DNA from: Escherichia coli
GTDB lineage: Bacteria > Pseudomonadota > Gammaproteobacteria > Enterobacterales > Enterobacteriaceae
Length of the DNA stretch: 64,000 nucleotides
NCBI RefSeq assembly: GCF_024223415.1
Contig: NZ_CP100500.1
Reading direction: 5' to 3' (one strand)
Shown: positions 1 to 64,000 of the stretch, piece by piece
Position numbering within the stretch: position 1 is the first letter of the stretch
How the letters are laid out: the number at the start of each line of letters is the position of its first letter
Program-made: the position numbers and the translations under genes
The notes under the pieces: generated by a model
What the model saw: only the letters and a program-made list of their open reading frames with translations
Told to the model about the DNA's origin: nothing
Databases searched by the model: none

Positions 1-865
1 GCTTAAGCAGCGTCAGCGGCGCGAGGATCGGCAGCAGCCCGGCGCGATAGTTGAGGATCACCTCCCGCAGCTCGCCGCGCTGGCGGCTGTTCAGCTGGTC
101 GCGGAAATAACCCTGAATATGCATCAGCACGTTGGTGTGGTTTTTCCGCGAGGCGGGCCGCTTGAGGATCGCCATCAGCTTTTCGCGATAGACCTCGAAG
201 AAAGCCTCCAGATCCTCCCATTCATGCAGCGAGGCGACGAAGGGGACGATCTCGCGGTAGCCCGCCTGGTGGTGAGCCAGCAGCTGCAGCTTGTAGCGGC
301 TGTGAAAGGCCAGCAGGCCGTGGCGGGTCAGGCCGCGGGCGCGCAGGGCGTTGAGTTCATGCAGGGCGAAGACGCGCTCGACAAAATTCTCCCGCAGCAG
401 CGGATCGTGCAGCCGGCCATCCTCTTCCACCGGAAGCCACGGGTAGCGCGCCATCAGGGCGCCGGTAAACAGCCCCACGCCTTCCTTACGCCCGCGATTG
501 CCTTTTTCATCATACAGCCGCACGCGCTCCATCCCGCAGCTCGGCGATTTGGCGCAGACGATAAAGCCCGACAGCTCGCCCAGGGTTGCCAGATGGGCGT
601 TGGCGAAATCGGCCATCTTCTCCGTCACATCCTCGTGCGGGGCGTGGCTGAAGCGCATGCGGATCTCCCCGACCGGGGTCTGCACCAGCCGGAGCGCCGG
701 GCGGGGAACGGGCAGGCCGATCGCCATCTCCGGGCAGACGGGCTTAAACGCCACCCACTGCGCGAGCTCATCCATCACAAAGCCCATACGCTTATGCCCG
801 CCGTCGAATCGCACGGCTGAGCCGGTTAAACATCCGCTGATCCCAATGACAGGTTGCGTGTTCAT
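1..865 (-). CDS. DUF523/DUF1722 (YbgA-like) fusion protein; 5' portion only, 3' end lies beyond window start
   Basis: Minus-strand frame from ATG at 865 translates MNTQPVIGISGCLTGSAVRFDGGHKRMGFVMDELAQWV... then ...DGRLHDPLLRENFVERVFALH; no stop before window edge; ATGA overlap with upstream gene stop at 862-864. Not in ORF track because it has no in-window stop. Confidence 0.75.
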   Translation of the reverse strand, partial: MNTQPVIGISGCLTGSAVRFDGGHKRMGFVMDELAQWVAFKPVCPEMAIGLPVPRPALRLVQTPVGEIRMRFSHAPHEDVTEKMADFANAHLATLGELSGFIVCAKSPSCGMERVRLYDEKGNRGRKEGVGLFTGALMARYPWLPVEEDGRLHDPLLRENFVERVFALHELNALRARGLTRHGLLAFHSRYKLQLLAHHQAGYREIVPFVASLHEWEDLEAFFEVYREKLMAILKRPASRKNHTNVLMHIQGYFRDQLNSRQRGELREVILNYRAGLLPILAPLTLLK

Positions 866-1413
866 GGCGCTGTCCTCGCTTCTGCTGTGGTTCGGGTAAA
901 GAAAAGGGTCACGGTGGCCACCGTAATGCCGAATTTCTTCATCTCGGTTTTGTTAAACAAATGGCTGCCGTCCTGCAGGAACATCCAGTCGTCAAAGTGC
1001 AGCAGCCACCGGCTGCCGCTGGCCTCGACGTTCATGCTGTAGCGCCAGTGAAAGGCATTGCCTGCCGCCTGGCCGCTGGCCACGCCTTCGATATCCCCGG
1101 CGGTGCCCTGATAATGGTTATCGCCGGTGCGGCGAATGCGCCACACCCGCTGCTGTTTCTCGCCATCGTCATAGACAAAGCGCTCATGGAGCGTCAGGGT
1201 GTCGCCGACGACGTCGCCATCGATCGCTACATGGAAGCGGCGCAGCTGTTTACCGCGGCGATCCTGCACCATCCCCCACGCCTCGGTTCGACCCTGAAAA
1301 TAGTGGAAGATGTCGAGGGCGGGCTGCTGCTGCCGGTACTCGGTGACCTCGGTGCTGCAGCCGGCGAGCATCAGCATCAGCAGCGCCAGGCCACGGGTCA
1401 GAATGCGTTTCAT
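862..1413 (-). CDS. DUF3833-like lipoprotein
   Basis: Internal start of track ORF 862..2007: MKRILTRGLALLMLMLAGCSTEV (lipobox LAGC); start overlaps stop of the upstream gene (ATGA at 1410-1413). Confidence 0.65.
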   Translation of the reverse strand: MKRILTRGLALLMLMLAGCSTEVTEYRQQQPALDIFHYFQGRTEAWGMVQDRRGKQLRRFHVAIDGDVVGDTLTLHERFVYDDGEKQQRVWRIRRTGDNHYQGTAGDIEGVASGQAAGNAFHWRYSMNVEASGSRWLLHFDDWMFLQDGSHLFNKTEMKKFGITVATVTLFFTRTTAEARTAP

Positions 1414-1934
1414 GGTGTACCTCCGATCAACTGCTGACGCAGTTCGGGATAAGTGGTGCGCGGATCGAGCCAGATGGCGAGAAATCGGGTGCTGAACGCC
1501 GCCGACTGGTGCGGGCCGAGCGGGGTAAAGGCGGTCTGCGCGGCGCTGGAGCGGTACCAGAACTGCCCCTCGCCGCCGCTGACCACGAACGCCAGCTGGC
1601 TGCCCGACGCAACGTCCGGCCAGATCCCCTGCAGCATGCGCAGCCAGGCTTCGCTGCGCGGCTCCTGCTGCAGAATGCCCTGCGCCTGCCACTGGTCGCG
1701 GGTGGCCTCCACCAGCGCCTCGCGATCGATGTCGCGCCGGTAGGTGATGATCAGCGCCCGATCCTGCTGCGGGCCGGCATACCGGCCATTGGGCGTGCGC
1801 AGCTGTGAGTGATAGACGGTGAACGGCCCCCAGGTGAGGGTCGCCTCGCCGACGCGGCGCCACGTCAGCCAGTCGGCGGCGTGGGCCGCCGGGGCGAGGG
1901 CGCTCAGCCACAGCAGTAACAGGGCGAATCTCAT
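1410..1934 (-). CDS. chalcone-isomerase-like periplasmic protein (tentative family)
   Basis: 174-aa ORF with N-terminal signal peptide MRFALLLLWLSALAPAAHAADW; translationally coupled to neighbours on both sides. Confidence 0.5.
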   Translation of the reverse strand: MRFALLLLWLSALAPAAHAADWLTWRRVGEATLTWGPFTVYHSQLRTPNGRYAGPQQDRALIITYRRDIDREALVEATRDQWQAQGILQQEPRSEAWLRMLQGIWPDVASGSQLAFVVSGGEGQFWYRSSAAQTAFTPLGPHQSAAFSTRFLAIWLDPRTTYPELRQQLIGGTP

Positions 1935-2125
1935 TTTTGCCTCCCCATCCCCAGATGGAACAACAGCATGAGCACCAGCCAGCCGCAGGCCATGGCGGCC
2001 ACGGCAAGCGCCGTCGGTACCAGCAGGGTCACGAACTCCCCCTCTTCGGCGCAGAACGAGATTTCCCTGGCGGCATAGAATTCGCCGAAGGTTTTGGTCA
2101 CCTGTTCCAGAACCAGTTTTGACAT
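1931..2125 (-). CDS. small hypothetical membrane protein, first gene of a 4-gene minus-strand operon
   Basis: 64-aa ORF with hydrophobic C-terminus; ATGA overlap with downstream gene; AT-rich divergent promoter region 2126-2340 upstream. Confidence 0.4.
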   Translation of the reverse strand: MSKLVLEQVTKTFGEFYAAREISFCAEEGEFVTLLVPTALAVAAMACGWLVLMLLFHLGMGRQK

Positions 2126-2340
2126 GAGTCTCTCTTCTATCGGTTAAAAAGATGATTATTAAATTTACATACTAAACATTAAATTTATGTGACACAGATC
2201 CTTAAAGCTAAAAAATGATCTAAATATCAAATTAAAAGCATATAAAACAATGGATTAACCATAAAATAACAAAAACATCTTTCACATTTAAATTTAAGTA
2301 GTAAAGTTAATTACCATCTTACATTCGAGAGGAAAAGAAG

Positions 2341-3171
2341 ATGGCGTTTAACTTTCACCGGGCGGCAGAGGGGATCGTGCTGGCCAACAGCCACCGAGGT
2401 TATTCCAGCTGCGCGCCGGAGAACACATTCCCGGCCTTTGAAGCCGCCCGCCTGGCGGGAACCCACTGTATTGAAATCGATATCCACCTGACGGCGGATA
2501 ACCAACTGGTGGTCACGCACGATCACCGTATCGACCGGGTATCCACCGGACACGGATTTGTGGAGCAGATGACGTACCCGCAGCTGCTGGCGTGCGACTT
2601 TGGCGTGAAATACCATCCGTCGTTTGCCGGAACGCGCATCCCCTTGCTGGCGGACGTGCTGCGCTGGGCGGTGGAAAACAGCATGGGGCTGATTGTTGAG
2701 GTCAAACAGCGCAACCGCCATGACGAGTTTGTGGCGGCGCTGGTTGCACTGCTGCATGAGCATCTGGATGCCCTCGGCCATATCCAGTTGCTGGGCTTCA
2801 ACCATGTGCTGATCAACCGGGTGAAGGCGCAAATCCCGCAACTGGCGTTACAGGTGGTGACGCTGGAGCGCTACAATAACCAGCTTGCGGCGGTACAGCA
2901 GTCCAATGCCGGATGCGTCTGCTTTGAGTTCGAGTTCGCCCATATCGACGACCTGCGGGCCTACAAAAATGCCGGACTGGGCGTGCGGATGTATCTGCAT
3001 GAAATGAAAAACGGCATGACGCCGCTGGAGCAGTACGACTATAAATTCGGCTGTGACAGTCGTCCGGTGATTATCGGCTGGATGCAGGCGGGGCTGATTG
3101 ATATGCTCAGCCACGATGATATTCCGTATTTGCAGGGACTGATTGAAGAAGCAGGCCTGCGCTGGAACTAG
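2341..3171 (+). CDS. glycerophosphodiester phosphodiesterase (GDPD) family protein
   Basis: 276 aa; N-terminal HRGYSSCAPENTFPAFEAA...IEIDIHLTADNQLVVTHDH pattern typical of GDPD; RBS gagaggaaaag upstream. Confidence 0.8.
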   Translation: MAFNFHRAAEGIVLANSHRGYSSCAPENTFPAFEAARLAGTHCIEIDIHLTADNQLVVTHDHRIDRVSTGHGFVEQMTYPQLLACDFGVKYHPSFAGTRIPLLADVLRWAVENSMGLIVEVKQRNRHDEFVAALVALLHEHLDALGHIQLLGFNHVLINRVKAQIPQLALQVVTLERYNNQLAAVQQSNAGCVCFEFEFAHIDDLRAYKNAGLGVRMYLHEMKNGMTPLEQYDYKFGCDSRPVIIGWMQAGLIDMLSHDDIPYLQGLIEEAGLRWN

Positions 3172-3186
3172 AAAAATAAGGACACC

Positions 3187-4299
3187 ATGAACGCCCACTC
3201 TGAACGCCTTGAACTACGTGGTTCGCAGCGCCTGCTGCTGGAACTGATCCGTCTCCACGCCCCGGTGACGCGGGCTGAACTGGCACGGCTGTCGGGACTG
3301 ACGGCGGGGGCGATCACCCAACAGTGCCGAGAGCTGATGTTCTCCGGCCTGGTGGTGGAAGGGGAGCGCAATACCGGGCAGCGCGGCCAGCCGTCGCTGC
3401 CGTTGCGCCTTAACCCCGGCGGCGGTTGTGCTATCGGGTTGTCGTTCAGTCCCGGTTTTATCGATATGACGGTGGTCGATCTCAGTGGTCGCCAGCTGCT
3501 GTCGCTTTGCGAAGCACATCAGGAGAATCAGCCACTGGAGGCCTCTCTCGCGCAGATCAAAACCTTGGTGGAGAAAATGCTGAAAAAGCGCCAGCTCCAG
3601 CACGCACGTATTCTCGGCATTGGCTATGCAGTGCCCGGATTTCTGAAAGCGGATGGTCGCAAGCGCCACAGCGTACCGTGGCTGGAGAGCTGGCGTGAGG
3701 TAGATCTCCAGCAGGCGTTTGCCGACAACCTGCCGTGGCCGACGTGGGTGGAAAATAATGCCAACGCCTCGGCGGTAGGTGAACTGTACAGCGGCAAATG
3801 GAATGCGTACAGCGATCTAACCTTTATCGACCTTGGCTACGGTATCGGCGCGGGTATTATCTCCGGGAATAAAATGCTACGCGGCGGGTTCTGCAATGCC
3901 GGTGAAGTCGGGATGGCGTTTCCATCCGGTACACCGCGCCCGTCGTATAAGGATTTGCTTGCCACACTGGAGCGTGAAGGATTCAGTGAAACTAAGCTAC
4001 CGGAGCTGATAGCCGGGCAGCACCCACTGCTGGAAAGCTGGTTTGAACGCTGTCGTGGCCAGGTGGAGCAGACGCTCTTCAGCTGTGTGCAGTGGGTAGA
4101 CCCGCAAATCATCGTACTCGGTGGCGCGATGCCGAAACCAATTATCAGTCGTCTGGTGCAGGAACTGAATCAACTGATGGAAGCCTGCCTCGATCCCAAC
4201 CGCCCCAGAGTGAAGTTAGCTGCCTCTTCGATGGGAGCACAGAGTGCGTCATGCGGCGCGGCGATGCTCCCGTTGTATAAGGTGATTAATAATGGATAA
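3187..4299 (+). CDS. ROK family transcriptional regulator (NagC/Mlc-like)
   Basis: 370 aa; N-terminal HTH (VTRAELARLSGLTAGAITQQCREL) and ROK sugar-kinase-like core; 15-bp gap after GDPD gene suggests an operon. Confidence 0.8.
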   Translation: MNAHSERLELRGSQRLLLELIRLHAPVTRAELARLSGLTAGAITQQCRELMFSGLVVEGERNTGQRGQPSLPLRLNPGGGCAIGLSFSPGFIDMTVVDLSGRQLLSLCEAHQENQPLEASLAQIKTLVEKMLKKRQLQHARILGIGYAVPGFLKADGRKRHSVPWLESWREVDLQQAFADNLPWPTWVENNANASAVGELYSGKWNAYSDLTFIDLGYGIGAGIISGNKMLRGGFCNAGEVGMAFPSGTPRPSYKDLLATLEREGFSETKLPELIAGQHPLLESWFERCRGQVEQTLFSCVQWVDPQIIVLGGAMPKPIISRLVQELNQLMEACLDPNRPRVKLAASSMGAQSASCGAAMLPLYKVINNG

Positions 4300-4393
4300 G
4301 AAGTTATGTGATTGTTGCTTCTGAAAGTGATATTTTATGTTGTTAAAATGTAAAGTAATAATACAATGAGCTATCCATGATGGGGTTCTGTAA

Positions 4394-4747
4394 ATAAACA
4401 AAACACTCTCTTCAATTCTGCTCACCTTCGGTATTTGTGTATCATCACTGGCTACTGATAAAAACAGAACCGTCAGTTTTCCACGATGTGAAGGGCAGGA
4501 ATCATCGGCTGTTGCAGCCAGCGTCAAACGGGACTATCTCCAGAAACAGGTGCTTCACTGGAAAGATGACTAGGTGATCTTCAGTCAGCAGCATCCTGTT
4601 GTCTGGGTGAATCTTCGTGAGCTGGTAAGTAAAAGTGATAATTTAGTCACAGTGCATCTCACCGCCCGGGGGAAGAAAGCCGATATTCAGTATCGGGTGC
4701 GCATTGACTGTAAGAACGAAAACGCTATCTGGCAGCGCCAGAGATGA
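4394..4747 (+). pseudogene. inactivated copy of a small secreted protein gene (paralog of 53079..53433)
   Basis: Aligns with the 53k copy, but ATG is ATA at 4394-4396 and an in-frame TAG sits at 4571-4573; encodes ...RTVSFPRCEGQESSAVAASVKRDYLQKQVLHWKDD*. Confidence 0.6.
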
Positions 4748-4878
4748 ACGTATGGAGATAATCACAGAGTATGAACAAAAGGACTCTACATGTTCATTAT
4801 GACTAAAAAACGCTGTTTTATTTTACGTTGCTGTCATAACGTGTTTATCTCAATTTTCGGGAACATGTTCTTAGCGGT

Positions 4879-4964
4879 TAGACTGGCCCCCTGAATCTCC
4901 TGCGTTTGAAGGACAGTAACAGGTTAAGTGATAACAGATGTATGAAAATATAGAGATACATCCA
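4879..4964 (+). mobile_element. IS2-like end sequences without internal genes (miniature or internally deleted IS2 derivative)
   Basis: tagactggccccctgaatctcc at 4879-4900 matches the recalled IS2 left inverted repeat; ggttaagtgataacagatgt...atcca at 4922-4964 resembles the IS2 right end. Confidence 0.45.
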
Positions 4965-5364
4965 AGGAAGAGCCACTTTTGCGCCGTTCGTGACAGTTTT
5001 GTCATGTCCTTGCTCCGGCCTGGTTTTATGTTCATAAGTCCTTCTTCACCAGTATCTTTGTAAACCTTCACCCAGTGCCAGATAATGGTTTCATTTGATA
5101 TATTAAACTGTGTAGTGGCCTAGCGCATGGTAAGTTCTTCACTCAAACCTTCAGGACAACTGTCAGTCGAAACTCAGGAGAGCCGCGGTCATTTTGCCAT
5201 GTAATACCATCAATACCGTGGAGTTGCCAGCCCTTGACCCAGCATCGCTCTGATGTTTCTTCAACACCAAAACGTTCAGCGGTACGACGTGTACCATCGT
5301 GTCCGGCAATATAATGATTAACTACAGCTTATTCGGTTTAGAGAAAATATTTTGGCTTTGCCAT
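4965..5364 (-). pseudogene. IS3-family transposase orfA remnant (IS150-group-like), with stops and frameshifts
   Basis: Minus strand from ATG at 5364: MAKPKY... then ...VVNHYIAGHDGTRRTAERFGVEETSERCWVKGWQLHGIDGI... in shifted frames; cut off at the IS2-like ends near 4964. Confidence 0.55.
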
Positions 5365-5797
5365 AAAAACTAACCTTAATCAGTTGGATGTCCAACTTTT
5401 GGAGGGAGAGTCCAACGATGGTACAGGATTTATTCATGTTAATTTTTCACAAACTCCTTTATTCGTGTGATGTTAATCACAAAATACCAAAGAGAACGTT
5501 GAAAAAATAATGATACATTGTAAAAGATATATTAATTAATTTTTCATAATTTTATTATATATGCTGCATGTCAATTATTTATATACCAAAAACCGAACAA
5601 AAATATTTATTATAGGTATTATGAAATAACCTTTCCATATTGTTTATTTTAATGCAATCAGCACAGATTACTTCAAAAATATAATTAGATGCATGAAAAG
5701 GGAGAAACAATATATTTTATTGTTTAAGATATTTTGTTCAACATGTATGCTGAGAGATAAACTTATCGATACTTAAAAAATCCGAAAAGGAGGAATA

Positions 5798-7357
5798 ATG
5801 ATAATAAAAAGAGAAAGACGTTTCCTGAGAACAGTAGAATGGCTTGGCAATGCACTTCCTCATCCCGTCATCCTGTTCATAATATTAACAATTTCCTTAA
5901 TTGTAGTTTCGATGATTGGACAATATTTTAATATTAGCGCCCCAGACCCAAGACCACCTGGAGCTAAAGGCCGGAATGATGATGGTATTATTTATATTGT
6001 AAGTTTACTGGATGCAGATGGAGTTCGTAAAATTCTTTCGAATCTGGTTACTAATTTTACGGGATTTGCACCACTGGGCACTGTTCTGGTTTCTCTTCTT
6101 GGTGTTGGTATTGCAGAACGGTCCGGGTTAATTTCAGCAACCCTTCGTCTTATTGTGACAAAAGCCCCTGCAAAAGTAACAACTATAGCTGTTGTCTTTG
6201 CCGGTATCATGTCCAACATGGCTTCAGAACTTGGCTATGTCGTTTTAATACCACTTTCGGCAATACTTTTTCATTCTCTGGGAAGACATCCCTTGGCCGG
6301 GCTTGCTGCTGCTTTTGCGGGAGTCTCGGGTGGCTATTCAGCAAATTTAGTATTAGGTACAATCGATCCGCTCTTGTCAGGAATCACCCAGCAAGCAGCG
6401 CAAATTGTATCATCTGATTATATTGTAGGGGCTGAATCCAACTGGTATTTTATGTTTGTCAGTACATTTTTTATAACACTCATGGGGTACCTGATAACAG
6501 AAAAAATAGTTGAACCACAGTTAGGGAAATACAAGGGTGGAGGGTTCAATCAGGATGAACAGTCAATTCGTAATTCATCTGATGTTACAGCAGTTGAGAA
6601 AAAAGCGTTAATGCTGTCCTTTTTATCTGTACTTCTACTATCTGTTATTGTTGCCATTCTGGTTATTCCTGAAGATGGAATCTTACGTAATCAACAAACA
6701 GGATTAATCAGCAATTCTCCATTTCTTAAATCAATAGTGGCTTTCATTTTCATATTCTTTTCATTAGCTGGTGTAGTATATGGATATACAGCGGGAACAA
6801 TAAAAAATAGCAAAGATATTGTTGATGCCATGACTCATTCAATGAGTACATTAGGACTTTATCTGGTCATTATATTTTTTGCCTCTCAGTTTGTAGCTTT
6901 GTTTAGCTGGACAAATATTGGTCAGGTTATTGCGGTTAAAGGCGGGAGTTTTCTGAATAGTCTTGATTTGCCAGATTCCGTAATATTTATTGGATTTATA
7001 TTGATTTGTGCTGTCATTAATTTAATGATTGGGTCCGCATCTGCTCAATGGGCAGTAACAGCACCAATTTTTGTTCCTATGTTAATGATGGCAGGATATG
7101 CCCCTGAAGTAATACAGGCTGCTTATAGAATTGGAGATTCAGTAACAAACATTATTACTCCAATGATGAGTTATTTTGGGCTTGTTATGGCTATTGTACT
7201 TAAATACAAAAAGGATGCCGGTGTTGGGACTTTGATATCAATGATGCTTCCATACTCCATAGTTTTCCTCGTCGGGTGGTCTGTATTCTTTGTTATATGG
7301 GTCTTTGTACTGAACTTACCCGTTGGCCCCGGGGCATCGACCTATTATCTCCCATAA
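5798..7357 (+). CDS. AbgT family transporter (p-aminobenzoyl-glutamate transporter family)
   Basis: 519 aa, multi-pass membrane protein; NFTGFAPLGTVLVSLLGVGIAERSGL motif typical of AbgT/MtrF; strong RBS aaaggagg; AT-rich relative to backbone. Confidence 0.8.
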   Translation: MIIKRERRFLRTVEWLGNALPHPVILFIILTISLIVVSMIGQYFNISAPDPRPPGAKGRNDDGIIYIVSLLDADGVRKILSNLVTNFTGFAPLGTVLVSLLGVGIAERSGLISATLRLIVTKAPAKVTTIAVVFAGIMSNMASELGYVVLIPLSAILFHSLGRHPLAGLAAAFAGVSGGYSANLVLGTIDPLLSGITQQAAQIVSSDYIVGAESNWYFMFVSTFFITLMGYLITEKIVEPQLGKYKGGGFNQDEQSIRNSSDVTAVEKKALMLSFLSVLLLSVIVAILVIPEDGILRNQQTGLISNSPFLKSIVAFIFIFFSLAGVVYGYTAGTIKNSKDIVDAMTHSMSTLGLYLVIIFFASQFVALFSWTNIGQVIAVKGGSFLNSLDLPDSVIFIGFILICAVINLMIGSASAQWAVTAPIFVPMLMMAGYAPEVIQAAYRIGDSVTNIITPMMSYFGLVMAIVLKYKKDAGVGTLISMMLPYSIVFLVGWSVFFVIWVFVLNLPVGPGASTYYLP

Positions 7358-7668
7358 AGTCAATCATACATATCATAATGGAGAATATTATTCTCCATTT
7401 CCAGGCTGAATCAATATTAAACCCATGCAGCCATAAAAACTTTAGCATTTTAAGTGTCAGGATGTTTCTATGTAAAAATCACAATAATTTACACAACACA
7501 AATAAATATATAGTTGATTACATTGAAGATTGCAATCACAATGTAATTAAATAGAAAATCAATTGTATGACTCCGGCTCAATGCCGACTTAACATCTGTA
7601 TGCTGAGGTAAGTTTACGCTTCCGACTTTCTGTTATTTTGGTGATTATATTTTCAGGGGAAATTAAAA

Positions 7669-10600
7669 ATGAATAAAGTTTATTCCCTTCGCTACAGCGC
7701 TGTGGCCCGGGGCTTTATTGCTGTATCTGAGTTTGCGAGGAAATGTGTTCATAAGTCTGTCAGAGGCCTGAGTTTTCCGGTTTTATTACTGTCCCCCGTA
7801 CTTTTCTCTACAGGAGGCCTTGCGGGAACAGTCAATAATGAACTTGGCTATCAGTCATTTCGTGATTTTGCTGAGAATAAAGGTATGTTCCGCCCGGGAG
7901 CAACGAATATCGCCATTTATAATAAGCAGGGAGAGCTTGTCGGCACGCTGGAAAAAGCGGCTATGCCGGATTTCAGTTCCGTAAATTCAGGAAACGGTGT
8001 GGCGACACTAATTAACCCGCAGTATATCGCCAGCGTGAAACATAACGGGGGATATACAAACGTCAGCTTTGGTTATGGTGAAAGCCGTTACAATATCGTG
8101 GACCGGAATAATGCGGCGTCACTGGATTTTCATGCTCCCAGACTGGATAAACTGGTGACAGAGGTTGCCCCGGCTGCGGTGACGGCGCAAGGGGCAGTGG
8201 CTGGCGCATATCTGGATAAGGAACGTTATCCTGTTTTTTATCGTCTTGGCTCCGGAACCCAGTATATTAAGGACAGTAACGGACAGCTGACACAAATGGG
8301 AGGAGCATATTCCTGGCTGACTGGCGGGACTGTCGGTAGTCTGTCATCCTATCAGAATGGAGAAATGATTAGCACCAGTTCAGGTCTGGTTTTTGATTAC
8401 AAACTTAATGGTGCAATGCCCATTTATGGCGAGGCCGGTGACAGTGGTTCGCCTTTATTTGCTTTTGATACTGTTCAGAATACATGGGTTCTTGTTGGTG
8501 TTCTCTCTGCGGGGAATGGAGCGGGGGGCAGGGGAAATAACTGGGCTGTTATTCCACTGGATTTTATCAGACAAAAATTTAATGAGGACAATGATGCCCC
8601 GGTCACATTCAGAACATCGGAAGGTGGTGCGCTGGAGTGGGGCTTTAACAGCAGCACCGGAGCTGGCACGCTGACACAGGGAACCACCACATATGCCATG
8701 CACGGGCAGCAGGGAAATGACCTGAATGCCGGTAAAAATCTGATATTTCTGGGACAGAATGGACAGATTGACCTGAAAGACAATGTTGCACAGGGGGCAG
8801 GTTCTCTGACATTCCATAATGATTATACGGTTGCAACTTCAAACAACAGTACCTGGACCGGTGCCGGTATTATTGTGGATAAAGGCGTGTTCGTAAACTG
8901 GCAGGTTAACGGTGTTAAAGGCGATAACCTGCATAAGATTGGTGAAGGTACGCTGACGATACAGGGCACGGGTATCAATGAGGGTGGTCTGAAGGCCGGG
9001 GACGGAACCGTTGTTCTGAAACAGCAGGCAGACAGTAACGGGCAGGTGCAGGCCTTCAGTAGTGTGAATATTGCCAGCGGACGACCGACAGTAGTGCTGA
9101 CTGATGACCGGCAGGTAAATCCGGATAACATCTCCTGGGGATACAGGGGAGGTATTCTGGATGTTAACGGTAATGATATTGGCTTTCACGAAATAAAGGC
9201 GGCAGATTATGGTGCTCAAATCCACAATGGCAGTAACAAAAATGCAATAATCTCTCTGGTTATGCATGATGCCATTAAGTGGACCGGGAAAGATACACCA
9301 AGAATTTTAGGTCGGGTTTATGAGTATTTCAATGATGAAACGCAGAAGACTGAATTCTTTATATTAAAAACCAGCAGTATTGCGTGGTCTCCTTCGCCTG
9401 GAGAAAAATTTTTTCCGGATATGTTCAGAGGTGCTGATTATTTTAATACTCTTGAGGATGCGGACAAAGAGGCCAGAAAAAATACACAATATATTTTCCA
9501 TGGTAAATTAACCGGTAATATCAGTTTTAACCCGAAGAGTGCCGGTACGTTTGTTATGGATGGTTCTGCTGATATGTCCGGAACCTTCACCCGGGAAAAC
9601 GGGCGTCTGACACTGCAGGGTCATCCGGTTATCCATGCATACAATACACAGTCTGTGGCTGACAAACTTGCTGCCAGTGGAGACCATTCGGTTTTGAATC
9701 AGCCCACGTCATTCAGTCAGGAGGACTGGGAGAATCGCAGTTTTACCTTTGACAGACTGTCACTGAAGAACACCGATTTTGGCCTTGGCCGTAATGCCAT
9801 GCTGAACACCACGCTTGAAGCAACAGATTCGACTGTCACACTGGGCGACAGCCGGGTCTTTATTGACAAAAACGACGGTAACGGTACGGCTTTTACGCTG
9901 GAAGAAGGCACATCAGAAGCGGTGAAGGATGCAGACCGTAGCGTGTTTAATGGCAGTGCTGTTCTGTACGGGAAGACGACGCTGGATATCATGAACGCAA
10001 CCTTTAATGGTGATATCAGCGGTCATGCCGGCTCGCATGTGGAGTTGTCGCGCCGGAGTCACTGGAATATGACGAAAAGCTCCACGCTGGATTCGTTCAG
10101 AAGCAAAGGCGGGACGCTCTCCTTTGTGACAGACAACTGGTCGCCGAAAACGCTGACGGTAAACACACTGCATGCCAGCAGTATGAATATCGCCATGGGG
10201 GTCAGCACCGCCGACAACACGGGCGACCGGATTGATATCCTGAATAAGGCAACGGGGGGACATAACACACTGGACCTGTCCTCCCTGTTTGATCAGACTG
10301 TCACACTGAAAAATGACCTGACTCTGGCATCTGCACCGGTCGGAACTTCTCACGGGTACTTCTCCTTTGCCAGCCTGAACAGGGGGTTTACTGTTTATAC
10401 CCCTGACACACAGGTGCAGGAGAAAGACGGCAGAGTTTACTGGCAACTGAAAAATAACGCTGGTCTGGCGGACTCACAGGCACAACCGGTATCGGAAAAT
10501 GAAATCCGGATGGTTGCGGCGGATGGTGATAGTGGTAACAACCGCGCGGATGAATCTGGTTCCGCTGTTTCCGGAAAGAACTCAGAGGTTACCGTGAAAG

Positions 10601-30506: not shown

Positions 30507-30554
30507 AAGTGAATAAGTGAATAAGTGAATAAGTGAATAAGTGAATAAGTGAAT
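30507..30554. repeat. 8-bp tandem repeat (aagtgaat) x6 in the 5' leader of the antirestriction gene
   Basis: Six perfect tandem copies at 30507-30554 plus a partial copy overlapping the start codon region (30491-30501). Confidence 0.9.
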
Positions 30555-30594
30555 AGATAAGAGAGAAAAGGCTGCGCCTCTCAGGCAGAAGGCA

Positions 30595-31413
30595 TCAGCG
30601 CATACTCACCAGCAGCGTTTCCGCCATCACCCACAATGCACGATTGAGCTTAATGTCGGTATCAATGCTGTGAATGGCCCGGGTATGGATACGTTTTCCT
30701 TTTGCGCTGCGTCCCTGAAGACCGCCTTTGAGCATATTCTCCTGGATGGTCTGATAAGCACTCCACAGGTCCCTGCCGTAATCCTCCCGGCGTCGTGGTG
30801 TCAGAATGTCGGCGGTGGTGACGGGCTGATGTTCGTCACCATAACGGTAAGTCAGTGCCGCCTGTGCCAGCGCCTGACGAGCCGGTGGTGGTAAAATCAG
30901 CGACTGCATGGCATCACGCTTCTCCTCAATCCGGTCAAACACGCCCACAACCTCGTAAGCCCCTTCGATGACCCTGTCCACCACGTTTCCCCGGTGCGGG
31001 ACACGCACCTCTCCGAGAGACTGACCACAGACACATCCGTTCTGACACACGAACCGGAAGTAACCCGGCAGCATCTGGTAGCTGGAGGTACCGTCATGGG
31101 AGTTCAGCAGGATGATTTCAGGAACGTGCTGTCCGTTTATCTCCCCGTCACGGCGCAGACGCAGCATGTGCTTTGTGTATCCCCGGCGTCCCGGGTCACG
31201 CACGCGGGTCTGGCAGGCAAAGAACGGCTGAAAGCCTTCCCGCTGCAGGCTTTCCAGTACGGTGATGGTGGGGATGTATGTATAGTTCCGGCTCCGGGAG
31301 GTGTGCTTATCTTCCCCGAAAATCCCGGGCACATGGTGCATCAGCTCTTCACGGGTCAGCGGACGGTCACGGCGTATCTGGTTCGCATAACCGAAACGAC
31401 TGGCTAATCGCAT
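30595..31413 (-). CDS. DUF932-domain protein (YfjQ/YafZ family)
   Basis: 272 aa; conserved position and architecture in CP4-like islands. Confidence 0.7.
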   Translation of the reverse strand: MRLASRFGYANQIRRDRPLTREELMHHVPGIFGEDKHTSRSRNYTYIPTITVLESLQREGFQPFFACQTRVRDPGRRGYTKHMLRLRRDGEINGQHVPEIILLNSHDGTSSYQMLPGYFRFVCQNGCVCGQSLGEVRVPHRGNVVDRVIEGAYEVVGVFDRIEEKRDAMQSLILPPPARQALAQAALTYRYGDEHQPVTTADILTPRRREDYGRDLWSAYQTIQENMLKGGLQGRSAKGKRIHTRAIHSIDTDIKLNRALWVMAETLLVSMR

Positions 31414-31597
31414 ACTTTGCTCCTTATCGGTGGTTAATATTTACTGATGTAATAAATGAAAAAGCCGCGTCTCCCGGGGAAGACGCGCCTGATGGATGAA
31501 ATGAATGAGGGTTTACCGAAGTCCTTCAGCATTGAGGTGAAGCAGCCGGAAAGGTGTTACCTGGTCATCGACGGGTCAGGTCAAAAAGCGGGGACAT

Positions 31598-32482
31598 TCA
31601 GAACAGGCGATCCCACAGTGTGACCAGCAGGCGGATAATGCGATCACGGGCTTTGCGCAGAAGCTGCAGCATCCAGGCCGGAAAGCTGAACCGGGCAATG
31701 GCAGCGTCAAAACTCTGGCCGATGGCGTCACCAAAAGCCTGCTGTGCGTGTTGCTGATCCTGCGCAGTGCGCTTTTCATTCCGGATATGCGAATAAACCG
31801 CGCTGGTTGCCTGTGGTGGCAGGGCGTGGATCATCAGAGACACAAATGCCGGAAGATTCCAGCCGGCAGGGGCGGCTATGGGGAGTACCGGAAATGATGA
31901 AGGGAACAGGGTTGCCACCCGGGCTGTCACCGTCGCCAGTGAGAGTTCCTGCTGACGGGATGGCGTGCTGCTCTGGTTGTTCCATTCTTCAGCCGGGTGG
32001 ATGCGATCGGCATGGCTGAGAACAAACAGAAAACGCGAGGGATCGGCACCTTCATTCAGTAAAAACTGATGCATGGCGATGTCGGCAGCATACGCACGTT
32101 CATCAGCCCGCAGGATCCAGATAATCAGATCCAGTTCGGGCAGTAACTGACTGTAAAGTGCCCGGTATTCCTGATCATGCTGTGGTGTTTCGCCAGTGCC
32201 GGGCAGATCGACCAGCGTCATTCTTCGTTCACCGGGCTGAAAGGTAAGACGATGAGCCTGACGGGTGCAGCCGTTCAGCGGATGCGTGGCGCAGACACGG
32301 GACTGAAAAATGGCATTGCACAGGCTGCTTTTTCCGGCACCGGATTTACCCATAATGCCAATAACGGGTTCGTACTGAATGACGCTGCGAAGATGTTCAA
32401 GGATTTTCTGGCGAATTTCTTCAGGAAGAAAGGTCAGATGTGACTTTACGTGTGCGGAGAGGGAAGAATGGCTGAATGACAT
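31598..32482 (-). CDS. YeeP/YkfA/YfjP-family GTPase
   Basis: 294 aa; P-loop IGIMGKSGAGKSSLCNAIF; DLPG G3 motif; typical island GTPase. Confidence 0.8.
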   Translation of the reverse strand: MSFSHSSLSAHVKSHLTFLPEEIRQKILEHLRSVIQYEPVIGIMGKSGAGKSSLCNAIFQSRVCATHPLNGCTRQAHRLTFQPGERRMTLVDLPGTGETPQHDQEYRALYSQLLPELDLIIWILRADERAYAADIAMHQFLLNEGADPSRFLFVLSHADRIHPAEEWNNQSSTPSRQQELSLATVTARVATLFPSSFPVLPIAAPAGWNLPAFVSLMIHALPPQATSAVYSHIRNEKRTAQDQQHAQQAFGDAIGQSFDAAIARFSFPAWMLQLLRKARDRIIRLLVTLWDRLF

Positions 32483-32582
32483 ACCGTTATCCTGTTGATT
32501 TCACTGAACCGGATCACATTAATCCGGCCTATCAGTCAGGTAATATGGACGTGAAAATTTTTCCATTGACGGGAAGAAGAGT

Positions 32583-33806
32583 ATGGCTAAAAACAAAGGT
32601 ATCTGTCGGAATAAAAAATGCAGCAATCCTGTTTCAGAATTTGATGAGGCAAATGCCCTGAGGTTATGTGATGATCATTATCAGTTATGGAAACGAAATA
32701 AAGAGAACCGTCGGGTCAGGAATATTTGTCGTATAATCAGTAAATATGACAAAAGTCTGGACCGGGAGATATTTGACAGAGTAATAGATGCTGCAAGAAA
32801 TCAAACGGGAAAGAGAATTGTTGAGGACGCAAAAATATTACATCAATTGCGCAATTCAAAGCAAGTAAGAAAAAGTCTTCATAATGGAGTACTCCGGTCA
32901 CGGGAATGGCTCAATACACAGGAGTTACTGAGAAGAAAAAATATATCTGTTACAGGTGACTCATTTAAATCTTACATAAAGGATATTGTCAGATTATATT
33001 GCTATAAGTTTCTCTACAGCAGAGAATATCTTAATGAAAACGCATGCAAAAAACAATATCAGAGAGTTATTAACCCCAGAGAATTTAATGTTCCGATACT
33101 TCAACTTGAAGTTGCATGGATCAATAATAATTGCCGTTCAAGTGATTCAAGCTCTGATATTATCATCCTTCCCAGGATGATAAGAAGAATGGTTGTATTT
33201 AATGATACGAAGATAAATAAACAATTAGAGGAAATGTTGGGGGGGATAGCACGAAAAAAAGTCGCAGTAAGGAATAAAGGCGGTCTCTATACCAGAATAA
33301 AAAAAGAAAATGATTTTCGTTCTATGGATAGATTTATGGTGGAAATCGAAAATATCATAAGACCTGAAATATTTCCGACATCAATTTACCCGCCTTTTTC
33401 ACTTTCATTTATCGAGAGAGAATTGCCACTACTGAATCTGGCGCACTCACAGTACAAAAGAGCAATAAGTAAAAAAGTGGCGAATTCAATTTTTTATACT
33501 TTGCGAAAAACTCACGTGGCATTATGGCTGCATCTTGAAATGTTTGCTCTTGTGGCATTCATCAAACTGTATACAGGAAAAGGGTTTGAATTCATGAAAA
33601 ACATGTGTGTATTTATAGATTATGATAAAGGGATAATAAAATCCACGCATGAAGAACTGCTGAGTGAAATTAAGTGTAACATTCAGTTGAATTTAAAGGT
33701 GAATTCTGATAATTTTCCTGAATTAATAGAAGTATACAATTCATGCTTTAGTAAAAATATATTGTTGTATGATGTTCAGGATGATGGTTTTAAATGGTGT
33801 TTATGA
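32583..33806 (+). CDS. AT-rich orphan hypothetical protein with N-terminal Cys/His cluster
   Basis: 407 aa, Lys/Asn/Ile-rich, far lower GC than its surroundings; N-terminal CRNKKCSNP...CDDH could be a zinc-ribbon; no recognisable family. Confidence 0.5.
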   Translation: MAKNKGICRNKKCSNPVSEFDEANALRLCDDHYQLWKRNKENRRVRNICRIISKYDKSLDREIFDRVIDAARNQTGKRIVEDAKILHQLRNSKQVRKSLHNGVLRSREWLNTQELLRRKNISVTGDSFKSYIKDIVRLYCYKFLYSREYLNENACKKQYQRVINPREFNVPILQLEVAWINNNCRSSDSSSDIIILPRMIRRMVVFNDTKINKQLEEMLGGIARKKVAVRNKGGLYTRIKKENDFRSMDRFMVEIENIIRPEIFPTSIYPPFSLSFIERELPLLNLAHSQYKRAISKKVANSIFYTLRKTHVALWLHLEMFALVAFIKLYTGKGFEFMKNMCVFIDYDKGIIKSTHEELLSEIKCNIQLNLKVNSDNFPELIEVYNSCFSKNILLYDVQDDGFKWCL

Positions 33807-35304
33807 TGTGAAAATATTAAATTTATATTACATTTTAATTATCGACAAAAAACACATAAAGAAATCTAAAGGGAATGAGCGTCAAATGAGCTGATATAGC
33901 GCCAGTTTGGTATGGTCATGTGATTTGATGATTAAAGCTTACGGATAATAACACTCCTCTGTGAGCCATATAAATGAGCATGCCATAATCGTCAGTTCAG
34001 AGATAAAACTGACTGAATGATCTTATGTTATAGTAAGCAGTGTTTACCGGATACGATGACTTATCTCTCTCACATCATATGGATTCACTTTCATGGGGTA
34101 AAGCGATGGGACTACAGACGCTGATTATGATGGTTTGCTGTAAAGTTAGCACAAGTTTTTGCTGTACAGAATACGGAGTAAGAAAAATAATTCCAGAGTA
34201 AATCTGCTCTGCTTTTGAACAGAAAAGATTCATGCTTACCGTGAAAAACTGAAACCAACATTCAGTCTGCATGGATGTCTTAAGATGTTGAGAATGTCGG
34301 ATATGGTATTATATACACCTTTTCCATTAGGTCCTTTTATGTTTTCATTAAGTCGTTTTGTATGTATTCCTCCAGTGATTCATTAGTGCCTGTTTACGCA
34401 TTTACACACTTTTCCCATTAATCTCCTTTAAATGTGTTTCATTACGCATTGCTGTACACATTTTTGAACTGATACACATCCAAGTTAGTAAACCTGTCAG
34501 TTCTGATTTTACGTTAACTAAATCAGTTTAATGCTGCTGTAAAACAATCCTTCCTGTTTAAGCAATCAATCTGCTATTCGATTTTACTGATGTGACGTTT
34601 AACCTTTCCTGAGCTTTGGTTGTTTGTGGTTTTTGGTTTGTGTTTCGACGTTAAGCTGAGAAAAGTATCTTTACGCTAAATCAACCCGAACTTTCCTGAG
34701 GTGATCTGACGTTCTTTTCGATGTGCTTACGACGATTCTGTTAAACGACTTTCTGGATGTTTTGATAACAATCAGATTGAGGCATTAACGATTCCTGACG
34801 TTTTGCTTTTTCATGTAAGGTCATTGTTTTCGTCATGATGTGGTTTTTCTTCTTGCATTGCGAAAGTGTGATGATTGGTTTTGGTTTTTTGATTCAGATG
34901 AGATTTACGTTATCGATGGTTAATCGTTTTTATGGTGAGTAGTGAAACGTAACATTTTCGGGATGAGAAAATCGATTCTGATGGTGATGGGGATGATCGT
35001 GTTACGGCGTTATCTGTAAACAGGTTTTAAACGTGTCATTCGCATTCGTGATTGAGTTGTGTGATTAAGCTGTAGGTTTTGGCGTTGTTGTTGATTTGCA
35101 TTGCCAGGAAGCGTTCTGGTTGCGTTTCTGGTGTTTTGTTCGAATGTTCTGTGGATCCTTTTCCCTTCAGGCTTTTCTCGTCGTCCATGTCGTTTTTAAA
35201 TCCATTCATGCTGTTGTTGCGTGTTTTGCTGCTGTGTGCAGGATTATCTTTTCGTTCCGGGATGGTTTGTTCCGTTTCAATCACTCTTAATCAGAGAGTT
35301 GTAG

Positions 35305-35379
35305 CATTGCTTAATGACATGATGCCGTAAAGTTTTACCGCGGTGATTAATGATGTGAAGTCAATCCAAATCAACGGAG
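35305..35379 (+). promoter_or_regulatory. conserved leader motif upstream of Rep-like genes (second copy at 42311-42344)
   Basis: cattgcttaatga...tgtgaag...tcaa...cggag occurs just before the start at 35390 and again about 150 bp before the start at 42494; the 35k copy has an internal duplication of ttaatga. Confidence 0.4.
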
Positions 35380-35389
35380 ATCTCTCATC

Positions 35390-36121
35390 ATGAATCAACC
35401 AATACACAATGCTTACTGGTTATCCCGTTTTGACAGCCTTCTCGACAGTGCCCTGTCGCAGCACCGTGCCGTCTCGTTAATCCGGGTGGATTTACGTTTC
35501 CCTGAGTATATGCCTGTCACCATCATGGATCCCGATCCGGATTCAGCGGTGATTTCTCGTTTTTTCGAATCCCTGAAAGCCAAAATCCAGGCTTACCAGC
35601 GGAAAAAACGACGTGCCAACAAGCGTGTGCGTGCAACCACTCTGCGTTATTTCTGGTGTCGGGAGTTTGGCAAGGAAAAAGGCAGGAAACATTATCACGT
35701 GATATTGCTGCTCAACAAAGATACCTGGTGCTCGCCAGGGGATTTCAGCGAACCATCTTCGCTGGCGACGATGATCCTGGAGGCATGGTGCAGCGCCCTG
35801 CATCTTGAGGCCTGGCAGGGTAATGGACTGGTTCATTTTTCCAGGCGGACGCCTTTCCGTAAACCGACATCATCTGATGCTCGCCCTTCTTCCGATGATA
35901 CGCCTTTGTCGGGTGGATGTTCTGATACCAGGAAGGCTTCAGACAAAAAGCCGGGTGAAGCCGCTGTTCTCTGGATCAAGCGTGGTGATGTGGCAGCGAT
36001 GCAGAAAGCCCGGAAAAGAGCCCGTTATCTCGTGAAAAATCAAACGAAGCAGCATAATGGTTCCGGTCAACGTAATTATGGTTGCAGCCGTGGGCCGGGG
36101 CGTCTGCTGGATGGCAGGTGA
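35390..36121 (+). CDS. YagK/YfjJ-family protein (inovirus Gp2-like, HUH Rep-like)
   Basis: 243 aa; HUH-like motif KHYHVILLL; RBS ggag; preceded by a 1.5 kb noncoding leader. Confidence 0.65.
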   Translation: MNQPIHNAYWLSRFDSLLDSALSQHRAVSLIRVDLRFPEYMPVTIMDPDPDSAVISRFFESLKAKIQAYQRKKRRANKRVRATTLRYFWCREFGKEKGRKHYHVILLLNKDTWCSPGDFSEPSSLATMILEAWCSALHLEAWQGNGLVHFSRRTPFRKPTSSDARPSSDDTPLSGGCSDTRKASDKKPGEAAVLWIKRGDVAAMQKARKRARYLVKNQTKQHNGSGQRNYGCSRGPGRLLDGR

Positions 36122-36631
36122 AGTCTGTAAAACGGTATCCGGTGCCAGGGGGGGGATATCACGGTAAGGGCGTCAGCCAACGTCTTTCGCTCGTATTCTG
36201 ATAACCCGTCCTGAAGTCATGTATCTGCTTCCATTCTCATGTTCATATTTCTCTTACGCTTTCACTGTCTGTCATCGGAAGTACCGATTTATTTTGGTGC
36301 TGCGCACTTACGGCCATTCACGGAAGAGGATTGTGGTGAACAGTAGGAGTCTGGCTGCTGGCGAGGGAAGGTTCAGGACTGGTATGGGGTTTAGTGCTGG
36401 AGGATGACTTTGAATCCCGGATTGACCAGTGAGGGGGCAGTGAGAGGATGCTCTGGTGTAACAGGTCTGGATTACAAAATATAAAACCGGTTGTACACTC
36501 GTAACGGGTAAAAGGATACGGGCAATAACACGTGGTACCCGGTGAGACTGGCTCTTGTATCACATTACCGGGAATATTCTGGCAGGTGAAATGTTCTGAT
36601 AAGAATCATCCTGAGGGAGGATACAACGGAT

Positions 36632-37084
36632 ATGAACGTTATTGACAGCCGCATTCGTGATGTGAAATTTGGTGAAAATGTGAAAGTCGTCATGCCAGTA
36701 AACCTCTATGAATGTGAACTGGGGGATGATGTTTTTATCGGTCCCTTTGTGGAAATACAGAAGGGATGCATCATTGGCAACCGGAGCCGAATTCAGTCCC
36801 ACAGTTTCATCTGTGAGAACGTCATTTTAGGTGATGCCTGTTTCATCGGTCATGGCGTAACTTTTCCTAATGATCTGTTTAAGTGTGGTGGTCCCGATAC
36901 CTCTGCAGAAAGCTGGATACGCATCGTATTAGGTAACACTGTAACAGTGGGTAGTGGAGCGACCATTTTAACAACAGAAATTTGCAGTGGAGCTGTGATT
37001 GGTGCTGGTAGTGTGGTTACAAAGCCCGTGCTGGTAAAAGGCGTGTATGCGGGTAATCCGGCCAGACTTTTGAGAACGCTTTAA
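36632..37084 (+). CDS. hexapeptide-repeat (left-handed beta-helix) acetyltransferase
   Basis: 150 aa with repeated [LIV]-G-x-x-x-x hexapeptides (IGNRSRIQSHSFICENVILGDACFIGHGVTF...); RBS gaggga. Confidence 0.75.
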   Translation: MNVIDSRIRDVKFGENVKVVMPVNLYECELGDDVFIGPFVEIQKGCIIGNRSRIQSHSFICENVILGDACFIGHGVTFPNDLFKCGGPDTSAESWIRIVLGNTVTVGSGATILTTEICSGAVIGAGSVVTKPVLVKGVYAGNPARLLRTL

Positions 37085-37335
37085 TTATTGAATCCAATAT
37101 TAAACCAGACAGACAGTAAACATAATACTGTTCCGGATATCGCTTGCCGCAGGAACCTCCTTAACATTCAGGAAAATAAAGCTTTTATTGCTGCTATGTA
37201 CCATAAGAGACAGAAGTAATTGATTTACCAGTATTACACCTGTTGAAGCTATGGTTATTCACCTTTTATTTTTTGAGCAGCGTATTTATACTTCCCGGAG
37301 CATTGTTTAAATATAATCGCCCGGGATTGATTCGT

Positions 37336-38241
37336 ATGGCTCTTGAACAGGAAATCGCAAACCTTGTAAACGAGTTTGTCGCGGCTGGTCGTCCATCCTG
37401 TCGTGACCAGACCTTTGATGAACGCCGTGCCGGATATATCGCAAGTACTGCTCTGGCCGGCGATACAGAAACCCGCGTAAACATCAGTGATGTGATTATT
37501 GACGATGTTTTATTGCGCATATTTTCGCCTTTAAACGATGATGGGGTGTTATCCGCAATTGTCTATTATCATGGTGGCTGTTTTGTCAGTGGTGGTTTTG
37601 TAACCCATGATAATCAGTTGCGACAGCTTGCTTTCCTGAGCGGTTGTCGTGTCATTGCTGTACAATATCGATTAACGCCGGAACATATTTATCCTGCGGC
37701 ACATGACGATGCTGAACATGCCGCTAATATTGTGTGGCAACACGCAGAAATGTTGAAAGTTGATCGCAACAGAATAACGTTAATGGGGGATAGCGCTGGG
37801 GGACATCTTGCACTGATAACAGCACTGCGGGTTAAAAACATCGGTCAGTGGTTACCGCGAAAATTAATACTTATTTACCCTATGCTGGATGCCACAGCAT
37901 CATGTGATAGTTACAAATTAAACGGTAGTGACTATGTGCTGACAGCAGACACGTTTCTTAGTGGTTATGAGGCTTATTTTTCCGGTCAGGATTTAGAACA
38001 TCCGGAAGTGAGTCCATTATTCAGGAATGATTTCAATGGGTTACCACCTGTTCATGTCATCACAGCGGAATATGACCCATTACGCGATGAAGGTGAGGAA
38101 CTGTTTTCCCGTATGATTCAACAAGGAGTAAAGTGTACCGCCCAGCGTTATCTCGGTGTCATTCACGGTTTTTTCCAGCTTGGCGGCATTAGCCAGACAG
38201 CCCGTAATCTGATGCAGGATATTTGTGGGATTGTTAAATAA
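37336..38241 (+). CDS. alpha/beta hydrolase, esterase/lipase (HSL/Aes-like) family
   Basis: Oxyanion-hole motif HGGCF (YYHGGCFVSGG) and nucleophile motif GDSAGG; start placed at the internal Met MALEQEIANL (track ORF begins at 37243). Confidence 0.65.
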   Translation: MALEQEIANLVNEFVAAGRPSCRDQTFDERRAGYIASTALAGDTETRVNISDVIIDDVLLRIFSPLNDDGVLSAIVYYHGGCFVSGGFVTHDNQLRQLAFLSGCRVIAVQYRLTPEHIYPAAHDDAEHAANIVWQHAEMLKVDRNRITLMGDSAGGHLALITALRVKNIGQWLPRKLILIYPMLDATASCDSYKLNGSDYVLTADTFLSGYEAYFSGQDLEHPEVSPLFRNDFNGLPPVHVITAEYDPLRDEGEELFSRMIQQGVKCTAQRYLGVIHGFFQLGGISQTARNLMQDICGIVK

Positions 38242-38487
38242 TCACGTAACAAGCAGCTACAGGTAAATTAGCTGAGCATGCATCCATCATTTGTCGCTGC
38301 GATGCCAGACTTCCGGATGCTCATATGTTGTTTTACTTTTGTCAGCATAAATGCTGCGTCGGGACTGGTGAATGGAGATAAGCCATTTTATTATCGACGT
38401 CAGAGAACATACTCACAATGTCGGTATGTTTCTGAAATTAAGGGTAAGTTTTGCGCTGATTACAGTATGCGAAGGAGATCTGGCACA

Positions 38488-40080
38488 ATGAATCCCGCTT
38501 ATATGCAATCCCCCCATTTCCCGGCAGATTTAACATACAGATTATTTCCTCGTAAGCTTGCGTATCTCATTGACGACTTATATGAAAGTACCCAACTTCC
38601 GCTGGATCTCATTTTTAATACTGTACTGGCAACGCTCTCACTCTCCTGTCAGTCATTGGTTGACGTTGTTCATCCTCACACCAACATGCCGGAACCCTGC
38701 TCACTTTATCTGTTGACAATCGCAGAGCCAGGCGCGGGAAAAACAACGATAAACAGACTGGTGATGAACCCCTGTTACGACTTTGCCGATCGACTCATTC
38801 AACAATACGAAGAGAGAAACAAAGATTATAAAACTGAACTACAGATCTGGAATACCCGACAGAAAGCTCTTTCTGCCAGTTTAAGAAAGGCTATTAACCG
38901 GGGGTATCCGGGAGAACAGGAAGAAGAGGCGCTGCGTAATCACGAAAGAAATAAACCGACACGTCCGGTTCGACCGAATTTTATCTATGAAGATGTTTCA
39001 CTTAAAGCGCTTGTGGAAGGACTCAACGAGCATCCGGAGGCGGGAGTTATTTCTGATGAAGCGGTAACTTTTTTCAGAAGCTATCTGAAAAATAGTCCTG
39101 GTCTGTTGAATAAAGCATGGAGTGGACAACCGTTTGATTTTGGACGGGCTGACGAGAAATATCATATCACTCCACGCCTGACATTTTCGCTAATGTCCCA
39201 ACCGGATGTTTTTACGGCTTATATAAATAAAAATGATGTACTGGCCAGGGGAAGCGGATTTCTTTCCCGGTTTCTGTTCAGTCAGGTTGTAAGTTCTTCC
39301 TGGATACGTGATTATACGAGAGGTGAGTTCAGAACAATACCAACCCTGGAGAATTTTCATAAAAAGATTAACGGATTTCTGTTAAGCCATAACATTAATT
39401 CCCCCGGCATGAGCACCGAAAGGAAGACATTAAAACTTGCGAAGAAAGCGTTGGGGGAGTGGCAGGAAAACCAGAGTAAGATTGAAAGCAAAGCGCTTGC
39501 AGGAGGGGAGTGGGAACACATCAGAGATATTGTTCTGAAAGCAGGTTCTAATATACTGAGGATAGCGGGTTTATTCACCTTCTATGGCAATAAAGATGCT
39601 GAGGAAATTGAATCAATTGCGCTTTTTAACGCCATGCATCTCATGGACTGGTATCTGGAGGAGGCAAGCGCAATATTTTATCCCATGTCTGAGCGACGCC
39701 AGTTTGAGCAGGATGCCTGTGAACTGTATGCATGGATTATGACCCGAATCAGGCAGAATAACTGGTGTGCTATCAGGAAAACAGATATTGAAAGATATGG
39801 TCCCAATCGACTGAGAAGAGCAGAAAAGCTTACACCTGTACTCAATCAGTTAATTGCTCAGAATTATTTCTGTATCATCAAAATGCGCTCGCATCAGGCA
39901 CTTTATGTTTCTGTTCGTAACAATAATGGTTACCTCCTTCCTTTCGGCACAATGTCTTACGAACCGTTTGATGTTGTACCCTCCTTGTATAGTCATAATG
40001 CGAAAATATATCCCGTTAATATTCCACCGGAATTAATCCAGTCATTTGCGTTACCTTTTTCAGCCTATAACTTATTCTGA
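38488..40080 (+). CDS. DUF3987-like primase/helicase-type P-loop protein (YfjI-like)
   Basis: P-loop AEPGAGKTT; start placed at the Met with RBS aaggag (track ORF begins at 38278); typical partner of AlpA and Rep-like genes in P4-like islands. Confidence 0.65.
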   Translation: MNPAYMQSPHFPADLTYRLFPRKLAYLIDDLYESTQLPLDLIFNTVLATLSLSCQSLVDVVHPHTNMPEPCSLYLLTIAEPGAGKTTINRLVMNPCYDFADRLIQQYEERNKDYKTELQIWNTRQKALSASLRKAINRGYPGEQEEEALRNHERNKPTRPVRPNFIYEDVSLKALVEGLNEHPEAGVISDEAVTFFRSYLKNSPGLLNKAWSGQPFDFGRADEKYHITPRLTFSLMSQPDVFTAYINKNDVLARGSGFLSRFLFSQVVSSSWIRDYTRGEFRTIPTLENFHKKINGFLLSHNINSPGMSTERKTLKLAKKALGEWQENQSKIESKALAGGEWEHIRDIVLKAGSNILRIAGLFTFYGNKDAEEIESIALFNAMHLMDWYLEEASAIFYPMSERRQFEQDACELYAWIMTRIRQNNWCAIRKTDIERYGPNRLRRAEKLTPVLNQLIAQNYFCIIKMRSHQALYVSVRNNNGYLLPFGTMSYEPFDVVPSLYSHNAKIYPVNIPPELIQSFALPFSAYNLF

Positions 40081-40856
40081 AATAAACCAACACAGATGAA
40101 ACGAAAAAAAACAACATTCATTCGAAGGTTGGTGGTAAGGAGTTTGCATATCCTGCATCTGTGCAAATATTCACCAGTTATGGGGCGCGAACGAAAATTT
40201 CTCTGAAAAAATCGCTACGGTAGCAACAGTAGCAGCACATGCACCATGTCTGTTATTTGATTTTGTTTTCATAATGACCTGTTGTCAAAGCTGATTGAAT
40301 ACAGGAGTGTGCGCACTGGTGGAAGAGTGGCTTTCGTTTTTGGTTATTCGAAAGAAAATCGAAATATTGTTTTTAACATAGCTGAAGCTAATCATATAAC
40401 CATATTTTTTGAGTTTTTATATATAACTTTGTTTGATTCTTGTCGTAATGAGTGCTGGCGTATATGACGATGTCGCTCTCTTTCTGAATAACGAAAGGTT
40501 ATCAGTCTTTTACTGACAAGAGATGCTGTTCAGGTTTCAATGGGAGATTGAAGAAAAACGATTTGATATTTTCCGTGAGAGAATGTCTTGTCAGGTTCAT
40601 ATTCATAACGGATAATTTCTTATTTTCACTCATCAGACATGGATAATTTTAATTTAGGTTTATTACTATAATTAGTATCTGTTCCTTTATTTTTATCCAT
40701 CTATCCCTTTATTTTTCATCTATCTATCCTTTTATTATTAGTATCTGTATTTTTATTATTGGCATCTGTCTATTTATTTTTATCATTCTCTCCTCTCTGT
40801 CTTTACTCTCATTGCTCTTACTCTCATTCTGTTATTTCTACTCGTGTTATCGTGTT

Positions 40857-40944
40857 CACTCTATCACTCTATCACTCTATCACTCTATCACTCTATCACT
40901 CTATCACTCTATCACTCTATCACTCTATCACTCTATCACTCTAT
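40857..40944. repeat. 8-bp microsatellite (cactctat) x11 inside a pyrimidine-rich repeat-dense noncoding region
   Basis: Eleven perfect tandem copies; degenerate ~22-bp and ~14-bp repeats lie just upstream (40660-40856). Confidence 0.9.
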
Positions 40945-41689
40945 CCATCTCTCAATCATAACGATTGTCACTCATATGATACTCAGCCATGTTATTTTCT
41001 ACTGCTCTGCTGAGCTTATCTGTCTGTTCTCATCTTCAGTGAAACAGCACCTGATTTTACTCTTATCCATCATGAACTGTCTTTGTTCAACGATGATGGT
41101 ATGTCTGATATGTGTTAACCATTTTGATGGGTATCGTTGATTATCCGATGGTTAAGCTTCGATAAGGTTATCCATAGAACAGTGTGGGGTAAGCAACATG
41201 ATCCCTGATGATATTTGTTCCGTGTTGTCTTGTTGTTTAAGCGACAGGAAATATGTCAATGGCATGTTTTATTCTGCTGCCGTGAGCCATGCATGTTCTG
41301 AAGAACAGATTGAATGAGCGCATGTGAGTTTATTACGTTGGCCTTGTACACGTTTTTTTAGAACCACTGAGAGCAAGTTTGTAGTTTATGATGCTATTGG
41401 TCGTAATATGTTTCTTGAACTTTTGATCGTGGGTTTTTATCTCGTATTTTTCAGCATTTCTCGGTGTTGTATTGCGTCGATATTTTCTTTATTCCCGTTA
41501 ATATCATCTCGTCAGTGTCCATTCCTTTCATCACAATGCGTATCGTTAATAATCTGTTGTATCCATCCGCCTACAGCATGCCTGATAAATACCGTCTGTC
41601 AGTTATTACCGTTTTAGATCTGATTATGAGCGAAGGTATTCATTCGCTGACAGAACTTAAAACGTCATTAACTTACAGGAGTTATCAGC

Positions 41690-42240
41690 ATGCCTCAGTC
41701 TTACACACCAGACTGGTTTTTTACCGCCTTACTTGACCATCACATCGATCAAATGATGGCTCGCTATTCCTGTCTGCGGGCCTTACGGATGGATTTCTTC
41801 TACAGGAAAGAGACGCCTGATTTCTTACAACCTGATCACCGCTGGCTTGAATTGCAGTTGCGTATGCTGCTGGACCAGGTTGAACGGTTTGAAAATATGG
41901 TTGGTTTCTTCTGGGTGATTGAATGGACGGCTGATCATGGTTTTCATGCGCATGTGGTTTTCTGGATCGATCGTCAGAGGGTGAAAAAATATATCCCTTT
42001 GCGGAGCGGATAACCGAATGCTGGCGGGCTATTACGTATAACTGTGGTTCGGCGCACCGCTGTACATACCAGCCGCATTATGCATACAACATCAACATTC
42101 CCGTGCGCCACAACGATCCTGAAAGCATCGATAATATTCGCGGTGCCCTGCATTATCTGGCGAAAGAAGAGCAAAAAGACGGACTGTGTGCATACGGCTG
42201 CAGCGAAGTGCCTGAACGTCCTGCTGCAGGGCGACCACGC
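41690..42240 (+). pseudogene. YagK/YfjJ-family Rep-like gene, frameshifted
   Basis: MPQSYTPDWFF...DHGFHAHVVFWIDRQ (HUH-like HAH) then continues in another frame (...ITYNCGSAHRCTYQPHYAY...ALHYLAKEEQKDG...). Confidence 0.5.
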
Positions 42241-42493
42241 AAGCTTCACGTCTGAAGCTTAAACCCTGAACCTCCGCACCTGGAAACAAGCCATCGGTAA
42301 AAACTTACCGCATTGCTTAATGATGTGAACCGAAGTCAACGGAGTTCATTCACCCTGAATGTTCTTTCCTGATATTCCCGCTCAGCGTCGGTTCTTCACC
42401 TGTTCCATCAACCTCATCCGCAGCCTGTAACCCGTCAGCCCATCCATCCCCGGGCAGGACGCGTTGTGGGCTGCGCATAACGGAGCATATCCT

Positions 42494-43069
42494 ATGAATG
42501 CTTTCCCTTATTTCGACGACAGCATGGCCCCCTTCTGGCCTTCGTATCAGAACAAAGTTATTGGCGTTCTTGACCGTGCGCTGCGTGAGCAGTCCGGCTC
42601 CCGGATACGTCGTATCCTGCTTCGTCTGCCGTGGGAACCCGATAACACCTTCAGCAGCCGCAGGACCTGGTTCGGTATGGCCTTTATTGAAACCGTCAGC
42701 GACCTGATGAATGCAACCCCCGGACGTGACCTCTGCTGGCTCCTGACACGTCATCCTGAAAAGCTGGAATACCACGTGGTGCTGTGCGTCAGGCAGGAGT
42801 ATTTCGACGGCCCTGAACTGGATCGGCTGATTCTGGATGCCTGGAGCAACGTGCTGGGCTTCGCCTCACCGGGGGAAGCGGCACCGTATCAGAAGCAGAT
42901 TACCCGGGATGTGCTGCTGGATCCCCGTTCACCGGACTGCGAGGAACTGTTCAGAGACCTGATCTGGGCGTTCAGTGATTTCGCACGTGATCGCCGGGGG
43001 GTATACGATCCGGAAGCCCGTCACCTCGCCGGTAATCCCTGGTATCCCGGATCAGCAGGACGGCGCTGA
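42494..43069 (+). CDS. YagK/YfjJ-family-like protein
   Basis: Start at the ATG with RBS ggag (MNAFPYFDD...); ...EYHVVLCVRQEYF... region; sits between the frameshifted paralog and alpA. Confidence 0.5.
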   Translation: MNAFPYFDDSMAPFWPSYQNKVIGVLDRALREQSGSRIRRILLRLPWEPDNTFSSRRTWFGMAFIETVSDLMNATPGRDLCWLLTRHPEKLEYHVVLCVRQEYFDGPELDRLILDAWSNVLGFASPGEAAPYQKQITRDVLLDPRSPDCEELFRDLIWAFSDFARDRRGVYDPEARHLAGNPWYPGSAGRR

Positions 43070-43133
43070 ACATCATGTTCAGCCGTTCCCCCGAACTTAC
43101 ACATCCTTCCATTTCACCGAGGATATTCCGACC

Positions 43134-43367
43134 ATGTTGAGCACAACAACATCCCACGACAGCGTATGGTTGCGTGACGACGATCCCCTGATCGACATGA
43201 TTTTCATCACCAGTTTCACCGGCATGACCGACAAATGGTTCTACCAGCTGATGAGCGAAGGCAGGTTCCCGAAGCCCATCAAACTGGGCCGCAGCAGCCG
43301 CTGGTACAGAAGCGAAGTGGAGCAGTGGATGCAGCAGCGCATCGAAGCATCACGGGGAGAAGCATGA
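43134..43367 (+). CDS. alpA: AlpA-family phage regulatory protein (small HTH)
   Basis: 77 aa; ...LIDMIFITSFTGMTDKWFYQLMSEGRFPKPIKLGRSSRWYRSEVEQWM... is the classic AlpA/prophage CP4-57 regulator signature; RBS gagga. Confidence 0.75.
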   Translation: MLSTTTSHDSVWLRDDDPLIDMIFITSFTGMTDKWFYQLMSEGRFPKPIKLGRSSRWYRSEVEQWMQQRIEASRGEA

Positions 43368-43548
43368 AAGGTATTGTGATACCGGTTCGCTGGCAATGTG
43401 CAAACTGCCGGCGCTGGTATTGTGGTAATCCCCCCTGCCCCTGGTGCTGGCGACCTGCTGCACCGTCTGTCATTCCTCATCCTTCGCTGTAACAGGCATC
43501 GTACCGGTGCCGGCGTGCTTTCCTGTGCACCGGCACCGGTTCAGAAAC

Positions 43549-44085
43549 ATGCAAAGAGAGCAAATCGTGCAGATAACCGAAACCGTACTTTCAGAGCCGG
43601 TGGAAATCCGGCGTTTTATTCAGCAGGCGGTGGATCACTGGCCGCGTCTGCTGGCCGTTCAGTTCACACTTCATTCAACAGGAGGAAATTGTGACGGGAG
43701 GCAGATTCATGCGTTTTACTGGGCATTTTACCGACAGCTGAATCAGCGAAGCCATACCGGATATCCGTTACTGCCGGTGGTGCTACGCTGGCTGCGGGAA
43801 ACGACAGAAAGCACAGACAGCACCGGGATACGCTGTCTGTTGCTGATCAGCCAGGATCTCATTTGCCCACCAGGATCCAGAATGACGTCTGATGACGCTG
43901 ATTCGCACCTTGTGGCGTTACTGCAGCAGGCCGGCACCACACTCACGGCAGAAGGGCACTGTACGGTGGTATGCTGTTACAGGGTGGTGCGTGCAGCCAC
44001 ACCTGAAGGCGCTGAGTCACTCACGGCATTCAGAAACGCGTGCCTTTCGTTGGCCAGGCCCGTGATGGCCGGCATCATCCGCTAA
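43549..44085 (+). CDS. hypothetical protein (island-associated), start uncertain
   Basis: ORF 43444..44085; first ATG in a plausible context at 43549 (MQREQIVQITE...); no recognisable motif. Confidence 0.35.
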   Translation: MQREQIVQITETVLSEPVEIRRFIQQAVDHWPRLLAVQFTLHSTGGNCDGRQIHAFYWAFYRQLNQRSHTGYPLLPVVLRWLRETTESTDSTGIRCLLLISQDLICPPGSRMTSDDADSHLVALLQQAGTTLTAEGHCTVVCCYRVVRAATPEGAESLTAFRNACLSLARPVMAGIIR

Positions 44086-44211
44086 GCAACATGATGTATC
44101 CCGGTTCAGCCGCTGAAACCGGCTCCTTCAGCAGCAGACCGGTATGAGGTTGTTCCCCCGGACATTCCTTCGTAGAATCCGTGCTGTGTTCGTACTTCCG
44201 GAGCCGTCGCC

Positions 44212-47057
44212 ATGAAAATCTGTCTTTACCATACCCTGAATCCTGAAACGATCCCGGGCTATAAAAAGTTTGCGCAGGCCATTGAGGCAGATAATTTCGC
44301 GCAGGCGGATGTGCGTAAAATTGATACTAATCTCTACCGGGCACGCCTCAGTATCCGGGATCGGTTGTTGTTTTCACTTTACCGTTACCGTGGTGAGACG
44401 GTCTGCCTGGTACTGGAATATCTGCGTAACCATGCTTACCACACGTCACGTTTTCTGCGCAGGAATGTGGTGATCGACGAGGCGCGGCTGCAGCTGCAAC
44501 CGGTGCCGGATCCGGCAGATGCAGACGCCGGTACACTGACGTATCTCAACCCCACTCACGGGCGTTTTCACTACCTGGATAAAATGCTCTCTTTTGATGA
44601 TGACCAGCAGGCGCTGTATGAACATCCGATGCCACTGGTGATTGTCGGCTCCGCCGGCAGCGGAAAGACGGCACTGTTACTGGAGAAAATGAAGCAGGCC
44701 GGGGGCGATATTCTGTATCTCAGCCTTTCGTCATTTCTGGTGGAAAAAGCCCGCACACTCTATCACGCATCTGGTGAAGAACATGACGGGCAGACCATTG
44801 ATTTTCTGTCGCTGAGCGAGTTTCTGGAAACCCTGCGCATTCCGGAAGGGCGGGAGGTGACGTTCAGTGCGTTCAGCAACTGGCTGCCCCGCAACCGGAC
44901 CACCGCTGCACTGGCCTCTGGCCATACCCTGTATGAGGAATTTCGTGGTGTCATTGGTGCCGTTGCTTCTGACAACGGACCGCTGTCCCGGGAGGCGTAT
45001 CTGTCGCTGGGAGTACGTCAGTCACTTTATGATATGGATGACCGTCCGGCGGTTTACGCCCTGTTTGAGCGTTATGTTGCATGGCTGAAACAGTCGCGTC
45101 AGTATGACAGTAATCTTCTCAGCCACCAGTACCTGCCACTGGCCGGGCACCGTTATGATGTGGTTTTTGTGGATGAAGTGCAGGATATGACGCCTGTGCA
45201 GCTGCGGCTGGTTCTGAAAACCCTGCGTCATCCCGGTCAGTTTGTACTCTGCGGCGATGCCAATCAGATAGTTCATCCCAGCTTTTTTCCTGGAGTGCCC
45301 TCAAAAGCCTCTTTTTCCGGCAGCAACAGAACGAGGCTGCCGTGAATATTCTGCAGGCGAATTACCGTAACGGGCACCATGTCACCGCACTGGCTAACCG
45401 GCTGCTCAGACTTAAACTGGCCCGGTTCAGTGCCATTGACCGGGAAAGTCACCATTTTGTCAGAAGCTGCGGGCAGACGGAAGGCACCATCAGGCTGCTG
45501 GAAGACCGGGAAGCCACCCGCCATGAGCTGAACAGCAAAACCTCCCGCTCAAACCGTGTGGCGGTGATTGTGATGCAGCCGGAGCAGAAAGCACAGGCCC
45601 GGCGCTGGTTCAGTACACCGCTGGTTTTTTCGGTTCAGGAAGTGAAGGGGCTCGAGTACGAAACGGTGATCCTGTACAACATGGTCAGCAGTACCCGTAA
45701 GGCATTTGATGATATCTGCGAAGGGATCAATCCGGCAGATCCTGAGGGTGAGGTGCGTTATGCCCACCCCCGGGACCGGCAGGATCGTTCAGCAGAAATC
45801 TACAGGTTTTTCACCAACGCGCTGTATGTTGCGCTCACCCGTGCCACGCACAACGTGTACCTTGTTGAGCAGGAGGTGGCCCATCCGCTGTGGTCCCTGC
45901 TGGCCCTCACGCATCATGAAACGCAACTGGAGCTGCAGGAAGAGATTTCCAGCCGTGATGAGTGGCAGAAAACCGCTCACCTGCTGGAAAAACAGGGGAA
46001 GCAGGAGCAGGCGGACACCATCCGCAGTATGATCCTGCAGGAGTCAGAAGTACCGTGGCAGATCTTCAGCGCAGAGGATGCGCGGCAGTGGAAACAGCAG
46101 ATCCTCAGCGGGACGGCGGACAAAGCCACGAAACTGCAGGCGCTGGAATACAGCCTGATTTATTCCCTGTTTCCGCTGTATAATGCGCTGTACCGGGAAG
46201 ATTTTAAGCCCACAAGGCAGCCCCGGACCCGGAGCCAGCAGTTACTGGAGCAGAAGTATTTTCGTCCCTACTCAGTGAATAATCCGGTCGCCGTGCTGAG
46301 GGATATTGAACGTTATGGTGTTGATCACCGCTCGCCGTTTAATCTTACGCCGCTGATGCTGGCAGCCCGGGCGGGGAACACGGCGCTGGTTCAGTTGCTG
46401 CTGGATCGTGGTGCCGATCCCACGCTGACGGCAAATGACGGGCTGGCGGCGTATCATCATGTTCTGTCAGCGGCGGTCAGCACGCCCCGTTATGCGCAGC
46501 AGAAGGGGGCACAACTCTATGCCTTGCCGGGACCGGAAAGCCTGTCACTGCAGGTGGAAGGGCGGCTTGTCAAACTGGACAACCGGCAGATGGCAATGTT
46601 TCTGGTGATCCTGATGCAGGCATTGTTTTACACGCATCTGGGGAATGCTCTGGTTTTTTCAGAAGCCTTCAGTGCGGCACGACTGGCAGAGTGTGTCGCC
46701 CACTTTCCTGAAGCCCTGCTGCCGGAACGCCGCAGGCGGAGGAATTATATCAGCAGCCAGCTTTCTCAGCATGAAGTTAACAGCAAGAACCCTTATGGAA
46801 AAAAGCTGTTTCTGCGACTGAGGCATGGTCAGTATATTCTTAATCCGGGGCTGAAAATCAGGCAGAATGACGGGTGGTACCCGGTTTACGACTTGCAGTC
46901 ACCGGAAGATCTCGGTCATGATTTACAGACGTATCTGCAGGACATGCCCCCGTACATTCTGGAGATTCTGGGGGGCAGGAAGGATGTTTACGAACAAAGT
47001 AAGGGGTCTGTCGGATACTGGGTGGCGATGATCCGCCGTCACAGTGGTGAGCCGTAA
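44212..47057 (+). pseudogene. UvrD/Rep-like SF1 helicase with C-terminal ankyrin-like repeat, split by a -1 frameshift
   Basis: ORFs 44212..45345 and 45342..47057 are consecutive parts of one helicase: Walker A GSAGSGKT, Walker B VFVDEVQD, GDANQ, then QANYRN and ALTRA motifs in the second frame; ankyrin-like TPLMLAARAGNTALVQLLLDRGADP; adding one T to the T6 run at 45283-45288 restores a continuous frame. Confidence 0.7.
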
Positions 47058-47125
47058 TGTTCCGCACTGCGCGGATATCCTGAAACATGTTCTGTTAATG
47101 TTACCTGGTTCAGAAGAGATAAACA

Positions 47126-48115
47126 GTGAGCAGCAGGAAAGAGAAAAATACGCCCACGCCGCATGATGCCGCCTTCAGGGCGTTTATGGCCTCAGCAGAG
47201 GTGGCCCGTGATTTTGTTGAACTGCATCTTCCGGCGGAATACCGGCAGTTGTGTGATCTGTCGACGCTGCGGCTGGAGCCCTGTACCTTTGTGGACCAGG
47301 ATCTGAAACAGTATGCGTGCGATGCGCTGTTCAGCATGAAGACCGTCAGCGGTGAGGAGGGGTATATTTATTGCCTCGCGGAACACCAGAGTACGGAAAA
47401 CGCGTTTATGGCGTTCAGGATGCTCAGATATGCGGTGGCGGCGATGCAGCGTCACTTTGAACAGCACCATGAGCTGCCGCTGGTGATCCCGCTGTTATTC
47501 TACCACGGTGAGCGGAGCCCGTACCCGTACAGCATGAACTGGCTGGAGTGTTTCAGAAATCCGGAACTTGCTGCTAAAATCTACACCAGACCGTTCCACC
47601 TGGTGGACGTGACGGTACTGGATGACGATGAGATAATGCAACACCGCCGAATGGGGGCACTGACGCTGCTGATGAAACACAGCCGCAGCCGCGACATCAT
47701 GCTGCAGATGGACAGGCTGGTTCAGCTGATACAGACTTCACTGAATGAAGAGCTGGCGAAGGCTCTGTTCCACTATCTGCTGAACGGCAGTGAACATGTG
47801 ACGGTAAGGTTTTTGCAGACGCTGGCGGAGCGGCTGCCACAGCATGAGGGCAACATAATGACACTGGCTGAACAACTGAAGCAGGAAGGGGAAGTCAAGG
47901 GATTTGAGCGCGGTATTGCCCAGGGTATGGAGCGCGGTAAGCTAGAAGGCAGAATGGAAGGCAGAATGGAAGGCCGTGCCGAAGGGCGACTCGAAGGACA
48001 ACTGGAAGGCAAACTGGAAACGGCGCGTAATATGTTGGCTGAAGGAATGGGGCTTCAGACCATCATGAAAATCACGGGATTGAGTGAAGAACAGCTGAAA
48101 AAAATCAGCCACTGA
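47126..48115 (+). CDS. Rpn-family recombination-promoting nuclease (YhgA-like, PD-(D/E)XK)
   Basis: 329 aa; N-terminal ...HDAAFRAFMASAEVARDFVELHLP... and C-terminal EGRMEGRMEGRAEGRLEGQLEGKLE repeats typical of Rpn/YhgA-like proteins. Confidence 0.8.
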   Translation: MSSRKEKNTPTPHDAAFRAFMASAEVARDFVELHLPAEYRQLCDLSTLRLEPCTFVDQDLKQYACDALFSMKTVSGEEGYIYCLAEHQSTENAFMAFRMLRYAVAAMQRHFEQHHELPLVIPLLFYHGERSPYPYSMNWLECFRNPELAAKIYTRPFHLVDVTVLDDDEIMQHRRMGALTLLMKHSRSRDIMLQMDRLVQLIQTSLNEELAKALFHYLLNGSEHVTVRFLQTLAERLPQHEGNIMTLAEQLKQEGEVKGFERGIAQGMERGKLEGRMEGRMEGRAEGRLEGQLEGKLETARNMLAEGMGLQTIMKITGLSEEQLKKISH

Positions 48116-48588
48116 AGCATTGAGGCGTGATGTATAGCACGCCTCGTTCTGTCTGACAGTATTTTGTTTCCTGTGTATTTGGTCGTTTCAGGTCAACCTT
48201 TGTCGGGAGCCTGGCGTTGGTACCTGCTGAGGAAAGAGGGAACTGGACGCAGAGTGACAGTCTGCGAATTGCAGGAAGAGGATGCGAAAGTGTTCGCTTC
48301 TTCCATTGTGTCCCTGATTTAAATTCGGATACTCAAATCTGAAGCGGTGACTCGTATACGTGTGAGTCACCGGGACTACCGCTTGAGTGATGAAAAATAG
48401 TCGTGTTAACGCAAAGCTGAAGTGACACATCTTATTTCAGCGAATGCGTTTGACCGCCTTACTATACACTTTTGAGCATTCTCTTTTCCTGACGGAAACC
48501 ACGAAGACGACAATCTTCTCGTCTATAACCTGATATACAAGGCAAAAAACCGTCAAGAGCAGGAGCAGGCGGTCCGCCAGACAGTCCA

Positions 48589-48909
48589 TTGCATAAGGCT
48601 ATCAGCTATATCCTGAAACGACCTGATGAGCTGTGCCGTTTTCTGGATGATGGCTCTGTGCCACCGGACAACAATATCTGCGAACGAGCCATCCGCCCGG
48701 TCACGCTGGGGCGAAAGGCATGGTTATTCGCAGGCTCGCTGATGGCCGGCAAACGCGCGGCACAGATAATGAGTCTTCTGGAAACAGCAAAGCGTAATGG
48801 TCTGGAGCCACATGCCTGGCTGACGGACGTACTGACGCGCCTGCCGGAGTGGCCTGAGGACCGACTGGCTGAGCTGCTGCCTCTTGAGGGATTTACCTTC
48901 TCCGGGTGA
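48589..48909 (+). pseudogene. IS66-family transposase C-terminal fragment
   Basis: ...NNICERAIRPVTLGRKAWLFAGSLMAGKRAAQIMSLLETAKRNGLEPHAWLTDVL... matches the conserved IS66 transposase C-terminus; no N-terminal part or accessory genes. Confidence 0.6.
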
Positions 48910-49004
48910 CACAACACCTGCCGTCAGGTCTTTGCACACCGGGCCATGGCCTGCTGTCGGGCGTTGAGCGCCTGACAGCGGGTTATTGAGAAAGTCAGTC
49001 ACCA

Positions 49005-49150
49005 TGCGCCTGGCTGACAGTCAGGACCTGCACGTCAGCGCCTCCCTTACCCTGGTCAGGACTTCACTGCCTGCCACAAACTCCCGTGTCAGTACTTCGC
49101 GGCCTGACGCGCTCACCCTACTCAGTCCTTCAGAGCCCGCCTCCGGTACC
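49005..49150. repeat. four to five degenerate ~34-bp tandem repeats at the sitB truncation point
   Basis: Units beginning gtcaggacctgcacgtcagcgcc..., gtcaggacttcactgcctgcc..., tcagtacttcgcggcctgacg..., tcagtccttcagagcccgcc...; they produce the repetitive tail of ORF 49021..49392. Confidence 0.5.
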
Positions 49151-49257
49151 TGGCAAGGCAGACGCCGGGGCGCAATAAAATAAATCAACCATCGCAGGGC
49201 GGCGATCATTCGCAACAACCGCTGATGACGAGCCCAGAAACGTGTCAAGACGATTTC

Positions 49258-49392
49258 ACCGGAACCGTTTACCCCAAGCAGAGCGGCAATAGATCCGCCT
49301 GGTACTGTGAAGGATGCATCGCGCAGTGCTTTCTGCCCGTTTCGCCAGGTGACAGTAACGCCATTAACGACAATACCCGCAGATTGCATCAT
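49258..49392 (-). pseudogene. sitB: sitB 5' fragment (metal ABC transporter ATPase), truncated
   Basis: MMQSAGIVVNGVTVTWRNGQKALRDASFTVPGGSIAALLGVNGSG then homology is lost inside the Walker A motif. Confidence 0.6.
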
Positions 49393-50306
49393 TACTTCTC
49401 CCTTTTCCCGGCTTTAATTCCCTGCACCAGCGTACTGGTAGTAACCTTCAGAAGGTCGATATACGTAGGTACCGGGCCGTTTTCTGTGCTCAGGGAATCG
49501 ACATAGAGCACACCGCCGTAGTGTGCGCCGGTTTCACGCGCAACCTGACGCGCTGGTTTATCGGAAACCGTACTCTCACTAAATACCGCTGGGATATTAT
49601 TTTTCTTCACTATATCAACCACTTTACGTACCTGCTGGGGGGTTCCTTGTTGATCGGCATTTATCGGCCACAGATAAAGCTCTTTTAGCCCCAAATCGCG
49701 TGCGAGATAAGAAAAAGCCCCTTCACTGGTGACCATCCATCTTTTATTCTCAGGGAGTTCAGCAATCTGCTTACGCAGGGGGGCAAGGGTTTGGGTAATC
49801 TTGGCTTTATAAGTATCGGCATTACGTTGGTATGTTTTTGCATTTGCCGGATCGTATTTTATCAACGCATCACGAATATTATCGACGTAAATCAAAGCAT
49901 TATCTGGCGACATCCAGGCATGAGGGTTAGGTTTTCCCTCGTAGGGGCCTTCGGTGATCCCTACTGGCGTCACACCCGAAGAGACAATCACTTCTGGAAC
50001 ACCACTGAGATGCTGGTAAAAGCGCTGGAACCACAATTCCAGATTCATACCGTTGGCGAGAATCAGTTGTGCCCCCTGCGCACGTTTAATATCGCCAGGG
50101 GTAGGCTGATACTCATGAATTTCTGCACCGGGCCTGGTTATGGATGAGACTTCTGCAGCATCTCCAGCCACGTTTTTGGCCATATCTGCGATGATGGTAA
50201 ATGTTGTAATGACCTTGAATTTTTCAGTTGCACTCGCCTGAAATGCTATCGAGCAGGTGAGGGCGAGGCACCCCAGGAGCATGGTTACTTTTTTTATTGA
50301 GTGCAT
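49392..50306 (-). CDS. sitA: SitA, Mn/Fe ABC transporter periplasmic substrate-binding protein
   Basis: 304 aa with signal peptide; ...EKFKVITTFTIIADMAKNVAGDAAEVSSITRPGAEIHEYQPTPGDIKRAQGAQLILANGMNLE... closely matches recalled SitA. Confidence 0.85.
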   Translation of the reverse strand: MHSIKKVTMLLGCLALTCSIAFQASATEKFKVITTFTIIADMAKNVAGDAAEVSSITRPGAEIHEYQPTPGDIKRAQGAQLILANGMNLELWFQRFYQHLSGVPEVIVSSGVTPVGITEGPYEGKPNPHAWMSPDNALIYVDNIRDALIKYDPANAKTYQRNADTYKAKITQTLAPLRKQIAELPENKRWMVTSEGAFSYLARDLGLKELYLWPINADQQGTPQQVRKVVDIVKKNNIPAVFSESTVSDKPARQVARETGAHYGGVLYVDSLSTENGPVPTYIDLLKVTTSTLVQGIKAGKREK

Positions 50307-50493
50307 AATTCAGTACCTATAGTGAGTAAAATTAGAACAAACATAGCAACGGCTATGTTTTATAGCATAAGCTATACACAATGCAAATGATTATCATTAG
50401 TAATTCAGACCCCAACACAGGCATTAGGTTGTTTCCTGCTGGCGATGTGGTATTGAGGAAAAGCGTAGGACAGATATCAGGCTTTGAAAGTAA

Positions 50494-50700
50494 GTGTTAA
50501 GTTAAGCGAACGCCGTATTGACGCTTACCCCAATGGGAGCACCATATTCCATGGCAGGAGTTCATCAACCATGCAGGAAGGCCATTCCGGTAGAACGTTC
50601 AGGATATGGCGCAGATACGCTTCCGGATCGATACCGTTCAACCGACAGGTTCCGATTAGTCCGTACAGCAGGGTACCACGCATTCCCCCCAGGTCAGTTC
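50494..50700 (-). pseudogene. IS66-family transposase C-terminal fragment
   Basis: Minus-strand translation ...LYGLIGTCRLNGIDPEAYLRHILNVLPEWPSCMVDELLPWNMVLPLG* matches the C-terminus of the intact IS66 TnpC at 12049..13587. Confidence 0.5.
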
Positions 50701-51283
50701 ACGAATTAACACAGTGAGCAGTTCTGGTGAAGAATTTTCCAGCGTCATTTTACCGTGACGGAACGAGATCTTTCAGGCACCTGCACTGACAGTGCTGTGT
50801 GAAGGAGTGGATAAAAGTGGAGTAAGAGCCACCATCGGTTCTTTCTGCTCATCCGGAGTGAGCTCTACAGGTAATAATTCAACGCCAGCGCCAGTAAAGG
50901 ATAGTTAATTTTCATATCTTATCCACCTCCCGGATTATTATGCGATGTTAATTAAAGTGGTGAAAGAATGACAGTAATCACAGAAAATAAAAATAACAGA
51001 CAAAAGACTTTTACTTATTTGATCGTAATATTATCTTAATTGTTCTGGTATTTTTTAGTGTTTTTTTGAAATGTCTGTTACGTGAGAAATTTTTTAAATA
51101 ACAGCAGGAAATGACGCATACAGGTTGTGTGACTGAGTGGATTCTGTGTTGGTATAAAAAGCGAACGTTTACAGTTTTGTCAAATTTTTTGATTATGAAT
51201 GTCAGAAATATCTGGTCAATTGATGGTGTCGACTCAACGATAATAGTTTCTTCATTATCTGTTATCGTTTAACGAGGTTTTTT

Positions 51284-51718
51284 ATGCCAGCAAGAATAAA
51301 TATGTTCTTTACCAGACTGACAGACTACCCGGATACAGGTCTTCTGTTGCTGAGACTGACATTTGGTATATTGATGCTGTTCCATGGTGTGGCCAAAATA
51401 GAGCACGGTGTCAACTGGATTATATCAATGTTGCAGGATGCTGGTTTGCCAGGATTTATTGCCTATGGTGTGTATATTGGTGAAATCGTGGCTCCGGTAC
51501 TTATCATTCTTGGGATATTTACCAGACCTGCTGCTCTGATTTATGCGCTGACACTGATTGTTGCCACGCTTCTGGTCGGAACAGGGAAGTTTTTCACACT
51601 GACTGAAGTAGGGGCGTGGGGGCTTGAAAATGAAATGCTGTATTTCATGGGGGGGATTGCCATTATGTTACTTGGTCCGGGGCAGTATTCTGTATTAACC
51701 AGGACATCACTGAGATAA
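51284..51718 (+). CDS. DoxX-family membrane protein
   Basis: 144 aa, four predicted TM helices; ...GLLLLRLTFGILMLFHGVAKI... typical of DoxX. Confidence 0.7.
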   Translation: MPARINMFFTRLTDYPDTGLLLLRLTFGILMLFHGVAKIEHGVNWIISMLQDAGLPGFIAYGVYIGEIVAPVLIILGIFTRPAALIYALTLIVATLLVGTGKFFTLTEVGAWGLENEMLYFMGGIAIMLLGPGQYSVLTRTSLR

Positions 51719-51842
51719 AGGTTTCCATCTGATTACAGACAGTGTCCTCCGGGGAGTTATAACAAAAAGTGCGCGATCCCGGCAATGAAGGCAAACACGT
51801 CATGACAGCAACGCAAAATAAACCAGGAACGCGCAGTATTTT

Positions 51843-64000: not shown

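Follow-up and report, generated by a model that had tools for sequence, protein, structure and literature searches.

A perfect tandem repeat placed directly in front of a gene raises the question of whether changes in its copy number switch that gene, tune it, or do neither. The repeat considered here lies in the leader of an antirestriction gene of Escherichia coli, and a sequence-only reading had proposed that slipped-strand changes in copy number would alter promoter spacing and so make it a phase-variable switch. The window in which it was analyzed is the whole stretch of 64,000 nucleotides, and related loci in other genomes provide the comparison.

A regular-expression search of the 64-kb window places exactly six perfect AAGTGAAT units on the plus strand at 30507..30554, and Tandem Repeats Finder (TRF) reports the array at 30506..30555 with a period of 8, 6.2 copies, 100% matches, and a score of 100, so that the repeat first noticed from the sequence alone is confirmed by both methods. 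TRF detects just one other perfect array in the window. Simple arithmetic puts the chance of six perfect copies of an 8-mer in 64 kb at about 64000 x 4^-40, or roughly 5e-20; an array such as (AAGTGAAT)x6 cannot arise by chance. Because the flanking genes lie on the minus strand, it is best read as (ATTCACTT)x6. The elements of the leader are as follows.

30571..30601, minus strand: hairpin spanning the DUF932 stop codon (GCGCTGATGCCTTCTGCCTGAGAGGCGCAGC), present in minimum-free-energy and centroid structures and weakly terminator-like
30555..30570, minus strand: pyrimidine tract without G, CTTTTCTCTCTTATCT, lying between hairpin and array, from sequence
30507..30554, minus strand: perfect octanucleotide repeat, which reads (ATTCACTT)x6 in the sense direction and (AAGTGAAT)x6 on the plus strand, from TRF and regular expression; the hypervariable part
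30502..30506, minus strand: Shine-Dalgarno (SD) sequence AAGGA of ardB, adjoining the last repeat unit, with 8 nt between it and the ATG, from sequence

Along the minus strand the order is thus GCGC TGA (the DUF932 stop codon, 30597..30595), TGCCTTCTGCCTGAGAGGCGCAGC, CTTTTCTCTCTTATCT, (ATTCACTT)6, AAGGA, TTTCACTT, and ATG (30493), with the array making up most of the 101-nt gap between the DUF932 gene and ardB. Just 13 nt (AAGGATTTCACTT), which include the SD at 30506..30502, separate the array from the start codon, a distance originally given as about 14 nt, and placement of the array in the leader and ribosome-binding region is supported by the direct contact between its last unit and the SD. 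The array itself contains no G, and with CTTTTCTCTCTTATCT it forms a G-free run of about 64-67 nt, and no longer one occurs on the minus strand anywhere in the window.

The genes on either side of this leader, and the one that follows, were assigned from profile matches and database relatives.

30595..31413, minus strand: DUF932 gene, 272 aa, immediately upstream of ardB on the same strand (Pfam PF06067, E 2e-51; RefSeq relatives)
30020..30493, minus strand: ardB, antirestriction gene of the ArdB/KlcA family, 157 aa (Pfam PF03230, PDB 2WJ9, RefSeq relatives)
29532..30008, minus strand: RadC/JAB-domain gene, next downstream in the same-strand cluster (NCBIfam TIGR00608, 146 bits, above cut-off; annotation of relatives)

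That the gene downstream of the array is an antirestriction gene, as first named, is borne out by the match of its product to PF03230 (Antirestriction, E 1.3e-36) and to PDB 2WJ9 over its full length (E 3.2e-94, residues 1-157). It also matches KlcA (PDB 2KMG, E 7.7e-21), and near-identical loci in RefSeq are annotated with the same start codon and the product name "antirestriction protein." NCBIfam returned no family for either ArdB or DUF932; Pfam matched both. From the open reading frames of the window, these profile matches, and the RefSeq annotation of near-identical loci, a same-strand cluster with short gaps can be assembled in the order GTPase, DUF932, ArdB, RadC, DUF987, antitoxin, CbeA/YeeU, and CbtA. 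The cluster is part of a CP4-like E. coli island that also carries an integrase gene (24963..23698, minus strand) and ParDE, YfjI, gpII-like (YagK/YfjJ), and AlpA genes.

Some proteins of this type are active against restriction: ArdB_CFT from E. coli CFT073 and the products of K-12 yafX and yfjX block type I restriction in vivo (PMC2836571), and the K-12 counterparts yafX-ykfG-ykfH-yafW-ykfI apparently form one operon (PMC5371832). ArdB_CFT, encoded in PAI II of CFT073, is near-identical to the ArdB of the window (2WJ9), has the same length, and has the same DUF932/RadC/CbtA neighborhood. The leader lacks a tandem array in the genes of K-12 type (yafX in CP4-6, yfjX in CP4-57) and in most other paralogues. 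The DUF932-ArdB pair is matched in 4440 of 5426 complete E. coli genomes, at a median of 3 places per genome, and the perfect array is rare, being found among complete genomes only in AR_0085 and GF60. Within the island family, an identical 294-aa GTPase is linked to different DUF932-ArdB modules across strains, those of loci L112-L114, with an ArdB of 159 aa and no array, versus that of L111, with an ArdB of 157 aa and an array; this linkage shows mosaic recombination inside the family.

Whether the copy number varies among strains can be answered from loci gathered by exact-protein look-ups (ArdB, DUF932, RadC, and GTPase) and from complete genomes, a small sample of 16 independent perfect-array loci, the window and 15 other E. 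coli assemblies, drawn partly from draft assemblies. The alleles are distributed as follows.

6 copies, 2 loci: window, AR_0085
5 copies, 9 loci: GF60, GCA_044153365, GCA_900482235, GCA_028883795, GCA_017045955, GCA_044688205, GCA_044068455, GCA_027274645, GCA_053151395
4 copies, 1 locus: GCA_018022435
3 copies, 3 loci: GCA_900603975, GCA_030809735, GCA_019303215

Outside the array, the DUF932-ardB intergenic region is identical base for base across the perfect-array alleles, and the alleles always differ by exact multiples of 8 bp. In an alignment of 2148 columns that takes in DUF932, ArdB, RadC, and sequence beyond, seven loci (L004, L015, L016, L018, L019, L020, and L022) show zero substitutions while carrying 5, 3, 5, 6, 4, 5, and 3 copies, respectively. 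As these loci range from 3 to 6 copies with no flanking substitution at all, the array changes much faster than point substitutions arise: whole 8-bp units are gained and lost far more quickly than substitutions build up in the flanks. The slippage-type variation that had been suspected is thereby found, with 3, 4, 5, and 6 copies among the 16 loci, and the suggested comparison among strains shows a copy number that is not invariant even where the flanks do not differ. Errors of assembly or sequencing are a very improbable source of these differences. Several of the loci do come from short draft contigs, but an array of 24-48 bp is shorter than a sequencing read, every difference is an exact multiple of 8 bp, and alleles also differ among complete or multi-megabase assemblies (AR_0085 with 6 copies; GF60, L020, L122, and L127 with 5). 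Judged from these alleles, the array is a genuine slippage-prone repeat, that is, a variable-number tandem repeat (VNTR). Replication slippage would be the source of its copy-number changes, and in E. coli an 8-nt loop escapes mismatch repair.

The origin of the array can be approached through its relatives. A sister lineage (L005, L006, L007, and L120-L126), with flanks 92-94% identical, carries an interrupted array of the same ATTCACTT unit, which reads ATTCACTT ATTC/ATTT ATTCACTT ATTTCCTT AATTCACTT GTTCACTT ATTCACTT AAGG. This interrupted form is identical in five assemblies (L120, L121, L123, L125, and L126), its sole variant being L006, which is one unit shorter. Instability thus depends on repeat purity, with the pure array varying and the interrupted array stable except in L006, and such a pattern is the classical behavior of slippage-prone repeats. 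More distant paralogues have no array and instead show a single conserved T-rich, G-poor motif of the type CATTCATTTACTT / CATTTATTTGTT immediately 5' of the SD (CATTCATTTACTTTTTATAAGGA, CACATTTATTTGTTATTTAAGGAG, or GCATTTATTTGTCCTTTAAGGAG), and in all of the paralogous intergenic regions AAGGA or AAGGAG lies at the same distance from the ATG. Because the paralogues carry this pre-SD motif singly, the array can be understood as a tandem amplification of the leader motif of the family. In the lineage of the window it would have been kept pure or re-homogenized, and in the sister lineage it would be decaying.

Searches beyond E. coli were also made. A 31-mer consisting of two units, the SD, and the ATG gave 0 matches in JGI metagenome contigs, and a three-unit 24-mer gave 76 matches in GTDB representative genomes, all in unrelated taxa and none in Enterobacteriaceae, a result uninformative on the ardB locus. 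These matches include Gastranaerophilales, Prevotella, Vibrio, and Acinetobacter. Arrays of 3 or more copies of ATTCACTT thus occur in 76 loci of unrelated bacteria (L023-L098), for example in Shewanella (L084/L085), and in Acinetobacter baretiae (L093, 5627-5794) there are at least 21 copies of ATTCACTT.

The account that we hold with moderate confidence is that the repeat is a slippage-prone octanucleotide VNTR, derived by tandem amplification of the pyrimidine-rich pre-SD motif of ardB, and that its effect on expression is nil or modest and graded. A central issue for this account is whether the repeat could instead act through a promoter. In a consensus scan of 29900-32700, no sigma-70-like promoter was found on either strand, where shuffled sequences average 2.1. 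When constructs carrying 3-6 units were scanned with relaxed criteria, only matches of 7-8 of 12 positions came up, each of which falls entirely 5' of the array or entirely within it, and no element pair straddles the array at these copy numbers. The best of them, CTGAGA-16-TCTTAT (8/12), lacks the conserved A of the -10 element, lies wholly upstream, and would start transcription at the first unit of the array. The best pair within the array, TTCACT-16-TATTCA (7/12), lacks the conserved final T of the -10 element, and its spacing is independent of copy number.

These results bear directly on the proposal that the repeat forms the spacer of the ardB core promoter, or overlaps it, so that slippage shifts the spacing of the -35 and -10 elements and turns the gene on and off. 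The copy number does vary, as this proposal expects, and the repeat offers TTCACT (4/6 to TTGACA) and TATTCA (3/6 to TATAAT) at a 16-bp spacing. The hairpin upstream of the array, together with the U-rich tract that follows the DUF932 stop, could moreover be a partial terminator, in which case a promoter inside the array or close to it would be needed; a terminator-like match at 30582..30566 does not exceed what shuffled sequences give. Against the proposal stand the strict scan and the fact that pairs within the array keep their spacing at any copy number. In addition, since only the 13 nt of SD and spacer lie 3' of the array, no -10 element is possible there if the SD is to be kept in the mRNA, and some paralogues have an intergenic region of 54 nt, leaving no room for an independent promoter plus a leader. 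By the same layout a position 5' of a core promoter is likewise impossible for the array. The single-strand arrangement of the gene cluster, whose K-12 counterparts apparently make up one operon (PMC5371832), also speaks against the proposal. The claim that copy number alters promoter spacing is therefore not upheld, with no promoter in the scans and no site for a -10 element downstream, and a promoter-based switch is highly unlikely.

The only geometry that appears to fit is one in which the array is transcribed, either within an intercistronic leader or at the 5' end of a short 5' untranslated region. From the consensus scans and the gene layout only, we infer that DUF932 and ardB would be co-transcribed with no internal promoter. 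On the VNTR account, the array would then be carried in the DUF932-ardB intercistronic leader or 5' untranslated region as a G-free, unstructured tract that measures about 40 nt with 3 copies and 67 nt with 6 and ends exactly at the SD. The SD-ATG geometry is identical in every allele, and with SD, 8-nt spacer, and start codon all unaltered, ardB should be translatable in all of them. It follows that a change in copy number would be expected to have a nil or modest graded effect, for which two routes may be envisaged: a longer array could present a longer single-stranded landing platform for the ribosome or for S1 at ardB, or it could alter polarity on the downstream genes from radC to cbeA-cbtA. 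An ON/OFF switch is not expected; the phase-variable switch first suggested is accordingly an unlikely behavior for alleles that all preserve this geometry.

Structure predictions for the leader RNA give a similar picture. When the 3' end of DUF932, the leader, and the 5' end of ardB are folded together, the hairpin at the DUF932 stop codon is the only stable element predicted. The array is 60-80% unpaired in the predicted ensemble, the leader is no more structured than shuffled sequences (z = -0.05), and the predicted accessibility of the SD, from a thermodynamic model only, is 0.14-0.15 at every copy number from n = 2 to n = 12. A switch based on RNA structure was rejected on the flat accessibility and the z score. 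Rfam, searched at E<=1 over 28000-43000, returned only two sub-threshold chance matches, neither of them at either array. As a Rho-loading (rut) tract the sequence is a weak candidate, with only 26% C and a C-minus-G window (0.23) that ranks fourth in the operon. A reading in which an upstream open reading frame or an N-terminal extension of ArdB runs through the array was likewise set aside: the array has no stop codon in any frame, but it also has no ATG, GTG, or TTG, and the sole start belongs to a 4-codon mini-ORF that overlaps the DUF932 stop. In the 5-copy allele the DUF932 and ardB frames coincide with a single TGA between them, which is regarded as a coincidence.

Some features of the hairpin region recur in the family. 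In the paralogues L002, L003, and L105-L110 a hairpin is found at the same place with different stems (CACTGAAAGTG, TTCCCTGAGTGAGGGAA) and a common CCCTGA(A/G) motif, and in several lineages the 4-codon mini-ORF (ATG CCN TYT NCC TGA) overlaps the DUF932 stop. The hairpin could serve in processing or attenuation as a conserved element.

If the array is not a switch, it may still tune expression. In this alternative, which we regard as possible but doubtful, copy number sets the expression of ArdB and of the downstream operon in a graded way, as it does for hmw1A/hmw2A. The array is hypermutable and abuts the SD, paralogues conserve the amplified motif directly before the SD, and the resulting 67-nt G-free run is the longest of its strand. 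A/U-rich leaders can act as translational enhancers, and the unit UUCACUUA resembles those of which the T7 gene 10 leader is an example, a likeness that counts in favor of tuning. Graded effects of leader repeats are, moreover, documented (PMC12721329).

As a possible regulator, the ardB array has its closest analogue in the hmw repeat, from which it nevertheless differs in several features. In hmw1A/hmw2A of Haemophilus influenzae, expression falls gradually as the copy number of (ATCTTTC)n in the 5' untranslated region rises; the hmw arrays contain 11 units or more, and base-pairing of 10 units with a G-rich arm gives a long hairpin that is processed by RNase III (PMC12721329; PMC8262952). 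The two systems share a repeat of 7-8 bp located 5' of the start codon, a position in the leader, and a copy number that varies by slippage. The ardB array, unlike those of hmw, has 3-6 units, no G-rich partner, and a predicted unpaired state, and because no comparable hairpin is predicted, the ardB locus is not filed in the hmw family. Further evidence against tuning is that SD accessibility is predicted not to change with copy number, that the sister lineage has let its array decay by point mutation, and that the C-minus-G rank does not single out the array for a role in Rho loading. The lengths of the leaders across the family also argue against it: the paralogous DUF932-ardB intergenic regions vary from 54 to 265 nt, so that leader length as such is tolerated rather than tightly constrained. 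Any effect of the array on expression is probably graded or nil.

The same island carries a second perfect array, an element of the same kind as the one in the ardB leader.

40856..40943, plus strand: second perfect octanucleotide repeat (TCACTCTA)x11, from TRF; in a long AT-rich, G-poor intergenic region, outside the ardB leader

About 775 nt separate this array from the YfjI/DUF3987 gene that precedes it, and about 750 nt from the gpII-like (YagK/YfjJ) gene that follows. It too is variable: the window has 11 copies, and seven further E. coli loci whose flanks are identical have 4, 5, 5, 7, 7, 10, and 11. It is G-free on the plus strand, where it starts the longest G-free run of that strand (108 nt), and it has a TCACT core in common with the ATTCACTT array. 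Its surroundings, a very AT-rich and G-poor intergenic region of roughly 1.6 kb with no convincing open reading frame, include degenerate tandem repeats of 23 bp and 21 bp (TATCTATCCCTTTATTTTTATC-like), scored 86 and 72 by TRF, just upstream, at 40676-40786 on the plus strand. The gpII-like (REP_ORF2-G2P) gene at 41690-42013 (plus strand) encodes 107 aa in the window and in GCA_900482235 (L102) and 188 aa in GF60 and four other loci; by this comparison, a truncation or frameshift has probably affected the gene in the window. Relative to the region 25000-41000 of the window, the island of GF60 (L009) contains extra IS2, IS100 (inside cbtA), IS21-family, and IS3-family elements, because of which the two arrays are 15.7 kb apart in GF60 and 10.4 kb apart in the window. 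Elsewhere in the window, at 47906-48019 on the plus strand, a cluster of 12-bp tandem repeats, one of them perfect with 2.5 copies (GAAGGCAGAATG), lies inside the open reading frame 47126..48115 and is probably a coding repeat.

The presence of two arrays invites explanations that unite them. One is that each 8-bp unit is an operator for a small repressor, with copy number setting the degree of repression and (TCACTCTA)n binding the same factor. MetJ, which binds tandem 8-bp metboxes, and the omega protein, which binds 7-bp heptads, provide models, and the two arrays of the island are both intergenic, have units of equal length, and share the TCACT core. Such operators nevertheless seem improbable here: no candidate regulator was identified, there is no promoter in the scans for one to regulate, and most paralogues have no array of any kind. 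The units, moreover, are 100% identical while their number drifts from 3 to 6, which is the signature of recent slippage and not of selection on binding sites. A second unifying explanation, for which we would allow some chance but expect not to hold, is that the island contains two true contingency loci made of G-free octanucleotide repeats and that slippage in the ardB leader stochastically tunes the dose of ArdB, RadC, and CbeA/CbtA. To our knowledge, contingency loci based on repeats are very rare in E. coli. Selection for variability, rather than neutrality, could be what underlies the amplification of the conserved pre-SD motif and the occurrence in a single island of two hypervariable 8-bp arrays.

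Among described systems, the ardB array is in its mode of mutation a VNTR like the loci used for MLVA typing in Enterobacteriaceae, including E. coli and Salmonella Typhimurium (e.g. PMC5183578). Like the ardB array, they have a short perfect unit, change by whole units between close strains, and often lie in intergenic or horizontally acquired DNA, and they require no phenotype. The ardB array differs from them in being confined to a minor lineage of one island module and in adjoining the ribosome-binding site of an anti-defense gene. In nadA of Neisseria meningitidis, (TAAA)n lies upstream of the core promoter and between operators (PMC2791445). That repeat is likewise intergenic, and its length changes the geometry of cis-elements and not a reading frame; the ardB leader, by contrast, has no room for a core promoter downstream of its array. 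A literature search with the (ATTCACTT)n and (TCACTCTA)n sequences returned only unrelated primers and siRNAs, and no description of the ardB-leader repeat was found in the literature searched on the DUF932, antirestriction, RadC, and CbtA genes or on yfjX/yafX. We know of no typing scheme that includes the ardB array. It is an intergenic hypervariable repeat of a familiar class, and its site against the ribosome-binding site of an anti-defense gene is mildly interesting.

For the biology of these islands, the variation observed documents that a repeat built of 8-bp units is unstable when carried on an E. coli chromosome, consistent with the escape of 8-nt loops from mismatch repair. If copy number does set expression in a graded way, the island would have heritable but rapidly reversible heterogeneity in its anti-restriction capacity. 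Tuning of ArdB by the repeat would create sub-populations that differ in the escape of incoming or resident mobile DNA from type I restriction, and would add a new layer to the balance of defense and anti-defense in E. coli islands. Were both arrays true contingency loci, the one in the ardB leader would represent the first repeat-driven bet-hedging switch on an anti-defense gene of an E. coli mobile element. If instead the variation is neutral, as is more likely, both arrays would serve as a fast molecular clock able to separate isolates with identical flanks.

Follow-up and report, generated by a model that had tools for sequence, protein, structure and literature searches.

A zinc-ribbon protein with an HNH-derived, probably catalytically dead core is the default occupant of an exchangeable slot in Escherichia coli islands

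We analyzed a window of 64,000 nucleotides from an Escherichia coli genome (contig NZ_CP100500.1) and in it a 407-aa open reading frame, here called X, which a sequence-only reading had described as an AT-rich orphan gene at the variable-cargo position of an island and as possible phage defense. X lies between a YfjP/YeeP-like GTPase gene and a gene of the inovirus Gp2/YfjJ family, and RefSeq annotation of near-identical loci upheld that placement. An AlpA orthologue, which sits directly 3' of X in Klebsiella/Citrobacter-type islands, was ~9.4 kb away here, and no AlpA remnant turned up when the interval from X to the Gp2 gene was searched. One side of CP4-57-like islands carries the YfjP GTPase, DUF932, antirestriction, RadC and CbtA/CbeA genes; AlpA, YfjI and YfjJ lie on the opposite side.

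Table 1. Features of the X locus, in positions of the window.
Feature	Coordinates	Strand	Basis
YfjP/YeeP-like GTPase, invariable divergent neighbor	31598..32482	-	Annotation of near-identical loci; Era/EngA-type G domain
Control region common to X and the divergent GTPase gene (putative promoter)	32483..32582	.	100 nt, conserved to 32557 in all four slot types
Allelic swap cassette, X plus ~360 nt downstream	~32558..34170	.	Homology breakpoints between slot types
X (407-aa protein CDS, slot type A)	32583..33806	+	ATG start, ORF list
N-terminal CCCH zinc-ribbon-like module (C8, C13, C29, H32)	32604..32678	+	Conservation, pLDDT, dN/dS
HNH-derived beta-beta-alpha core, residues 172-218	33096..33236	+	AF2 model, alignment to distant clade
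C-terminal family-specific domain, mostly helical, ending in YNSxFS motif	33243..33803	+	AF2 model, conservation
AT-rich strand-asymmetric non-coding stretch, conserved, 5' of Gp2-family gene	34171..35389	.	
Inovirus Gp2 / YagK-YfjJ family (Rep-like) gene	35390..36121	+	RefSeq annotation of near-identical loci
AlpA orthologue	43179..43358	+	tblastn, five AlpA proteins of related loci, 65-75% identity

The extent of the open reading frame and its Lys/Asn-rich composition were confirmed (K 9.3%, N 8.1%, with I at 9.1% and R at 8.4%), and the encoded protein is basic (pI 9.6). X had also been credited with a GC content lower than everything around it. The GC content of X was 0.34 and that of the divergent GTPase gene 0.55, but the low-GC block, at ~32400-35300, was broader than X and included ~1.6 kb without a conserved ORF. 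The contrast therefore applies to the left flank and to the sequence beyond 35400, and disappears inside the block.

The N-terminal Cys/His cluster, previously noted as a possible zinc ribbon, is real. Its four residues, spaced C8-x4-C13-x15-C29-x2-H32, were each at least 90% conserved in 31 family members that ranged from 16 to 86% identity, and AF2 modeled the region of X with a pLDDT of ~92. This conservation, a pLDDT above 90 and a dN/dS of 0.03 over residues 1-45 mean that the cluster is not a product of chance. The protein encoded at slots of type B (see below) had no zinc ribbon, so the module is dispensable for whatever the slot does. At the other end of the protein, the C-terminal blocks were modeled with a pLDDT of mostly 76-97, and in the terminal YNSxFS motif Y385 was invariant and N386 and F389 were at least 90% conserved among family members. 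Structure searches gave these C-terminal ~190 residues no match outside the family.

The central part of X derives from an HNH nuclease. In the AF2 model of X (pLDDT 84.3), strands at residues 175-179 and 193-197 were followed by a helix at 198-218, and this core aligned to the invariant 'LELCHxYPNSxGGxNxxxNxxIAPxxINR' of a distant clade of the family, here called clade 2. The AF2 model of P0039, a clade-2 relative with an intact HNH motif (pLDDT 86), had the same beta-beta-alpha arrangement at the aligned positions, with H158 closing strand 1. A profile of the close clade (clade 1, to which X belongs) retrieved clade-2 proteins among 1.84 billion representatives at E 5e-17 to 4e-4, and Foldseek reached distant family members that AFDB labels 'HNH endonuclease' with probability 1.00.

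The distant clade itself was assigned to the HNH nucleases from matches that were individually marginal (E 0.013-1.5). When a 49-column profile of the clade-2 motif was compared with PDB, all 9 of its 9 matches were HNH nucleases, aligned on the catalytic His, at marginal E-values of 0.08-1.5; the full-length profiles A1 and A3 matched nothing in PDB, and only the trimmed motif profile found these nucleases. Three clade-2 members gave weak matches to one segment of a Cas9d model (E 0.019-0.062) and one gave a weak match to Pfam HNH_4 (E 0.013). X itself had no significant HNH profile match in Pfam or NCBIfam, and no HNH structure came out of a fold search. A PHROG HNH match to X (E 0.56) covered residues 22-57, which lie in the zinc ribbon and outside the core, and we did not count it as evidence.

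The nearest known proteins are HNH nucleases such as E. coli McrA (PDB 6ghc), Cas8f-HNH fusions and the HNH domain of Cas9 (Pfam HNH_4). Distant relatives of X carry the signature 'LE(V/L)CHxYPxxxGGxNxxxNxxIxPxxxN', which lines up with McrA and Cas8f-HNH at the catalytic His, and a beta-beta-alpha core is predicted for X and the distant clade alike. X differs from these nucleases in its zinc ribbon, which does not flank the core but precedes it by ~140 residues, in its C-terminal ~190 residues, which lack a structural match, and at the catalytic positions. Together these data show that X-family proteins have a CCCH zinc ribbon at the N terminus, an HNH (beta-beta-alpha-Me) core in the center and, at the C terminus, a helical domain specific to the family.

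W179, D192 and R201 of X stand where the catalytic H, N and N of an HNH nuclease would be. The general-base His was kept in 14 of 14 clade-2 sequences and in none of the 13 of clade 1, all of which had W, F, Y or K in its place. D192 and R201 were invariant in clade 1, where clade 2 has N and N, and E176 was also invariant in clade 1. Because these three residues replace those of HNH, X is probably catalytically dead as a nuclease, as judged from the alignment. We know of no active beta-beta-alpha-Me enzyme that lacks both the general-base His and the helix Asn. The invariant E176 and D192 could support a non-canonical active site, an observation that counts against a dead nuclease. X might in that case cut or nick DNA site-specifically, for example with these residues and the Arg-rich helix, and so act in island replication, in transfer or in keeping out competing elements. 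Descent from HNH nucleases, the invariance of E176 and D192 with a core dN/dS of 0.05 (residues 169-207), and a site beside the Rep/primase module that would suit origin nicking all speak for such an enzyme. We nonetheless consider it decidedly unlikely, given the loss of the His in 13 of 13 clade-1 sequences, the change of the helix Asn to Arg, and a Gp2-type HUH-like initiator that these islands already have.

The reading frame of X is genuine, as seen from purifying selection, full-length copies and the conserved Cys/His cluster. Measured against a 91%-identical E. coli allele, its dN/dS was 0.28, with 0.22 for the GTPase and 0.30 for the Gp2 gene; selection was very strong on the IRRMV helix, the HNH fold and the zinc ribbon, while the linker had a value of 0.64. 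Protein clusters of X held more than 1,000 member sequences, all of 407 aa. These values bear on the idea that X is what remains of a selfish, free-standing HNH homing-type endonuclease, now decaying, without function and hitch-hiking with the island, as its AT-richness, its free-standing position between conserved genes and its degenerate HNH motif might suggest. We regard this as highly improbable. A remnant should not be under such constraint (0.28 overall, 0.03-0.05 on the zinc ribbon and core) or be full length in 967 genomes, nor should the gene be 91% identical between two E. coli alleles when the non-coding DNA directly 3' of it is just 69% identical. Homologues from Klebsiella and Citrobacter (33-36% identity) were full length and kept the same island position and the same conserved motifs. 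X thus differs from a free-standing homing endonuclease in its lost motif, in its purifying selection and, as described below, in the near-universal presence of its family in the slot, where homing endonucleases are sporadic.

X is not an orphan. It was present in 974 of 5,426 complete E. coli genomes, at full length in 967, and belongs to a small family that is confined to Enterobacterales. The earlier statement that X matches nothing held for Pfam, NCBIfam, PADLOC and PDB sequences. In PADLOC-DB v2, X had no match, ten relatives had none below E 0.03, and slot types B, C and D had none. A tblastn search of a phage collection and of PLSDB plasmids with X gave no match; by DNA search, a single copy was located on a plasmid. 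Profile A1 found just two loci in the contigs of species-representative genomes. K-12 YfjH was compared as a possible relative and is unrelated, and UniRef calls the Klebsiella homologue P0016 a 'Reverse transcriptase', a label that had no support in Pfam and was disregarded. Literature searches returned nothing under accession numbers, and those with the island backbone genes and YfjP/YeeP gave nothing on X. The family is uncharacterized.

We examined what occupies the position beside the GTPase in other islands. The GTPase-X junction was intact in 970 E. coli genomes, essentially all of the 974 that carry X, and the order GTPase (minus strand), a gap of 92-105 nt, X (plus strand), AlpA and YagK/YfjJ recurred in five sampled loci (L002, L004, L005, L014 and L018). 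Every sampled island, from several genera, had an X-family member in this position, transcribed away from the GTPase gene and ~95-105 nt from it. Of the 5,426 complete E. coli genomes, 1,882 had the GTPase marker, some of them in as many as six copies. The GTPase was at ~2,539 places in all; type A was at 1,065 places, type B at 816 and type C at 516, which together make up ~94% of the GTPase number, and 6 of 6 sampled B or C copies adjoined the GTPase. Types B and C are homologous to the X family (hhalign probability 97-99.9%), with an identity between allele types of just 16-21%. Two further slot occupants, the 284-aa partner of type B and type D, had a weakly ribbon-helix-helix or RepA-regulator-like C-terminus, which speaks for a DNA-binding role.

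With X-family genes in ~94% of the slots beside this GTPase in E. coli, X is what the slot carries by default, and not one of many alternative cargoes. The variable-cargo description was correct in that the interval does differ among islands: K-12 CP4-57 has the anti-phage genes abpAB and rnlAB in the equivalent interval between YfjJ and YfjP, and no X-family gene there.

The exchange of alleles at the slot has sharp limits. Homology to islands of other types ended at 32557 and restarted at 34167-34185 (L010, L019, L020 and L021). L010, which carries a different allele type, was 99.2% identical up to 32557, 77% identical over 34167-35241 and 98.6% identical from 35321. These breakpoints show that divergent alleles A, B and C of one family swap at the slot by recombination.

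The control region between X and the GTPase gene contains a conserved GGTAATATGG, whose TAATAT (32541-32546) is -10-like, and an inverted repeat (32509-32527); GGTAATAT(A/G)G was conserved in the Klebsiella and Citrobacter loci as well. Since a consensus promoter scan called no site upstream of X, it is from this conservation that we infer that the region functions as a promoter. The fold of the intergenic RNA was no better than that of shuffled controls (z = -0.83). Because all allele types have this same region, it cannot be a type-specific target. Nor did co-resident islands avoid their own type: by a crude count, uncorrected for phylogeny, islands of the same type shared a genome in 218 of 657 cases (0.33), against 0.34 expected at random. 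Co-residence at chance level does not point to types that differ in immunity or incompatibility, and type exclusion was thus unsupported.

A role in defense was the original proposal for X. As an anti-phage or abortive-infection protein, alone or with the YfjP-like GTPase, X would use its dead HNH core and zinc ribbon as a sensor or nucleic-acid binder, and an arms race with phage would drive its divergence. X is AT-rich and evolves faster than its neighbors at the same loci (34-36% identity, versus 53-68% for the GTPase and ~74% for DUF932), and its allele types are extremely divergent and common to several species. Of the genes in the equivalent K-12 interval, abpAB and rnlAB, the AbpAB pair has a demonstrated anti-phage function (PMC10732053), and type I R-M, TIR, McrBC and OLD/UvrD cargo is present elsewhere in the same islands. 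In addition, the C-terminal ~100 residues of the GTPase matched PADLOC LeoBC of Eleos (E 2.8e-7), a partial match to profile positions 458-550 of 601.

Several results weigh against defense, and we consider it unlikely. No PADLOC model matched X, its distant relatives or slot types B-D, and the nuclease residues are gone in X. Defense hotspots normally alternate unrelated systems; here a single family holds ~94% of the slots, and X was always linked to the AlpA/replication module and not to alternating defense systems. The family was absent from the phage collection and had no protein match in PLSDB, with the one plasmid copy coming from the DNA search. A partnership with the GTPase fits poorly too: clade-2 relatives occur without any GTPase, and GTPases were 88-92% identical while X alleles differed by more than 80%, which is not the co-variation that tight partners would be expected to show. 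The likeness to Eleos (LeoA/LeoBC) is confined to the C-terminus of the neighboring GTPase; X matched no Eleos component and the locus annotations examined contained no LeoA-like gene. AbpAB and RnlAB share the interval with the X slot, but no homology to X was found.

It is as an HNH-derived zinc-finger protein without catalytic residues that X most likely binds DNA for the island. We tentatively favor a DNA-binding protein that serves the AlpA/replication module, and regard defense as less likely than this. X would be a resident protein of the CP4-57-like integrative islands of Enterobacterales that no longer cleaves DNA and that, as a basic and probably sequence-specific nucleic-acid binder, may act in the island's own regulation or replication module. 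Its high pI, conserved zinc ribbon and Arg-rich helix are indirect support for such binding. Clade-2 genes follow AlpA, either with DUF3987 or without it, in loci that have no Gp2 gene. The ancestral, intact-HNH form may be placed directly after AlpA and a DUF3987 primase-like gene in islands without a Gp2-type Rep, with the Gp2-type Rep present where the dead-HNH clades occur; the pattern was seen in 3 loci versus ~6. Integrase, AlpA and a DUF3987 primase are the defining set of the PICMI phage satellites (PMC10803314). The divergence of the alleles would then reflect type-specific recognition of a DNA site or partner protein, with the function itself unchanged. It counts against a DNA-binding role that conflict and defense genes just as typically have hyper-divergent alleles and low GC.

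The SaPI Stl master repressors and the cI regions of lambdoid phages are divergent 'immunity-type' regulator cassettes of mobile elements. By functional analogy, and not homology, X resembles them as a single gene divergent from a long operon across a short common control region, in a slot with conserved flanks, sharp breakpoints and barely alignable alleles. By this analogy, the X family might supply CP4-57-like islands with a master regulator or sensor specific to each allele type, in which a dead HNH/zinc-ribbon DNA binder with a fast-evolving helical sensor would repress the divergent operons until a type-specific trigger, such as a helper-phage or incoming-element protein, arrives. X differs from Stl and cI in that it lacks an HTH domain and resembles them in neither sequence nor fold, its operator-like region is identical across types and the co-residence counts gave no evidence of exclusion between same-type islands. 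We consider such a master regulator unlikely. If it exists, these 'cryptic prophage' islands would be inducible and satellite-like, types A, B and C would each stand for a different induction type, and X would have an Stl-like role on a different fold.

Few accessory elements of E. coli are commoner than the islands with this backbone, which carry toxin-antitoxin, antirestriction and defense genes. The AT-rich gene beside their GTPase is the default occupant of a recombination-swappable slot and belongs to one HNH-derived family. X thus offers a handle on island biology, as a candidate factor for specificity or regulation whose three natural allele types can be compared, and should it prove to regulate or to sense, a dead HNH fold would have been put to a new use. 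It is also a likely false positive on lists of candidate single-gene defense systems, from which it can now be removed.

The DNA between X and the Gp2 gene held repeats only as short two-copy matches (33800-35400), and Rfam gave only a sub-threshold chance match over 31000-37000. An 82-aa minus-strand ORF annotated in the non-coding stretch was interrupted by stop codons in L008, L021 and L023. The stretch had an AT skew of up to -0.41 and a GC skew of up to +0.34, and parts of 33807-35389 matched 2,911 places in 1,877 genomes.

The 407-aa open reading frame of X was confirmed at its predicted position, starting with ATG, and its product is rich in Lys and Asn, as the sequence-only reading had noted, as well as in Ile and Arg, and is basic throughout (pI 9.6). 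The GC content of X (0.34) is well below that of the divergent GTPase gene on its left (0.55), but the claim that it falls below all of its surroundings did not hold to the right, where the low-GC block extends to about position 35300 across a stretch without a conserved ORF. Compared to an allele with 91% identity, X had a dN/dS of 0.28, comparable to the values for the GTPase (0.22) and Gp2-family (0.30) genes, while the non-coding DNA directly 3' of X was only 69% identical between the same two E. coli islands. Judged by these substitutions, X appears to evolve like an expressed protein; that it is a functionless remnant is contradicted by the selection data and is highly improbable.

X is not an orphan, as had been thought. 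X DNA was present in 974 of 5,426 complete E. coli genomes, at ≥99% identity in 35 and as an allele of 90-95% identity in 928, and nearly all copies were full length; the records listed annotate them only as "hypothetical protein". The family is small: when 5.8 billion proteins were searched by word index and 1.84 billion representatives exhaustively by HMMER profile, only 43 family representatives were found. Foldseek against AFDB50 returned 20 members of the X family and nothing else, and all of the named ones were from Enterobacterales (Escherichia, Klebsiella, Salmonella, Enterobacter, Providencia, Serratia, Lelliottia, and Kosakonia). Tblastn of X against a phage collection and the PLSDB plasmid collection gave no match, and by DNA search one of 1,065 X copies was on a plasmid. 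A contig titled "Chryseobacterium sp. 18061" (CACSKA010000007.1) carries a homologue from the same clade as X (clade 1) with 30% identity; since all other members of named source are Enterobacterales, this label may reflect contamination or mislabelling of the assembly.

It had been remarked that X matches nothing, and this holds for Pfam, NCBIfam, PADLOC, and PDB sequences; Foldseek, including AFDB50, found no structural neighbors outside its own family. Its distant relatives in clade 2 (14 representatives, 16-21% identical to X) share the invariant motif LE(L/V)CHxYPNSxGGxNxxxNxxIAPxxINR. A 49-column profile of this motif matched nine PDB sequences with E-values that were each marginal (0.08-1.5), and all nine were HNH nucleases (McrA, Cas8f-HNH, HNH-domain proteins, and Cas9) aligned on the catalytic His, e.g. 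McrA YLEVHHVIPLSSGGADTTDNCV. Three clade-2 members weakly matched a Cas9d model in the same segment (positions 554-600, E 0.019-0.062), and one weakly matched Pfam HNH_4 (E 0.013). AF2 models of X (pLDDT 84.3, pTM 0.72) and of the clade-2 protein P0039 (pLDDT 86.4, pTM 0.78) both contained a beta-beta-alpha unit at aligned positions. In the P0039 model, H158 ends strand 1, N172 lies just ahead of strand 2, and N181 is within the helix; their counterparts in X are W179, D192, and R201. The HNH His was kept in 14 of 14 clade-2 sequences versus 0 of 13 in clade 1, and the motif of a third clade is likewise degenerate. The degenerate core of X had a dN/dS of 0.05, second in constraint to the zinc ribbon, while that of the basic linker was 0.64. 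From the motif, profile matches, models, residue replacements, and dN/dS pattern together, we conclude that X is an HNH-derived, three-part protein. It is predicted to lack nuclease activity; UniProt names some family members "HNH endonuclease", and a non-canonical nuclease is a very unlikely reading of X.

The N-terminal Cys/His cluster suspected of being a zinc ribbon (C8-x4-C13-x15-C29-x2-H32) proved to be real and no chance pattern, since each of the four residues is kept in at least 90% of 31 homologues (16-86% identity), the cluster is modelled at pLDDT >90, and the two E. coli alleles hardly differ there in amino-acid sequence (dN/dS 0.03). A Klebsiella michiganensis homologue (P0016, UniProt A0AAX3CP38) is labelled "Reverse transcriptase" in UniRef/UniProt, probably a mis-annotation, since no Pfam reverse-transcriptase domain or other support was found.

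Table. Features of X, of its island slot, and of related loci.
Feature	Location	Strand	Description	Places
X	32583-33806	+	407 aa, ATG start	
GTPase gene	31598-32482	-	YfjP/YeeP-like	
Gp2 gene	35390-36121	+	inovirus Gp2/YagK-YfjJ family	
AlpA gene	43179-43358		right of X	
Inverted repeat	32509-32527		GTPase-X intergenic region	
Zinc ribbon of X	residues 1-45			
Basic linker of X	between zinc ribbon and core			
Core of X	about residues 101-220		dead beta-beta-alpha core and preceding helices	
Helical domain of X	residues 221-407		family-specific, ends in conserved YNSxFS motif	
Slot type A			X	1,065
Slot type B			317-320 aa, X homologue without zinc ribbon, convergent 284-aa partner	816
Slot type C			376 aa, X homologue with zinc ribbon	516
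Slot type D		-	single 339-aa gene unrelated to X, remotely similar to type B partner	72
Second (convergent) gene of type B; gene of type D	L019:7265-8119; L020:6409-7428	-	284 aa in type B; 339 aa in type D	
L016/L017 gene order			AlpA, DUF3987 (YfjI), X (clade 2), YfjT, onward DUF932, antirestriction, RadC, CbeA, CbtA	
L006 gene order			integrase, DUF6387, small ORF, X (clade 2), DUF932	
L007 gene order			AlpA, X (clade 2), ParM-like gene	

Copies of the GTPase gene lay at 2,539 places across 1,882 E. coli genomes. In islands without X by DNA similarity, homology was kept up to 32557, 25 nt ahead of the X ATG and just past the conserved GGTAATATGG, and resumed at 34167-34185. L010, the E. coli island nearest the window, shows 99.2% identity up to 32557, 77% over 34167-35241, and 98.6% from 35321 onward, and despite this near-identical backbone its slot holds a different gene. 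Together, the four slot types cover 97% of the GTPase places, and all six sampled copies of types B and C adjoin the GTPase. Homology to X was supported by hhalign for type B (probability 97%, E 7e-11 to 9e-12) and type C (99.9%, E 1.4e-31). The type D gene is a remote match to the type B partner (BLASTP E 8e-6), and the C-terminus of that partner has weak similarity to replication regulators of the ribbon-helix-helix kind (NCBIfam RepA regulatory protein, E 7e-5; Pfam RepB-RCR_reg, E 0.26). The view of X as variable cargo was not borne out: with X-family members in the slot at 94% of GTPase places, X is the default resident, not one cargo among many, and the slot varies by allelic replacement within one family. 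Because type A is closer to Klebsiella and Citrobacter genes (33-36% identity) than to E. coli types B and C (about 17-21% by hhalign), the slot types appear to predate the split of these genera; they also appear, from sequence comparison, to have been shuffled as cassettes between near-identical backbones.

In every related island with visible context (Klebsiella michiganensis L002, Citrobacter L004, and the SRA-derived (Logan) contigs L005, L014, and L018), the clade-1 gene was divergent from a YfjP-like GTPase across a gap of 92-105 nt and was followed by AlpA and then a YagK/YfjJ (inovirus Gp2-like) gene. X was AT-rich in all of these islands (GC 0.28-0.33 versus 0.45-0.54 for the GTPase) and had diverged more than the other genes compared, with 34-36% identity versus 53-68% for the GTPase, about 74% for DUF932, and 55-67% for RadC. 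A junction fragment spanning the 5' ends of the GTPase gene and X, together with the DNA between them, was intact in 970 E. coli genomes, essentially all X carriers. Islands of this family also carry the clade-2 genes with intact HNH residues; there the gene is part of the AlpA module, and no Gp2 gene is present. A set of integrase, AlpA, and DUF3987 primase defines the PICMI phage satellites (PMC10803314). Recognisable defence genes occur elsewhere in the related islands: L002 carries type I R-M beyond Gp2, along with a NERD/helicase gene; L005 has methyltransferases, a TIR-domain gene, and a BrxR-like WYL gene, plus McrBC beyond CbtA; and in L016 an OLD-family ATPase and a UvrD helicase adjoin AlpA. 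Positions 35390-44000 of the window, read through L010 as annotated proxy, hold two Gp2/YagK-YfjJ-type genes, an acyltransferase, an alpha/beta hydrolase, YfjI (DUF3987), and AlpA. In related genera X has AlpA and one Gp2 gene as its immediate downstream neighbors, and the E. coli island therefore appears to consist of two backbone modules, joined as a composite or in tandem.

The interval between the GTPase and Gp2 genes is indeed variable, and in K-12 CP4-57 it is occupied by abpAB and rnlAB, bona fide defence genes (PMC10732053, for AbpAB). X is preceded by a conserved promoter-like region and is without exception linked to the AlpA/Rep side, and the true hotspots for cargo seem to lie past the Gp2 gene and at the ends of the islands. 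A role for X in defence or abortive infection, possibly together with the GTPase, is unlikely: the GTPase C-terminus resembles LeoBC of Eleos (E 2.8e-7), but X itself matched no defence model in the PADLOC check that had been proposed, and its ancestral nuclease residues are gone. The LeoBC match covers roughly the last 100 residues of the GTPase (183-286), the N-terminal part being an Era/EngA-type G domain, and the backbone GTPase may be a short relative of dynamin-like LeoBC proteins.

Our best reading, which we hold tentatively, is that X is a non-catalytic, probably sequence-specific nucleic-acid-binding protein that would serve the island's own regulation or replication module, and its allele types would differ in what they recognise. 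Family membership, motif loss, the selection pattern, synteny, the cassette boundaries, and slot occupancy are shown by the data; DNA binding, the absence of nuclease activity, and the part played in regulation or replication are inferred. That X is a Stl-like allele-specific regulator or sensor built on the dead HNH fold is quite unlikely. Three observations speak against a simple immunity-type model: all slot types have an identical control region upstream, type B lacks the zinc ribbon, and islands of the same type co-occur as often as expected by chance (0.33 observed versus 0.34 expected). The HNH fold element is already known. The X family, its architecture, its nuclease-dead state, and its role as a core gene that is swapped within a very common type of island do not seem to have been described; literature searches found nothing relevant. 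X offers a well-defined, testable handle on CP4-57-like island biology, although the mechanism itself is not surprising.

The GTPase-X intergenic region contains an inverted repeat with a 6-bp stem, CCGGAT-N7-ATCCGG. Citrobacter-type loci (L004 and L005, just upstream of position 10001) have a different hairpin in the same place, CCTGGC-GTTGACA-GCCAGG, whose loop contains TTGACA, and GGTAATAT(A/G)G is common to all loci about 40 nt ahead of the X start codon. Predicted RNA folding of the region was not better than that of shuffled sequence (z = -0.83), and the inverted repeat and GGTAATAT(A/G)G could be operator and promoter. Upstream of the Gp2-family gene, 34171-35389 is about 1.2 kb of AT-rich, strongly strand-asymmetric DNA whose plus strand is rich in T and G (AT skew down to -0.41, GC skew up to +0.34). 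Parts of a wider query, 33807-35389, were found at 2,911 places in 1,877 E. coli genomes, mostly with 60-90% identity. In L008, L021, and L023, stop codons interrupt the sole annotated ORF of 34171-35389 (35036-35284, minus strand, 82 aa), so this region is probably non-coding; it might act as an origin or as regulatory DNA for the Rep-like gene.

Follow-up and report, generated by a model that had tools for sequence, protein, structure and literature searches.

A conserved T-rich noncoding leader ahead of a YagK/YfjJ-family Rep-like gene in Escherichia coli islands: a possible transcription-silencing control region

In a 64,000-nt stretch of Escherichia coli DNA (hereafter, the window), a Rep-like gene of the YagK/YfjJ family is preceded by a conserved noncoding leader composed of three parts: a distal promoter-like block, a T-rich body of ~0.9 kb and a nearly invariant proximal region. 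Our preferred reading, to which we give a probability of about 0.4, is that this leader blocks and attenuates transcription and, together with an operator, keeps the Rep-like gene silent. Few uncharacterised genes recur as often in the backbone of E. coli islands as those of the YagK/YfjJ family, which are also present in the cryptic prophages CP4-6 and CP4-57 of K-12. The features discussed below are collected in Table 1.

Table 1. Features of the leader, the Rep-like genes and the neighbouring island backbone (positions in the window).
Feature	Position	Strand	Details
Distal conserved block, 5' edge of the leader	34175..34320	+	Column conservation 0.74-0.88 (41 clusters)
Promoter-like site TTGAGA-N16-TATATA (N15 in most other clades)	34288..34316	+	Predicted
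Irregular degenerate direct repeats (TACAC... / TTTTCATTAAG-type units)	34313..34480	+	k-mer excess
Body, left domain (T-rich, C>G)	34320..34610	+	A.246, C.199, G.135, T.420
Body, right domain (T-rich, G>>C)	34611..35160	+	G+T up to 0.667
Intrinsic-terminator-like hairpin followed by a GUGUUUUGUU tail	35103..35143	+	dG -12.7 kcal/mol
Proximal control region, nearly invariant	35300..35389	+	Mean pairwise identity 0.86-0.97, equal to coding sequence
Two direct TTAATGAYRTGA boxes, one either side of the palindrome	35311-35323, 35347-35359	+	
16-bp palindrome CCGTAA-AGTT-TTACCG, candidate operator/protein-binding site	35325..35340	strandless	
Predicted RNA hairpin pairing Shine-Dalgarno GGAG and AUG	35345..35396	+	dG -15.8 kcal/mol, z -2.9
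YagK/YfjJ-family HUH Rep-like gene	35390..36121	+	Annotated 'inovirus Gp2 family protein'
Second Rep-like paralog, frameshifted in the window	41690..42262	+	Intact GF60 copy matches PF23343 and PF11726
Proximal motif copy 2	42295..42360	+	Palindrome CGGTAAAAACTTACCG, TTAATGATGTGAA, AGTCAACGGAG, pseudo-start CTGAA
Distant YfjJ-like paralog, 191 aa, 3' of copy 2	42494..43069	+	
AlpA-family gene, conserved backbone	43134..43367	+	Start uncertain; GF60 counterpart annotated AlpA family transcriptional regulator

Extent and Distribution of the Leader

The initial annotation had described a noncoding leader starting at 33807. The interval indeed has no conserved ORF, but the conserved leader spans 34157-35389 and not the whole of 33807-35389; positions 33807-34156 move with an upstream module containing a 407-aa gene. 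We found the leader in 1,877 of 5,426 complete E. coli genomes (about a third), each time adjoining the Rep-like gene and located in a mobile island; its host element is a CP4-57/CP4-44-like E. coli island. Complete genomes contain roughly 2,900 copies of the leader, and E41 and GF60 are among the carrier strains. In gut metagenomes, 41 sequence clusters carry it upstream of a YagK/YfjJ gene, and related islands preserve both the leader and its proximal motif. Plasmid searches gave matches in four E. coli records, the phage and viral-contig collections searched with the element returned no matches, and a scan of species-representative genomes yielded two loci only, with the leader present at both.

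The Leader Does Not Appear to Encode a Protein

Could the leader be a decayed protein-coding gene, or contain a small real one? ORFs of 60-90 aa do appear in it, because a strand poor in A (or in T, on the other side) has few stops, and PGAP annotates a minus-strand ORF at 35036-35284 in some genomes, a 57-aa minus-strand ORF being called. Nevertheless, the longest ORFs in 33807-35389 reach 41-83 aa and none is conserved, in agreement with the initial annotation, which saw no convincing ORF here. Plus-strand ORFs near 35096-35330 change frame from clade to clade, and in L005 all three frames are interrupted by stops. In many of the 41 clusters, stops interrupt the minus-strand ORF in frame; the proteins related to it in the database are all short (50-101 aa, 'hypothetical proteins') and come from this locus in E. 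coli, and the search yielded no longer homolog from other taxa. Coding tests of either strand, together with this search, led us to reject a real gene in the leader: none is demonstrable in the interval, and we regard a coding origin as extremely improbable.

Composition and Evolution of the T-Rich Body

The leader has a GC content of 0.37, versus 50-52% in the neighbouring gene, and positions 34576-35275 form the most extreme 700-nt window of the 64 kb in terms of G+T (0.667; mean 0.516, sd 0.028). The plus strand had been described as G+T-rich from ~34300 onward. T-richness is in fact the uniform trait of the body (T about 0.40, A about 0.21; 27 T-runs of at least four versus 3 A-runs in 34300-35300), but G exceeds C only in 34611-35160, while 34320-34610 is C>G, so that the GC skew flips at ~34610. 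Across the 41 clusters, the skew is -0.20 in the left domain (range -0.28 to -0.04) and +0.31 in the right one (0.23-0.38). The C/G ratio is 1.4-2.0 per 78 nt across 34378-34611; in the right domain it is 0.28-0.82 on the plus strand and 1.2-3.6 on the minus strand. Body length ranges from 642 to 981 nt (median 883, interquartile range 863-922). All 41 clusters retain the T fraction, the G+T level and the skew flip although substitution divergence reaches ~27%, and selection therefore seems to act on the presence and composition of the body rather than on its sequence.

One alternative is that the body is a selectively neutral spacer or relic, with a composition derived from an ancestral element and with functional flanking blocks only. 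Several observations favour it. The body diverges 1-3 times as much as the fourfold-degenerate sites of the Rep-like gene, i.e., as fast as or faster than synonymous sites, and it has neither ORF nor structure (see below). IS insertions (L010, GF60) and a ~270-nt deletion (L011) are tolerated, and 22 of 89 unique sequences, the L013-type variant, have another segment in place of the terminator, so that much of the body is dispensable. We also polarised substitutions, in a rare-allele and a tree-based version, with the aim of separating a mutational from a selective origin of the skew. Rare-variant spectra pointed to strand-symmetric mutation and to G+T being lost on balance (74 losses versus 39 gains); the tree-based count gave a higher equilibrium G+T (0.56-0.60) but is noisy and confounded by recombination.

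Points against a neutral spacer are that ~0.9 kb with a narrow length range has been kept despite the deletion bias of bacteria and 10-27% divergence, that all 41 clusters share the two-domain skew, and that one terminator-like hairpin is conserved. Moreover, the second Rep-like paralog family (gene at 41690) retains a T-rich noncoding leader of its own (leader 2, 40081-41689 in the window). Leader 2 and its gene form a unit in 1,575 genomes with a conserved T fraction of 0.38, and at least 0.75 kb (up to 1.6 kb) of this leader is conserved in many of them. A terminator-like hairpin in leader 2 was considered as a parallel and dropped, since it is not conserved. Overall, we consider a neutral body unlikely. 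T-tracts showed no helical phasing in a curvature test.

Distal Block and Degenerate Repeats

The best conserved sigma-70-like site of the leader lies in the distal block, ~1.07 kb upstream of the gene; the top conserved plus-strand promoter-like positions have -10 hexamers ending at 34307 and 34317, with a median of about 6 bits. The block shares two short collinear matches with the region upstream of K-12 yagK, TAATTSCAGAGTAA and ATGTYGGATA(T)GGTATTATATA (E 0.32 and 0.036). For yagK, TTTAGA-16-TATAAT is tabulated in the literature as a constitutive RpoD promoter, and an H-NS mark is listed for the yagL-yagK spacer (PMC3946193). By our reading of the K-12 sequence, the -10 of this promoter probably falls in the block matching the distal block of the leader, which reads TATACA where TATAAT aligns. 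Between TTGAGA and TATATA, the window carries GTCGG-ATAT-GGTA, in which a short stretch, GTCG-N5-GGTA, may resemble the published AlpA-binding element of P. aeruginosa, GGGACG-N5-GGTA (PMC7969949, PMC9371919); the spacing is shifted by one base in most other clades. A minus-strand small RNA at ~34300-34193 (TATAAT, hairpin with a T-tail) was also considered and rejected, as neither a -35 nor a structure is conserved.

The repeat array at 34313-34480 is enriched in TACAC (4 copies versus 0.6 expected) and GCATTGC (4 versus 0.1). Its spacing is irregular (50, 32 and 24 nt), units are gained and lost among clades (occupancy is low, 0.45-0.78, with repeat families in L004), and two of the four GCATTGC copies are conserved. 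The search of the leader for iterons revealed no regular conserved ones, the excesses of GCATTGC, TACAC and TTACG being modest and mostly unconserved; the 7-mer TTAATGA is barely enriched across the window (19 versus 10 expected). With repeats that are irregular, variable in copy number and poorly conserved, the earlier proposal of an iteron region or origin finds no support for the 1 kb body, and would apply, if at all, to the proximal motif of 70-100 nt.

RNA Structure and the Terminator-like Hairpin

A long noncoding RNA had also been proposed. As a structured RNA it finds no backing: an Rfam scan of 30000-46000 (E<=1) gave no meaningful match, its two sub-threshold hits falling outside the leader, and the folding energy of the body in 160-nt windows was not in excess on either strand (z -2.5 to +1.9). 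Aligning leaders for covariation, a check suggested at the outset, had the same outcome for the body: RNAalifold on the 41 clusters, compared with shuffled columns, detected no conserved structure (plus-strand z values of at least -1.6, consensus fold energies of -0.2 to -18 kcal/mol). In the alignment, only 35060-35422 stands out (consensus fold z -4.9).

This segment contains the hairpin at 35103-35143, the sole hairpin with a T-tract conserved in the 41 clusters on either strand. Where it varies, substitutions on one side of the stem (G-U to A-U and G-C to G-U) leave the pairing intact, and it is missing from the L013-type variant. As would be expected of an attenuating leader, the predicted hairpin and U-tract lie between the promoter-like site and the gene, on the strand of the gene. 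One might also suppose that the leader is an independent, unstructured, U-rich ncRNA of ~0.8 kb, running from the distal promoter to this hairpin, with the gene served by a proximal promoter of its own. The promoter-like block and the only conserved terminator-like site do frame ~820 nt on the same strand, and a second promoter-like site lies 3' of the terminator, with a -10 ending at 35333. Against such an RNA stand the Rfam result, secondary structure that is neither conserved nor in excess, fast sequence evolution and the variant lacking the terminator segment; in addition, we know of no function for an unstructured RNA of this type. We thus rate it as rather improbable.

Rep-like Genes, the Proximal Region and Its Second Copy

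The 243-aa product of the gene at 35390-36121 matches PF11726 (i-Evalue 3.5e-37, residues 23-233) and PF23343 (6e-08) and is 31% identical to K-12 YfjJ. HYHVILLL aligns with HYHLIL of YfjJ, and RYLVKNQTK with DYMTKVRTK; by inspection, the protein appears to have the HUH metal-binding and catalytic tyrosine (RYLVK) motifs. A sequence search against solved structures returned no match for it. Divergence at codon positions 1+2 is about half of that at fourfold sites, which suggests relaxed constraint. Of the three Rep-like genes initially proposed, this one and the gene at 41690 stand, the latter by way of its intact GF60 copy, the window copy having lost one A (a 1-nt deletion) in an A-run. For the third, at 42494, Pfam gave no match and BLASTP only a weak one to YfjJ (1e-5), in which YHVVL lines up with the HUH region.

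Ahead of the first gene, conservation is concentrated in two runs, 35320-35338 and 35349 onward into the gene; the region also has a candidate proximal promoter, TTGCTY-15-TAAAGT. The palindrome, CSGTAA-N4-TTACCG, has exact matches only at 35325 and 42295 (0.31 expected at <=1 mismatch), and TTAATGAYRTGAA has 5 matches at <=1 mismatch versus 0.45 expected, a count reached in 0 of 100 shuffles. The RBS hairpin belongs to the 35060-35422 consensus fold; its region is invariant, so covariation is not assessable. The recurrence of the motif ahead of another Rep-like paralog is real: 35304-35395 and 42297-42360 share a repeat (families D3, D5 and D16), and copy 2, with its palindrome at 42295-42310, also keeps GGAG. 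A small uORF after copy 2 was rejected because its ATG is not conserved. In simpler islands, copy 2 lies just 3' of the Rep-like gene, which places the variable cargo between the copies; they are ~935 nt apart in cargo-free islands and 4.1-10.2 kb apart elsewhere.

These observations bear on the main rival of the silencing leader, namely that the HUH Rep-like protein recognises and nicks DNA at 35300-35389, which would be its origin, with copy 2 as another site of this kind. In that case, the 1 kb body would be an accessory or enhancer region, or a mere spacer. The gene matches G2P-type Rep families and appears to have the relevant motifs; the proximal motif is conserved as much as or more than coding sequence, its palindrome is exclusive to the two copies, and direct repeats are present. 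Furthermore, the copies flank the Rep-like gene and variable cargo in direct orientation, 0.93-10.2 kb apart. On the other hand, the Shine-Dalgarno, start codon and RBS hairpin account for part of the invariance, and copy 2, with its GGAG and pseudo-start, resembles a duplicated 5' end of the gene more than it does a nick site under selection. Regular conserved iterons are missing from the body, as is any strongly folding region of the single-strand-origin kind; the gene seems to be under relaxed constraint, and we know of no nick-site consensus for the YagK/YfjJ family. Taken together, an origin at the proximal motif has, in our view, a minor chance of being correct.

Going further, it is tempting to speculate that the two copies are Rep recognition sites delimiting a rolling-circle unit, a single-stranded circle with the Rep gene and cargo, which comprises defence, metabolic or other genes (0.9-10 kb depending on the strain). 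We see this as a distant prospect. If it were true, the 'cryptic' backbone of E. coli islands would be a cassette-capturing or replicating system, and the T-rich leader would be its silencer or a strand-specific entry region.

A Model of the Silencing Leader

Among the three roles put forward in the initial annotation, that of a regulatory leader fits best, given the promoter-like block, the terminator-like hairpin, the operator-like region and the RBS hairpin. In the scenario that we infer, RNA polymerase would enter the T-rich, unstructured and untranslated body (~0.9 kb) from a distal sigma-70-type promoter (~34288-34316) or by read-through from upstream cargo. The initial 300 nt of the leader RNA, C-rich and G-poor, would be suited to Rho loading, and the body is unstructured on both strands, as expected of a Rho substrate. 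A Rho-evading 5' UTR, considered as the cause of low C, was rejected, the first 300 nt being C>G. The hairpin and U-tract at 35103-35143 would act as an intrinsic terminator. Antisense transcripts from the gene side would also encounter a C-rich, G-poor stretch, so that the spacer might block transcription both ways. The weak candidate promoter of the proximal region is overlapped by the 16-bp palindrome, which is repeated ahead of the next backbone gene, and any mRNA that reached the gene, or began at this promoter, would hide its Shine-Dalgarno and AUG in a hairpin. Expression would then require an island factor: possibly a palindrome-binding protein, or the AlpA-family protein encoded downstream, acting as a processive antiterminator. 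In P. aeruginosa, AlpA is an antiterminator that loads at the promoter and lets transcription pass the terminators beyond it (PMC7969949, PMC9371919).

Several points speak against this model. Promoter use, direction and termination are predictions; the promoter scores are modest (~6 bits), with a -35/-10 spacing that varies by clade; the body diverges fast; and its tolerance of insertions, a deletion and the replacement of a segment means that much of it is dispensable. The apparent resemblance to the AlpA element is short, with a spacing unkept in other clades, and the terminator-like hairpin of leader 2 is unconserved.

The analysis nonetheless defines a conserved control architecture ahead of one YagK/YfjJ subfamily: a promoter-like block, a kilobase T-rich barrier with a terminator-like hairpin, a palindromic operator-like site and an RBS hairpin, with a repeat of the operator-like motif bracketing the variable-cargo position. 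It offers concrete oligonucleotide and reporter targets for asking whether YagK/YfjJ proteins act in regulation, replication initiation or mobilisation, and these targets also bear on why E. coli islands stay silent. Should the leader be merely a silencing spacer, the result would be a useful, if unsurprising, annotation.

Comparison with Known Systems

The nearest counterparts, K-12 yagK (CP4-6) and yfjJ (CP4-57), belong to the same gene family, and the region upstream of yagK shares the short collinear matches with the distal block. However, their spacers measure only about 150 and 270 nt, and neither has a 0.9 kb T-rich body, a terminator-like hairpin or the palindrome motif.

In Ff phages, the intergenic region upstream of gene II contains the origin and the gene II promoter. 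Our leader is similarly a noncoding region directly 5' of a G2P-type HUH initiator gene, with a palindrome and repeats adjoining the gene. Unlike the Ff region, it has no strongly folding packaging-signal or minus-origin hairpins, and its element is chromosomal, without phage structural genes or matches in phage and viral collections. We know of no nick-site or binding-site similarity between the two. In their arrangement, the two direct copies of the palindrome-containing motif that bracket an HUH gene and cargo also recall CTX-phi prophage arrays and the ori-ter arrangement of IS91/ISCR, in which rolling-circle products arise from directly repeated origins; copy 2 appears instead to resemble a duplicated 5' region of the gene.

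The succession of a predicted promoter and a predicted terminator before the gene, with an AlpA-family gene in the island, is reminiscent of promoter-loaded processive antitermination by AlpA (alpB, PA0807, P. aeruginosa; PMC7969949, PMC9371919) or of the lambda Q type. Promoter and terminator are, however, ~0.8 kb apart in the leader versus tens of nt in those systems, and the AlpA-element-like match is weak, with unconserved spacing. Finally, the leader resembles horizontally acquired AT-rich DNA silenced by Rho and H-NS. It has a GC content of 37%, appears AT-rich, C>G and weakly folding as such DNA would be, and both strands are predicted to give untranslated, unstructured, C>G RNA. Its skew flip, T-richness and length are, however, conserved together and tied to one gene family, which is more specific than generic AT-rich island DNA.

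Genomic Setting and Distribution

The interval between positions 33807 and 35389 is found within a CP4-57/CP4-44-like island and matches complete E. coli chromosomes with identity up to 99–100%. Its conserved unit, hereafter the leader, starts at ~34157 and ends at a Rep-like gene of the YagK/YfjJ family, while 33807–34156 is common only to islands with the same upstream 407-aa gene. An inverted repeat (GTCAGTTCAGAGATAAAACTGACTGA, 33990–34030) in this non-conserved 5' part may serve as the terminator of the 407-aa gene; folding of 33887–34046 gave z of −2.5.

The leader alone matched 1,877 of 5,426 complete E. coli genomes, almost always on the chromosome, and four E. coli plasmid records; phage and viral-contig collections gave no matches. 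Representatives of 100,044 species yielded two loci, both carrying the leader, so that the element is essentially absent outside Escherichia-type sequences. In all 11 annotated examples, the leader abuts a gene for an "inovirus Gp2 family protein", and ten of them (not locus L005) also have the GTPase gene beyond the variable genes left of the leader. A search with an exact 25-mer of the proximal region recovered 117 stretches from gut and food metagenomes; pooled with the genome loci, these comprised 89 unique upstream sequences, which fell into 47 clusters at 97% identity, 41 of them collinear over the entire leader. The leader and motif singled out in the initial annotation are, hence, conserved in related islands.

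Features of the leader and its surroundings
Feature	Coordinates	Strand	Remarks
cbtA/cbeA, yeeT, radC, antirestriction, DUF932 and GTPase genes		−	Left neighbours
407-aa hypothetical gene	32583–33806	+	Directly left of interval
Distal block	34175–34320		Column conservation 0.74–0.88
Sigma-70-like sites TTGAGA-N15/16-TATATA	Within distal block	+	Best conserved of leader
Intrinsic-terminator-like element	35103–35143	+	dG −12.7 kcal/mol; tail GUGUUUUGUU
Weak promoter-like site TTGCTY-15-TAAAGT	Within 35300–35389		
16-bp palindrome CCGTAA-AGTT-TTACCG	Within 35300–35389		Overlaps −10 of TTGCTY-15-TAAAGT
Two TTAATGAYRTGA boxes	Within 35300–35389		
Predicted hairpin pairing GGAG and AUG	Proximal region		dG −15.8; z −2.9
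Rep-like gene, 243 aa	35390–36121	+	Directly right of interval
Acetyltransferase, esterase, YfjI-family gene, second leader, frameshifted paralog			Window cargo between motif copies

Rep-Like Genes

The 243-aa Rep-like protein matched the Pfam families YagK_YfjJ_C (PF11726, 3.5e-37) and REP_ORF2-G2P (PF23343, 6e-08). It shares 31% identity with K-12 YfjJ, and its HUH (HYHVIL) and tyrosine (RYLVK) motifs align with the YfjJ counterparts; no sequence relative was found among solved structures. Divergence of the gene across clades at codon positions 1+2 (0.03–0.09) is about half that at fourfold sites (0.01–0.16), which suggests that the protein is under weak purifying selection.

The presence of three Rep-like genes, as initially annotated, was confirmed with graded certainty. 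The gene at 35390 is firmly assigned through both Pfam matches, as is the one at 41690 through its intact counterpart in strain GF60. In the window, the latter is frameshifted by a single A lost from an A-run at ~41983–41989 (A6 versus A7 in GF60); possible causes are slipped-strand switching, decay and sequencing error. The 191-aa paralog (42494–43069) is assigned least firmly, by a weak BLASTP match (1e-5), a Pfam search having given nothing. This paralog retains an HUH-like YHVVL, reads SDFARDR where relatives carry the tyrosine motif (Y-L/M-x-K), and is possibly a catalytically dead copy. Further downstream, the overlapping ORFs 44212–45345 and 45342–47057 correspond to a single UvrD-helicase-domain gene, annotated as frameshifted in GF60.

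Strand Bias and Absence of Coding

No convincing ORF was found in 33807–35389, in agreement with the initial annotation: the longest reaches 83 aa and none is conserved. Plus-strand ORFs near 35096–35330 differ in frame from clade to clade, with all three frames interrupted by stops in one homolog. PGAP sometimes annotates a minus-strand ORF, which contains in-frame stops in many clades and whose relatives in databases are all short E. coli ORFs at this locus. A decayed gene was thus rejected by every test run, and we consider it highly improbable that the interval represents a decayed or small gene.

The strand bias was likewise verified. With G+T of 0.667, 34576–35275 is the most extreme of all 700-nt windows in the 64 kb (mean 0.516, sd 0.028). 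T-richness is uniform along the body, the ~0.9 kb middle of the leader (T ~0.40–0.42, A ~0.20–0.25), and GC skew flips within it, from C>G over 34320–34610 to G>>C over 34611–35160. As a result, C-rich, G-poor RNA would come from the plus strand in the left domain (C/G 1.4–2.0 over 34378–34611) and from the minus strand in the right one (C/G 1.2–3.6); the predicted RNAs of both domains fold weakly. Rho loading sites are C-rich, G-poor and weakly folded RNA.

Three readings of the leader had been put forward initially: a replication origin or iteron region, a long noncoding RNA and a regulatory leader, of which the last agrees best with the data. The repeats at 34313–34480 are irregular, variable in copy number and the least conserved part of the leader; only two of four GCATTGC copies are conserved, and T-tracts show no helical phasing. 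An Rfam scan of 30000–46000 (E ≤ 1) matched the leader to no described RNA family. Plus-strand z ranged between −2.5 and +1.9 in single-sequence folding and never fell below −1.6 in alignment-based folding of the body (consensus energies −0.2 to −18 kcal/mol), which argues against a conserved structure there. An independent, unstructured RNA of ~0.8 kb seems to us an improbable product of the interval.

Evolution of the Leader

Among clades, identity amounts to 89–96% in the Rep-like gene, 61–83% in the leader body and 86–97% in the last 90 nt of the leader, as high as in coding sequence. Between pairs, substitution divergence of the leader (0.04–0.27) is ~1–3 times that at the gene's fourfold-degenerate sites (0.01–0.16); recombination is indicated by the lack of correlation between the two. 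The body tolerates an IS100 insertion in L010, an IS3 insertion ~170 nt from the gene in GF60 and a ~270-nt deletion in L011. In an L013-type variant (22/89 unique sequences), ~34930–35200, including the terminator segment, is replaced by other DNA with a minus-strand 176-aa ORF (L013 2978–3508); this ORF has only faint matches, one NikA-like, its best Pfam hit (E 0.025), and one to a D5-like regulator (E 0.003).

In the 41 collinear clusters, body length is narrow (median 883 nt, interquartile range 863–922, range 642–981), composition is kept (T 0.35–0.42, G+T 0.59–0.63), and so is the skew flip (left −0.20, right +0.31). Invariant runs of 9–13 bases are scattered along the body. In rare-variant polarisation, complementary substitution classes had similar per-site rates and G/T losses exceeded gains (74 versus 39), so that we see no sign of ongoing strand-asymmetric mutation behind the skew; a parsimony-based count carried too much noise to show whether selection keeps the skew in place. 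Overall, the presence, length and composition of the leader appear to be maintained, while most of its primary sequence is not. A neutral relic spacer, which the divergence and insertions would fit and the narrow length and composition would not, is in our opinion an unlikely account of the body.

A separate noncoding, T-rich leader (T 0.38) precedes the paralog at 41690, and this leader–gene unit is present in 1,575 genomes, in many of which at least 0.75 kb (up to 1.6 kb) of the leader is conserved. Therefore, long T-rich leaders are common to more than one YagK/YfjJ subfamily. Inside this second leader, downstream of two promoter-like sites (40588–40616 and 40759–40786), there is a perfect octanucleotide microsatellite (TCACTCTA, ~12 copies, 40856–40950). 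Its copy number may vary, since the L008 and L011 homologs do not align over it and GF60 is ~46 nt shorter across the whole stretch 40081–42300; phase variation is a possibility that such a repeat raises.

Distal Block, Putative Terminator and Proximal Motif

Two short stretches of the distal block match the K-12 yagK upstream region in collinear order. For yagK, a published table gives a constitutive RpoD promoter, TTTAGA-16-TATAAT, along with an H-NS mark on the yagL–yagK spacer (PMC3946193); by our reading of the K-12 sequence, the −10 of this promoter falls in the block matching the distal one. The 35103–35143 element is the only hairpin with a T-tract conserved across clusters on either strand, its variants preserving pairing via one-sided changes. 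Between the distal promoter-like hexamers, GTCGG-ATAT-GGTA (34294–34310) weakly resembles the P. aeruginosa AlpA binding element GGGACG-N5-GGTA. AlpA loads at this promoter element and takes RNA polymerase past downstream terminators (PMC7969949, PMC9371919). We take the resemblance only as a lead, because the spacing is off by one base in most other clades.

In the proximal motif (copy 1), the Shine–Dalgarno GGAG lies inside an 8-bp palindrome, GAGATCTC (35374–35381), which has a Dam GATC site and is invariant in all homologs. Recurrence of the motif near 42311–42344 was borne out by repeat families found above chance. Copy 2 (42295–42360) retains the palindrome (CGGTAAAAACTTACCG), a TTAATGATGTGAA box, AGTCAACGGAG and a pseudo-start with CTGAA instead of ATGAA. 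Of the 30 loci having both copies, 15 place copy 2 ~935 nt past copy 1, where it comes immediately after the Rep-like gene and precedes the 191-aa paralog by ~190 nt; an AlpA-family gene follows this paralog. In the other 15, the distance is 4.1–10.2 kb (6.97 kb in the window). Two adjacent backbone genes thus have paralogous 5' control regions marked by the motif, and variable cargo has accumulated between these genes.

Genes directly downstream of the Rep-like gene vary among strains, as seen in short annotated flanks: TIR-domain, restriction endonuclease, ireA, acyltransferase/esterase and YfjI-family (the window's YfjI-family gene is 31% identical to K-12 YfjI). The cargo stretch spans 36121–42295 in the window; homologous loci include L001, L008, L009, L012, L014, L024 and L036. 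This position has the appearance of a hotspot at which defence and accessory genes insert. That the cargo belongs to a Rep-bounded rolling-circle unit is, we believe, a rather remote prospect.

The proximal motif might instead be an origin or a site recognised by Rep, analogous to the intergenic region that precedes Ff gene II. This is favoured by the extreme conservation of the motif, by its palindrome and by its direct duplication around gene and cargo; however, copy 2 retains GGAG and the pseudo-start, as expected of a duplicated gene 5' end, and neither iterons nor strong hairpins were found, which makes such an origin unlikely.

Proposed Mechanism and Comparison with Known Systems

A silencing or attenuating leader explains the most features, and we tentatively assign it a probability of about 0.4; we infer its transcription, Rho, H-NS and regulator steps. 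Transcription from the distal promoter or upstream cargo would pass through an untranslated Rho-loading stretch and then meet the intrinsic terminator, while antisense transcription from the gene side would run into a C-rich stretch of its own. In any message reaching the gene, the ribosome-binding site would be sequestered in a hairpin. The palindrome over the proximal promoter-like site is a probable binding site for a dimeric regulator, and it recurs ahead of the next backbone operon. The island-encoded AlpA-family protein is a candidate for lifting the block.

We found no published description of this leader, and literature on YfjJ, YagK and "inovirus Gp2" yielded annotation-level mentions and one preprint only, which lists Gp2-like genes as part of the core of one class of transducible islands. 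K-12 yfjJ and yagK differ in having upstream regions of only ~150 and 270 nt. Promoter, terminator, operator, RBS hairpin and AT-rich silenced DNA are all known kinds of component; what is unusual is that the leader is a kilobase long, that its two-domain skew is conserved and combined with uniform T-richness, and that a repeated palindromic motif brackets a variable-cargo position beside an HUH gene.

Follow-up and report, generated by a model that had tools for sequence, protein, structure and literature searches.

A hexapeptide acyltransferase and a family IV esterase as cargo between yfjJ- and yfjI-type genes of an Escherichia coli CP4-57-type island

Introduction

The cryptic P4-like islands of E. 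coli of the CP4-57/CP4-6 type carry yfjI, yfjJ, alpA, yfjP, yfjQ and yeeU-cbtA. Our literature search on yfjI and yfjJ returned nothing relevant to the locus described here, in which two enzyme genes lie between them. For the first of these enzymes, the closest described proteins by both sequence and fold are nucleotide-3-amino-sugar N-acetyltransferases that consist of a left-handed beta-helix (LbH) only: WlbB (3mqg/3mqh), the N-terminal domain of FdtD (4mzu), QdtC (3fs8) and an H. pullorum enzyme (7s3u), the last a dTDP-3-amino-sugar N-acetyltransferase. Class I sugar N-acetyltransferases (PglD/PerB/VioB) are built differently; they are bilobal, and a globular domain of about 90 residues at the N terminus precedes the LbH (PMC9271549). 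The second enzyme resembles the family IV, or HSL-type, carboxylesterases PestE (2yh2), EST2 (1evq), AFEST (1jji), E. coli Aes (4krx) and the NCBIfam LipP1 family, with which it has the Abhydrolase_3 fold and the HGG and GDSAG motifs in common.

Here, we analyze a 64,000-nucleotide stretch of E. coli DNA (the window) that carries both genes, and we ask what they are, how they came to the island and whether they belong together.

Results

The island that holds the two genes has the backbone set YfjJ, YfjI, AlpA, YfjP GTPase, DUF932, antirestriction, RadC and YeeU/CbtA, and its gene content and order match CP4-57/CP4-6-type islands in the RefSeq annotation of homologous loci. The "P4-like module" of the first-pass annotation is accurate only if taken to mean the backbone of a cryptic island of the CP4-57 type; in GF60, whose island is nearly identical, no P4 structural or satellite genes are annotated. 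The window island forms part of a larger IS-rich mosaic and has decayed extensively, containing IS elements and pseudogenes. A cognate integrase was not found at its AlpA end, and a scan of the window for tRNA genes was negative. Unlike CP4-57/CP4-6-type islands, the window copy has its yfjJ-type and yfjI-type genes separated by a 2-kb enzyme insert, which is rare. The features of this region are as follows:

35390..36121, + strand: left flank, YagK/YfjJ-family, inovirus Gp2-type Rep-like gene, 243 aa
36222..38276, + strand: whole cargo insert
36222..36631, + strand: cargo leader, non-coding, conserved, 410 bp
36632..37084, + strand: hexapeptide (LbH) acyltransferase, 150 aa
37085..37335, + strand: acetyltransferase-esterase spacer, 251 bp
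37336..38241, + strand: family IV (HSL-type) carboxylesterase, 301 aa
38242..38276, + strand: right edge of the cargo
38488..40080, + strand: right flank, YfjI-family DUF3987 protein, 530 aa

Both flanks had been named correctly at first pass. The left gene matches PF11726 (YagK_YfjJ_C, E=1.5e-37) and PF23343 (REP_ORF2-G2P, E=1e-9) and is called "inovirus Gp2 family protein" by RefSeq in GF60; the right one matches PF13148 (E=1.8e-75) and is a RefSeq "YfjI family protein". Its mechanical open reading frame (ORF) spans 38278-40080, and the likely start is at 38488, as in RefSeq.

Comparison with an empty-backbone locus (L002) delimited the insert: homology ends at 36221 and restarts at 38277, leaving a block of 2,055 bp in place of about 17 bp in the empty backbone. 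Junction alignments put the insertion point at GAAGTCATG^(C)AATGTTTCCTGGTTTTCATGCATCC and revealed no inverted or terminal repeats and no target duplication; the insert carries no recombinase. Its genes are oriented as those of the backbone. These data support the view that the two genes are true cargo, a discrete insert missing from an otherwise homologous YfjJ-YfjI backbone.

The leader is present in all acetyltransferase-bearing alleles and ends in a GGAGG Shine-Dalgarno sequence about 9 nt 5′ of the acetyltransferase ATG. Both of its small ORFs are disrupted in the L005 allele, by indels of 7 bp and 1 bp. The 251-bp window spacer is a shortened, diverged form of the ~454-bp spacer found in alleles L005 and L024. 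At the right edge, alignment showed that the window/GF60 allele lacks about 187 bp relative to PapRG and Z1323, through a deletion between two CATG microhomologies. We considered that the leader, the long L005 spacer and the 187 bp might be remnants of native flanking genes, but blastn and tblastx found nothing, and the leader has no homology to native contexts. An Rfam scan of 35000-42000 (E≤1) gave two sub-threshold chance matches only, neither in the leader or the spacer. Promoter and terminator counts across 36000-38600 equaled the shuffled expectation, and no promoter was identified.

The first gene is indeed a hexapeptide acetyltransferase of 150 aa on the + strand, as first read (Pfam Hexapep PF00132, E=1e-16; PF14602). 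Its AF2 model (pLDDT 91.6) consists entirely of short beta-strands, with the LbH starting from about residue 8, and the Foldseek matches of the model are LbH proteins without exception. Taken together, Pfam, model and Foldseek place it in the hexapeptide/LbH acyltransferase superfamily. With the WlbB/FdtD/QdtC group it shares the LbH-only fold, a length of about 145-190 aa and a GNPAR-type C-terminal tail, and a FIG-x-NVTF-x-ND motif, which contains the VTF-x-N(D) active-site loop, is common to it and FdtD, the H. pullorum enzyme, QdtC and WlbB. The fold matches to this group have a TM of ~0.8, with an rmsd of 1.6-2.0 Å to FdtD. The sequence matches to this group have profile E values of 5e-15 to 1e-14 at a modest identity of 24-28%. 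Residues E41, Q43, S56-H57, C61, H74, N80-D81 and W95 are invariant in the acetyltransferase family, and all of these except N80-D81 distinguish it from WlbB/FdtD/QdtC. Neither the island nor the five native contexts place the gene in a glycan or nucleotide-sugar cluster. The analogy may stop short of the substrate, because no native locus examined lies in a polysaccharide or nucleotide-sugar cluster.

We then compared the protein with curated models, taking a score at or above the NCBIfam cutoff as equivalog membership. It reaches no such cutoff. Two classes, Vat and sugar O-acetyltransferase, had been proposed for it, and both failed: Vat models gave 38 bits against a cutoff of 300 (NF000311) and 40 against 425 (VatC), and the maltose/galactoside (Mac/LacA) models gave 30 against 314 (PRK10092) and 35 against 347 (PRK09527). 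The Vat match is confined to residues ~75-148, when a full-length match would be expected to cover ~200-220 aa. Scores for CatB/XAT (NF000490, 30.6 bits against 350) and class I sugar N-acetyltransferases (TIGR03570, 61 against 160.8) were also too low; at 150 aa and without an N-terminal globular domain, the protein differs from PglD/PerB/VioB (the NeuD/PglB/VioB family) in architecture as well. RefSeq and other sources name some of its homologs "N-acetyltransferase". The window allele has three private substitutions, G69A, A79P and A90T. Residue 79, which adjoins the invariant Asn80-Asp81, is Ala, Ile or Val in 29 of 29 homologs, and to judge from this alignment Pro79 could impair the window-allele enzyme.

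The second gene encodes an HSL-type alpha/beta hydrolase, in agreement with the first-pass annotation (Abhydrolase_3 PF07859, E=1e-66). The Pfam scores of both proteins are far beyond chance. The hydrolase start needed correction. The mechanical ORF, 37243-38241, begins at a TTG and would encode 332 aa; the actual start is the ATG at 37336, giving 301 aa, which is the RefSeq call in GF60 and PapRG. Homology to the Pantoea ortholog begins at 37303. Across the 31-codon TTG extension, comparison with L005 showed 10 nonsynonymous and 2 synonymous codon changes, and the extension is therefore non-coding. The catalytic motifs are intact: an HGGC oxyanion motif at H79-C82, Ser153 in GDSAG (codon 37792-37794), Asp247 in DPLRD and His277 in HGF align residue for residue with the triad and motifs of PestE (E=1e-53), which makes the protein a member of family IV. 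It has HGGC where family IV/HSL-type esterases have HGGG. Like the acetyltransferase, it falls under every NCBIfam equivalog cutoff, with 231 bits against 350 for LipP1, 139.5 against 389 for Aes (PRK10162), and a partial match of 156 against 500 for the EstDL136-type chloramphenicol hydrolase (NF033149). The esterase is part of a separate Enterobacterales clade (Serratia, Cronobacter, Pantoea and Enterobacter; 67-81% identity), in which we identified no characterized member.

Among 5,426 complete E. coli genomes, only 3 carry the full pair. All hydrolase copies above 90% identity lie in the order YfjJ, acetyltransferase, hydrolase, DUF3987. The acetyltransferase alone is far commoner, with ~510 E. 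coli records (~9% of complete E. coli genomes), and Salmonella has the same acetyltransferase-only pattern. YfjJ and YfjI are adjacent, with an empty junction, in 299 genomes; at megablast sensitivity, the rest of ~1,890 retain the YfjJ-like half only. Plasmid and phage collections held no copy of the pair, only distant esterase homologs on Pantoea megaplasmids and in Salmonella records. In the acetyltransferase-only form, a ~350-bp spacer 3′ of the gene is followed by an IS fragment and an H-NS fragment, with no yfjI. The IS end, TGTGTAAGTTCACAG, comes directly after ...ATTACACCTG in L016/L006, at the equivalent of ~37243 in the window spacer. Because the ~350-bp spacer and its counterpart in L005, which carries the pair, share 93% identity up to the IS end, the acetyltransferase-only form is best read from these alignments as derived from the pair, by an IS insertion ~90 bp upstream of the esterase and then a deletion. 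In Z1323MEC0001, the acetyltransferase is intact and the esterase is frameshifted. The two genes have similar dS between the window and L024 (0.12 for the acetyltransferase, 0.15 for the esterase) and between the window and L004 (0.05 and 0.09). With a dN/dS of 0.08-0.30 for both genes among island alleles, these values indicate purifying selection and co-divergence since acquisition.

Beyond the island, the two genes have separate families, both chromosomal and widespread in Enterobacterales. The partner gene was next door in none of 15 native loci (8 acetyltransferase, 7 esterase), so adjacency across unrelated genomes, the mark of a conserved two-gene operon or functional pair, was not seen in this sample; since only these 15 were inspected, a donor with adjacent genes could still exist. 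Acetyltransferase homologs in Enterobacter, Mangrovibacter, Mixta and Erwinia stand alone, beside GNATs, DUF2000, exporters and similar genes. An Abhydrolase_3 gene does lie 3 kb from the homolog in Mixta calida, but at 24% identity to the esterase it is not an ortholog. In the Serratia-like loci L018/L019, the gene located 1 kb upstream of the esterase homolog also encodes 150 aa, but it has no relationship to the acetyltransferase, and the match in length is coincidental. A search of PADLOC-DB 2.0 returned zero matches for the acetyltransferase, the esterase, YfjI, YfjJ and a 407-aa neighbor. The "pair" of the first reading is thus physically and historically joined, but it is not a conserved functional unit: the families are apart in the native contexts examined, and the acetyltransferase is alone in those ~510 records.

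Discussion

The explanation we consider probable is that the two genes form a 2.06-kb passenger block of two independent soluble enzymes, inserted a single time between the yfjJ-type and yfjI-type genes, with the esterase later lost in the common variant. The block would have entered the spacer between the Rep-like yfjJ-type and the yfjI-type (DUF3987) genes once, by a non-transposase route, and the recipient would have been a CP4-57-type integrative island within a mosaic ExPEC/APEC pathogenicity island. The first enzyme is predicted to be a beta-helix-only, presumably trimeric, acyl-CoA-dependent acyltransferase. It most likely acts on an amine, less likely on a hydroxyl, of a small soluble sugar-like metabolite; we infer the amine because the proteins nearest to it in structure and sequence are N-acetyltransferases for the 3-amino group of nucleotide-linked sugars. 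The second would be a cytoplasmic family IV carboxylesterase that hydrolyzes short-chain esters through Ser153-Asp247-His277 and the HGGC oxyanion hole, a prediction in which the motifs are observed and the substrate is deduced from them. Both have probably traveled together since acquisition, neither depending on the other, until the putative IS insertion and deletion eliminated both the esterase and yfjI, giving rise to the far commoner variant.

The same relatives invite a more specific reading, in which the acetyltransferase is a nucleotide-amino-sugar N-acetyltransferase that remodels a host surface glycan (O-antigen, capsule or ECA) and so modifies serotype, and the esterase is an unrelated passenger or a de-O-acetylase. 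The top sequence and fold matches, the shared VTF-x-ND motif and the "N-acetyltransferase" names of some homologs all fit it. We nevertheless hold it to be unlikely: homologs in four genera stand alone outside glycan clusters, no aminotransferase or isomerase partner for making a 3-amino sugar is nearby, and no equivalog cutoff is reached.

It is also improbable, somewhat more so, that the two genes are inert hitchhikers, decaying and with no present role in this strain. Repeated loss or frameshift of the esterase would agree with this, as would the shortened spacer, right-edge deletion and unusual A79P of the window allele, the lack of a detected promoter and the degraded state of the surrounding island. 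Against decay, neither ORF is disrupted in the window, all catalytic motifs are preserved, dN/dS among island alleles is 0.1-0.3, and an intact acetyltransferase has been kept in hundreds of genomes.

Adjacent, co-directional genes that were acquired together and have co-diverged, located at a variable site of a mobile element where IS110-family insertions also occur, could in principle form a coupled system, toxin-antitoxin-like or anti-phage, in which the esterase strips the acetyl group that the acetyltransferase adds. We give this little credence. In Salmonella and the ~510 E. coli records, the acetyltransferase is intact and selected without the esterase, and Z1323MEC0001 keeps it beside a frameshifted esterase; the families are unpaired in the 15 native loci, the 251-454-bp spacer is not an operon-like junction, and there are no PADLOC matches. 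The chance that the CP4-type cargo slot holds a previously unrecognized write/erase acetylation module, with the acetyltransferase acting on a surface glycan precursor, a metabolite or a component of an invading phage and the esterase undoing the modification, is slimmer still; if it were so, the widespread acetyltransferase-only islands would be a "locked-on" derivative.

Equally slim is the chance of antibiotic or xenobiotic resistance cargo, a Vat/CatB-type acetyltransferase with a chloramphenicol-hydrolase-type esterase: the weak C-terminal matches to Vat/CatB models and structures and the partial chloramphenicol hydrolase match are offset by scores far under the curated cutoffs, by Vat/CatB alignments that span only the generic CoA-binding last ~50-75 residues, by the absence of Vat/CatB among the top 50 fold matches and by a length of 150 aa against ~200-220 aa for the matched chains.

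Of the "modification or detoxification cargo" first proposed, cargo stands, as the insert is absent from the empty backbone, and those scores lend detoxification or resistance no support. Our verdict is ordinary accessory enzyme cargo, with no sign of a coupled system or a resistance determinant.

The importance of this finding is slight beyond annotation hygiene. The common "acyltransferase" of E. coli and Salmonella CP4-type islands would be what is left of a two-gene insert that is seldom found intact, and neither annotation nor suspicion as a Vat/CatB-type resistance gene is warranted. The yfjJ-yfjI intergenic spacer is a site that accepts foreign DNA, both this insert and IS110-family elements. 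Finally, two widespread Enterobacterales enzyme families are flagged as candidates for biochemical characterization.

Two accessory genes inserted in a CP4-57-type backbone

The window is part of an E. coli chromosome, from an IS-rich mosaic of ExPEC/APEC-type islands with an S6/SPATE peptidase, PhoX, AbgT, a phosphoethanolamine transferase and a sitA remnant, and its nearest complete genome is that of strain GF60 from chicken meat (~99%). Positions 1-2009 have an unusually high GC for E. coli (0.63-0.67), carry two ORFs, 119-820 (+) and 862-2007 (-), and lie outside the regions matched by GF60 and by the other top genomes, which begin at 2010 or 4368. The first-pass annotation had described an acetyltransferase and an HSL-type hydrolase between a Rep-like and a DUF3987-like gene of a P4-like module. 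Indeed, both ORFs and both flanking genes were found in that arrangement.

23698-24963, - strand, P4-type (arm-type DNA-binding) integrase, 421 aa
35390-36121, YagK/YfjJ, inovirus-Gp2-type Rep-like gene, left flank
36632-37084, + strand, acetyltransferase, 150 aa, hexapeptide repeats (Pfam PF00132, E=1e-16)
from TTG 37243, esterase, mechanical ORF of 332 aa (Abhydrolase_3, PF07859, E=1e-66)
38488 (likely start)-40080, DUF3987/YfjI gene, right flank

The true esterase start is ATG 37336 (301 aa) rather than the TTG, since RefSeq annotates 301 aa in near-identical genomes, DNA homology to a Pantoea ortholog (77% identical) begins at 37303, and the 31-codon extension shows 10 nonsynonymous versus 2 synonymous codon changes between alleles.

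The genes surrounding the cargo form a CP4-57-type backbone: ParDE, DUF4942, CbtA/YeeU, RadC, antirestriction, DUF932 and YfjP GTPase genes, then the YfjJ- and YfjI-type genes, a second Gp2-type gene, AlpA and a frameshifted UvrD-like helicase. The integrase stands at the DUF4942/ParDE end of this module and probably belongs to an adjoining island; none was found at the AlpA end. The term P4-like module is therefore acceptable in the sense of a cryptic P4-like island and not beyond it. There are no tRNA genes in the window, and this, together with the position of the integrase, suggests tandem or rearranged islands. The helicase of the UvrD/AAA_19 type (44212-47057, +) is split into overlapping ORFs, 44212-45345 and 45342-47057, and its GF60 homolog is annotated as a frameshifted pseudogene. 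An AT-rich gap of 1.6 kb (40081-41689) separates the YfjI-type gene (DUF3987, helicase-like) from the second Gp2-type Rep-like gene. Within it, 40676-40945 is non-coding (GC ~0.34), with iteron-like repeats of 21-23 bp at 40676-40786 and a perfect 8-bp repeat, TCACTCTA, in 11.2 copies at 40856-40945; this tract could be the replication origin of the element or a phase-variable tract.

Anatomy of the insert

In L002, an E. coli locus with the yfjJ- and yfjI-type genes directly adjacent, homology to the window ends at 36221 and restarts at 38277, so that 2,055 bp stand in place of ~17 bp. Junction comparison puts the insertion point at GAAGTCATG^(C)AATGTTTCCTGGTTTTCATGCATCC. The insert (36222-38276) has no terminal inverted repeats, target duplication or recombinase. 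It consists of a conserved non-coding leader of 410 bp that ends in a GGAGG ribosome-binding site, the acetyltransferase gene, a 251-bp spacer (454 bp in the L005 and metagenomic L024 alleles), the esterase gene and a 35-bp tail. At the right edge, strains PapRG-04-4 and Z1323MEC0001 and L024 carry ~187 bp more, which the window/GF60 allele has lost through deletion between two CATG microhomologies. No Rfam family was found in the insert, and its promoter and terminator signals were not above chance. Homology to native relatives is tight on each coding sequence (Enterobacter, 36603-37084; Pantoea, 37303-38225), and the leader, spacer and right edge have no match in the native contexts of these relatives.

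Several E. coli genomes (H73-H78) carry an IS110-family or other transposase insertion and no enzyme block in the yfjJ-yfjI spacer. This slot is thus generally permissive to insertion, and the junction at window ~36221/38277 appears to be a recurrent insertion site. Directly after the YfjP-type GTPase gene, a low-GC segment (0.33-0.44) holds a 407-aa ORF (32583-33806, +) with no match in Pfam, NCBIfam or PADLOC. Z1323MEC0001 has a hypothetical-protein gene of equal length there, and other islands have differing hypothetical or RepB-regulator genes, which makes this position a second variable slot.

Identity of the two enzymes

The acetyltransferase reached the cutoff of no NCBIfam model. The best, NeuD/PglB/VioB, scored 61 bits against a cutoff of 161, and CatB scored 31 against 350. 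As for the choice raised earlier between Vat and a sugar O-acetyltransferase, it is neither: Vat models gave 38-40 bits (cutoffs 300-425) and Mac/LacA models 30-35 (cutoffs 314-347). The nearest solved relatives by sequence are QdtC, FdtD (WxcM-like), WlbB and the Helicobacter pullorum dTDP-3-amino-sugar N-acetyltransferase, with which the family shares a FIG-x-NVTF-x-ND loop. A fold search with a confident AF2 model (pLDDT 91.6) gave the same answer: the best matches were WlbB and the FdtD N-domain (TM ~0.8, rmsd 1.6-2.0 Å over 149 residues). For the H. pullorum enzyme (145 residues) TM was 0.79/0.82, and Vat and CatB were absent from the top 50. Unlike the PglD/PerB/VioB class, which is defined by an N-terminal domain of ~90 residues (PMC9271549), this protein has no such domain. 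By sequence and model, it would work like an amino-sugar N-acetyltransferase of the beta-helix-only kind. It is a candidate member of that class with a putative substrate, because the gene lay in no glycan cluster at the loci inspected. The window/GF60 protein carries three private substitutions, A79P, G69A and A90T. Codon 79 (36866-36868), at a variable x position of the loop directly before the invariant Asn80-Asp81, encodes Pro here and Ala, Ile or Val in all other alleles of the island and in 29 members of the family; the Pro79 allele could be impaired or of altered specificity.

The assignment of the second protein to the HSL-type hydrolases held, with HGGC and GDSAG both present. These motifs, together with the Asp of DPLRD and the His of HGF, match position by position the catalytic apparatus of PestE, an esterase from Pyrobaculum (2yh2, E=1e-53). 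The protein is a family IV/HSL carboxylesterase of the canonical kind, yet it fell below every NCBIfam equivalog cutoff, including LipP1 (231 against 350), chloramphenicol hydrolase (156 against 500) and Aes (139 against 389).

Physical but not functional pairing

The evidence says that the two genes are not a functional pair. They come from two separate compact families, both widespread across Enterobacterales chromosomes. The acetyltransferase family (60-84% identity) includes members in Enterobacter bugandensis, Mangrovibacter, Mixta, Buttiauxella, Pantoea, Erwinia, Serratia and Kosakonia and, outside the order, Vibrio ishigakensis; the esterase family (67-81%) spans Serratia, Edwardsiella, Rahnella, Cronobacter, Citrobacter, Pantoea, Enterobacter and Hafnia. 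The partner gene was adjacent at 0 of 8 native acetyltransferase loci and 0 of 7 native esterase loci. Two seeming exceptions were checked and rejected. In hundreds of genomes the acetyltransferase has stayed intact where the esterase is absent, which also speaks against a toxin/antidote relationship. PADLOC had no match for either gene.

Distribution and history of the block

Of 5,426 complete E. coli genomes, 3 have the complete pair: GF60 (100% identity to the window), PapRG-04-4 (95%) and Z1323MEC0001 (92%), the last with an esterase frameshift past ~residue 176. A query with the flanks alone returned just 299 genomes with both backbone genes adjacent, and in part of these the spacer holds an IS110-family element. 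The leader and acetyltransferase (36222-37112) occur in ~510 E. coli records at 95-99% identity, and in Salmonella. Acetyltransferase-only loci have an IS3-family fragment and then an H-NS fragment downstream, and lack yfjI; in BEN5202 and ACN002 (L016/L017), a truncated H-NS-family gene fragment directly follows the IS fragment that replaces the esterase and yfjI.

In these loci, ~350 bp past the gene share 93% identity with the spacer of L005, an allele that carries the pair, and the match ends at ...ATTACACCTG, where the IS end TGTGTAAGTTCACAG... starts. This point is equivalent to window ~37243 and lies ~90 bp before the esterase ATG. IS insertion and deletion in the pair therefore gave rise to the acetyltransferase-only form, and not the reverse. 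In a large protein collection, every esterase copy with more than 90% identity stands in the order YfjJ, acetyltransferase, esterase, DUF3987. Synonymous divergence (dS) from the window is alike for acetyltransferase and esterase (0.12 and 0.15 to L024; 0.05 and 0.09 to the L004 allele), and dN/dS of both genes is 0.08-0.30, a sequence pattern that fits one acquisition, co-divergence and purifying selection of both.

The initial observation is thus confirmed and its interpretation in part: accessory cargo stands, and resistance, defense or a coupled function found no support. The block is a set of ordinary accessory enzymes, physically paired and acquired once, and the CP4-type island of this strain holds its rarely intact form.

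Follow-up and report, generated by a model that had tools for sequence, protein, structure and literature searches.

A conserved, never-annotated non-coding region of Escherichia coli genomic islands starts with a hypervariable pyrimidine tract carrying copy-number-variable repeats

The replication origins of PICI/SaPI elements and the crr of P4 sit just 3' of the initiator gene, and crr, immediately 3' of alpha, carries 8-bp type I iterons of the form T(G/A/C)TTCAC(C/A). For phage satellites, DUF3987 is the domain used as the 'primase' marker (PMC10803314). In transcription termination, the canonical example of Rho utilisation (rut) regions in long untranslated leaders is rutA and rutB of lambda tR1; descriptors that are predictive of Rho-dependent termination include C>G bubbles and chains of spaced YC dinucleotides (PMC6144790). 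Such bubbles and chains are common in E. coli, at about 2-3.5 per kb (PMC6144790), and for this reason a rut-like composition alone is weak evidence. A further class of described systems comprises the bacterial VNTR or simple sequence repeat (SSR) contingency (phase-variation) loci, which contain perfect short-unit arrays within an ORF or between promoter elements; slipped-strand mispairing makes the copy number differ between near-identical strains and thereby switches expression. The locus studied here shares some features with all of these systems and differs from each of them in others. We conclude that it is a conserved, never-annotated non-coding region of about 1 kb in E. coli genomic islands, that it starts with a pyrimidine tract, and that this tract is most likely an untranslated leader or silencing region and not a replication origin.

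The window, by which we mean the whole 64,000-nucleotide stretch of E. coli DNA that was analysed (contig NZ_CP100500.1), contains in this order the YfjI gene (DUF3987 helicase), a gap of 1.6 kb, a gp2/YagK-YfjJ HUH gene, an ORF and an AlpA-like gene. The earlier note on this DNA, made from the sequence without database searches, had placed the repeats between a DUF3987-like gene and a frameshifted Rep-like gene, and the database matches agree with it on both sides. The product of the upstream gene matches DUF3987 in Pfam (E=2.2e-75) and PHROG 2373 'DNA helicase' (E=2.7e-46), and the annotation of GF60 and of other genomes calls its homologues 'YfjI family protein'. The product of the downstream gene matches REP_ORF2-G2P (2e-5) and YagK_YfjJ_C (1e-4) in Pfam and contains the HUH-like motif HAHVV, and alignment with E. 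coli GF60 traces the frameshift to one A missing from an A7 run at 41984-41989. Sequence searches of the PDB gave no relatives for YfjI or for the gp2-like protein. For wider taxonomic sampling, a collection of genome contigs was scanned with the gp2-like protein and gave only two loci. The two gp2 paralogues each have a long upstream region, and these regions show no homology to each other. The operon formed by the gp2-like gene, the ORF and the AlpA-like gene belongs, as a module, to the backbone of genomic islands of the P4- or PICI-like kind, and the 1-1.6 kb stretch in front of it is part of the conserved backbone of such tRNA-associated islands. The coordinates of the features are collected in Table 1.

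Table 1. Position of the genes, conserved parts and repeats in and around the gap (numbering of the window).
Feature	Position	Strand	Remark
yfjI-family gene (DUF3987; phage-type DNA helicase)	38278-40080	+	upstream neighbour of the gap
Unannotated stretch restricted to islands with yfjI upstream	40081-40617		from BLAST classes and alignment
Candidate 33-aa ORF, MKTKSNNRHGACAATVATVAIFSEKFSFAPHNW	40171-40272	-	intact and of the same length in 6/6 YfjI-type relatives
Invariant 27-nt block, TTTAATTTAGGTTTATTACTATAATTA	40648-40674	+	conserved gp2 module has its left edge here
Hypervariable G-depleted pyrimidine tract	40675-40951	+	277 nt; all tandem repeats lie inside
Degenerate 23-nt repeat, x2.9	40676-40740	+	TRF, 81% matches
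Degenerate 21-nt repeat, x2.7	40730-40786	+	TRF, 80% matches
Two 15-nt copies, TCTTTACTCTCATTG and CTCTTACTCTCATTC	40800-40829	+	read from the sequence
Perfect microsatellite, (TCACTCTA) x11.2	40856-40945	+	TRF score 180, 100% matches
Conserved ~740-nt non-coding stretch	40952-41689	+	ends at the gp2-like start codon
gp2 / YagK-YfjJ-type HUH gene	41690-42255	+	intact length 188 aa; frameshifted in the window

Comparison among genomes divides the gap into four parts, a yfjI-linked stretch of 540 nt, the invariant block of 27 nt, the hypervariable tract and a conserved stretch of ~740 nt. The gap is matched in 1565 of 5426 complete E. coli genomes (~29%), and none of the 1566 matching E. coli records carries any annotation inside it, PGAP never calling a gene there. 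Our search of the literature on yfjI/yfjJ/YagK, the Pfam family and the repeat strings found no description of the gap region. The region is absent from the phage collection searched, and the plasmid collection gave only 12 E. coli plasmids with island fragments and no non-E. coli plasmid. Exact scans of metagenomes recovered 99 loci with a 22-nt pattern from the invariant block and none with the flank of the window's own array. In CP4-57 of K-12 the yfjI-yfjJ gap measures only 152 nt, so that K-12 data are inapplicable to this region.

The first of the four parts shows 80-85% identity among yfjI-carrying islands, about equal to the conservation of yfjI itself, and a single BLAST HSP against strain E06 extends over 38277-40715 at 89.7% identity. 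The candidate minus-strand ORF of this part shows both synonymous and non-synonymous changes among the six YfjI-type relatives and overlaps an invariant 34-nt core (40213-40246) that holds the palindrome GCTACGGTAGC. Its product is absent from the protein collection searched, and its translation is unproven because the overlapping frame is equally conserved. An RfaH ops element was also considered and rejected, the closest candidate, judged by eye, agreeing at 7 of 12 positions at ~40217.

The DNA upstream of the invariant block splits into many unrelated classes, and island-class homology ends just upstream of it. The tract and the gp2 gene are kept together even in islands without yfjI. The block contains a perfect -10 hexamer, TATAAT, at 40667-40672. 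Among the 38 aligned representatives, which were partly ascertained by a 22-nt exact pattern from the block itself, the block is identical bar one position, TATAAT being replaced by TATTAT (hexamer position 4), and position 11 is C in L004. Neither a good -35 nor an extended -10 is recognisable in the block, and a simple promoter scan made no call there. With its consensus -10, the block may cover a putative promoter from about -31 to about -5, although invariance over all 27 nt is more suggestive of a site for protein binding than of an ordinary promoter.

Immediately downstream begins the hypervariable tract, of which we found 51 distinct variants in about 100 loci, with lengths from 62 to 277 nt. 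Despite this diversity, its composition is closely confined: in the 51 variants the pyrimidine fraction is 0.72-0.81, G is 0.02-0.06 and C is 0.24-0.38, and two further tracts, L120 and L121, have G of 0.06-0.07. The bias is strand-specific and always on the sense strand of the downstream gene. The predicted folding of the tract is near zero, the mean MFE per nt over the variants being -0.015 as against -0.26 overall and -0.156 in low-GC controls. The earlier note had described the + strand as extremely C+T-rich over the whole 1.6 kb. This is true of about 40600-41050, where the pyrimidine fraction is 0.62-0.77 per 100 nt and where the top 400-nt pyrimidine window of the 64 kb lies (0.715 against a mean of 0.495, sd 0.043), but not of the flanks, since the fraction falls to 0.42-0.57 at 40100-40600 and to 0.48-0.57 at 41100-41400. 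No other 78-nt window of the 64 kb, whichever strand is read, exceeds the C>G skew of the one at 40881 in the tract region (C30, G0), and the longest C>G run, 40744-41018, is located there as well, so that an uninterrupted C>G skew extends over at least 78 nt of what would be the non-template strand. Chains of the type [(YC)N9-13]n reach 15 in the window and 4-15 in the relatives, with at least 6 in 25 of the 51 variants and 4-5 in the rest; the window's tract therefore combines at least six YC dimers spaced 9-13 nt apart with little RNA secondary structure, in agreement with the descriptors of PMC6144790.

Such a tract could also be a functionless spacer and mutational hotspot, dispensable DNA that separates a conserved element upstream from the conserved regulatory region, with a composition inherited from a duplicated pyrimidine-rich seed and a neutral microsatellite. 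The extreme variation in length and sequence speaks for this explanation, pointing to little constraint on sequence, and so do the mosaic structure of the tract, which is built of modules and local duplications, and the independent origin of arrays of different units in different lineages. Furthermore, the island has another 8-mer VNTR, unrelated to the first, at 30506-30555, a hint that this strain may be prone to slippage in general. However, a neutral spacer should drift or be lost, yet all 51 variants have remained G-poor, pyrimidine-rich and unfoldable, no tract shorter than 62 nt is found at loci with both anchors, and the bias never leaves the strand of the downstream gene. We regard a neutral spacer as rather unlikely.

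The tandem repeats lie entirely inside the tract. A perfect 8-bp microsatellite of eleven copies, degenerate repeats of ~22 bp and repeats of ~14 bp had all been described in the earlier note, and all are recovered here, the second as the 23-nt and 21-nt repeats found by TRF and the third as the two 15-nt copies (Table 1). The microsatellite is far beyond chance. Its unit TCACTCTA is present in 11 copies in the window and in 5 in GF60, a complete genome with a near-identical island, the sole further difference between the two tracts being one extra T in a T run; since GF60 carries the same array, the possibility of an assembly artefact can be set aside. In more distant W-like tracts the 8-mer is single, as one TTCACTC box in L120 and L121 and as TTCACTCTATC in the L008-type. 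The 23-nt and 21-nt repeats (40676-40786) belong to the window/GF60 lineage only and are missing from the other tract variants. Another lineage has expanded a G-free array of its own, (CCACCTTCT), with 1, 3, 6 or 7 copies, and tandem duplications occur in 24 of the 51 variants. Thus, the comparison of copy number across strains that had been proposed as a check upholds the suggestion of a slippage-prone variable region, and from these alignments the tandem repeats are judged to be real, recently expanded and copy-number-variable.

Copy number that differs among close relatives (11, 5 and 1 for the 8-mer; 1, 3, 6 and 7 for the 9-mer) is also what SSR contingency loci display, and the likeness extends to the perfect short-unit array that varies between near-identical islands. 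According to this explanation, repeat number would alter the spacing or the count of regulator sites and so switch or tune the operon. The unit can be read as ACTC plus a 4-bp spacer, presumably resembling arrays of the ParG/parH type, and one possibility for the regulator is a ribbon-helix-helix protein that reads ACTC boxes every 8 bp; a conserved motif is also found on either side of the tract, upstream CATGGATAA (40639) and downstream TTATCCATCATGA (41064). Unlike the arrays of contingency loci, however, this one lies in a presumed transcribed leader, outside any conserved ORF and not between a -35 and a -10; only one -10-like element is conserved, and the array follows it at a distance of 180-270 nt. 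Moreover, the 8-bp periodic array is found in one lineage only, separate lineages expand separate units with no on/off logic evident, tract length among the relatives follows no helical-phase pattern, and no ParA or RHH gene is annotated nearby in GF60 or the other carriers. Taken together, these observations make a contingency or operator-array function very improbable.

The earlier note had offered an iteron-type origin for the HUH Rep proteins as an alternative to slippage. In the version that we considered, which includes a cis-acting replication region, the direct TYACTC/TTCACTC boxes would be iterons bound by a replication protein of the island, either YfjI, the helicase, or the gp2-like HUH protein, and the AT-rich block would be the site of nicking or melting. 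The setting favours such a reading, because the region follows a replication helicase gene of satellite type at its 3' side, as do the PICI/SaPI and P4 origins, and 5' of an HUH Rep-like gene, and because DUF3987 is itself a satellite marker. Short (8-bp) repeated boxes are located beside AT-rich DNA, DnaA-box-like TTATCCAT motifs recur in the region, and at 7 of 8 positions the tract box T(A/G)TTCACTC agrees with the type I iteron of P4, TGTTCACC. TYACTC boxes number 34 against 5.3±2.1 in shuffles (~6-fold, in all relatives) and have a single orientation, although these sequences are related by descent and duplication could simply have produced the enrichment. However, P4 has an alpha-type primase-helicase and multiple type I octamers in both orientations, whereas the tract contains one TGTTCAC and its boxes are without exception direct repeats at irregular distances; most relatives have no more than 2-6 of them, with differences of 4 to 50 nt. 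The arrays are lineage-specific, and only in the window/GF60 lineage do they stand on both sides of an AT-rich stretch; in the relatives no AT-rich core stands between two sets of iterons in the manner of PICI/SaPI origins. In addition, the tract starts about 590 nt past the yfjI stop and travels with the gp2-like gene rather than with yfjI, YfjI has no sequence similarity to P4 alpha by BLASTP, and the region occurs in no phage and no non-E. coli plasmid of the collections searched. G-depletion, finally, reaches the spacers between the boxes and the unrelated VNTR unit (CCACCTTCT), a property for which an array that binds a protein on double-stranded DNA has no need. An iteron-type origin is thus left unsupported by the comparative data, and we consider an origin of replication unlikely.

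Between the tract and the gp2-like gene, the conserved stretch shows 71-75% identity to every class of relatives, and its last 150 nt are nearly invariant. Its repeated motifs include, besides that at 41064, GGTTATCCATAG at 41166-41177, which is GGTATCCATGA in most relatives. No ORF between the tract and the gp2 start is conserved among the relatives, and over the whole of 40675-41689 protein coding was rejected, given that there is no codon periodicity, ORFs are unconserved, indels are not multiples of three and PGAP calls no gene. This agrees with the earlier view that the ORFs called over the repeats merely translate them. The wider claim that all 1.6 kb are noncoding stands for this part and may fail in the first 540 nt, where the candidate 33-aa ORF is located. 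A structured ncRNA was likewise rejected: when 38 sequences were folded jointly by alifold, the covariation term was -3.35, compensatory changes supported 3 of 117 pairs and the tract stayed unpaired, and Rfam gave no relevant match at E<=1. An intrinsic terminator predicted at 41461-41480 was rejected, as it is unconserved among the relatives.

The reading that we prefer, with a probability of roughly 0.4, is that the repeats are slippage expansions in a tract at the 5' end of a long untranslated, Rho-silenced operon leader. Transcription would start a few bases past the invariant block. Over its first 60-280 nt the RNA would then lack structure, be skewed to C>G and offer Rho a run of YC dinucleotides for loading. 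With the ~740 nt that follow left untranslated, Rho would end most transcripts ahead of the operon and keep the replication and excision module silent. Override of termination by an island, phage or host factor would release the module from silence. The tandem repeats would be recent slipped-strand expansions in a tract that is kept G-poor, pyrimidine-rich and free of structure; since composition and not sequence would be constrained, the tract could tolerate duplications and deletions between short direct repeats and give rise to VNTRs such as (TCACTCTA) x1, 5 or 11, with two YC dimers per added unit. Counted against the leader model were the YC chains of many relatives, which reach no more than 4-5, the equal lack of structure in the antisense strand, and the consideration that duplication of a pyrimidine-rich seed could yield the composition without selection.

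In its resemblance to rutA and rutB of lambda tR1, the tract is a C-rich, G-poor, unstructured sense-strand run of YC dinucleotides upstream of an untranslated stretch. Between its commonest module and lambda rutA, 12 nt are the same (TTACACATTCCA), a match that was noticed post hoc and whose p of about 0.002 is our own rough estimate, and the second 15-nt copy of the window resembles rutA as well (GCTCTTAC..CATTC). The tract differs from the characterised rut sites in being much longer and far more variable and in containing VNTRs, and we recognised neither a nut/boxB-like element nor any known antiterminator site at it. Its transcription in this sense is predicted from the invariant -10-like block, and its Rho dependence is putative. 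A stronger version of the leader model is a 'Rho rheostat', in which slippage of YC-rich units would heritably and reversibly tune the Rho silencing of the gp2-like/ORF/AlpA-like module. We hold this version to be highly doubtful. If it were true, however, VNTR length would set the probability that an island wakes, in a family of islands that is very common in E. coli.

The tract, for which about 100 loci yielded 51 alleles, is a ready high-resolution typing marker. If either the rut reading or the origin reading is confirmed, the instability of the repeats would be linked to the control of island activity; otherwise it would be that of an ordinary VNTR. The four-part anatomy of the region provides concrete targets for how these islands silence their replication and excision module.

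The 1.6 kb gap that carries the repeats belongs to an island, and from 35321 to 50567 the window is 99.1% identical to E. coli strain GF60, whose genome is complete. The genes run from a gp2-family gene (243 aa) through an acyltransferase, a hydrolase and YfjI, a DUF3987 protein with a PHROG match to 'DNA helicase', to the gap, and beyond it to a gp2/YagK-YfjJ gene (188 aa when intact; Pfam match REP_ORF2-G2P), a 191-aa ORF and an AlpA-like HTH gene. DUF3987 proteins serve as a 'primase' marker of phage satellites (PMC10803314), which puts the module among P4/PICI-like elements. The gp2-like gene is frameshifted in the window by A6 for the A7 of GF60 at 41984-41989, its sole difference from the intact gene, which could be a homopolymer sequencing error or a real frameshift and gene decay. 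By BLAST, the gap is matched in 1565 of 5426 complete E. coli genomes, none of which annotates it, and we found no annotation or literature on the region. The phage collection does not contain it, and the plasmid collection has it only within fragments of the island carried by 12 E. coli plasmids; in K-12 CP4-57 the gap between yfjI and yfjJ measures only 152 nt. A similar ORF-poor, T-rich (A-poor) stretch of about 1.6 kb (33807-35389) precedes the other gp2 paralogue (35390-36121), with no detectable sequence similarity to the gap. At the window's edge, positions 1-2009 (GC 0.63-0.67) have no match in the 5426 genomes and may be a foreign insertion; the adjoining 2010-6000 matches several E. 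coli at 99.7-99.8%.

BLAST classes, alignments and 99 metagenome loci retrieved by a 22-nt stretch from the conserved block divide the gap into four parts. The block is identical in the 38 aligned representatives, themselves partly ascertained by a 22-nt exact pattern from this same block, save for one change, TATAAT to TATTAT. Upstream of it homology splits into many unrelated contexts, and the block is therefore the left edge of a module travelling with the gp2-like gene. The final 150 nt of the leader are nearly invariant across relatives. Coding sequence was rejected as an explanation, the leader showing neither codon periodicity nor a conserved ORF; structured RNA was likewise rejected, with no covariation-supported structure in the leader (3 of 117 pairs compensatory) and no Rfam match for the region. 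A TATCCAT-centred motif, kept in most relatives, flanks block and tract on either side; it resembles the DnaA box (TTATCCACA), with 7 of 9 positions matching. Remnants of island DNA are found on the conjugative plasmid pSCU-106-1 and on six similar IncK/IncI plasmids; these fragments comprise the block, the tract and the leader's initial ~170 nt, adjoin ireA and are truncated by an IS66 element.

Features of the gap and of a second microsatellite in the window
Feature	Coordinates	Observation
Part 1	40081-40617	only where yfjI is upstream; conserved equally to yfjI
Part 2, block TTTAATTTAGGTTTATTACTATAATTA	40648-40674	27 nt; near-invariant
Part 3, tract	40675-40951	all repeats inside
Part 4, leader	40952-41689	~740 nt; 71-75% identity across all classes
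23-nt repeat x2.9	40676-40740	TRF
21-nt repeat x2.7	40730-40786	TRF
Two 15-nt copies	40800-40829	sequence reading
8-mer microsatellite (TCACTCTA) x11.2	40856-40945	perfect; TRF score 180
34-nt core with palindrome GCTACGGTAGC	40213-40246	100% conserved
Candidate 33-aa ORF (MKTKSNNRHGACAATVATVAIFSEKFSFAPHNW)	40171-40272	minus strand
Promoter-like site	40288-40260	minus strand
Hairpin and T8	near 40100-40127	
TATCCAT-centred motifs CATGGATAA, TTATCCATCATGA, GGTTATCCATAG	40639-40647, 41064-41076, 41165-41177	
Second 8-mer microsatellite (TTATTCAC) x6.2	30506-30555	perfect; read on minus strand

The tandem repeats described in the earlier note were all recovered, and the microsatellite is real rather than an assembly artefact because it is found in an independent complete genome, GF60. 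The suggestion of a slippage-prone region also held, with 11 copies of TCACTCTA in the window, 5 in GF60 and 1 in the related tracts L120 and L121; GF60 otherwise differs only in a T run that is longer by one base. The microsatellite is therefore a young, lineage-specific expansion. Across about 100 loci the tract exists in 51 distinct sequences of 62-277 nt, a mosaic of modules related via insertion, deletion and local duplication, and 24 of the 51 hold tandem arrays with units of 8, 9, 11, 13, 15, 21 or 23 nt (TRF). Two arrays are both perfect and polymorphic, TCACTCTA and, in another lineage, CCACCTTCT (3, 6 and 7 copies in loci L015, L023 and L045, just upstream of the TCAATCATAA anchor; 1 elsewhere), which could be used as a typing marker. 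A contingency locus or operator array would agree with such copy-number polymorphism, but the position of the array does not fit and we consider this very unlikely. The second microsatellite lies in the 101-nt spacer from a DUF932 gene to an antirestriction-like gene, 13 nt ahead of the latter's Shine-Dalgarno sequence, where the closest relatives, L122 and L123, have an unrelated 81-nt spacer with no repeats. That one island has two 8-nt VNTRs, both in pyrimidine-rich spacers, may reflect a strain-specific slippage tendency.

The composition of the tract is conserved, its sequence is not. All 51 variants are 72-81% pyrimidine, 24-38% C and 2-6% G (up to 7% with L120 and L121) on the downstream gene's strand, and all are near-unfoldable (mean MFE/nt -0.015; the window gives -0.26 and low-GC controls -0.156), the antisense strand being equally unstructured. 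The pyrimidine richness that had been ascribed to the entire 1.6 kb applies to about 40600-41050 (0.62-0.77 per 100 nt), the 400 nt richest in pyrimidine anywhere in the 64 kb (0.715 versus a mean of 0.495, sd 0.043), and not to the rest; the region's first 500 nt and 41100-41400 are of ordinary composition. A neutral spacer with a mutational hotspot would account for the variability of the tract while leaving unexplained both its uniform composition and the absence of tracts shorter than 62 nt, and we regard it as rather unlikely.

The description of the repeats as a VNTR hotspot inside a conserved leader of the island is secure. Most facts fit a reading in which the region would be a transcribed, untranslated leader with a Rho-loading 5' end, and we give it a probability of about 0.4. 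By its extent and the consensus -10 at its 3' end the block would be a core promoter; its only polymorphism falls on hexamer position 4, and no recognisable -35 is present in it. Transcription would start where the variable tract begins, Rho would load on the unstructured, C>G-skewed, YC-rich tract RNA, and it would act in the ~740 nt without translation past the tract. A C>G bubble, YC-dimer chains and lack of structure are predictors of Rho-dependent termination (PMC6144790). On neither strand of the 64 kb is there a stronger or longer C>G bubble than the one inside the tract; chains of YC dimers at 9-13-nt spacing reach 15 in the window and 4-15 in relatives, and 12 nt of the commonest tract module are identical to lambda rutA. 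The G-free units of both independent VNTRs are expected if selection acts on single-strand properties and not on dsDNA binding sites. However, C>G bubbles are frequent in E. coli generally (PMC6144790), which weakens the rut-like reading.

The earlier note had also proposed an iteron-type origin for the HUH Rep proteins. The TYACTC hexamer box is about 6-fold enriched over dinucleotide shuffles, in a single orientation throughout, and the 8-mer array is one such box amplified. An iteron origin or crr at the repeats would suit a site flanked by genes for a helicase and an HUH protein, has precedents in PICI and P4, and finds an echo in the box T(A/G)TTCACTC, which resembles the P4 crr iteron TGTTCACC. 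However, the arrays are limited to particular lineages, most relatives have few and irregularly spaced boxes, the two-set architecture is absent, the tract goes with the gp2 gene and not with yfjI, and YfjI is unrelated to P4 alpha. We regard such an origin as unlikely.

In the yfjI-linked part, the candidate 33-aa ORF overlaps the invariant core and is uninterrupted, with the same length, in all six YfjI-type relatives. It is absent from the protein collection, and an overlapping Cys-rich frame (MCCYCCYRS...) is conserved as well as this ORF. The promoter-like site and the hairpin with T8 could instead define a small RNA of about 150 nt.

In summary, a VNTR in the G-poor leader of a mobile-element operon is a known type of phenomenon, and the TCACTCTA microsatellite is an ordinary young expansion. 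Its wide distribution and precise structure nevertheless make the region worth a modest follow-up.

Follow-up and report, generated by a model that had tools for sequence, protein, structure and literature searches.

Toxins of the RelE/YoeB/HigB/YafQ superfamily are mRNA interferases that occur as free proteins of about 90 aa, and multidomain RelE-type toxins have been reported as putative defence proteins in a survey by Gerdes (PMC11980606). In Cami1, a CRISPR ancillary effector of the CARF-RelE type, the sensor is the CARF domain, which binds cyclic oligoadenylate. RNase L, one of the closest known systems, joins an ankyrin sensor to an RNase effector, and in Nhi and Hachiman HamAB a helicase sensor/motor is coupled to a nuclease effector with a DNA-nuclease fold. 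Rpn proteins are self-contained gene-within-gene toxin-antitoxin defence units (Rpn_L/Rpn_S), and the paper on them mentions neither 'helicase' nor 'operon' (PMC10400941).

We analyzed a 64,000-nucleotide stretch of an Escherichia coli genome (contig NZ_CP100500.1; the window), in which an AlpA/YfjI/Gp2-type integrative island has a split helicase gene at its distal end. The relevant features are:

43567..44085, + strand: upstream island-backbone ORF of 172 aa, Gp2/YagK-YfjJ/UCP030791-like
44212..45345, + strand: ORF1 (377 aa, frame 1), 5' portion of the broken gene
44212..44466, + strand: N-terminal domain of RelE/YoeB/HigB fold, aa 1 to ~85
44599..45890, + strand: SF1 UvrD-like helicase core, aa ~130-560 (Pfam, partial NCBIfam, motifs), interrupted by the frameshift
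45283..45288, + strand: T6 tract, site of the -1 frameshift (T7 in intact alleles, T6 also in strain GF60)
45342..47057, + strand: ORF2 (571 aa, GTG start), 3' portion of the broken gene
45948..46520, + strand: helical hairpin and ankyrin-repeat region, aa ~580-770
46320-46460, + strand: clearest ankyrin repeat, aa 704-750
46539..46895, + strand: C-terminal alpha/beta domain, aa ~777-895, probably winged-helix-like
47126..48115, + strand: rpn, Rpn (YhgA-like) PD-(D/E)XK nuclease family (TIGR01784)
48121..48146, + strand: terminator-like hairpin 3' of rpn, a consensus match only

Bases 44212-47057 are a recently pseudogenised, inherited copy of a gene for a multidomain protein of about 950 aa. 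The frame of ORF2 is shifted by one base relative to ORF1, and adding one T to the run at 45283-45288 gives a single ORF of 948 aa, which confirms the proposal of the initial annotation that the two ORFs make up one SF1 helicase. The ATG at 44212 is the first start past an in-frame stop (44173-44175). The ORF1 product has 359 native residues (1-359) followed by 18 that are out of frame, and residues 360-377 are missing from both split products; the window copy should therefore be inactive. The break falls directly after GDANQIVHPSFF (motif III), within the invariant helicase motif GDxNQIVHPxFFSW, and so interrupts the core that a functional enzyme would need in one piece. The functional proposals below concern the intact protein.

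A RelE-like fold with a near-invariant polar site, missed by the Pfam, NCBIfam and PADLOC models, opens the protein of this family. Structure predictions were made for the N- and C-terminal pieces of the protein, and the N-terminal domain has the compact antiparallel sheet typical of the RelE/ParE (BECR-fold) superfamily. Its near-invariant residues are K36, R43, R51, E69, H74, Y76, S79 and F81; among 104 divergent representatives, 98-103 retain the first seven of these, and R80 is R or K in 100. The conserved polar residues lie on the strands and the C-terminal segment that in RelE/YoeB bear the catalytic residues, in a register given by hhalign. When the profile of the domain was compared with E. 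coli YoeB, the expected register was returned at a probability of 0.8%, which is not significant, so that the equivalence to YoeB E46/R65/H83/Y84 is putative. We infer the catalytic assignment from residue conservation and this insignificant alignment, and a RelE fold can also act as a pure binding module. The Pfam RelE, YoeB and HigB models do not match the domain in the window, only 4 of 53 relatives show a weak match to ParE_like (PF24732, best E 2e-3), and a PDB sequence-profile search with the domain returned nothing relevant (chance-level polysaccharide deacetylase matches only). The weak RelE/HigB-like resemblance noted initially for the N-terminus thus holds as a domain call on the strength of the fold, whereas the match to a sequence model failed.

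The helicase core includes a Walker A motif, GSAGSGKT (44647-44670; aa 146-153), and a motif II, VDEVQD (aa 321-326), both invariant in relatives, as well as motif III (GDANQ) and motif VI (VALTRA). Relatives keep all SF1 motifs intact. Pfam matches of the UvrD type are weak but consistent, and recur in homologues (AAA_19, E 5e-5; UvrD-helicase, E 6e-5; UvrD_C, E 5e-3; UvrD_C_2, E 2e-3). By motifs I and II and by profiles, the protein belongs to the SF1 (UvrD/Rep-like) superfamily, with predicted helicase activity. Behind the core lie the helical hairpin and the ankyrin region, in which residues 707-750 match Pfam Ank_5 (E 4e-7) and Ank (E 3.5e-6). PDB ankyrins are matched with a best E of 5e-23, and both the sequence motif and the fold of ankyrin repeats are present, bearing out the C-terminal ankyrin-like repeat of the initial annotation. 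The last domain contains the conserved basic motif RRKKRxYISSxLSKNE and gave winged-helix-like matches, and is probably a winged helix; the final ~50 aa of the protein are variable. The order of domains is RelE/YoeB-fold N-domain, SF1 core, helical hairpin with ankyrin repeats, and basic C-terminal domain. The ankyrin-like repeat had been called unusual for a bacterial helicase. That is true only insofar as the family is uncharacterised; the architecture is common, with 435 clusters (50% identity) sharing it over the full length at E<=1e-30.

Homologues have 40-50% full-length identity across bacterial orders and a constant length, and carry no annotation beyond 'hypothetical', 'ankyrin repeat' or 'UvrD-helicase domain' protein. 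Some longer relatives have SEC-C-motif, DUF1186 or UPF0149 (YecA-like) extensions. The gene occurs in 99 of 5,426 complete E. coli genomes, where islands or plasmids carry it in every case, and on 131 plasmid records (103 of them Shigella), including every Shigella pINV-type plasmid recovered in the plasmid search. Intact natural alleles include EC958 WP_001545777 and pCP301 SF_p0234. A tblastn search of 50,697 phage genomes gave no match to the family. The copy on a Piscirickettsia plasmid is surrounded by DruA, MazEF, RelE/ParE and SIR2 genes, that of Nitrococcus lies in a region rich in toxin-antitoxin genes, and a HipA module adjoins the gene in the metagenomic locus L023. Ordinary metabolic genes, with no defence genes as neighbours, surround the copies of Halomonas, Pistricoccus, L023 and L024. 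In about 15 contexts we found no conserved neighbour, large or small, and no cognate antitoxin gene beside the helicase, which argues that the protein acts as a single-gene unit.

Our tentative reading, which we favor while holding it to be far from assured, is that the intact protein is a solitary, single-polypeptide, ATP-driven sensor-effector with an RNase-type effector, and that it functions in conflicts between bacteria and mobile elements (for example defence, abortive infection or element maintenance). The module of helicase, ankyrin repeats and winged helix would recognise, or translocate on, a nucleic-acid or protein cue, and this recognition would license the N-terminal RelE-type domain to cut RNA. 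The most plausible target would be mRNA on the ribosome, with translation arrest as the outcome. In this proposal a separate antitoxin would be unneeded because the rest of the protein would hold the toxin-like domain in check, although such autoinhibition is a conjecture. A role in conflict is consistent with the accessory status of the gene in E. coli, its presence on the 131 plasmid records, the toxin-antitoxin or defence neighbours in Piscirickettsia, Nitrococcus and L023, and the independent pseudogenisation of the gene in E. coli 1105. Against it are the copies without defence neighbours in Halomonas, Pistricoccus, L023 and L024, and the 40-50% identity across orders looks more like that of a conserved cellular function than of a fast-evolving immune gene. 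It is also possible, if doubtful, that helicase-gated, antitoxin-less RelE-type translation-arrest enzymes form a new class, which would act either in single-gene immunity or as the bacterial equivalent of helicase-coupled mRNA surveillance; the SF1 motor and the ankyrin and winged-helix sensors would then license a ribosome-directed RNase domain in cis.

Rather unlikely, in our judgement, is a role as a cellular RNA or translation surveillance factor, in place of an immune or conflict factor, that E. coli acquired horizontally and is now losing. The RelE-like domain would dock the helicase at the ribosomal A site or at another RNA-protein complex, and stalled mRNA would be cleared or cleaved, as by a stress or quality-control enzyme. 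Such a role would suit the high full-length conservation and constant length, the lack of phage copies in the tblastn search, and the surroundings in Halomonas, Pistricoccus and two metagenomic genomes, where the gene stands alone among metabolic or housekeeping genes. SecA-type metal-binding domains bind SecB and ribosomes, and the SEC-C, DUF1186 and UPF0149 extensions of some relatives point the same way, as does a DUF1186+SEC-C gene located 3 kb from the helicase in Endozoicomonas. However, a housekeeping role predicts syntenic, vertically inherited loci, and none were seen; the gene is patchy in E. coli, where it is confined to islands and plasmids, has been pseudogenised repeatedly, and in Nitrococcus and Piscirickettsia lies in clear defence or toxin-antitoxin clusters.

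The island setting brings up a further, improbable role, that of a Rep-like SF1 helicase that helps in the replication or maintenance of mobile elements together with upstream Gp2-type rolling-circle initiators, the RelE-fold and ankyrin domains being interaction modules only. For gpII replication, inoviruses rely on Rep, an SF1 helicase of the host. On the islands of E. coli, AlpA and a Gp2/YagK-YfjJ-like gene invariably precede the helicase gene on its strand, and the helicase gene is retained on the pINV-type plasmids of Shigella that the plasmid search recovered. The intact allele has upstream of it a gene for a PF27752 protein, to which the 172-aa ORF product of the window is 82% identical. 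Yet a Gp2-like neighbour is lacking on Shigella-type virulence plasmids and in Halomonas, Nitrococcus, Endozoicomonas, Pistricoccus and Piscirickettsia, E. ludwigii has its Gp2-like gene on the other strand, and the near-invariant K/R/E/H/Y residues of the RelE fold fit poorly with a role as adaptor only. Relatives of the 172-aa ORF were not found upstream of the Nitrococcus and E. ludwigii copies. We rejected this ORF as a partner or antitoxin of the helicase, as it is part of the island backbone (Gp2/UCP030791-like) and is not conserved beside the helicase.

It is very improbable that the frameshift reflects an error in sequencing a homopolymer, or that programmed or phase-variable slippage at this site still allows full-length protein to be made. 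Relative to GF60, the window has a -1 difference in two other homopolymers, at 41352 and 41983, so that its assembly may read such runs too short; slippage classically occurs at T-runs, and the GTG of ORF2 overlaps the stop of ORF1 (GTGA) with a GAGG 7 nt upstream. Error is rejected because the T6 tract is also found in the independently assembled GF60 (only 2 SNPs relative to the window in 4.1 kb), in which PGAP labels the gene 'frameshifted', because the split products recur in the assemblies behind 47-73 contigs, and because the T6 allele has SNPs of its own. The exact 377-aa product is recorded on up to 73 contigs and the exact 571-aa product on 47 (NCBI, ENA, Logan), and the recorded 571-aa fragments equal the window sequence save for single substitutions. 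Intact E. coli alleles (loci L013, L014 and L016; 948 aa) carry T7 at the position of the break, and 90 nt around the tract are otherwise identical to the window apart from one linked SNP. A 949-aa homologue (Eco889/EC958 WP_001545777, 82% identical) reads ...HPSFFSWSS... over the junction. All four intact alleles compared have 16 substitutions in common relative to the window. The T6 and T7 alleles differ by 49 nt, and as 33 of these differences are synonymous and 16 non-synonymous, most of the divergence arose under purifying selection, which marks the inactivation as recent. Slippage is disfavored since the rest of the family members examined have the gene in one ORF and the heptamer C-TTT-TTT is non-canonical relative to an X-XXY-YYZ -1 site; T6 is also short for efficient transcriptional slippage. 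Thus, the T-tract change named in the initial annotation as the cause of the break is correct, and of its two options, true frameshift or homopolymer error, the former applies.

The Rpn gene lies directly downstream of the helicase, as first reported. Its product scores 175.7 bits against TIGR01784 (cutoff 52.1) and 303 bits against PRK09956 (cutoff 583), and so is not an equivalog of RpnA or PRK09956. PF04754 and HTH_Rpn_C are seen in an island orthologue, which is nearly identical over the first ~250 residues and 86% identical over the whole protein; the variable C-terminal tail diverges between islands. Candidate sites for an internally translated Rpn_S antitoxin are in-frame Met codons within rpn at 47636 and 47651 and promoter-like sites at 47552-47637, the latter in numbers no higher than in shuffled sequence. 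The two genes are on the same strand with a gap of 68 nt, in which no terminator-like site was found, and 78 complete E. coli genomes, ST131 among them, retain the pair, as do intact-allele islands. These genomes represent one E. coli island lineage only. The helicase has no Rpn neighbour in about 14 other contexts. Four of these belong to E. coli or Shigella (strains PapRG-04-4 and 1105 of E. coli, the Shigella-type virulence plasmid of E. coli CFSAN029787, and Shigella pCP301), and the others include Enterobacter, Salmonella, Halomonas, Nitrococcus, Endozoicomonas, Pistricoccus, two metagenomic genomes and the Piscirickettsia plasmid. The initial annotation had suggested that the pair might form a helicase and nuclease defence system, and that homologues of known function unlinked to Rpn would speak against it; the homologues are indeed unlinked, but are without known function. 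We give almost no credence to a two-gene system, and reject Rpn as the partner of the helicase, given this distribution, the IS21 insertion that splits rpn in ST131, the far wider spread of Rpn paralogues (1,214 genomes versus 99 with the helicase) and the autonomy of Rpn proteins as toxin-antitoxin units (PMC10400941). The rpn gene is a separate, self-contained and independent neighbour.

We found no experimental study, published characterisation or description of the RelE-helicase-ankyrin architecture in the open-access literature, and it is not described in Zhong 2023, Gerdes 2025 or Vassallo 2022. In the Gerdes 2025 survey, which deals with multidomain RelE/ParE toxins, the terms 'UvrD' and 'ankyrin' do not appear, and no occurrence of 'helicase' was counted (PMC11980606). 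The window holds a genuine inherited pseudogene, and its helicase and Rpn genes do not form a unit, while the family itself is large and uncharacterised and occurs both in E. coli ST131 and on the virulence plasmid of Shigella. If the helicase does control an active RNase in the N-terminal domain, regulation of a RelE-type toxin in cis, by an ATPase and free of an antitoxin, would be new, and the gene would newly qualify as a single-gene candidate for a role in bacterial immunity or in the control of translation.

Compared with the known systems, the rpn gene (47126-48115 only) is like the Rpn family, in that its product passes the TIGR01784 cutoff and has a variable C-terminal tail as in Rpn_L/Rpn_S genes (PMC10400941). 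The helicase resembles the SF1A enzymes UvrD, Rep, PcrA, RecB and HelD as well as GajB in its Walker A, DExx, GDxxQ and VALTRA motifs and in its matches to Pfam UvrD-helicase, AAA_19 and UvrD_C. It differs in that all NCBIfam and PADLOC matches (RecB, HelD, PcrA, GajB) are partial and far below cutoffs (e.g., 35 bits versus 696 for the recB model). PADLOC gives no family-level match, the best being GajB (E 1e-11) over aa 313-407 only, or ~95 of 540 profile positions. Unlike Gabija, the locus has no GajA-like partner, and the N- and C-terminal domains are unique to the helicase-ankyrin family. Whereas RelE/YoeB/HigB/YafQ toxins are free proteins, the putative toxin domain here is the N-terminus of a 950-aa helicase, with no antitoxin gene adjoining in any context, and the window protein matches none of the Pfam models for the superfamily. 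The helicase is not associated with CRISPR and has no detectable sequence relationship to Cami1, and in place of CARF the candidate sensor is an SF1 helicase with ankyrin and winged-helix domains. With Nhi (weak PADLOC match, E 1e-6 over 56 residues) and HamAB there is no family-level match; the protein shares with both the general logic of a helicase coupled to an effector, the putative effector here having a RelE (RNase-type) fold where theirs is a DNA nuclease.

The two ORFs preceding the Rpn nuclease gene lie in different reading frames and are parts of one helicase gene broken at a T6 run (45283-45288), as the initial annotation had proposed. Insertion of one T into this run yields a single 948-aa ORF. 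The genes are:

44212-45345, ORF1, first part of the broken helicase gene
45342-47057, ORF2, second part of the broken helicase gene
47126-48115, + strand, rpn, YhgA-like PD-(D/E)XK nuclease gene

At this same position, three intact 948-aa E. coli alleles (L013, L014 and L016) read T7; across the junction they differ from the window in nothing else but one linked SNP 21 nt upstream. The more distant intact Eco889/EC958 homologue (WP_001545777; 949 aa, 82% nucleotide identity) reads HPSFFSWSS there. Thus, the lesion had been placed correctly. An assembly accident is ruled out by the presence of T6 in strain GF60 (where PGAP labels the gene 'frameshifted'), by records of the exact split products in NCBI, ENA and Logan (the 377-aa product from 73 contigs and the 571-aa product from 47), and by a distinct substitution background: 16 amino-acid differences from the window sequence are common to the four intact alleles compared, and the recorded 571-aa fragments equal the window sequence save for single substitutions. 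The broken and intact lineages differ at 49 nucleotides (33 synonymous and 16 non-synonymous changes), so most of the divergence accrued under purifying selection and inactivation is recent.

The frameshift falls within the family-invariant motif GDxNQIVHPxFFSW, and residues 360-377 are missing from both split products. The GTG of ORF2 overlaps the TGA of ORF1 as GTGA, with GAGG 7 nt upstream (window 45331-45345). Thus, both fragments may be made, and the 571-aa fragment could arise by translational coupling. A functional enzyme from the split copy is unlikely, and the lesion is inactivating: the window copy is dead. The same gene has been pseudogenised independently, by a frameshift and an internal stop, in another E. 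coli island, that of E. coli 1105 (L018 5313-8158), where a cdiBA locus adjoins the pseudogene.

The helicase and rpn genes occupy the distal end of an integrative island whose backbone genes include YfjI/DUF3987, several inovirus-Gp2/YagK-YfjJ-like genes and AlpA; beyond the island lie IS66 debris and then a truncated sit operon. The island edge downstream of rpn (48437-50306) is heavily decayed:

within 48437-50306, downstream of rpn, RelE/StbE toxin gene remnant
48589-48909, IS66 transposase fragment
within 48437-50306, downstream of rpn, truncated sitB
49392-50306, intact sitA

Window 35321-50567 matches GF60 (NZ_CP172185) at 99.1%, and across 44100-48200 the two sequences differ by SNPs at 44915 and 46012 only. 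At 40856-40945, in an island intergenic region, the 8-bp unit TCACTCTA is repeated in perfect tandem (x 11.2). Here the window is longer than GF60 by 48 bp (6 units), so array copy number varies between close relatives. Two more -1 homopolymer differences from GF60 were found, at 41352 (T7 vs T8) and 41983 (A6 vs A7), the second of which truncates an inovirus-Gp2-like ORF (41690-42013) that is intact in GF60 (188 aa). These could be extra lineage decay or homopolymer undercalling in the window assembly.

Weak but coherent Pfam matches to AAA_19, UvrD-helicase and UvrD_C (aa 140-552) place the protein in the SF1 helicase superfamily, and an ankyrin repeat is matched at aa 707-750, so both of these domain calls were right. 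The matches to NCBIfam and PADLOC models (RecB, HelD, PcrA, GajB, Nhi) are partial and motif-level only, and their scores fall well short of family thresholds. No Pfam model matches residues 1-130. An AlphaFold2 model of the N-terminal domain, built from a 53-sequence alignment, is confident (pLDDT 90.9), and the domain is predicted to have a RelE/ParE fold. Among 104 divergent representatives, K36, R43, R51, E69, H74, Y76 and S79 are each retained in 98 to 103, and F81 in all. The polar residues among them, which lie on the sheet and in the C-terminal segment, follow the pattern of RNase-type members of the fold; their putative residue-by-residue equivalence rests on the register of an hhalign match that is not significant. 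The RelE-like character first suggested for this region holds as a fold but not as membership of a RelE/ParE sequence model (Pfam ParE_like gave weak matches in 4 of 53 relatives only), and no antitoxin gene accompanies the helicase. Thus, we name the domain "RelE-fold" and do not call the protein a RelE family toxin.

This architecture is conserved end to end across a large family. The first search gave 4,348 matches among the candidates scored, typically ~950 aa, ~50% identical and from diverse Gammaproteobacteria, an exhaustive search at E<=1e-30 gave 435 clusters (50% identity), and at E<=1e-10 the count is 2,260 clusters. In enterobacteria the gene is accessory and mobile. It is found in 99 of 5,426 complete E. 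coli genomes (89 chromosomal and 10 plasmid copies) and on 131 plasmid records, 103 of them Shigella plasmids. In each of the four Shigella species, virulence-plasmid records carry an intact homologue, for example on pCP301, where it adjoins shf-rfbU-virK-msbB2:

pCP301 (L020) 4938-7850, SF_p0234, intact homologue, 86% amino-acid identity, annotated 'orf, conserved hypothetical'

Further plasmid copies occur in Piscirickettsia, Methylosinus, Deinococcus and Thermus. No copy was found among the 50,697 phage genomes searched. Some longer members of the family alignment (A6) have C-terminal SEC-C-motif, DUF1186 or UPF0149 (YecA-like) extensions. In Endozoicomonas, DUF1186 and SEC-C are encoded together by a gene of their own, 3 kb downstream of the helicase (L009/L010 13873-14922). 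Together, the DUF1186/SEC-C fusions and this neighbour may hint at a functional link.

The gene directly downstream is, as first annotated, a bona fide rpn (TIGR01784, 175.7 bits vs a cutoff of 52.1). It follows the helicase in the window, GF60, the ST131-type island and the intact-allele islands. Lacking Rpn at this position are E. coli PapRG-04-4 and 1105, the Shigella-type virulence plasmid of E. coli CFSAN029787, pCP301, Enterobacter ludwigii, Salmonella, Halomonas, Nitrococcus, Endozoicomonas, Pistricoccus, two metagenomic genomes and the Piscirickettsia plasmid. No other neighbour recurs in the contexts examined. Thus, the helicase behaves as a single-gene unit, and the initial annotation survives in its domain calls and frameshift but not in its suggested helicase-Rpn pairing. 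An upstream 172-aa ORF was rejected as a partner; it encodes an island-backbone Gp2/UCP030791-like protein that is absent outside enterobacterial islands. According to published work (PMC10400941), Rpn genes act on their own as toxin-antitoxin defence units, the antitoxin being translated from inside the gene. The first ~250 Rpn residues are nearly identical to those of the orthologue beside an intact helicase allele, whereas the C-terminal tail (47885-48030, EGRMEGRMEGRAEGRLEGQLEGKLE...) differs in length and sequence; it is hypervariable, as reported for and typical of the Rpn family. Inside rpn, at 47552-47637, two sigma-70-like promoter matches shortly precede in-frame Met codons (47636 and 47651). 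This arrangement would fit what is described for Rpn genes (PMC10400941), an internal promoter and an Rpn_S antitoxin translated internally. Promoter-like sites in this region are no commoner than in shuffled sequence. In many ST131 genomes (matches H4-H23, e.g., EC958) an IS21 element (istAB) is inserted in the rpn beside an intact helicase, so that the Rpn copy is disrupted while the helicase is kept.

We suggest that the intact protein may be an ATP-driven sensor-effector, in which the helicase and the ankyrin/winged-helix module would sense a nucleic-acid or protein cue and the RelE-type domain would then cut RNA, most plausibly on the ribosome. Because no antitoxin gene accompanies the helicase, the toxin-like domain is proposed to be held in check in cis. 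A role in conflict is supported by the gene's presence on mobile elements and its recurrent decay, by the proximity of the Piscirickettsia copy to DruA, MazEF, RelE/ParE and SIR2, by the defence or toxin-antitoxin neighbourhood in Nitrococcus, by HipA next door in a metagenomic genome (L023), and by the precedent of Cami1, in which a sensor is fused to a RelE fold. Against it are the location of some copies amid metabolic genes, the unusually high full-length conservation and the lack of a match to known defence families in PADLOC. The leading alternative is a helicase with a cellular role in translation or RNA surveillance; the SEC-C, DUF1186 and UPF0149 extensions and the Endozoicomonas DUF1186+SEC-C gene lend this reading some support. 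A Rep-like helper for island Gp2-type initiators is possible in enterobacteria, but would leave the family outside them unexplained.

Neither the pseudogene nor the Rpn gene beside it is out of the ordinary. The locus does lead to a large family, as yet uncharacterised, in which a toxin-like domain is hidden and for which intact alleles are readily available. Gabija, Nhi and every other PADLOC family were rejected as the identity of the helicase, there being no family-level match. We found no paper on the RelE-fold-helicase-ankyrin architecture in the open-access literature; in the Gerdes 2025 survey of multidomain RelE/ParE toxins (PMC11980606) the terms 'UvrD' and 'ankyrin' are absent and 'helicase' was counted 0 times. 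We rate the protein as a putative member of the multidomain RelE-superfamily or helicase-effector conflict proteins.

Follow-up and report, generated by a model that had tools for sequence, protein, structure and literature searches.

An ISSfl4-like IS66-family remnant with conserved 33-bp subterminal repeats adjoins a sitB pseudogene in Escherichia coli

Genes and features at the locus

The window analysed here is a stretch of 64,000 nucleotides from Escherichia coli (contig NZ_CP100500.1). It contains the remains of a sit operon next to IS66-family sequences (Table 1). The gene sitA is intact, as stated in the initial annotation. Its product (304 aa) is identical to SitA from strain D3 at 297 of 305 positions and covers positions 1-262 of the 263 positions of the ZnuA domain (E=4.6e-86). 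The same annotation had placed the end of sitB in the Walker A motif, which also holds: the gene ends after GVNGSG, and for the intact sit loci L009 and L158 the match to the window begins no earlier than 49251 and runs to the right, for L009 as far as 50489. The genes sitC and sitD are missing from the window, which leaves sitA as the only intact member of the operon. Judging from this gene content, transport has probably been lost at this sit locus. The start of sitB runs on into IS sequence, forming a chimeric minus-strand ORF of 123 aa (49021-49392), in which no Pfam domain was detected. Both pseudogenes have already been annotated by PGAP: sitB' is labelled as a partial ATP-binding protein, and the transposase remnant, in identical genomes, as "IS66 family transposase, missing N-terminus".

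Table 1. Features of the sitB'-sitA locus and of the adjoining IS66-family sequences (window coordinates)
Feature	Position	Strand	Basis
C-terminus of IS66-family TnpC, 111 codons and stop	48574-48909	+	Pfam PF03050 and PF13817; PGAP
Non-coding 3' tail of the IS relic, 356 bp, from TnpC stop to truncated IRR	48910-49265	+	collinear with the 361-bp tails of L003 and L004
Inverted repeat right after the tnpC stop, arms CCTGCCGTCAGG and CCTGACAGCGGG	48916-48983	+	repeat search
Four tandem units of ~33 bp: 49020-49054 (weak), 49055-49087, 49088-49120, 49121-49153	49020-49153	+	consensus ~GTCAGTACTTCnnnnCCTGnCnnnnnTACCCGn
Inner part of the right terminal inverted repeat (IRR), last 5 bp (ATGAC) absent	49236-49265	+	comparison with relatives, AR_0085 and L134
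Junction microhomology CCGGAAC, common to the IS end and the sitB Walker A codons	49259-49265		three-way alignment
sitB' pseudogene, codons 1-45 (MMQSAGIVVNG...GVNGSG)	49258-49392	-	translation versus the 276-aa SitB of strain D3
Intact sitA, periplasmic Mn/Fe-binding protein, 304 aa	49392-50306	-	PF01297 (ZnuA)
Second, unrelated IS66-family relic: complete right tip (GTAAGTG...) and 57 C-terminal TnpC codons	50490-50698	-	PF13817, E=3.6e-15

Upstream of sitA, 183 bp are retained. Homology to the intact sit locus of strain D3 halts at 50489, and the next bases (GTAAGTGTTAAG) are the right tip of a second IS66-family relic. As this tip is complete and begins exactly where sit homology stops, the sitB'-sitA segment lies between two IS66-family right ends in facing orientation. 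The junction between the sitA upstream region and this second relic was found in 17 E. coli genomes, in eight of them at 98.8% rather than 100% identity. The single one of these eight that was checked, strain AR_0085, retains an intact sitABCD operon.

An ISSfl4-like remnant of the IS66 family

Sequence comparison indicates that 48574-49265 is one continuous 3' piece of an ISSfl4-like element of the IS66 family. When 48560-49420 was compared by megablast with 5,426 complete E. coli genomes, query positions 1-705 were aligned as a single block at 78-79% identity. This block spans the transposase fragment, the repeats and the remaining sequence up to 49265, and the subjects are annotated as carrying tnpA, tnpB and tnpC. 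Full-length IS66-family elements on pRK1 of E. coli W (L003) and on the F-type plasmid pZ1323CEC0009-2 (L004) match the block 48560-49265 without a break. The initial annotation had recognized an IS66 transposase fragment, which is borne out by the domain matches of 48574-48909 (PF03050, E=6e-20, profile positions 225-283 of 284; PF13817, E=8e-18). A plus-strand ORF of 106 aa from the ORF listing, which resembles the C-terminus of IS66 transposases, ends at 48909. The repeats, however, had been taken merely to adjoin this fragment, whereas homology is unbroken from tnpC to 49265, which makes them part of the IS66 element.

The TnpC fragment is about 87% identical, at the amino acid level, to the TnpC proteins of the ISSfl4-like clade. 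It is 5'-truncated: nothing remains in the window copy upstream of TnpC residue ~417, and DNA homology to L003 begins near 48555. The neighbour on this side is a RelE/StbE toxin fragment (~48437-48544). A gene for an Rpn-family recombination-promoting nuclease (329 aa, 47126-48115) lies, with this toxin fragment, to the left of the IS relic, and the RelE'/IS junction is also present in AR_0085.

Because only the last 111 codons of tnpC remain, compared with all three genes in L003 and L004, the window copy is a relic and not an intact IS66 member. It has neither a left end (IRL) nor a target duplication, and its IRR lacks the last 5 bp. Another relic copy of the same lineage occurs on a metagenome contig (L134). 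A search for full-length copies of this lineage returned none from plasmids, E. coli genomes and metagenomes.

The region to the right of 48909 is GC-rich and has no obvious gene. It aligns end to end (48910-49265) with the 361-bp tails of L003 and L004 (78-79% identity), in which tnpC stops 361 bp short of the right end. The window tail has what characterizes tails of the ISSfl4-like clade: a length of ~360 bp, an inverted repeat after the stop codon, 33-bp units and an AT-rich block, all of them collinear. Each of the two full-length relatives carries tnpA, tnpB and tnpC, and the Pfam domains zf-IS66 and LZ_Tnp_IS66 were found in addition. Their bounds are well defined, with a length of 2,773 bp, matching inverted repeats and 8-bp target duplications (GTTTTCTG and TCATCAGC). 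The IRL is GTAATGTTCCGGGGAACTCATCTTCACAG, and the IRR ends with ...CCGGAATATTAC.

Right ends of relatives read ...CCGGAATATTAC, ...CCGGAAGCTTAC or ...CGGAACGATAC; beyond each of them, the flank is unrelated, and target duplications of 8 bp are present. In metagenome copies, at least six different flanks follow ...GCTTAC, which fixes the right end independently. A pattern scan of metagenome contigs yielded further lineages, one of them with the end ...CCCCGGAAGCTTAC followed by at least six different flanks; this confirms the position of the element's end, and the lineage is evidently active. The same relic as in the window ends with ...CACCGGAACATGAC in AR_0085 and in L134. The true tip of the window lineage was deduced from these two copies, together with the homologous ends of relatives.

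The initial annotation implied that the repeats might be the end of an element distinct from the IS66 fragment (Tn7-like or IS21-like). A separate mobile element of this type, or a MITE, that cut sitB on its own would be in keeping with tandem, subterminal repeats close to a gene truncation. As had been noted, the repeats match none of the IS ends elsewhere in the window, and no second copy of the repeat region was found there. However, in each of the relatives that were inspected, tnpC, the repeats and the right inverted repeat are arranged collinearly, and all genuine homologues from the DNA searches, which covered public plasmids, E. coli genomes and metagenomes, sit in an IS66 tail. Nor is sitB cut at the array, as had been proposed: ~105 bp of further IS sequence (49154-49258) lie between the last unit and the junction at 49259-49265. 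We consider a separate element scarcely credible; the repeats are subterminal sequence of a characterised IS family.

Comparison with known elements

ISSfl4 is a 2,615-bp IS of the IS66 family from pINV/pCP301 of Shigella flexneri (PMC5629016). On Shigella pCP301, a tail homologous to that in the window directly follows a gene annotated as "ISSfl4 ORF3". The ISSfl4 TnpC is ~87% identical (amino acids) over the fragment that survives in the window, and its tail has the inverted repeat after the stop codon and the 33-bp units (75% identity over 235 bp). The last ~100 bp of ISSfl4 proper and its tip are unrelated to the window element (L005, L157), which indicates that tails in the ISSfl4-like clade are mosaic. 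A further difference is that the window lineage is known from relics alone. The unnamed 2,773-bp elements L003 and L004 have a collinear tail and inverted repeats of the form GTAAT...TTCCGG. Unlike the window copy, they are complete and probably active, and their tip is GTAAT, compared with GTCAT in the window lineage.

ISEc8 (2,442 bp) shares the family, the three-gene plan and an inverted repeat that starts with GTAAGCG. It has, however, only 37 bp from the tnpC stop to the IS end and no repeat-bearing tail, and its TnpC is only ~33% identical. The long tail would thus be a feature of the ISSfl4-like clade, with ISEc8 as the sole short-tailed comparator since the detection of inverted repeats was unreliable for ISCro1 and ISKpn24. 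TnpC identities of at least 80% were restricted to Escherichia and Shigella; values drop below 40% for the next relatives (ISCro1, ISEc8 and ISKpn24). When 100,044 species genomes were scanned with TnpC for more distant relatives with long tails, a single close match emerged, on a contaminated MAG contig, and the others were at most 37% identical. The ISSfl4-like clade thus looks confined to Escherichia and Shigella.

The 33-bp repeats and the tail

The initial annotation described four to five degenerate repeats of ~34 bp. Their existence and degeneracy are supported, but the period is 33 bp, and there are three clear units and a weak one. The last three units are 55-67% identical in pairwise comparison, while the first has 35 bp and is weak. 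TRF reported no array at a minimum score of 30, and a repeat-pair search returned only short two-copy families over the region. In an autocorrelation analysis of 49005-49150, the region picked in the initial annotation itself, matches peak at lag 33 (45%, z=4.2), with a second peak at lag 66; the lag-33 value was reached, as a maximum over all lags, by 0-0.7% of dinucleotide-preserving shuffles. In the relatives (L003-L007), the signal at lag 33 is 52-54% matches with z values of 6.4-7.0, and no shuffle was as high. The alignments thus point to the 33-bp repeats as an ancestral and conserved feature of the tail across the ISSfl4-like clade. The block 49089-49141 is 87-93% identical to L003, compared with 65% at third codon positions of tnpC, so this periodic block is more conserved than the synonymous sites of its own transposase gene.

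The pentamer GTCAG/CTGAC, which was picked post hoc as the commonest one, occurs 5-10 times per tail in every lineage, with an expectation of 0.7-1.0; it has zero occurrences in the 89-bp left end. Subterminal transposase-binding repeats that resemble the terminal binding site are present in transposons of the Tn7, Mu and Tn402 types. As in these, several spaced repeats are found inside one end of the element, so that the two ends are asymmetric. The similarity does not extend to the repeats themselves. By eye, the units looked like copies of the terminal inverted repeat (GTCAnTA...TTCGC...ATTAC), an idea that was rejected upon shuffle-controlled local alignment (P 0.08-0.99). They show no significant similarity to either IRL or IRR (P>=0.08), contrary to the simplest model of transposase binding, and no binding protein is known here.

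It might be argued that the units are coding, each with 11 codons of a peptide repeat, or that they belong to a small protein of the IS tail. The unit length is divisible by three, several frames are open across the units, and the minus frame over the whole tail has the lowest pN/pS (0.40-0.79). In addition, relatives have a 48-aa minus-strand ORF in the tail (annotated by PGAP) that is intact in three lineages. However, pN/pS is 0.4-1.8 in nearly all six-frame comparisons and none of the frames looks coding, 1-nt indels distinguish the window lineage from that of L003, and in the L140/L008 lineage a unit is interrupted by 7 inserted bp. In L127, an evidently active lineage, the 48-aa ORF is stopped at codon 4; the window copy of this ORF is disrupted, and the best-conserved units are not covered by it. 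A coding function is therefore highly improbable. In L003, the 48-aa ORF is at 4365-4508 on the minus strand, with equivalents in the L140 and L157 lineages, and its sequence, MMKYSPGNGSGLIQVL...PAWWLAWLISC..., includes a hydrophobic stretch.

A structured non-coding RNA, acting as a cis-regulatory 3' UTR of tnpC or as an antisense regulator, is unlikely as well. The plus strand folds better than shuffled sequences (z=-2.97, equalled by 0 of 100 shuffles); there is a long hairpin after the stop codon, and the conserved core contains a second stem, of 8 bp. RNAalifold, run on 6 and then on 16 sequences, detected almost no covariation: the covariation term amounts to only -1.16 kcal/mol, and compensatory changes affect 4 of 45 pairs among the 16 sequences. 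The best stems are invariant and hence uninformative. Specifically, the outer stem of the inverted repeat after the stop codon (columns 13-23 with 68-78 of alignment A3) never varies among 16 sequences from six lineages, so that covariation speaks neither for an RNA structure nor against it. No Rfam 15 family reached its gathering threshold (best hit at 25.7 bits versus 34.9, E=0.36), and a promoter/terminator scan found neither a sigma-70-like promoter nor a plus-strand terminator.

Considering sequence features only, the repeats and the recurring GTCAG/CTGAC pentamer are most likely, in active copies, putative protein-binding sites that are specific for the right end. We tentatively propose a more detailed model, in which the ISSfl4-like tail might be a right-end-specific cis-acting array that consists of a palindrome after the stop codon and three to four phased 33-bp units, all with GTCAG. 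This array, putatively bound by an accessory protein of the IS (TnpA or TnpB) or by a host protein, might control the choice of ends or the frequency of transposition. We found no account of IS66 subterminal repeats in the literature. If the model is true, this array would be a subterminal control region of a kind not described before in the IS66 family. The mechanism of IS66 transposition is poorly understood, so that the 33-bp block is a defined target for experiments. In the window, the array would be an inert fossil in any case.

Several tails on metagenome contigs contain nested IS66-family elements (L109, L119, L136, L129 and L153; L145 and L106). One ISSfl4-like copy seems to be inserted in the tail of another at CTCAGTTC, with which the fourth 33-bp unit begins, and an ISEc8-like end sits inside the second 33-bp unit of a tail. 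Such nesting could reflect either chance or a preference for the tail as a target.

The junction between sitB and the IS remnant

The junction was resolved by a three-way alignment of the IS end from AR_0085, the window, and sitB from AR_0085. At the junction, the IS reads CGATTTCACCGGAAC and sitB reads CGATTT-TCCGGAAC. Homology to sit starts at 49251 and homology to the IS ends at 49265, and the crossover lies somewhere within the 7 bp CCGGAAC; six further bases (CGATTT), one base away, are also common to both. The sitB gene of AR_0085 has ...CGATTTTCCGGAACCGTTTACC where the window has ...CGATTTCACCGGAACCGTTTACC. By our own arithmetic, at least seven identical bases at a random junction have a probability of ~4^-7. 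In AR_0085 and L134, which share the left truncation of the window copy, the relic ends with ...CGATTTCACCGGAACATGAC; the adjoining sequence is unrelated and encodes the C-terminal part of an ABC ATPase. As all relatives have six bases after CCGGAA, ATGAC is the genuine tip, and it is missing in the window.

A live IS66-family element might be thought to have transposed into sitB and to have lost its left part later. Elements of this family do insert into genes (as seen in traI/traX and DUF4238 contexts), and the Walker A sequence of sitB (GTAAACGGTTCCGG) is loosely similar to an IS66-type terminal repeat. Transposition would, however, leave a complete tip, while here the last 5 bp of the IS are gone and the join falls within shared bases, which argues for a short-homology join. 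No target duplication could be identified. AR_0085 has the identical left truncation with another right flank, which indicates that the element was truncated before the sitB junction formed; having lost its left end and genes, it was unable to transpose. We therefore regard transposition into sitB as quite unlikely.

The 3' remnant of an ISSfl4-like IS66 element has very probably been joined to sitB by microhomology recombination. In the proposed series of events, the IS remnant would already have been dead when it met sitB, being devoid of the left end, tnpA, tnpB and a complete tnpC. Illegitimate recombination at CCGGAAC, with CGATTT nearby, would have joined its right end to the Walker A codons of sitB. 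This join would have cost the IS its last 5 bp and the sit operon the rest of sitB together with sitC and sitD, the outcome being an orphan sitA and the 123-aa chimeric ORF.

Illegitimate recombination mediated by microhomology is a known source of pseudogenes. The present case is similar in that the junction lies in a 7-bp identity with flanking near-identity and that both partners have lost sequence. It differs in that one partner is an IS terminal repeat, which mimics an insertion at first sight. What looks like an IS insertion may thus have arisen by joining to a dead IS end at a microhomology, a possibility to bear in mind when IS-flanked pseudogenes are annotated.

The junction is rare, being present in ~9-10 of the 5,426 complete E. 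coli genomes, mostly from chickens. The proposed events would explain why these mostly poultry-associated E. coli have an orphan sitA and lack a functional transporter at this position. The locus is a case of ordinary genome decay and not a new element. Only two points are mildly new: the existence of a diverged ISSfl4-like lineage of which nothing but relics is known, and the conservation of a 33-bp periodic block in the tails of this clade. Among the genomes with the sitB junction are five, including strains 135, TUM9803 and GPEC1040, in which homology to the IS relic starts only at ~48768, pointing to a further truncation or an insertion in a sublineage.

Both partners in strain AR_0085

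Both partners of the junction are found unrearranged in AR_0085, which identifies the junction in the window as derived. The AR_0085 relic keeps the tip ATGAC and has the left truncation of the window copy, with continuous homology over 47123-49265 (97.7%). The tails are 99.4% identical, and the AR_0085 flank differs after 49265. The intact sitABCD operon of AR_0085 has the right-hand neighbours that are seen in the window (the IS66 relic, DoxX, dolP, yebF and an outer membrane protein gene).

The two partner sites in AR_0085 (L093 and L158, at 2,796,681 and 2,975,874 of the record) are 179 kb apart in direct orientation. The genes valS, lptF and lptG are located between them. In E. coli K-12, valS and lptFG are essential. 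With essential genes between the sites, the window cannot be a simple deletion of the exact AR_0085 arrangement. Shared blocks are also ordered differently in the island of the window and in AR_0085. A single 179-kb deletion from an AR_0085-like chromosome was thus rejected for that arrangement, on account of the essential genes and the different island order. The island of the window is mosaic, and when 25 kb of it were used as a query, coverage by any single complete genome of the collection stayed at or below 53%. A block at 12012-20349 of the window, which comprises a full copy of ISEc8 (12012-14453) and an IS3/PhoX block, is 99.7% identical to part of the AR_0085 island. It is found there in another order, and ISEc8 has the opposite orientation relative to the IS relic.
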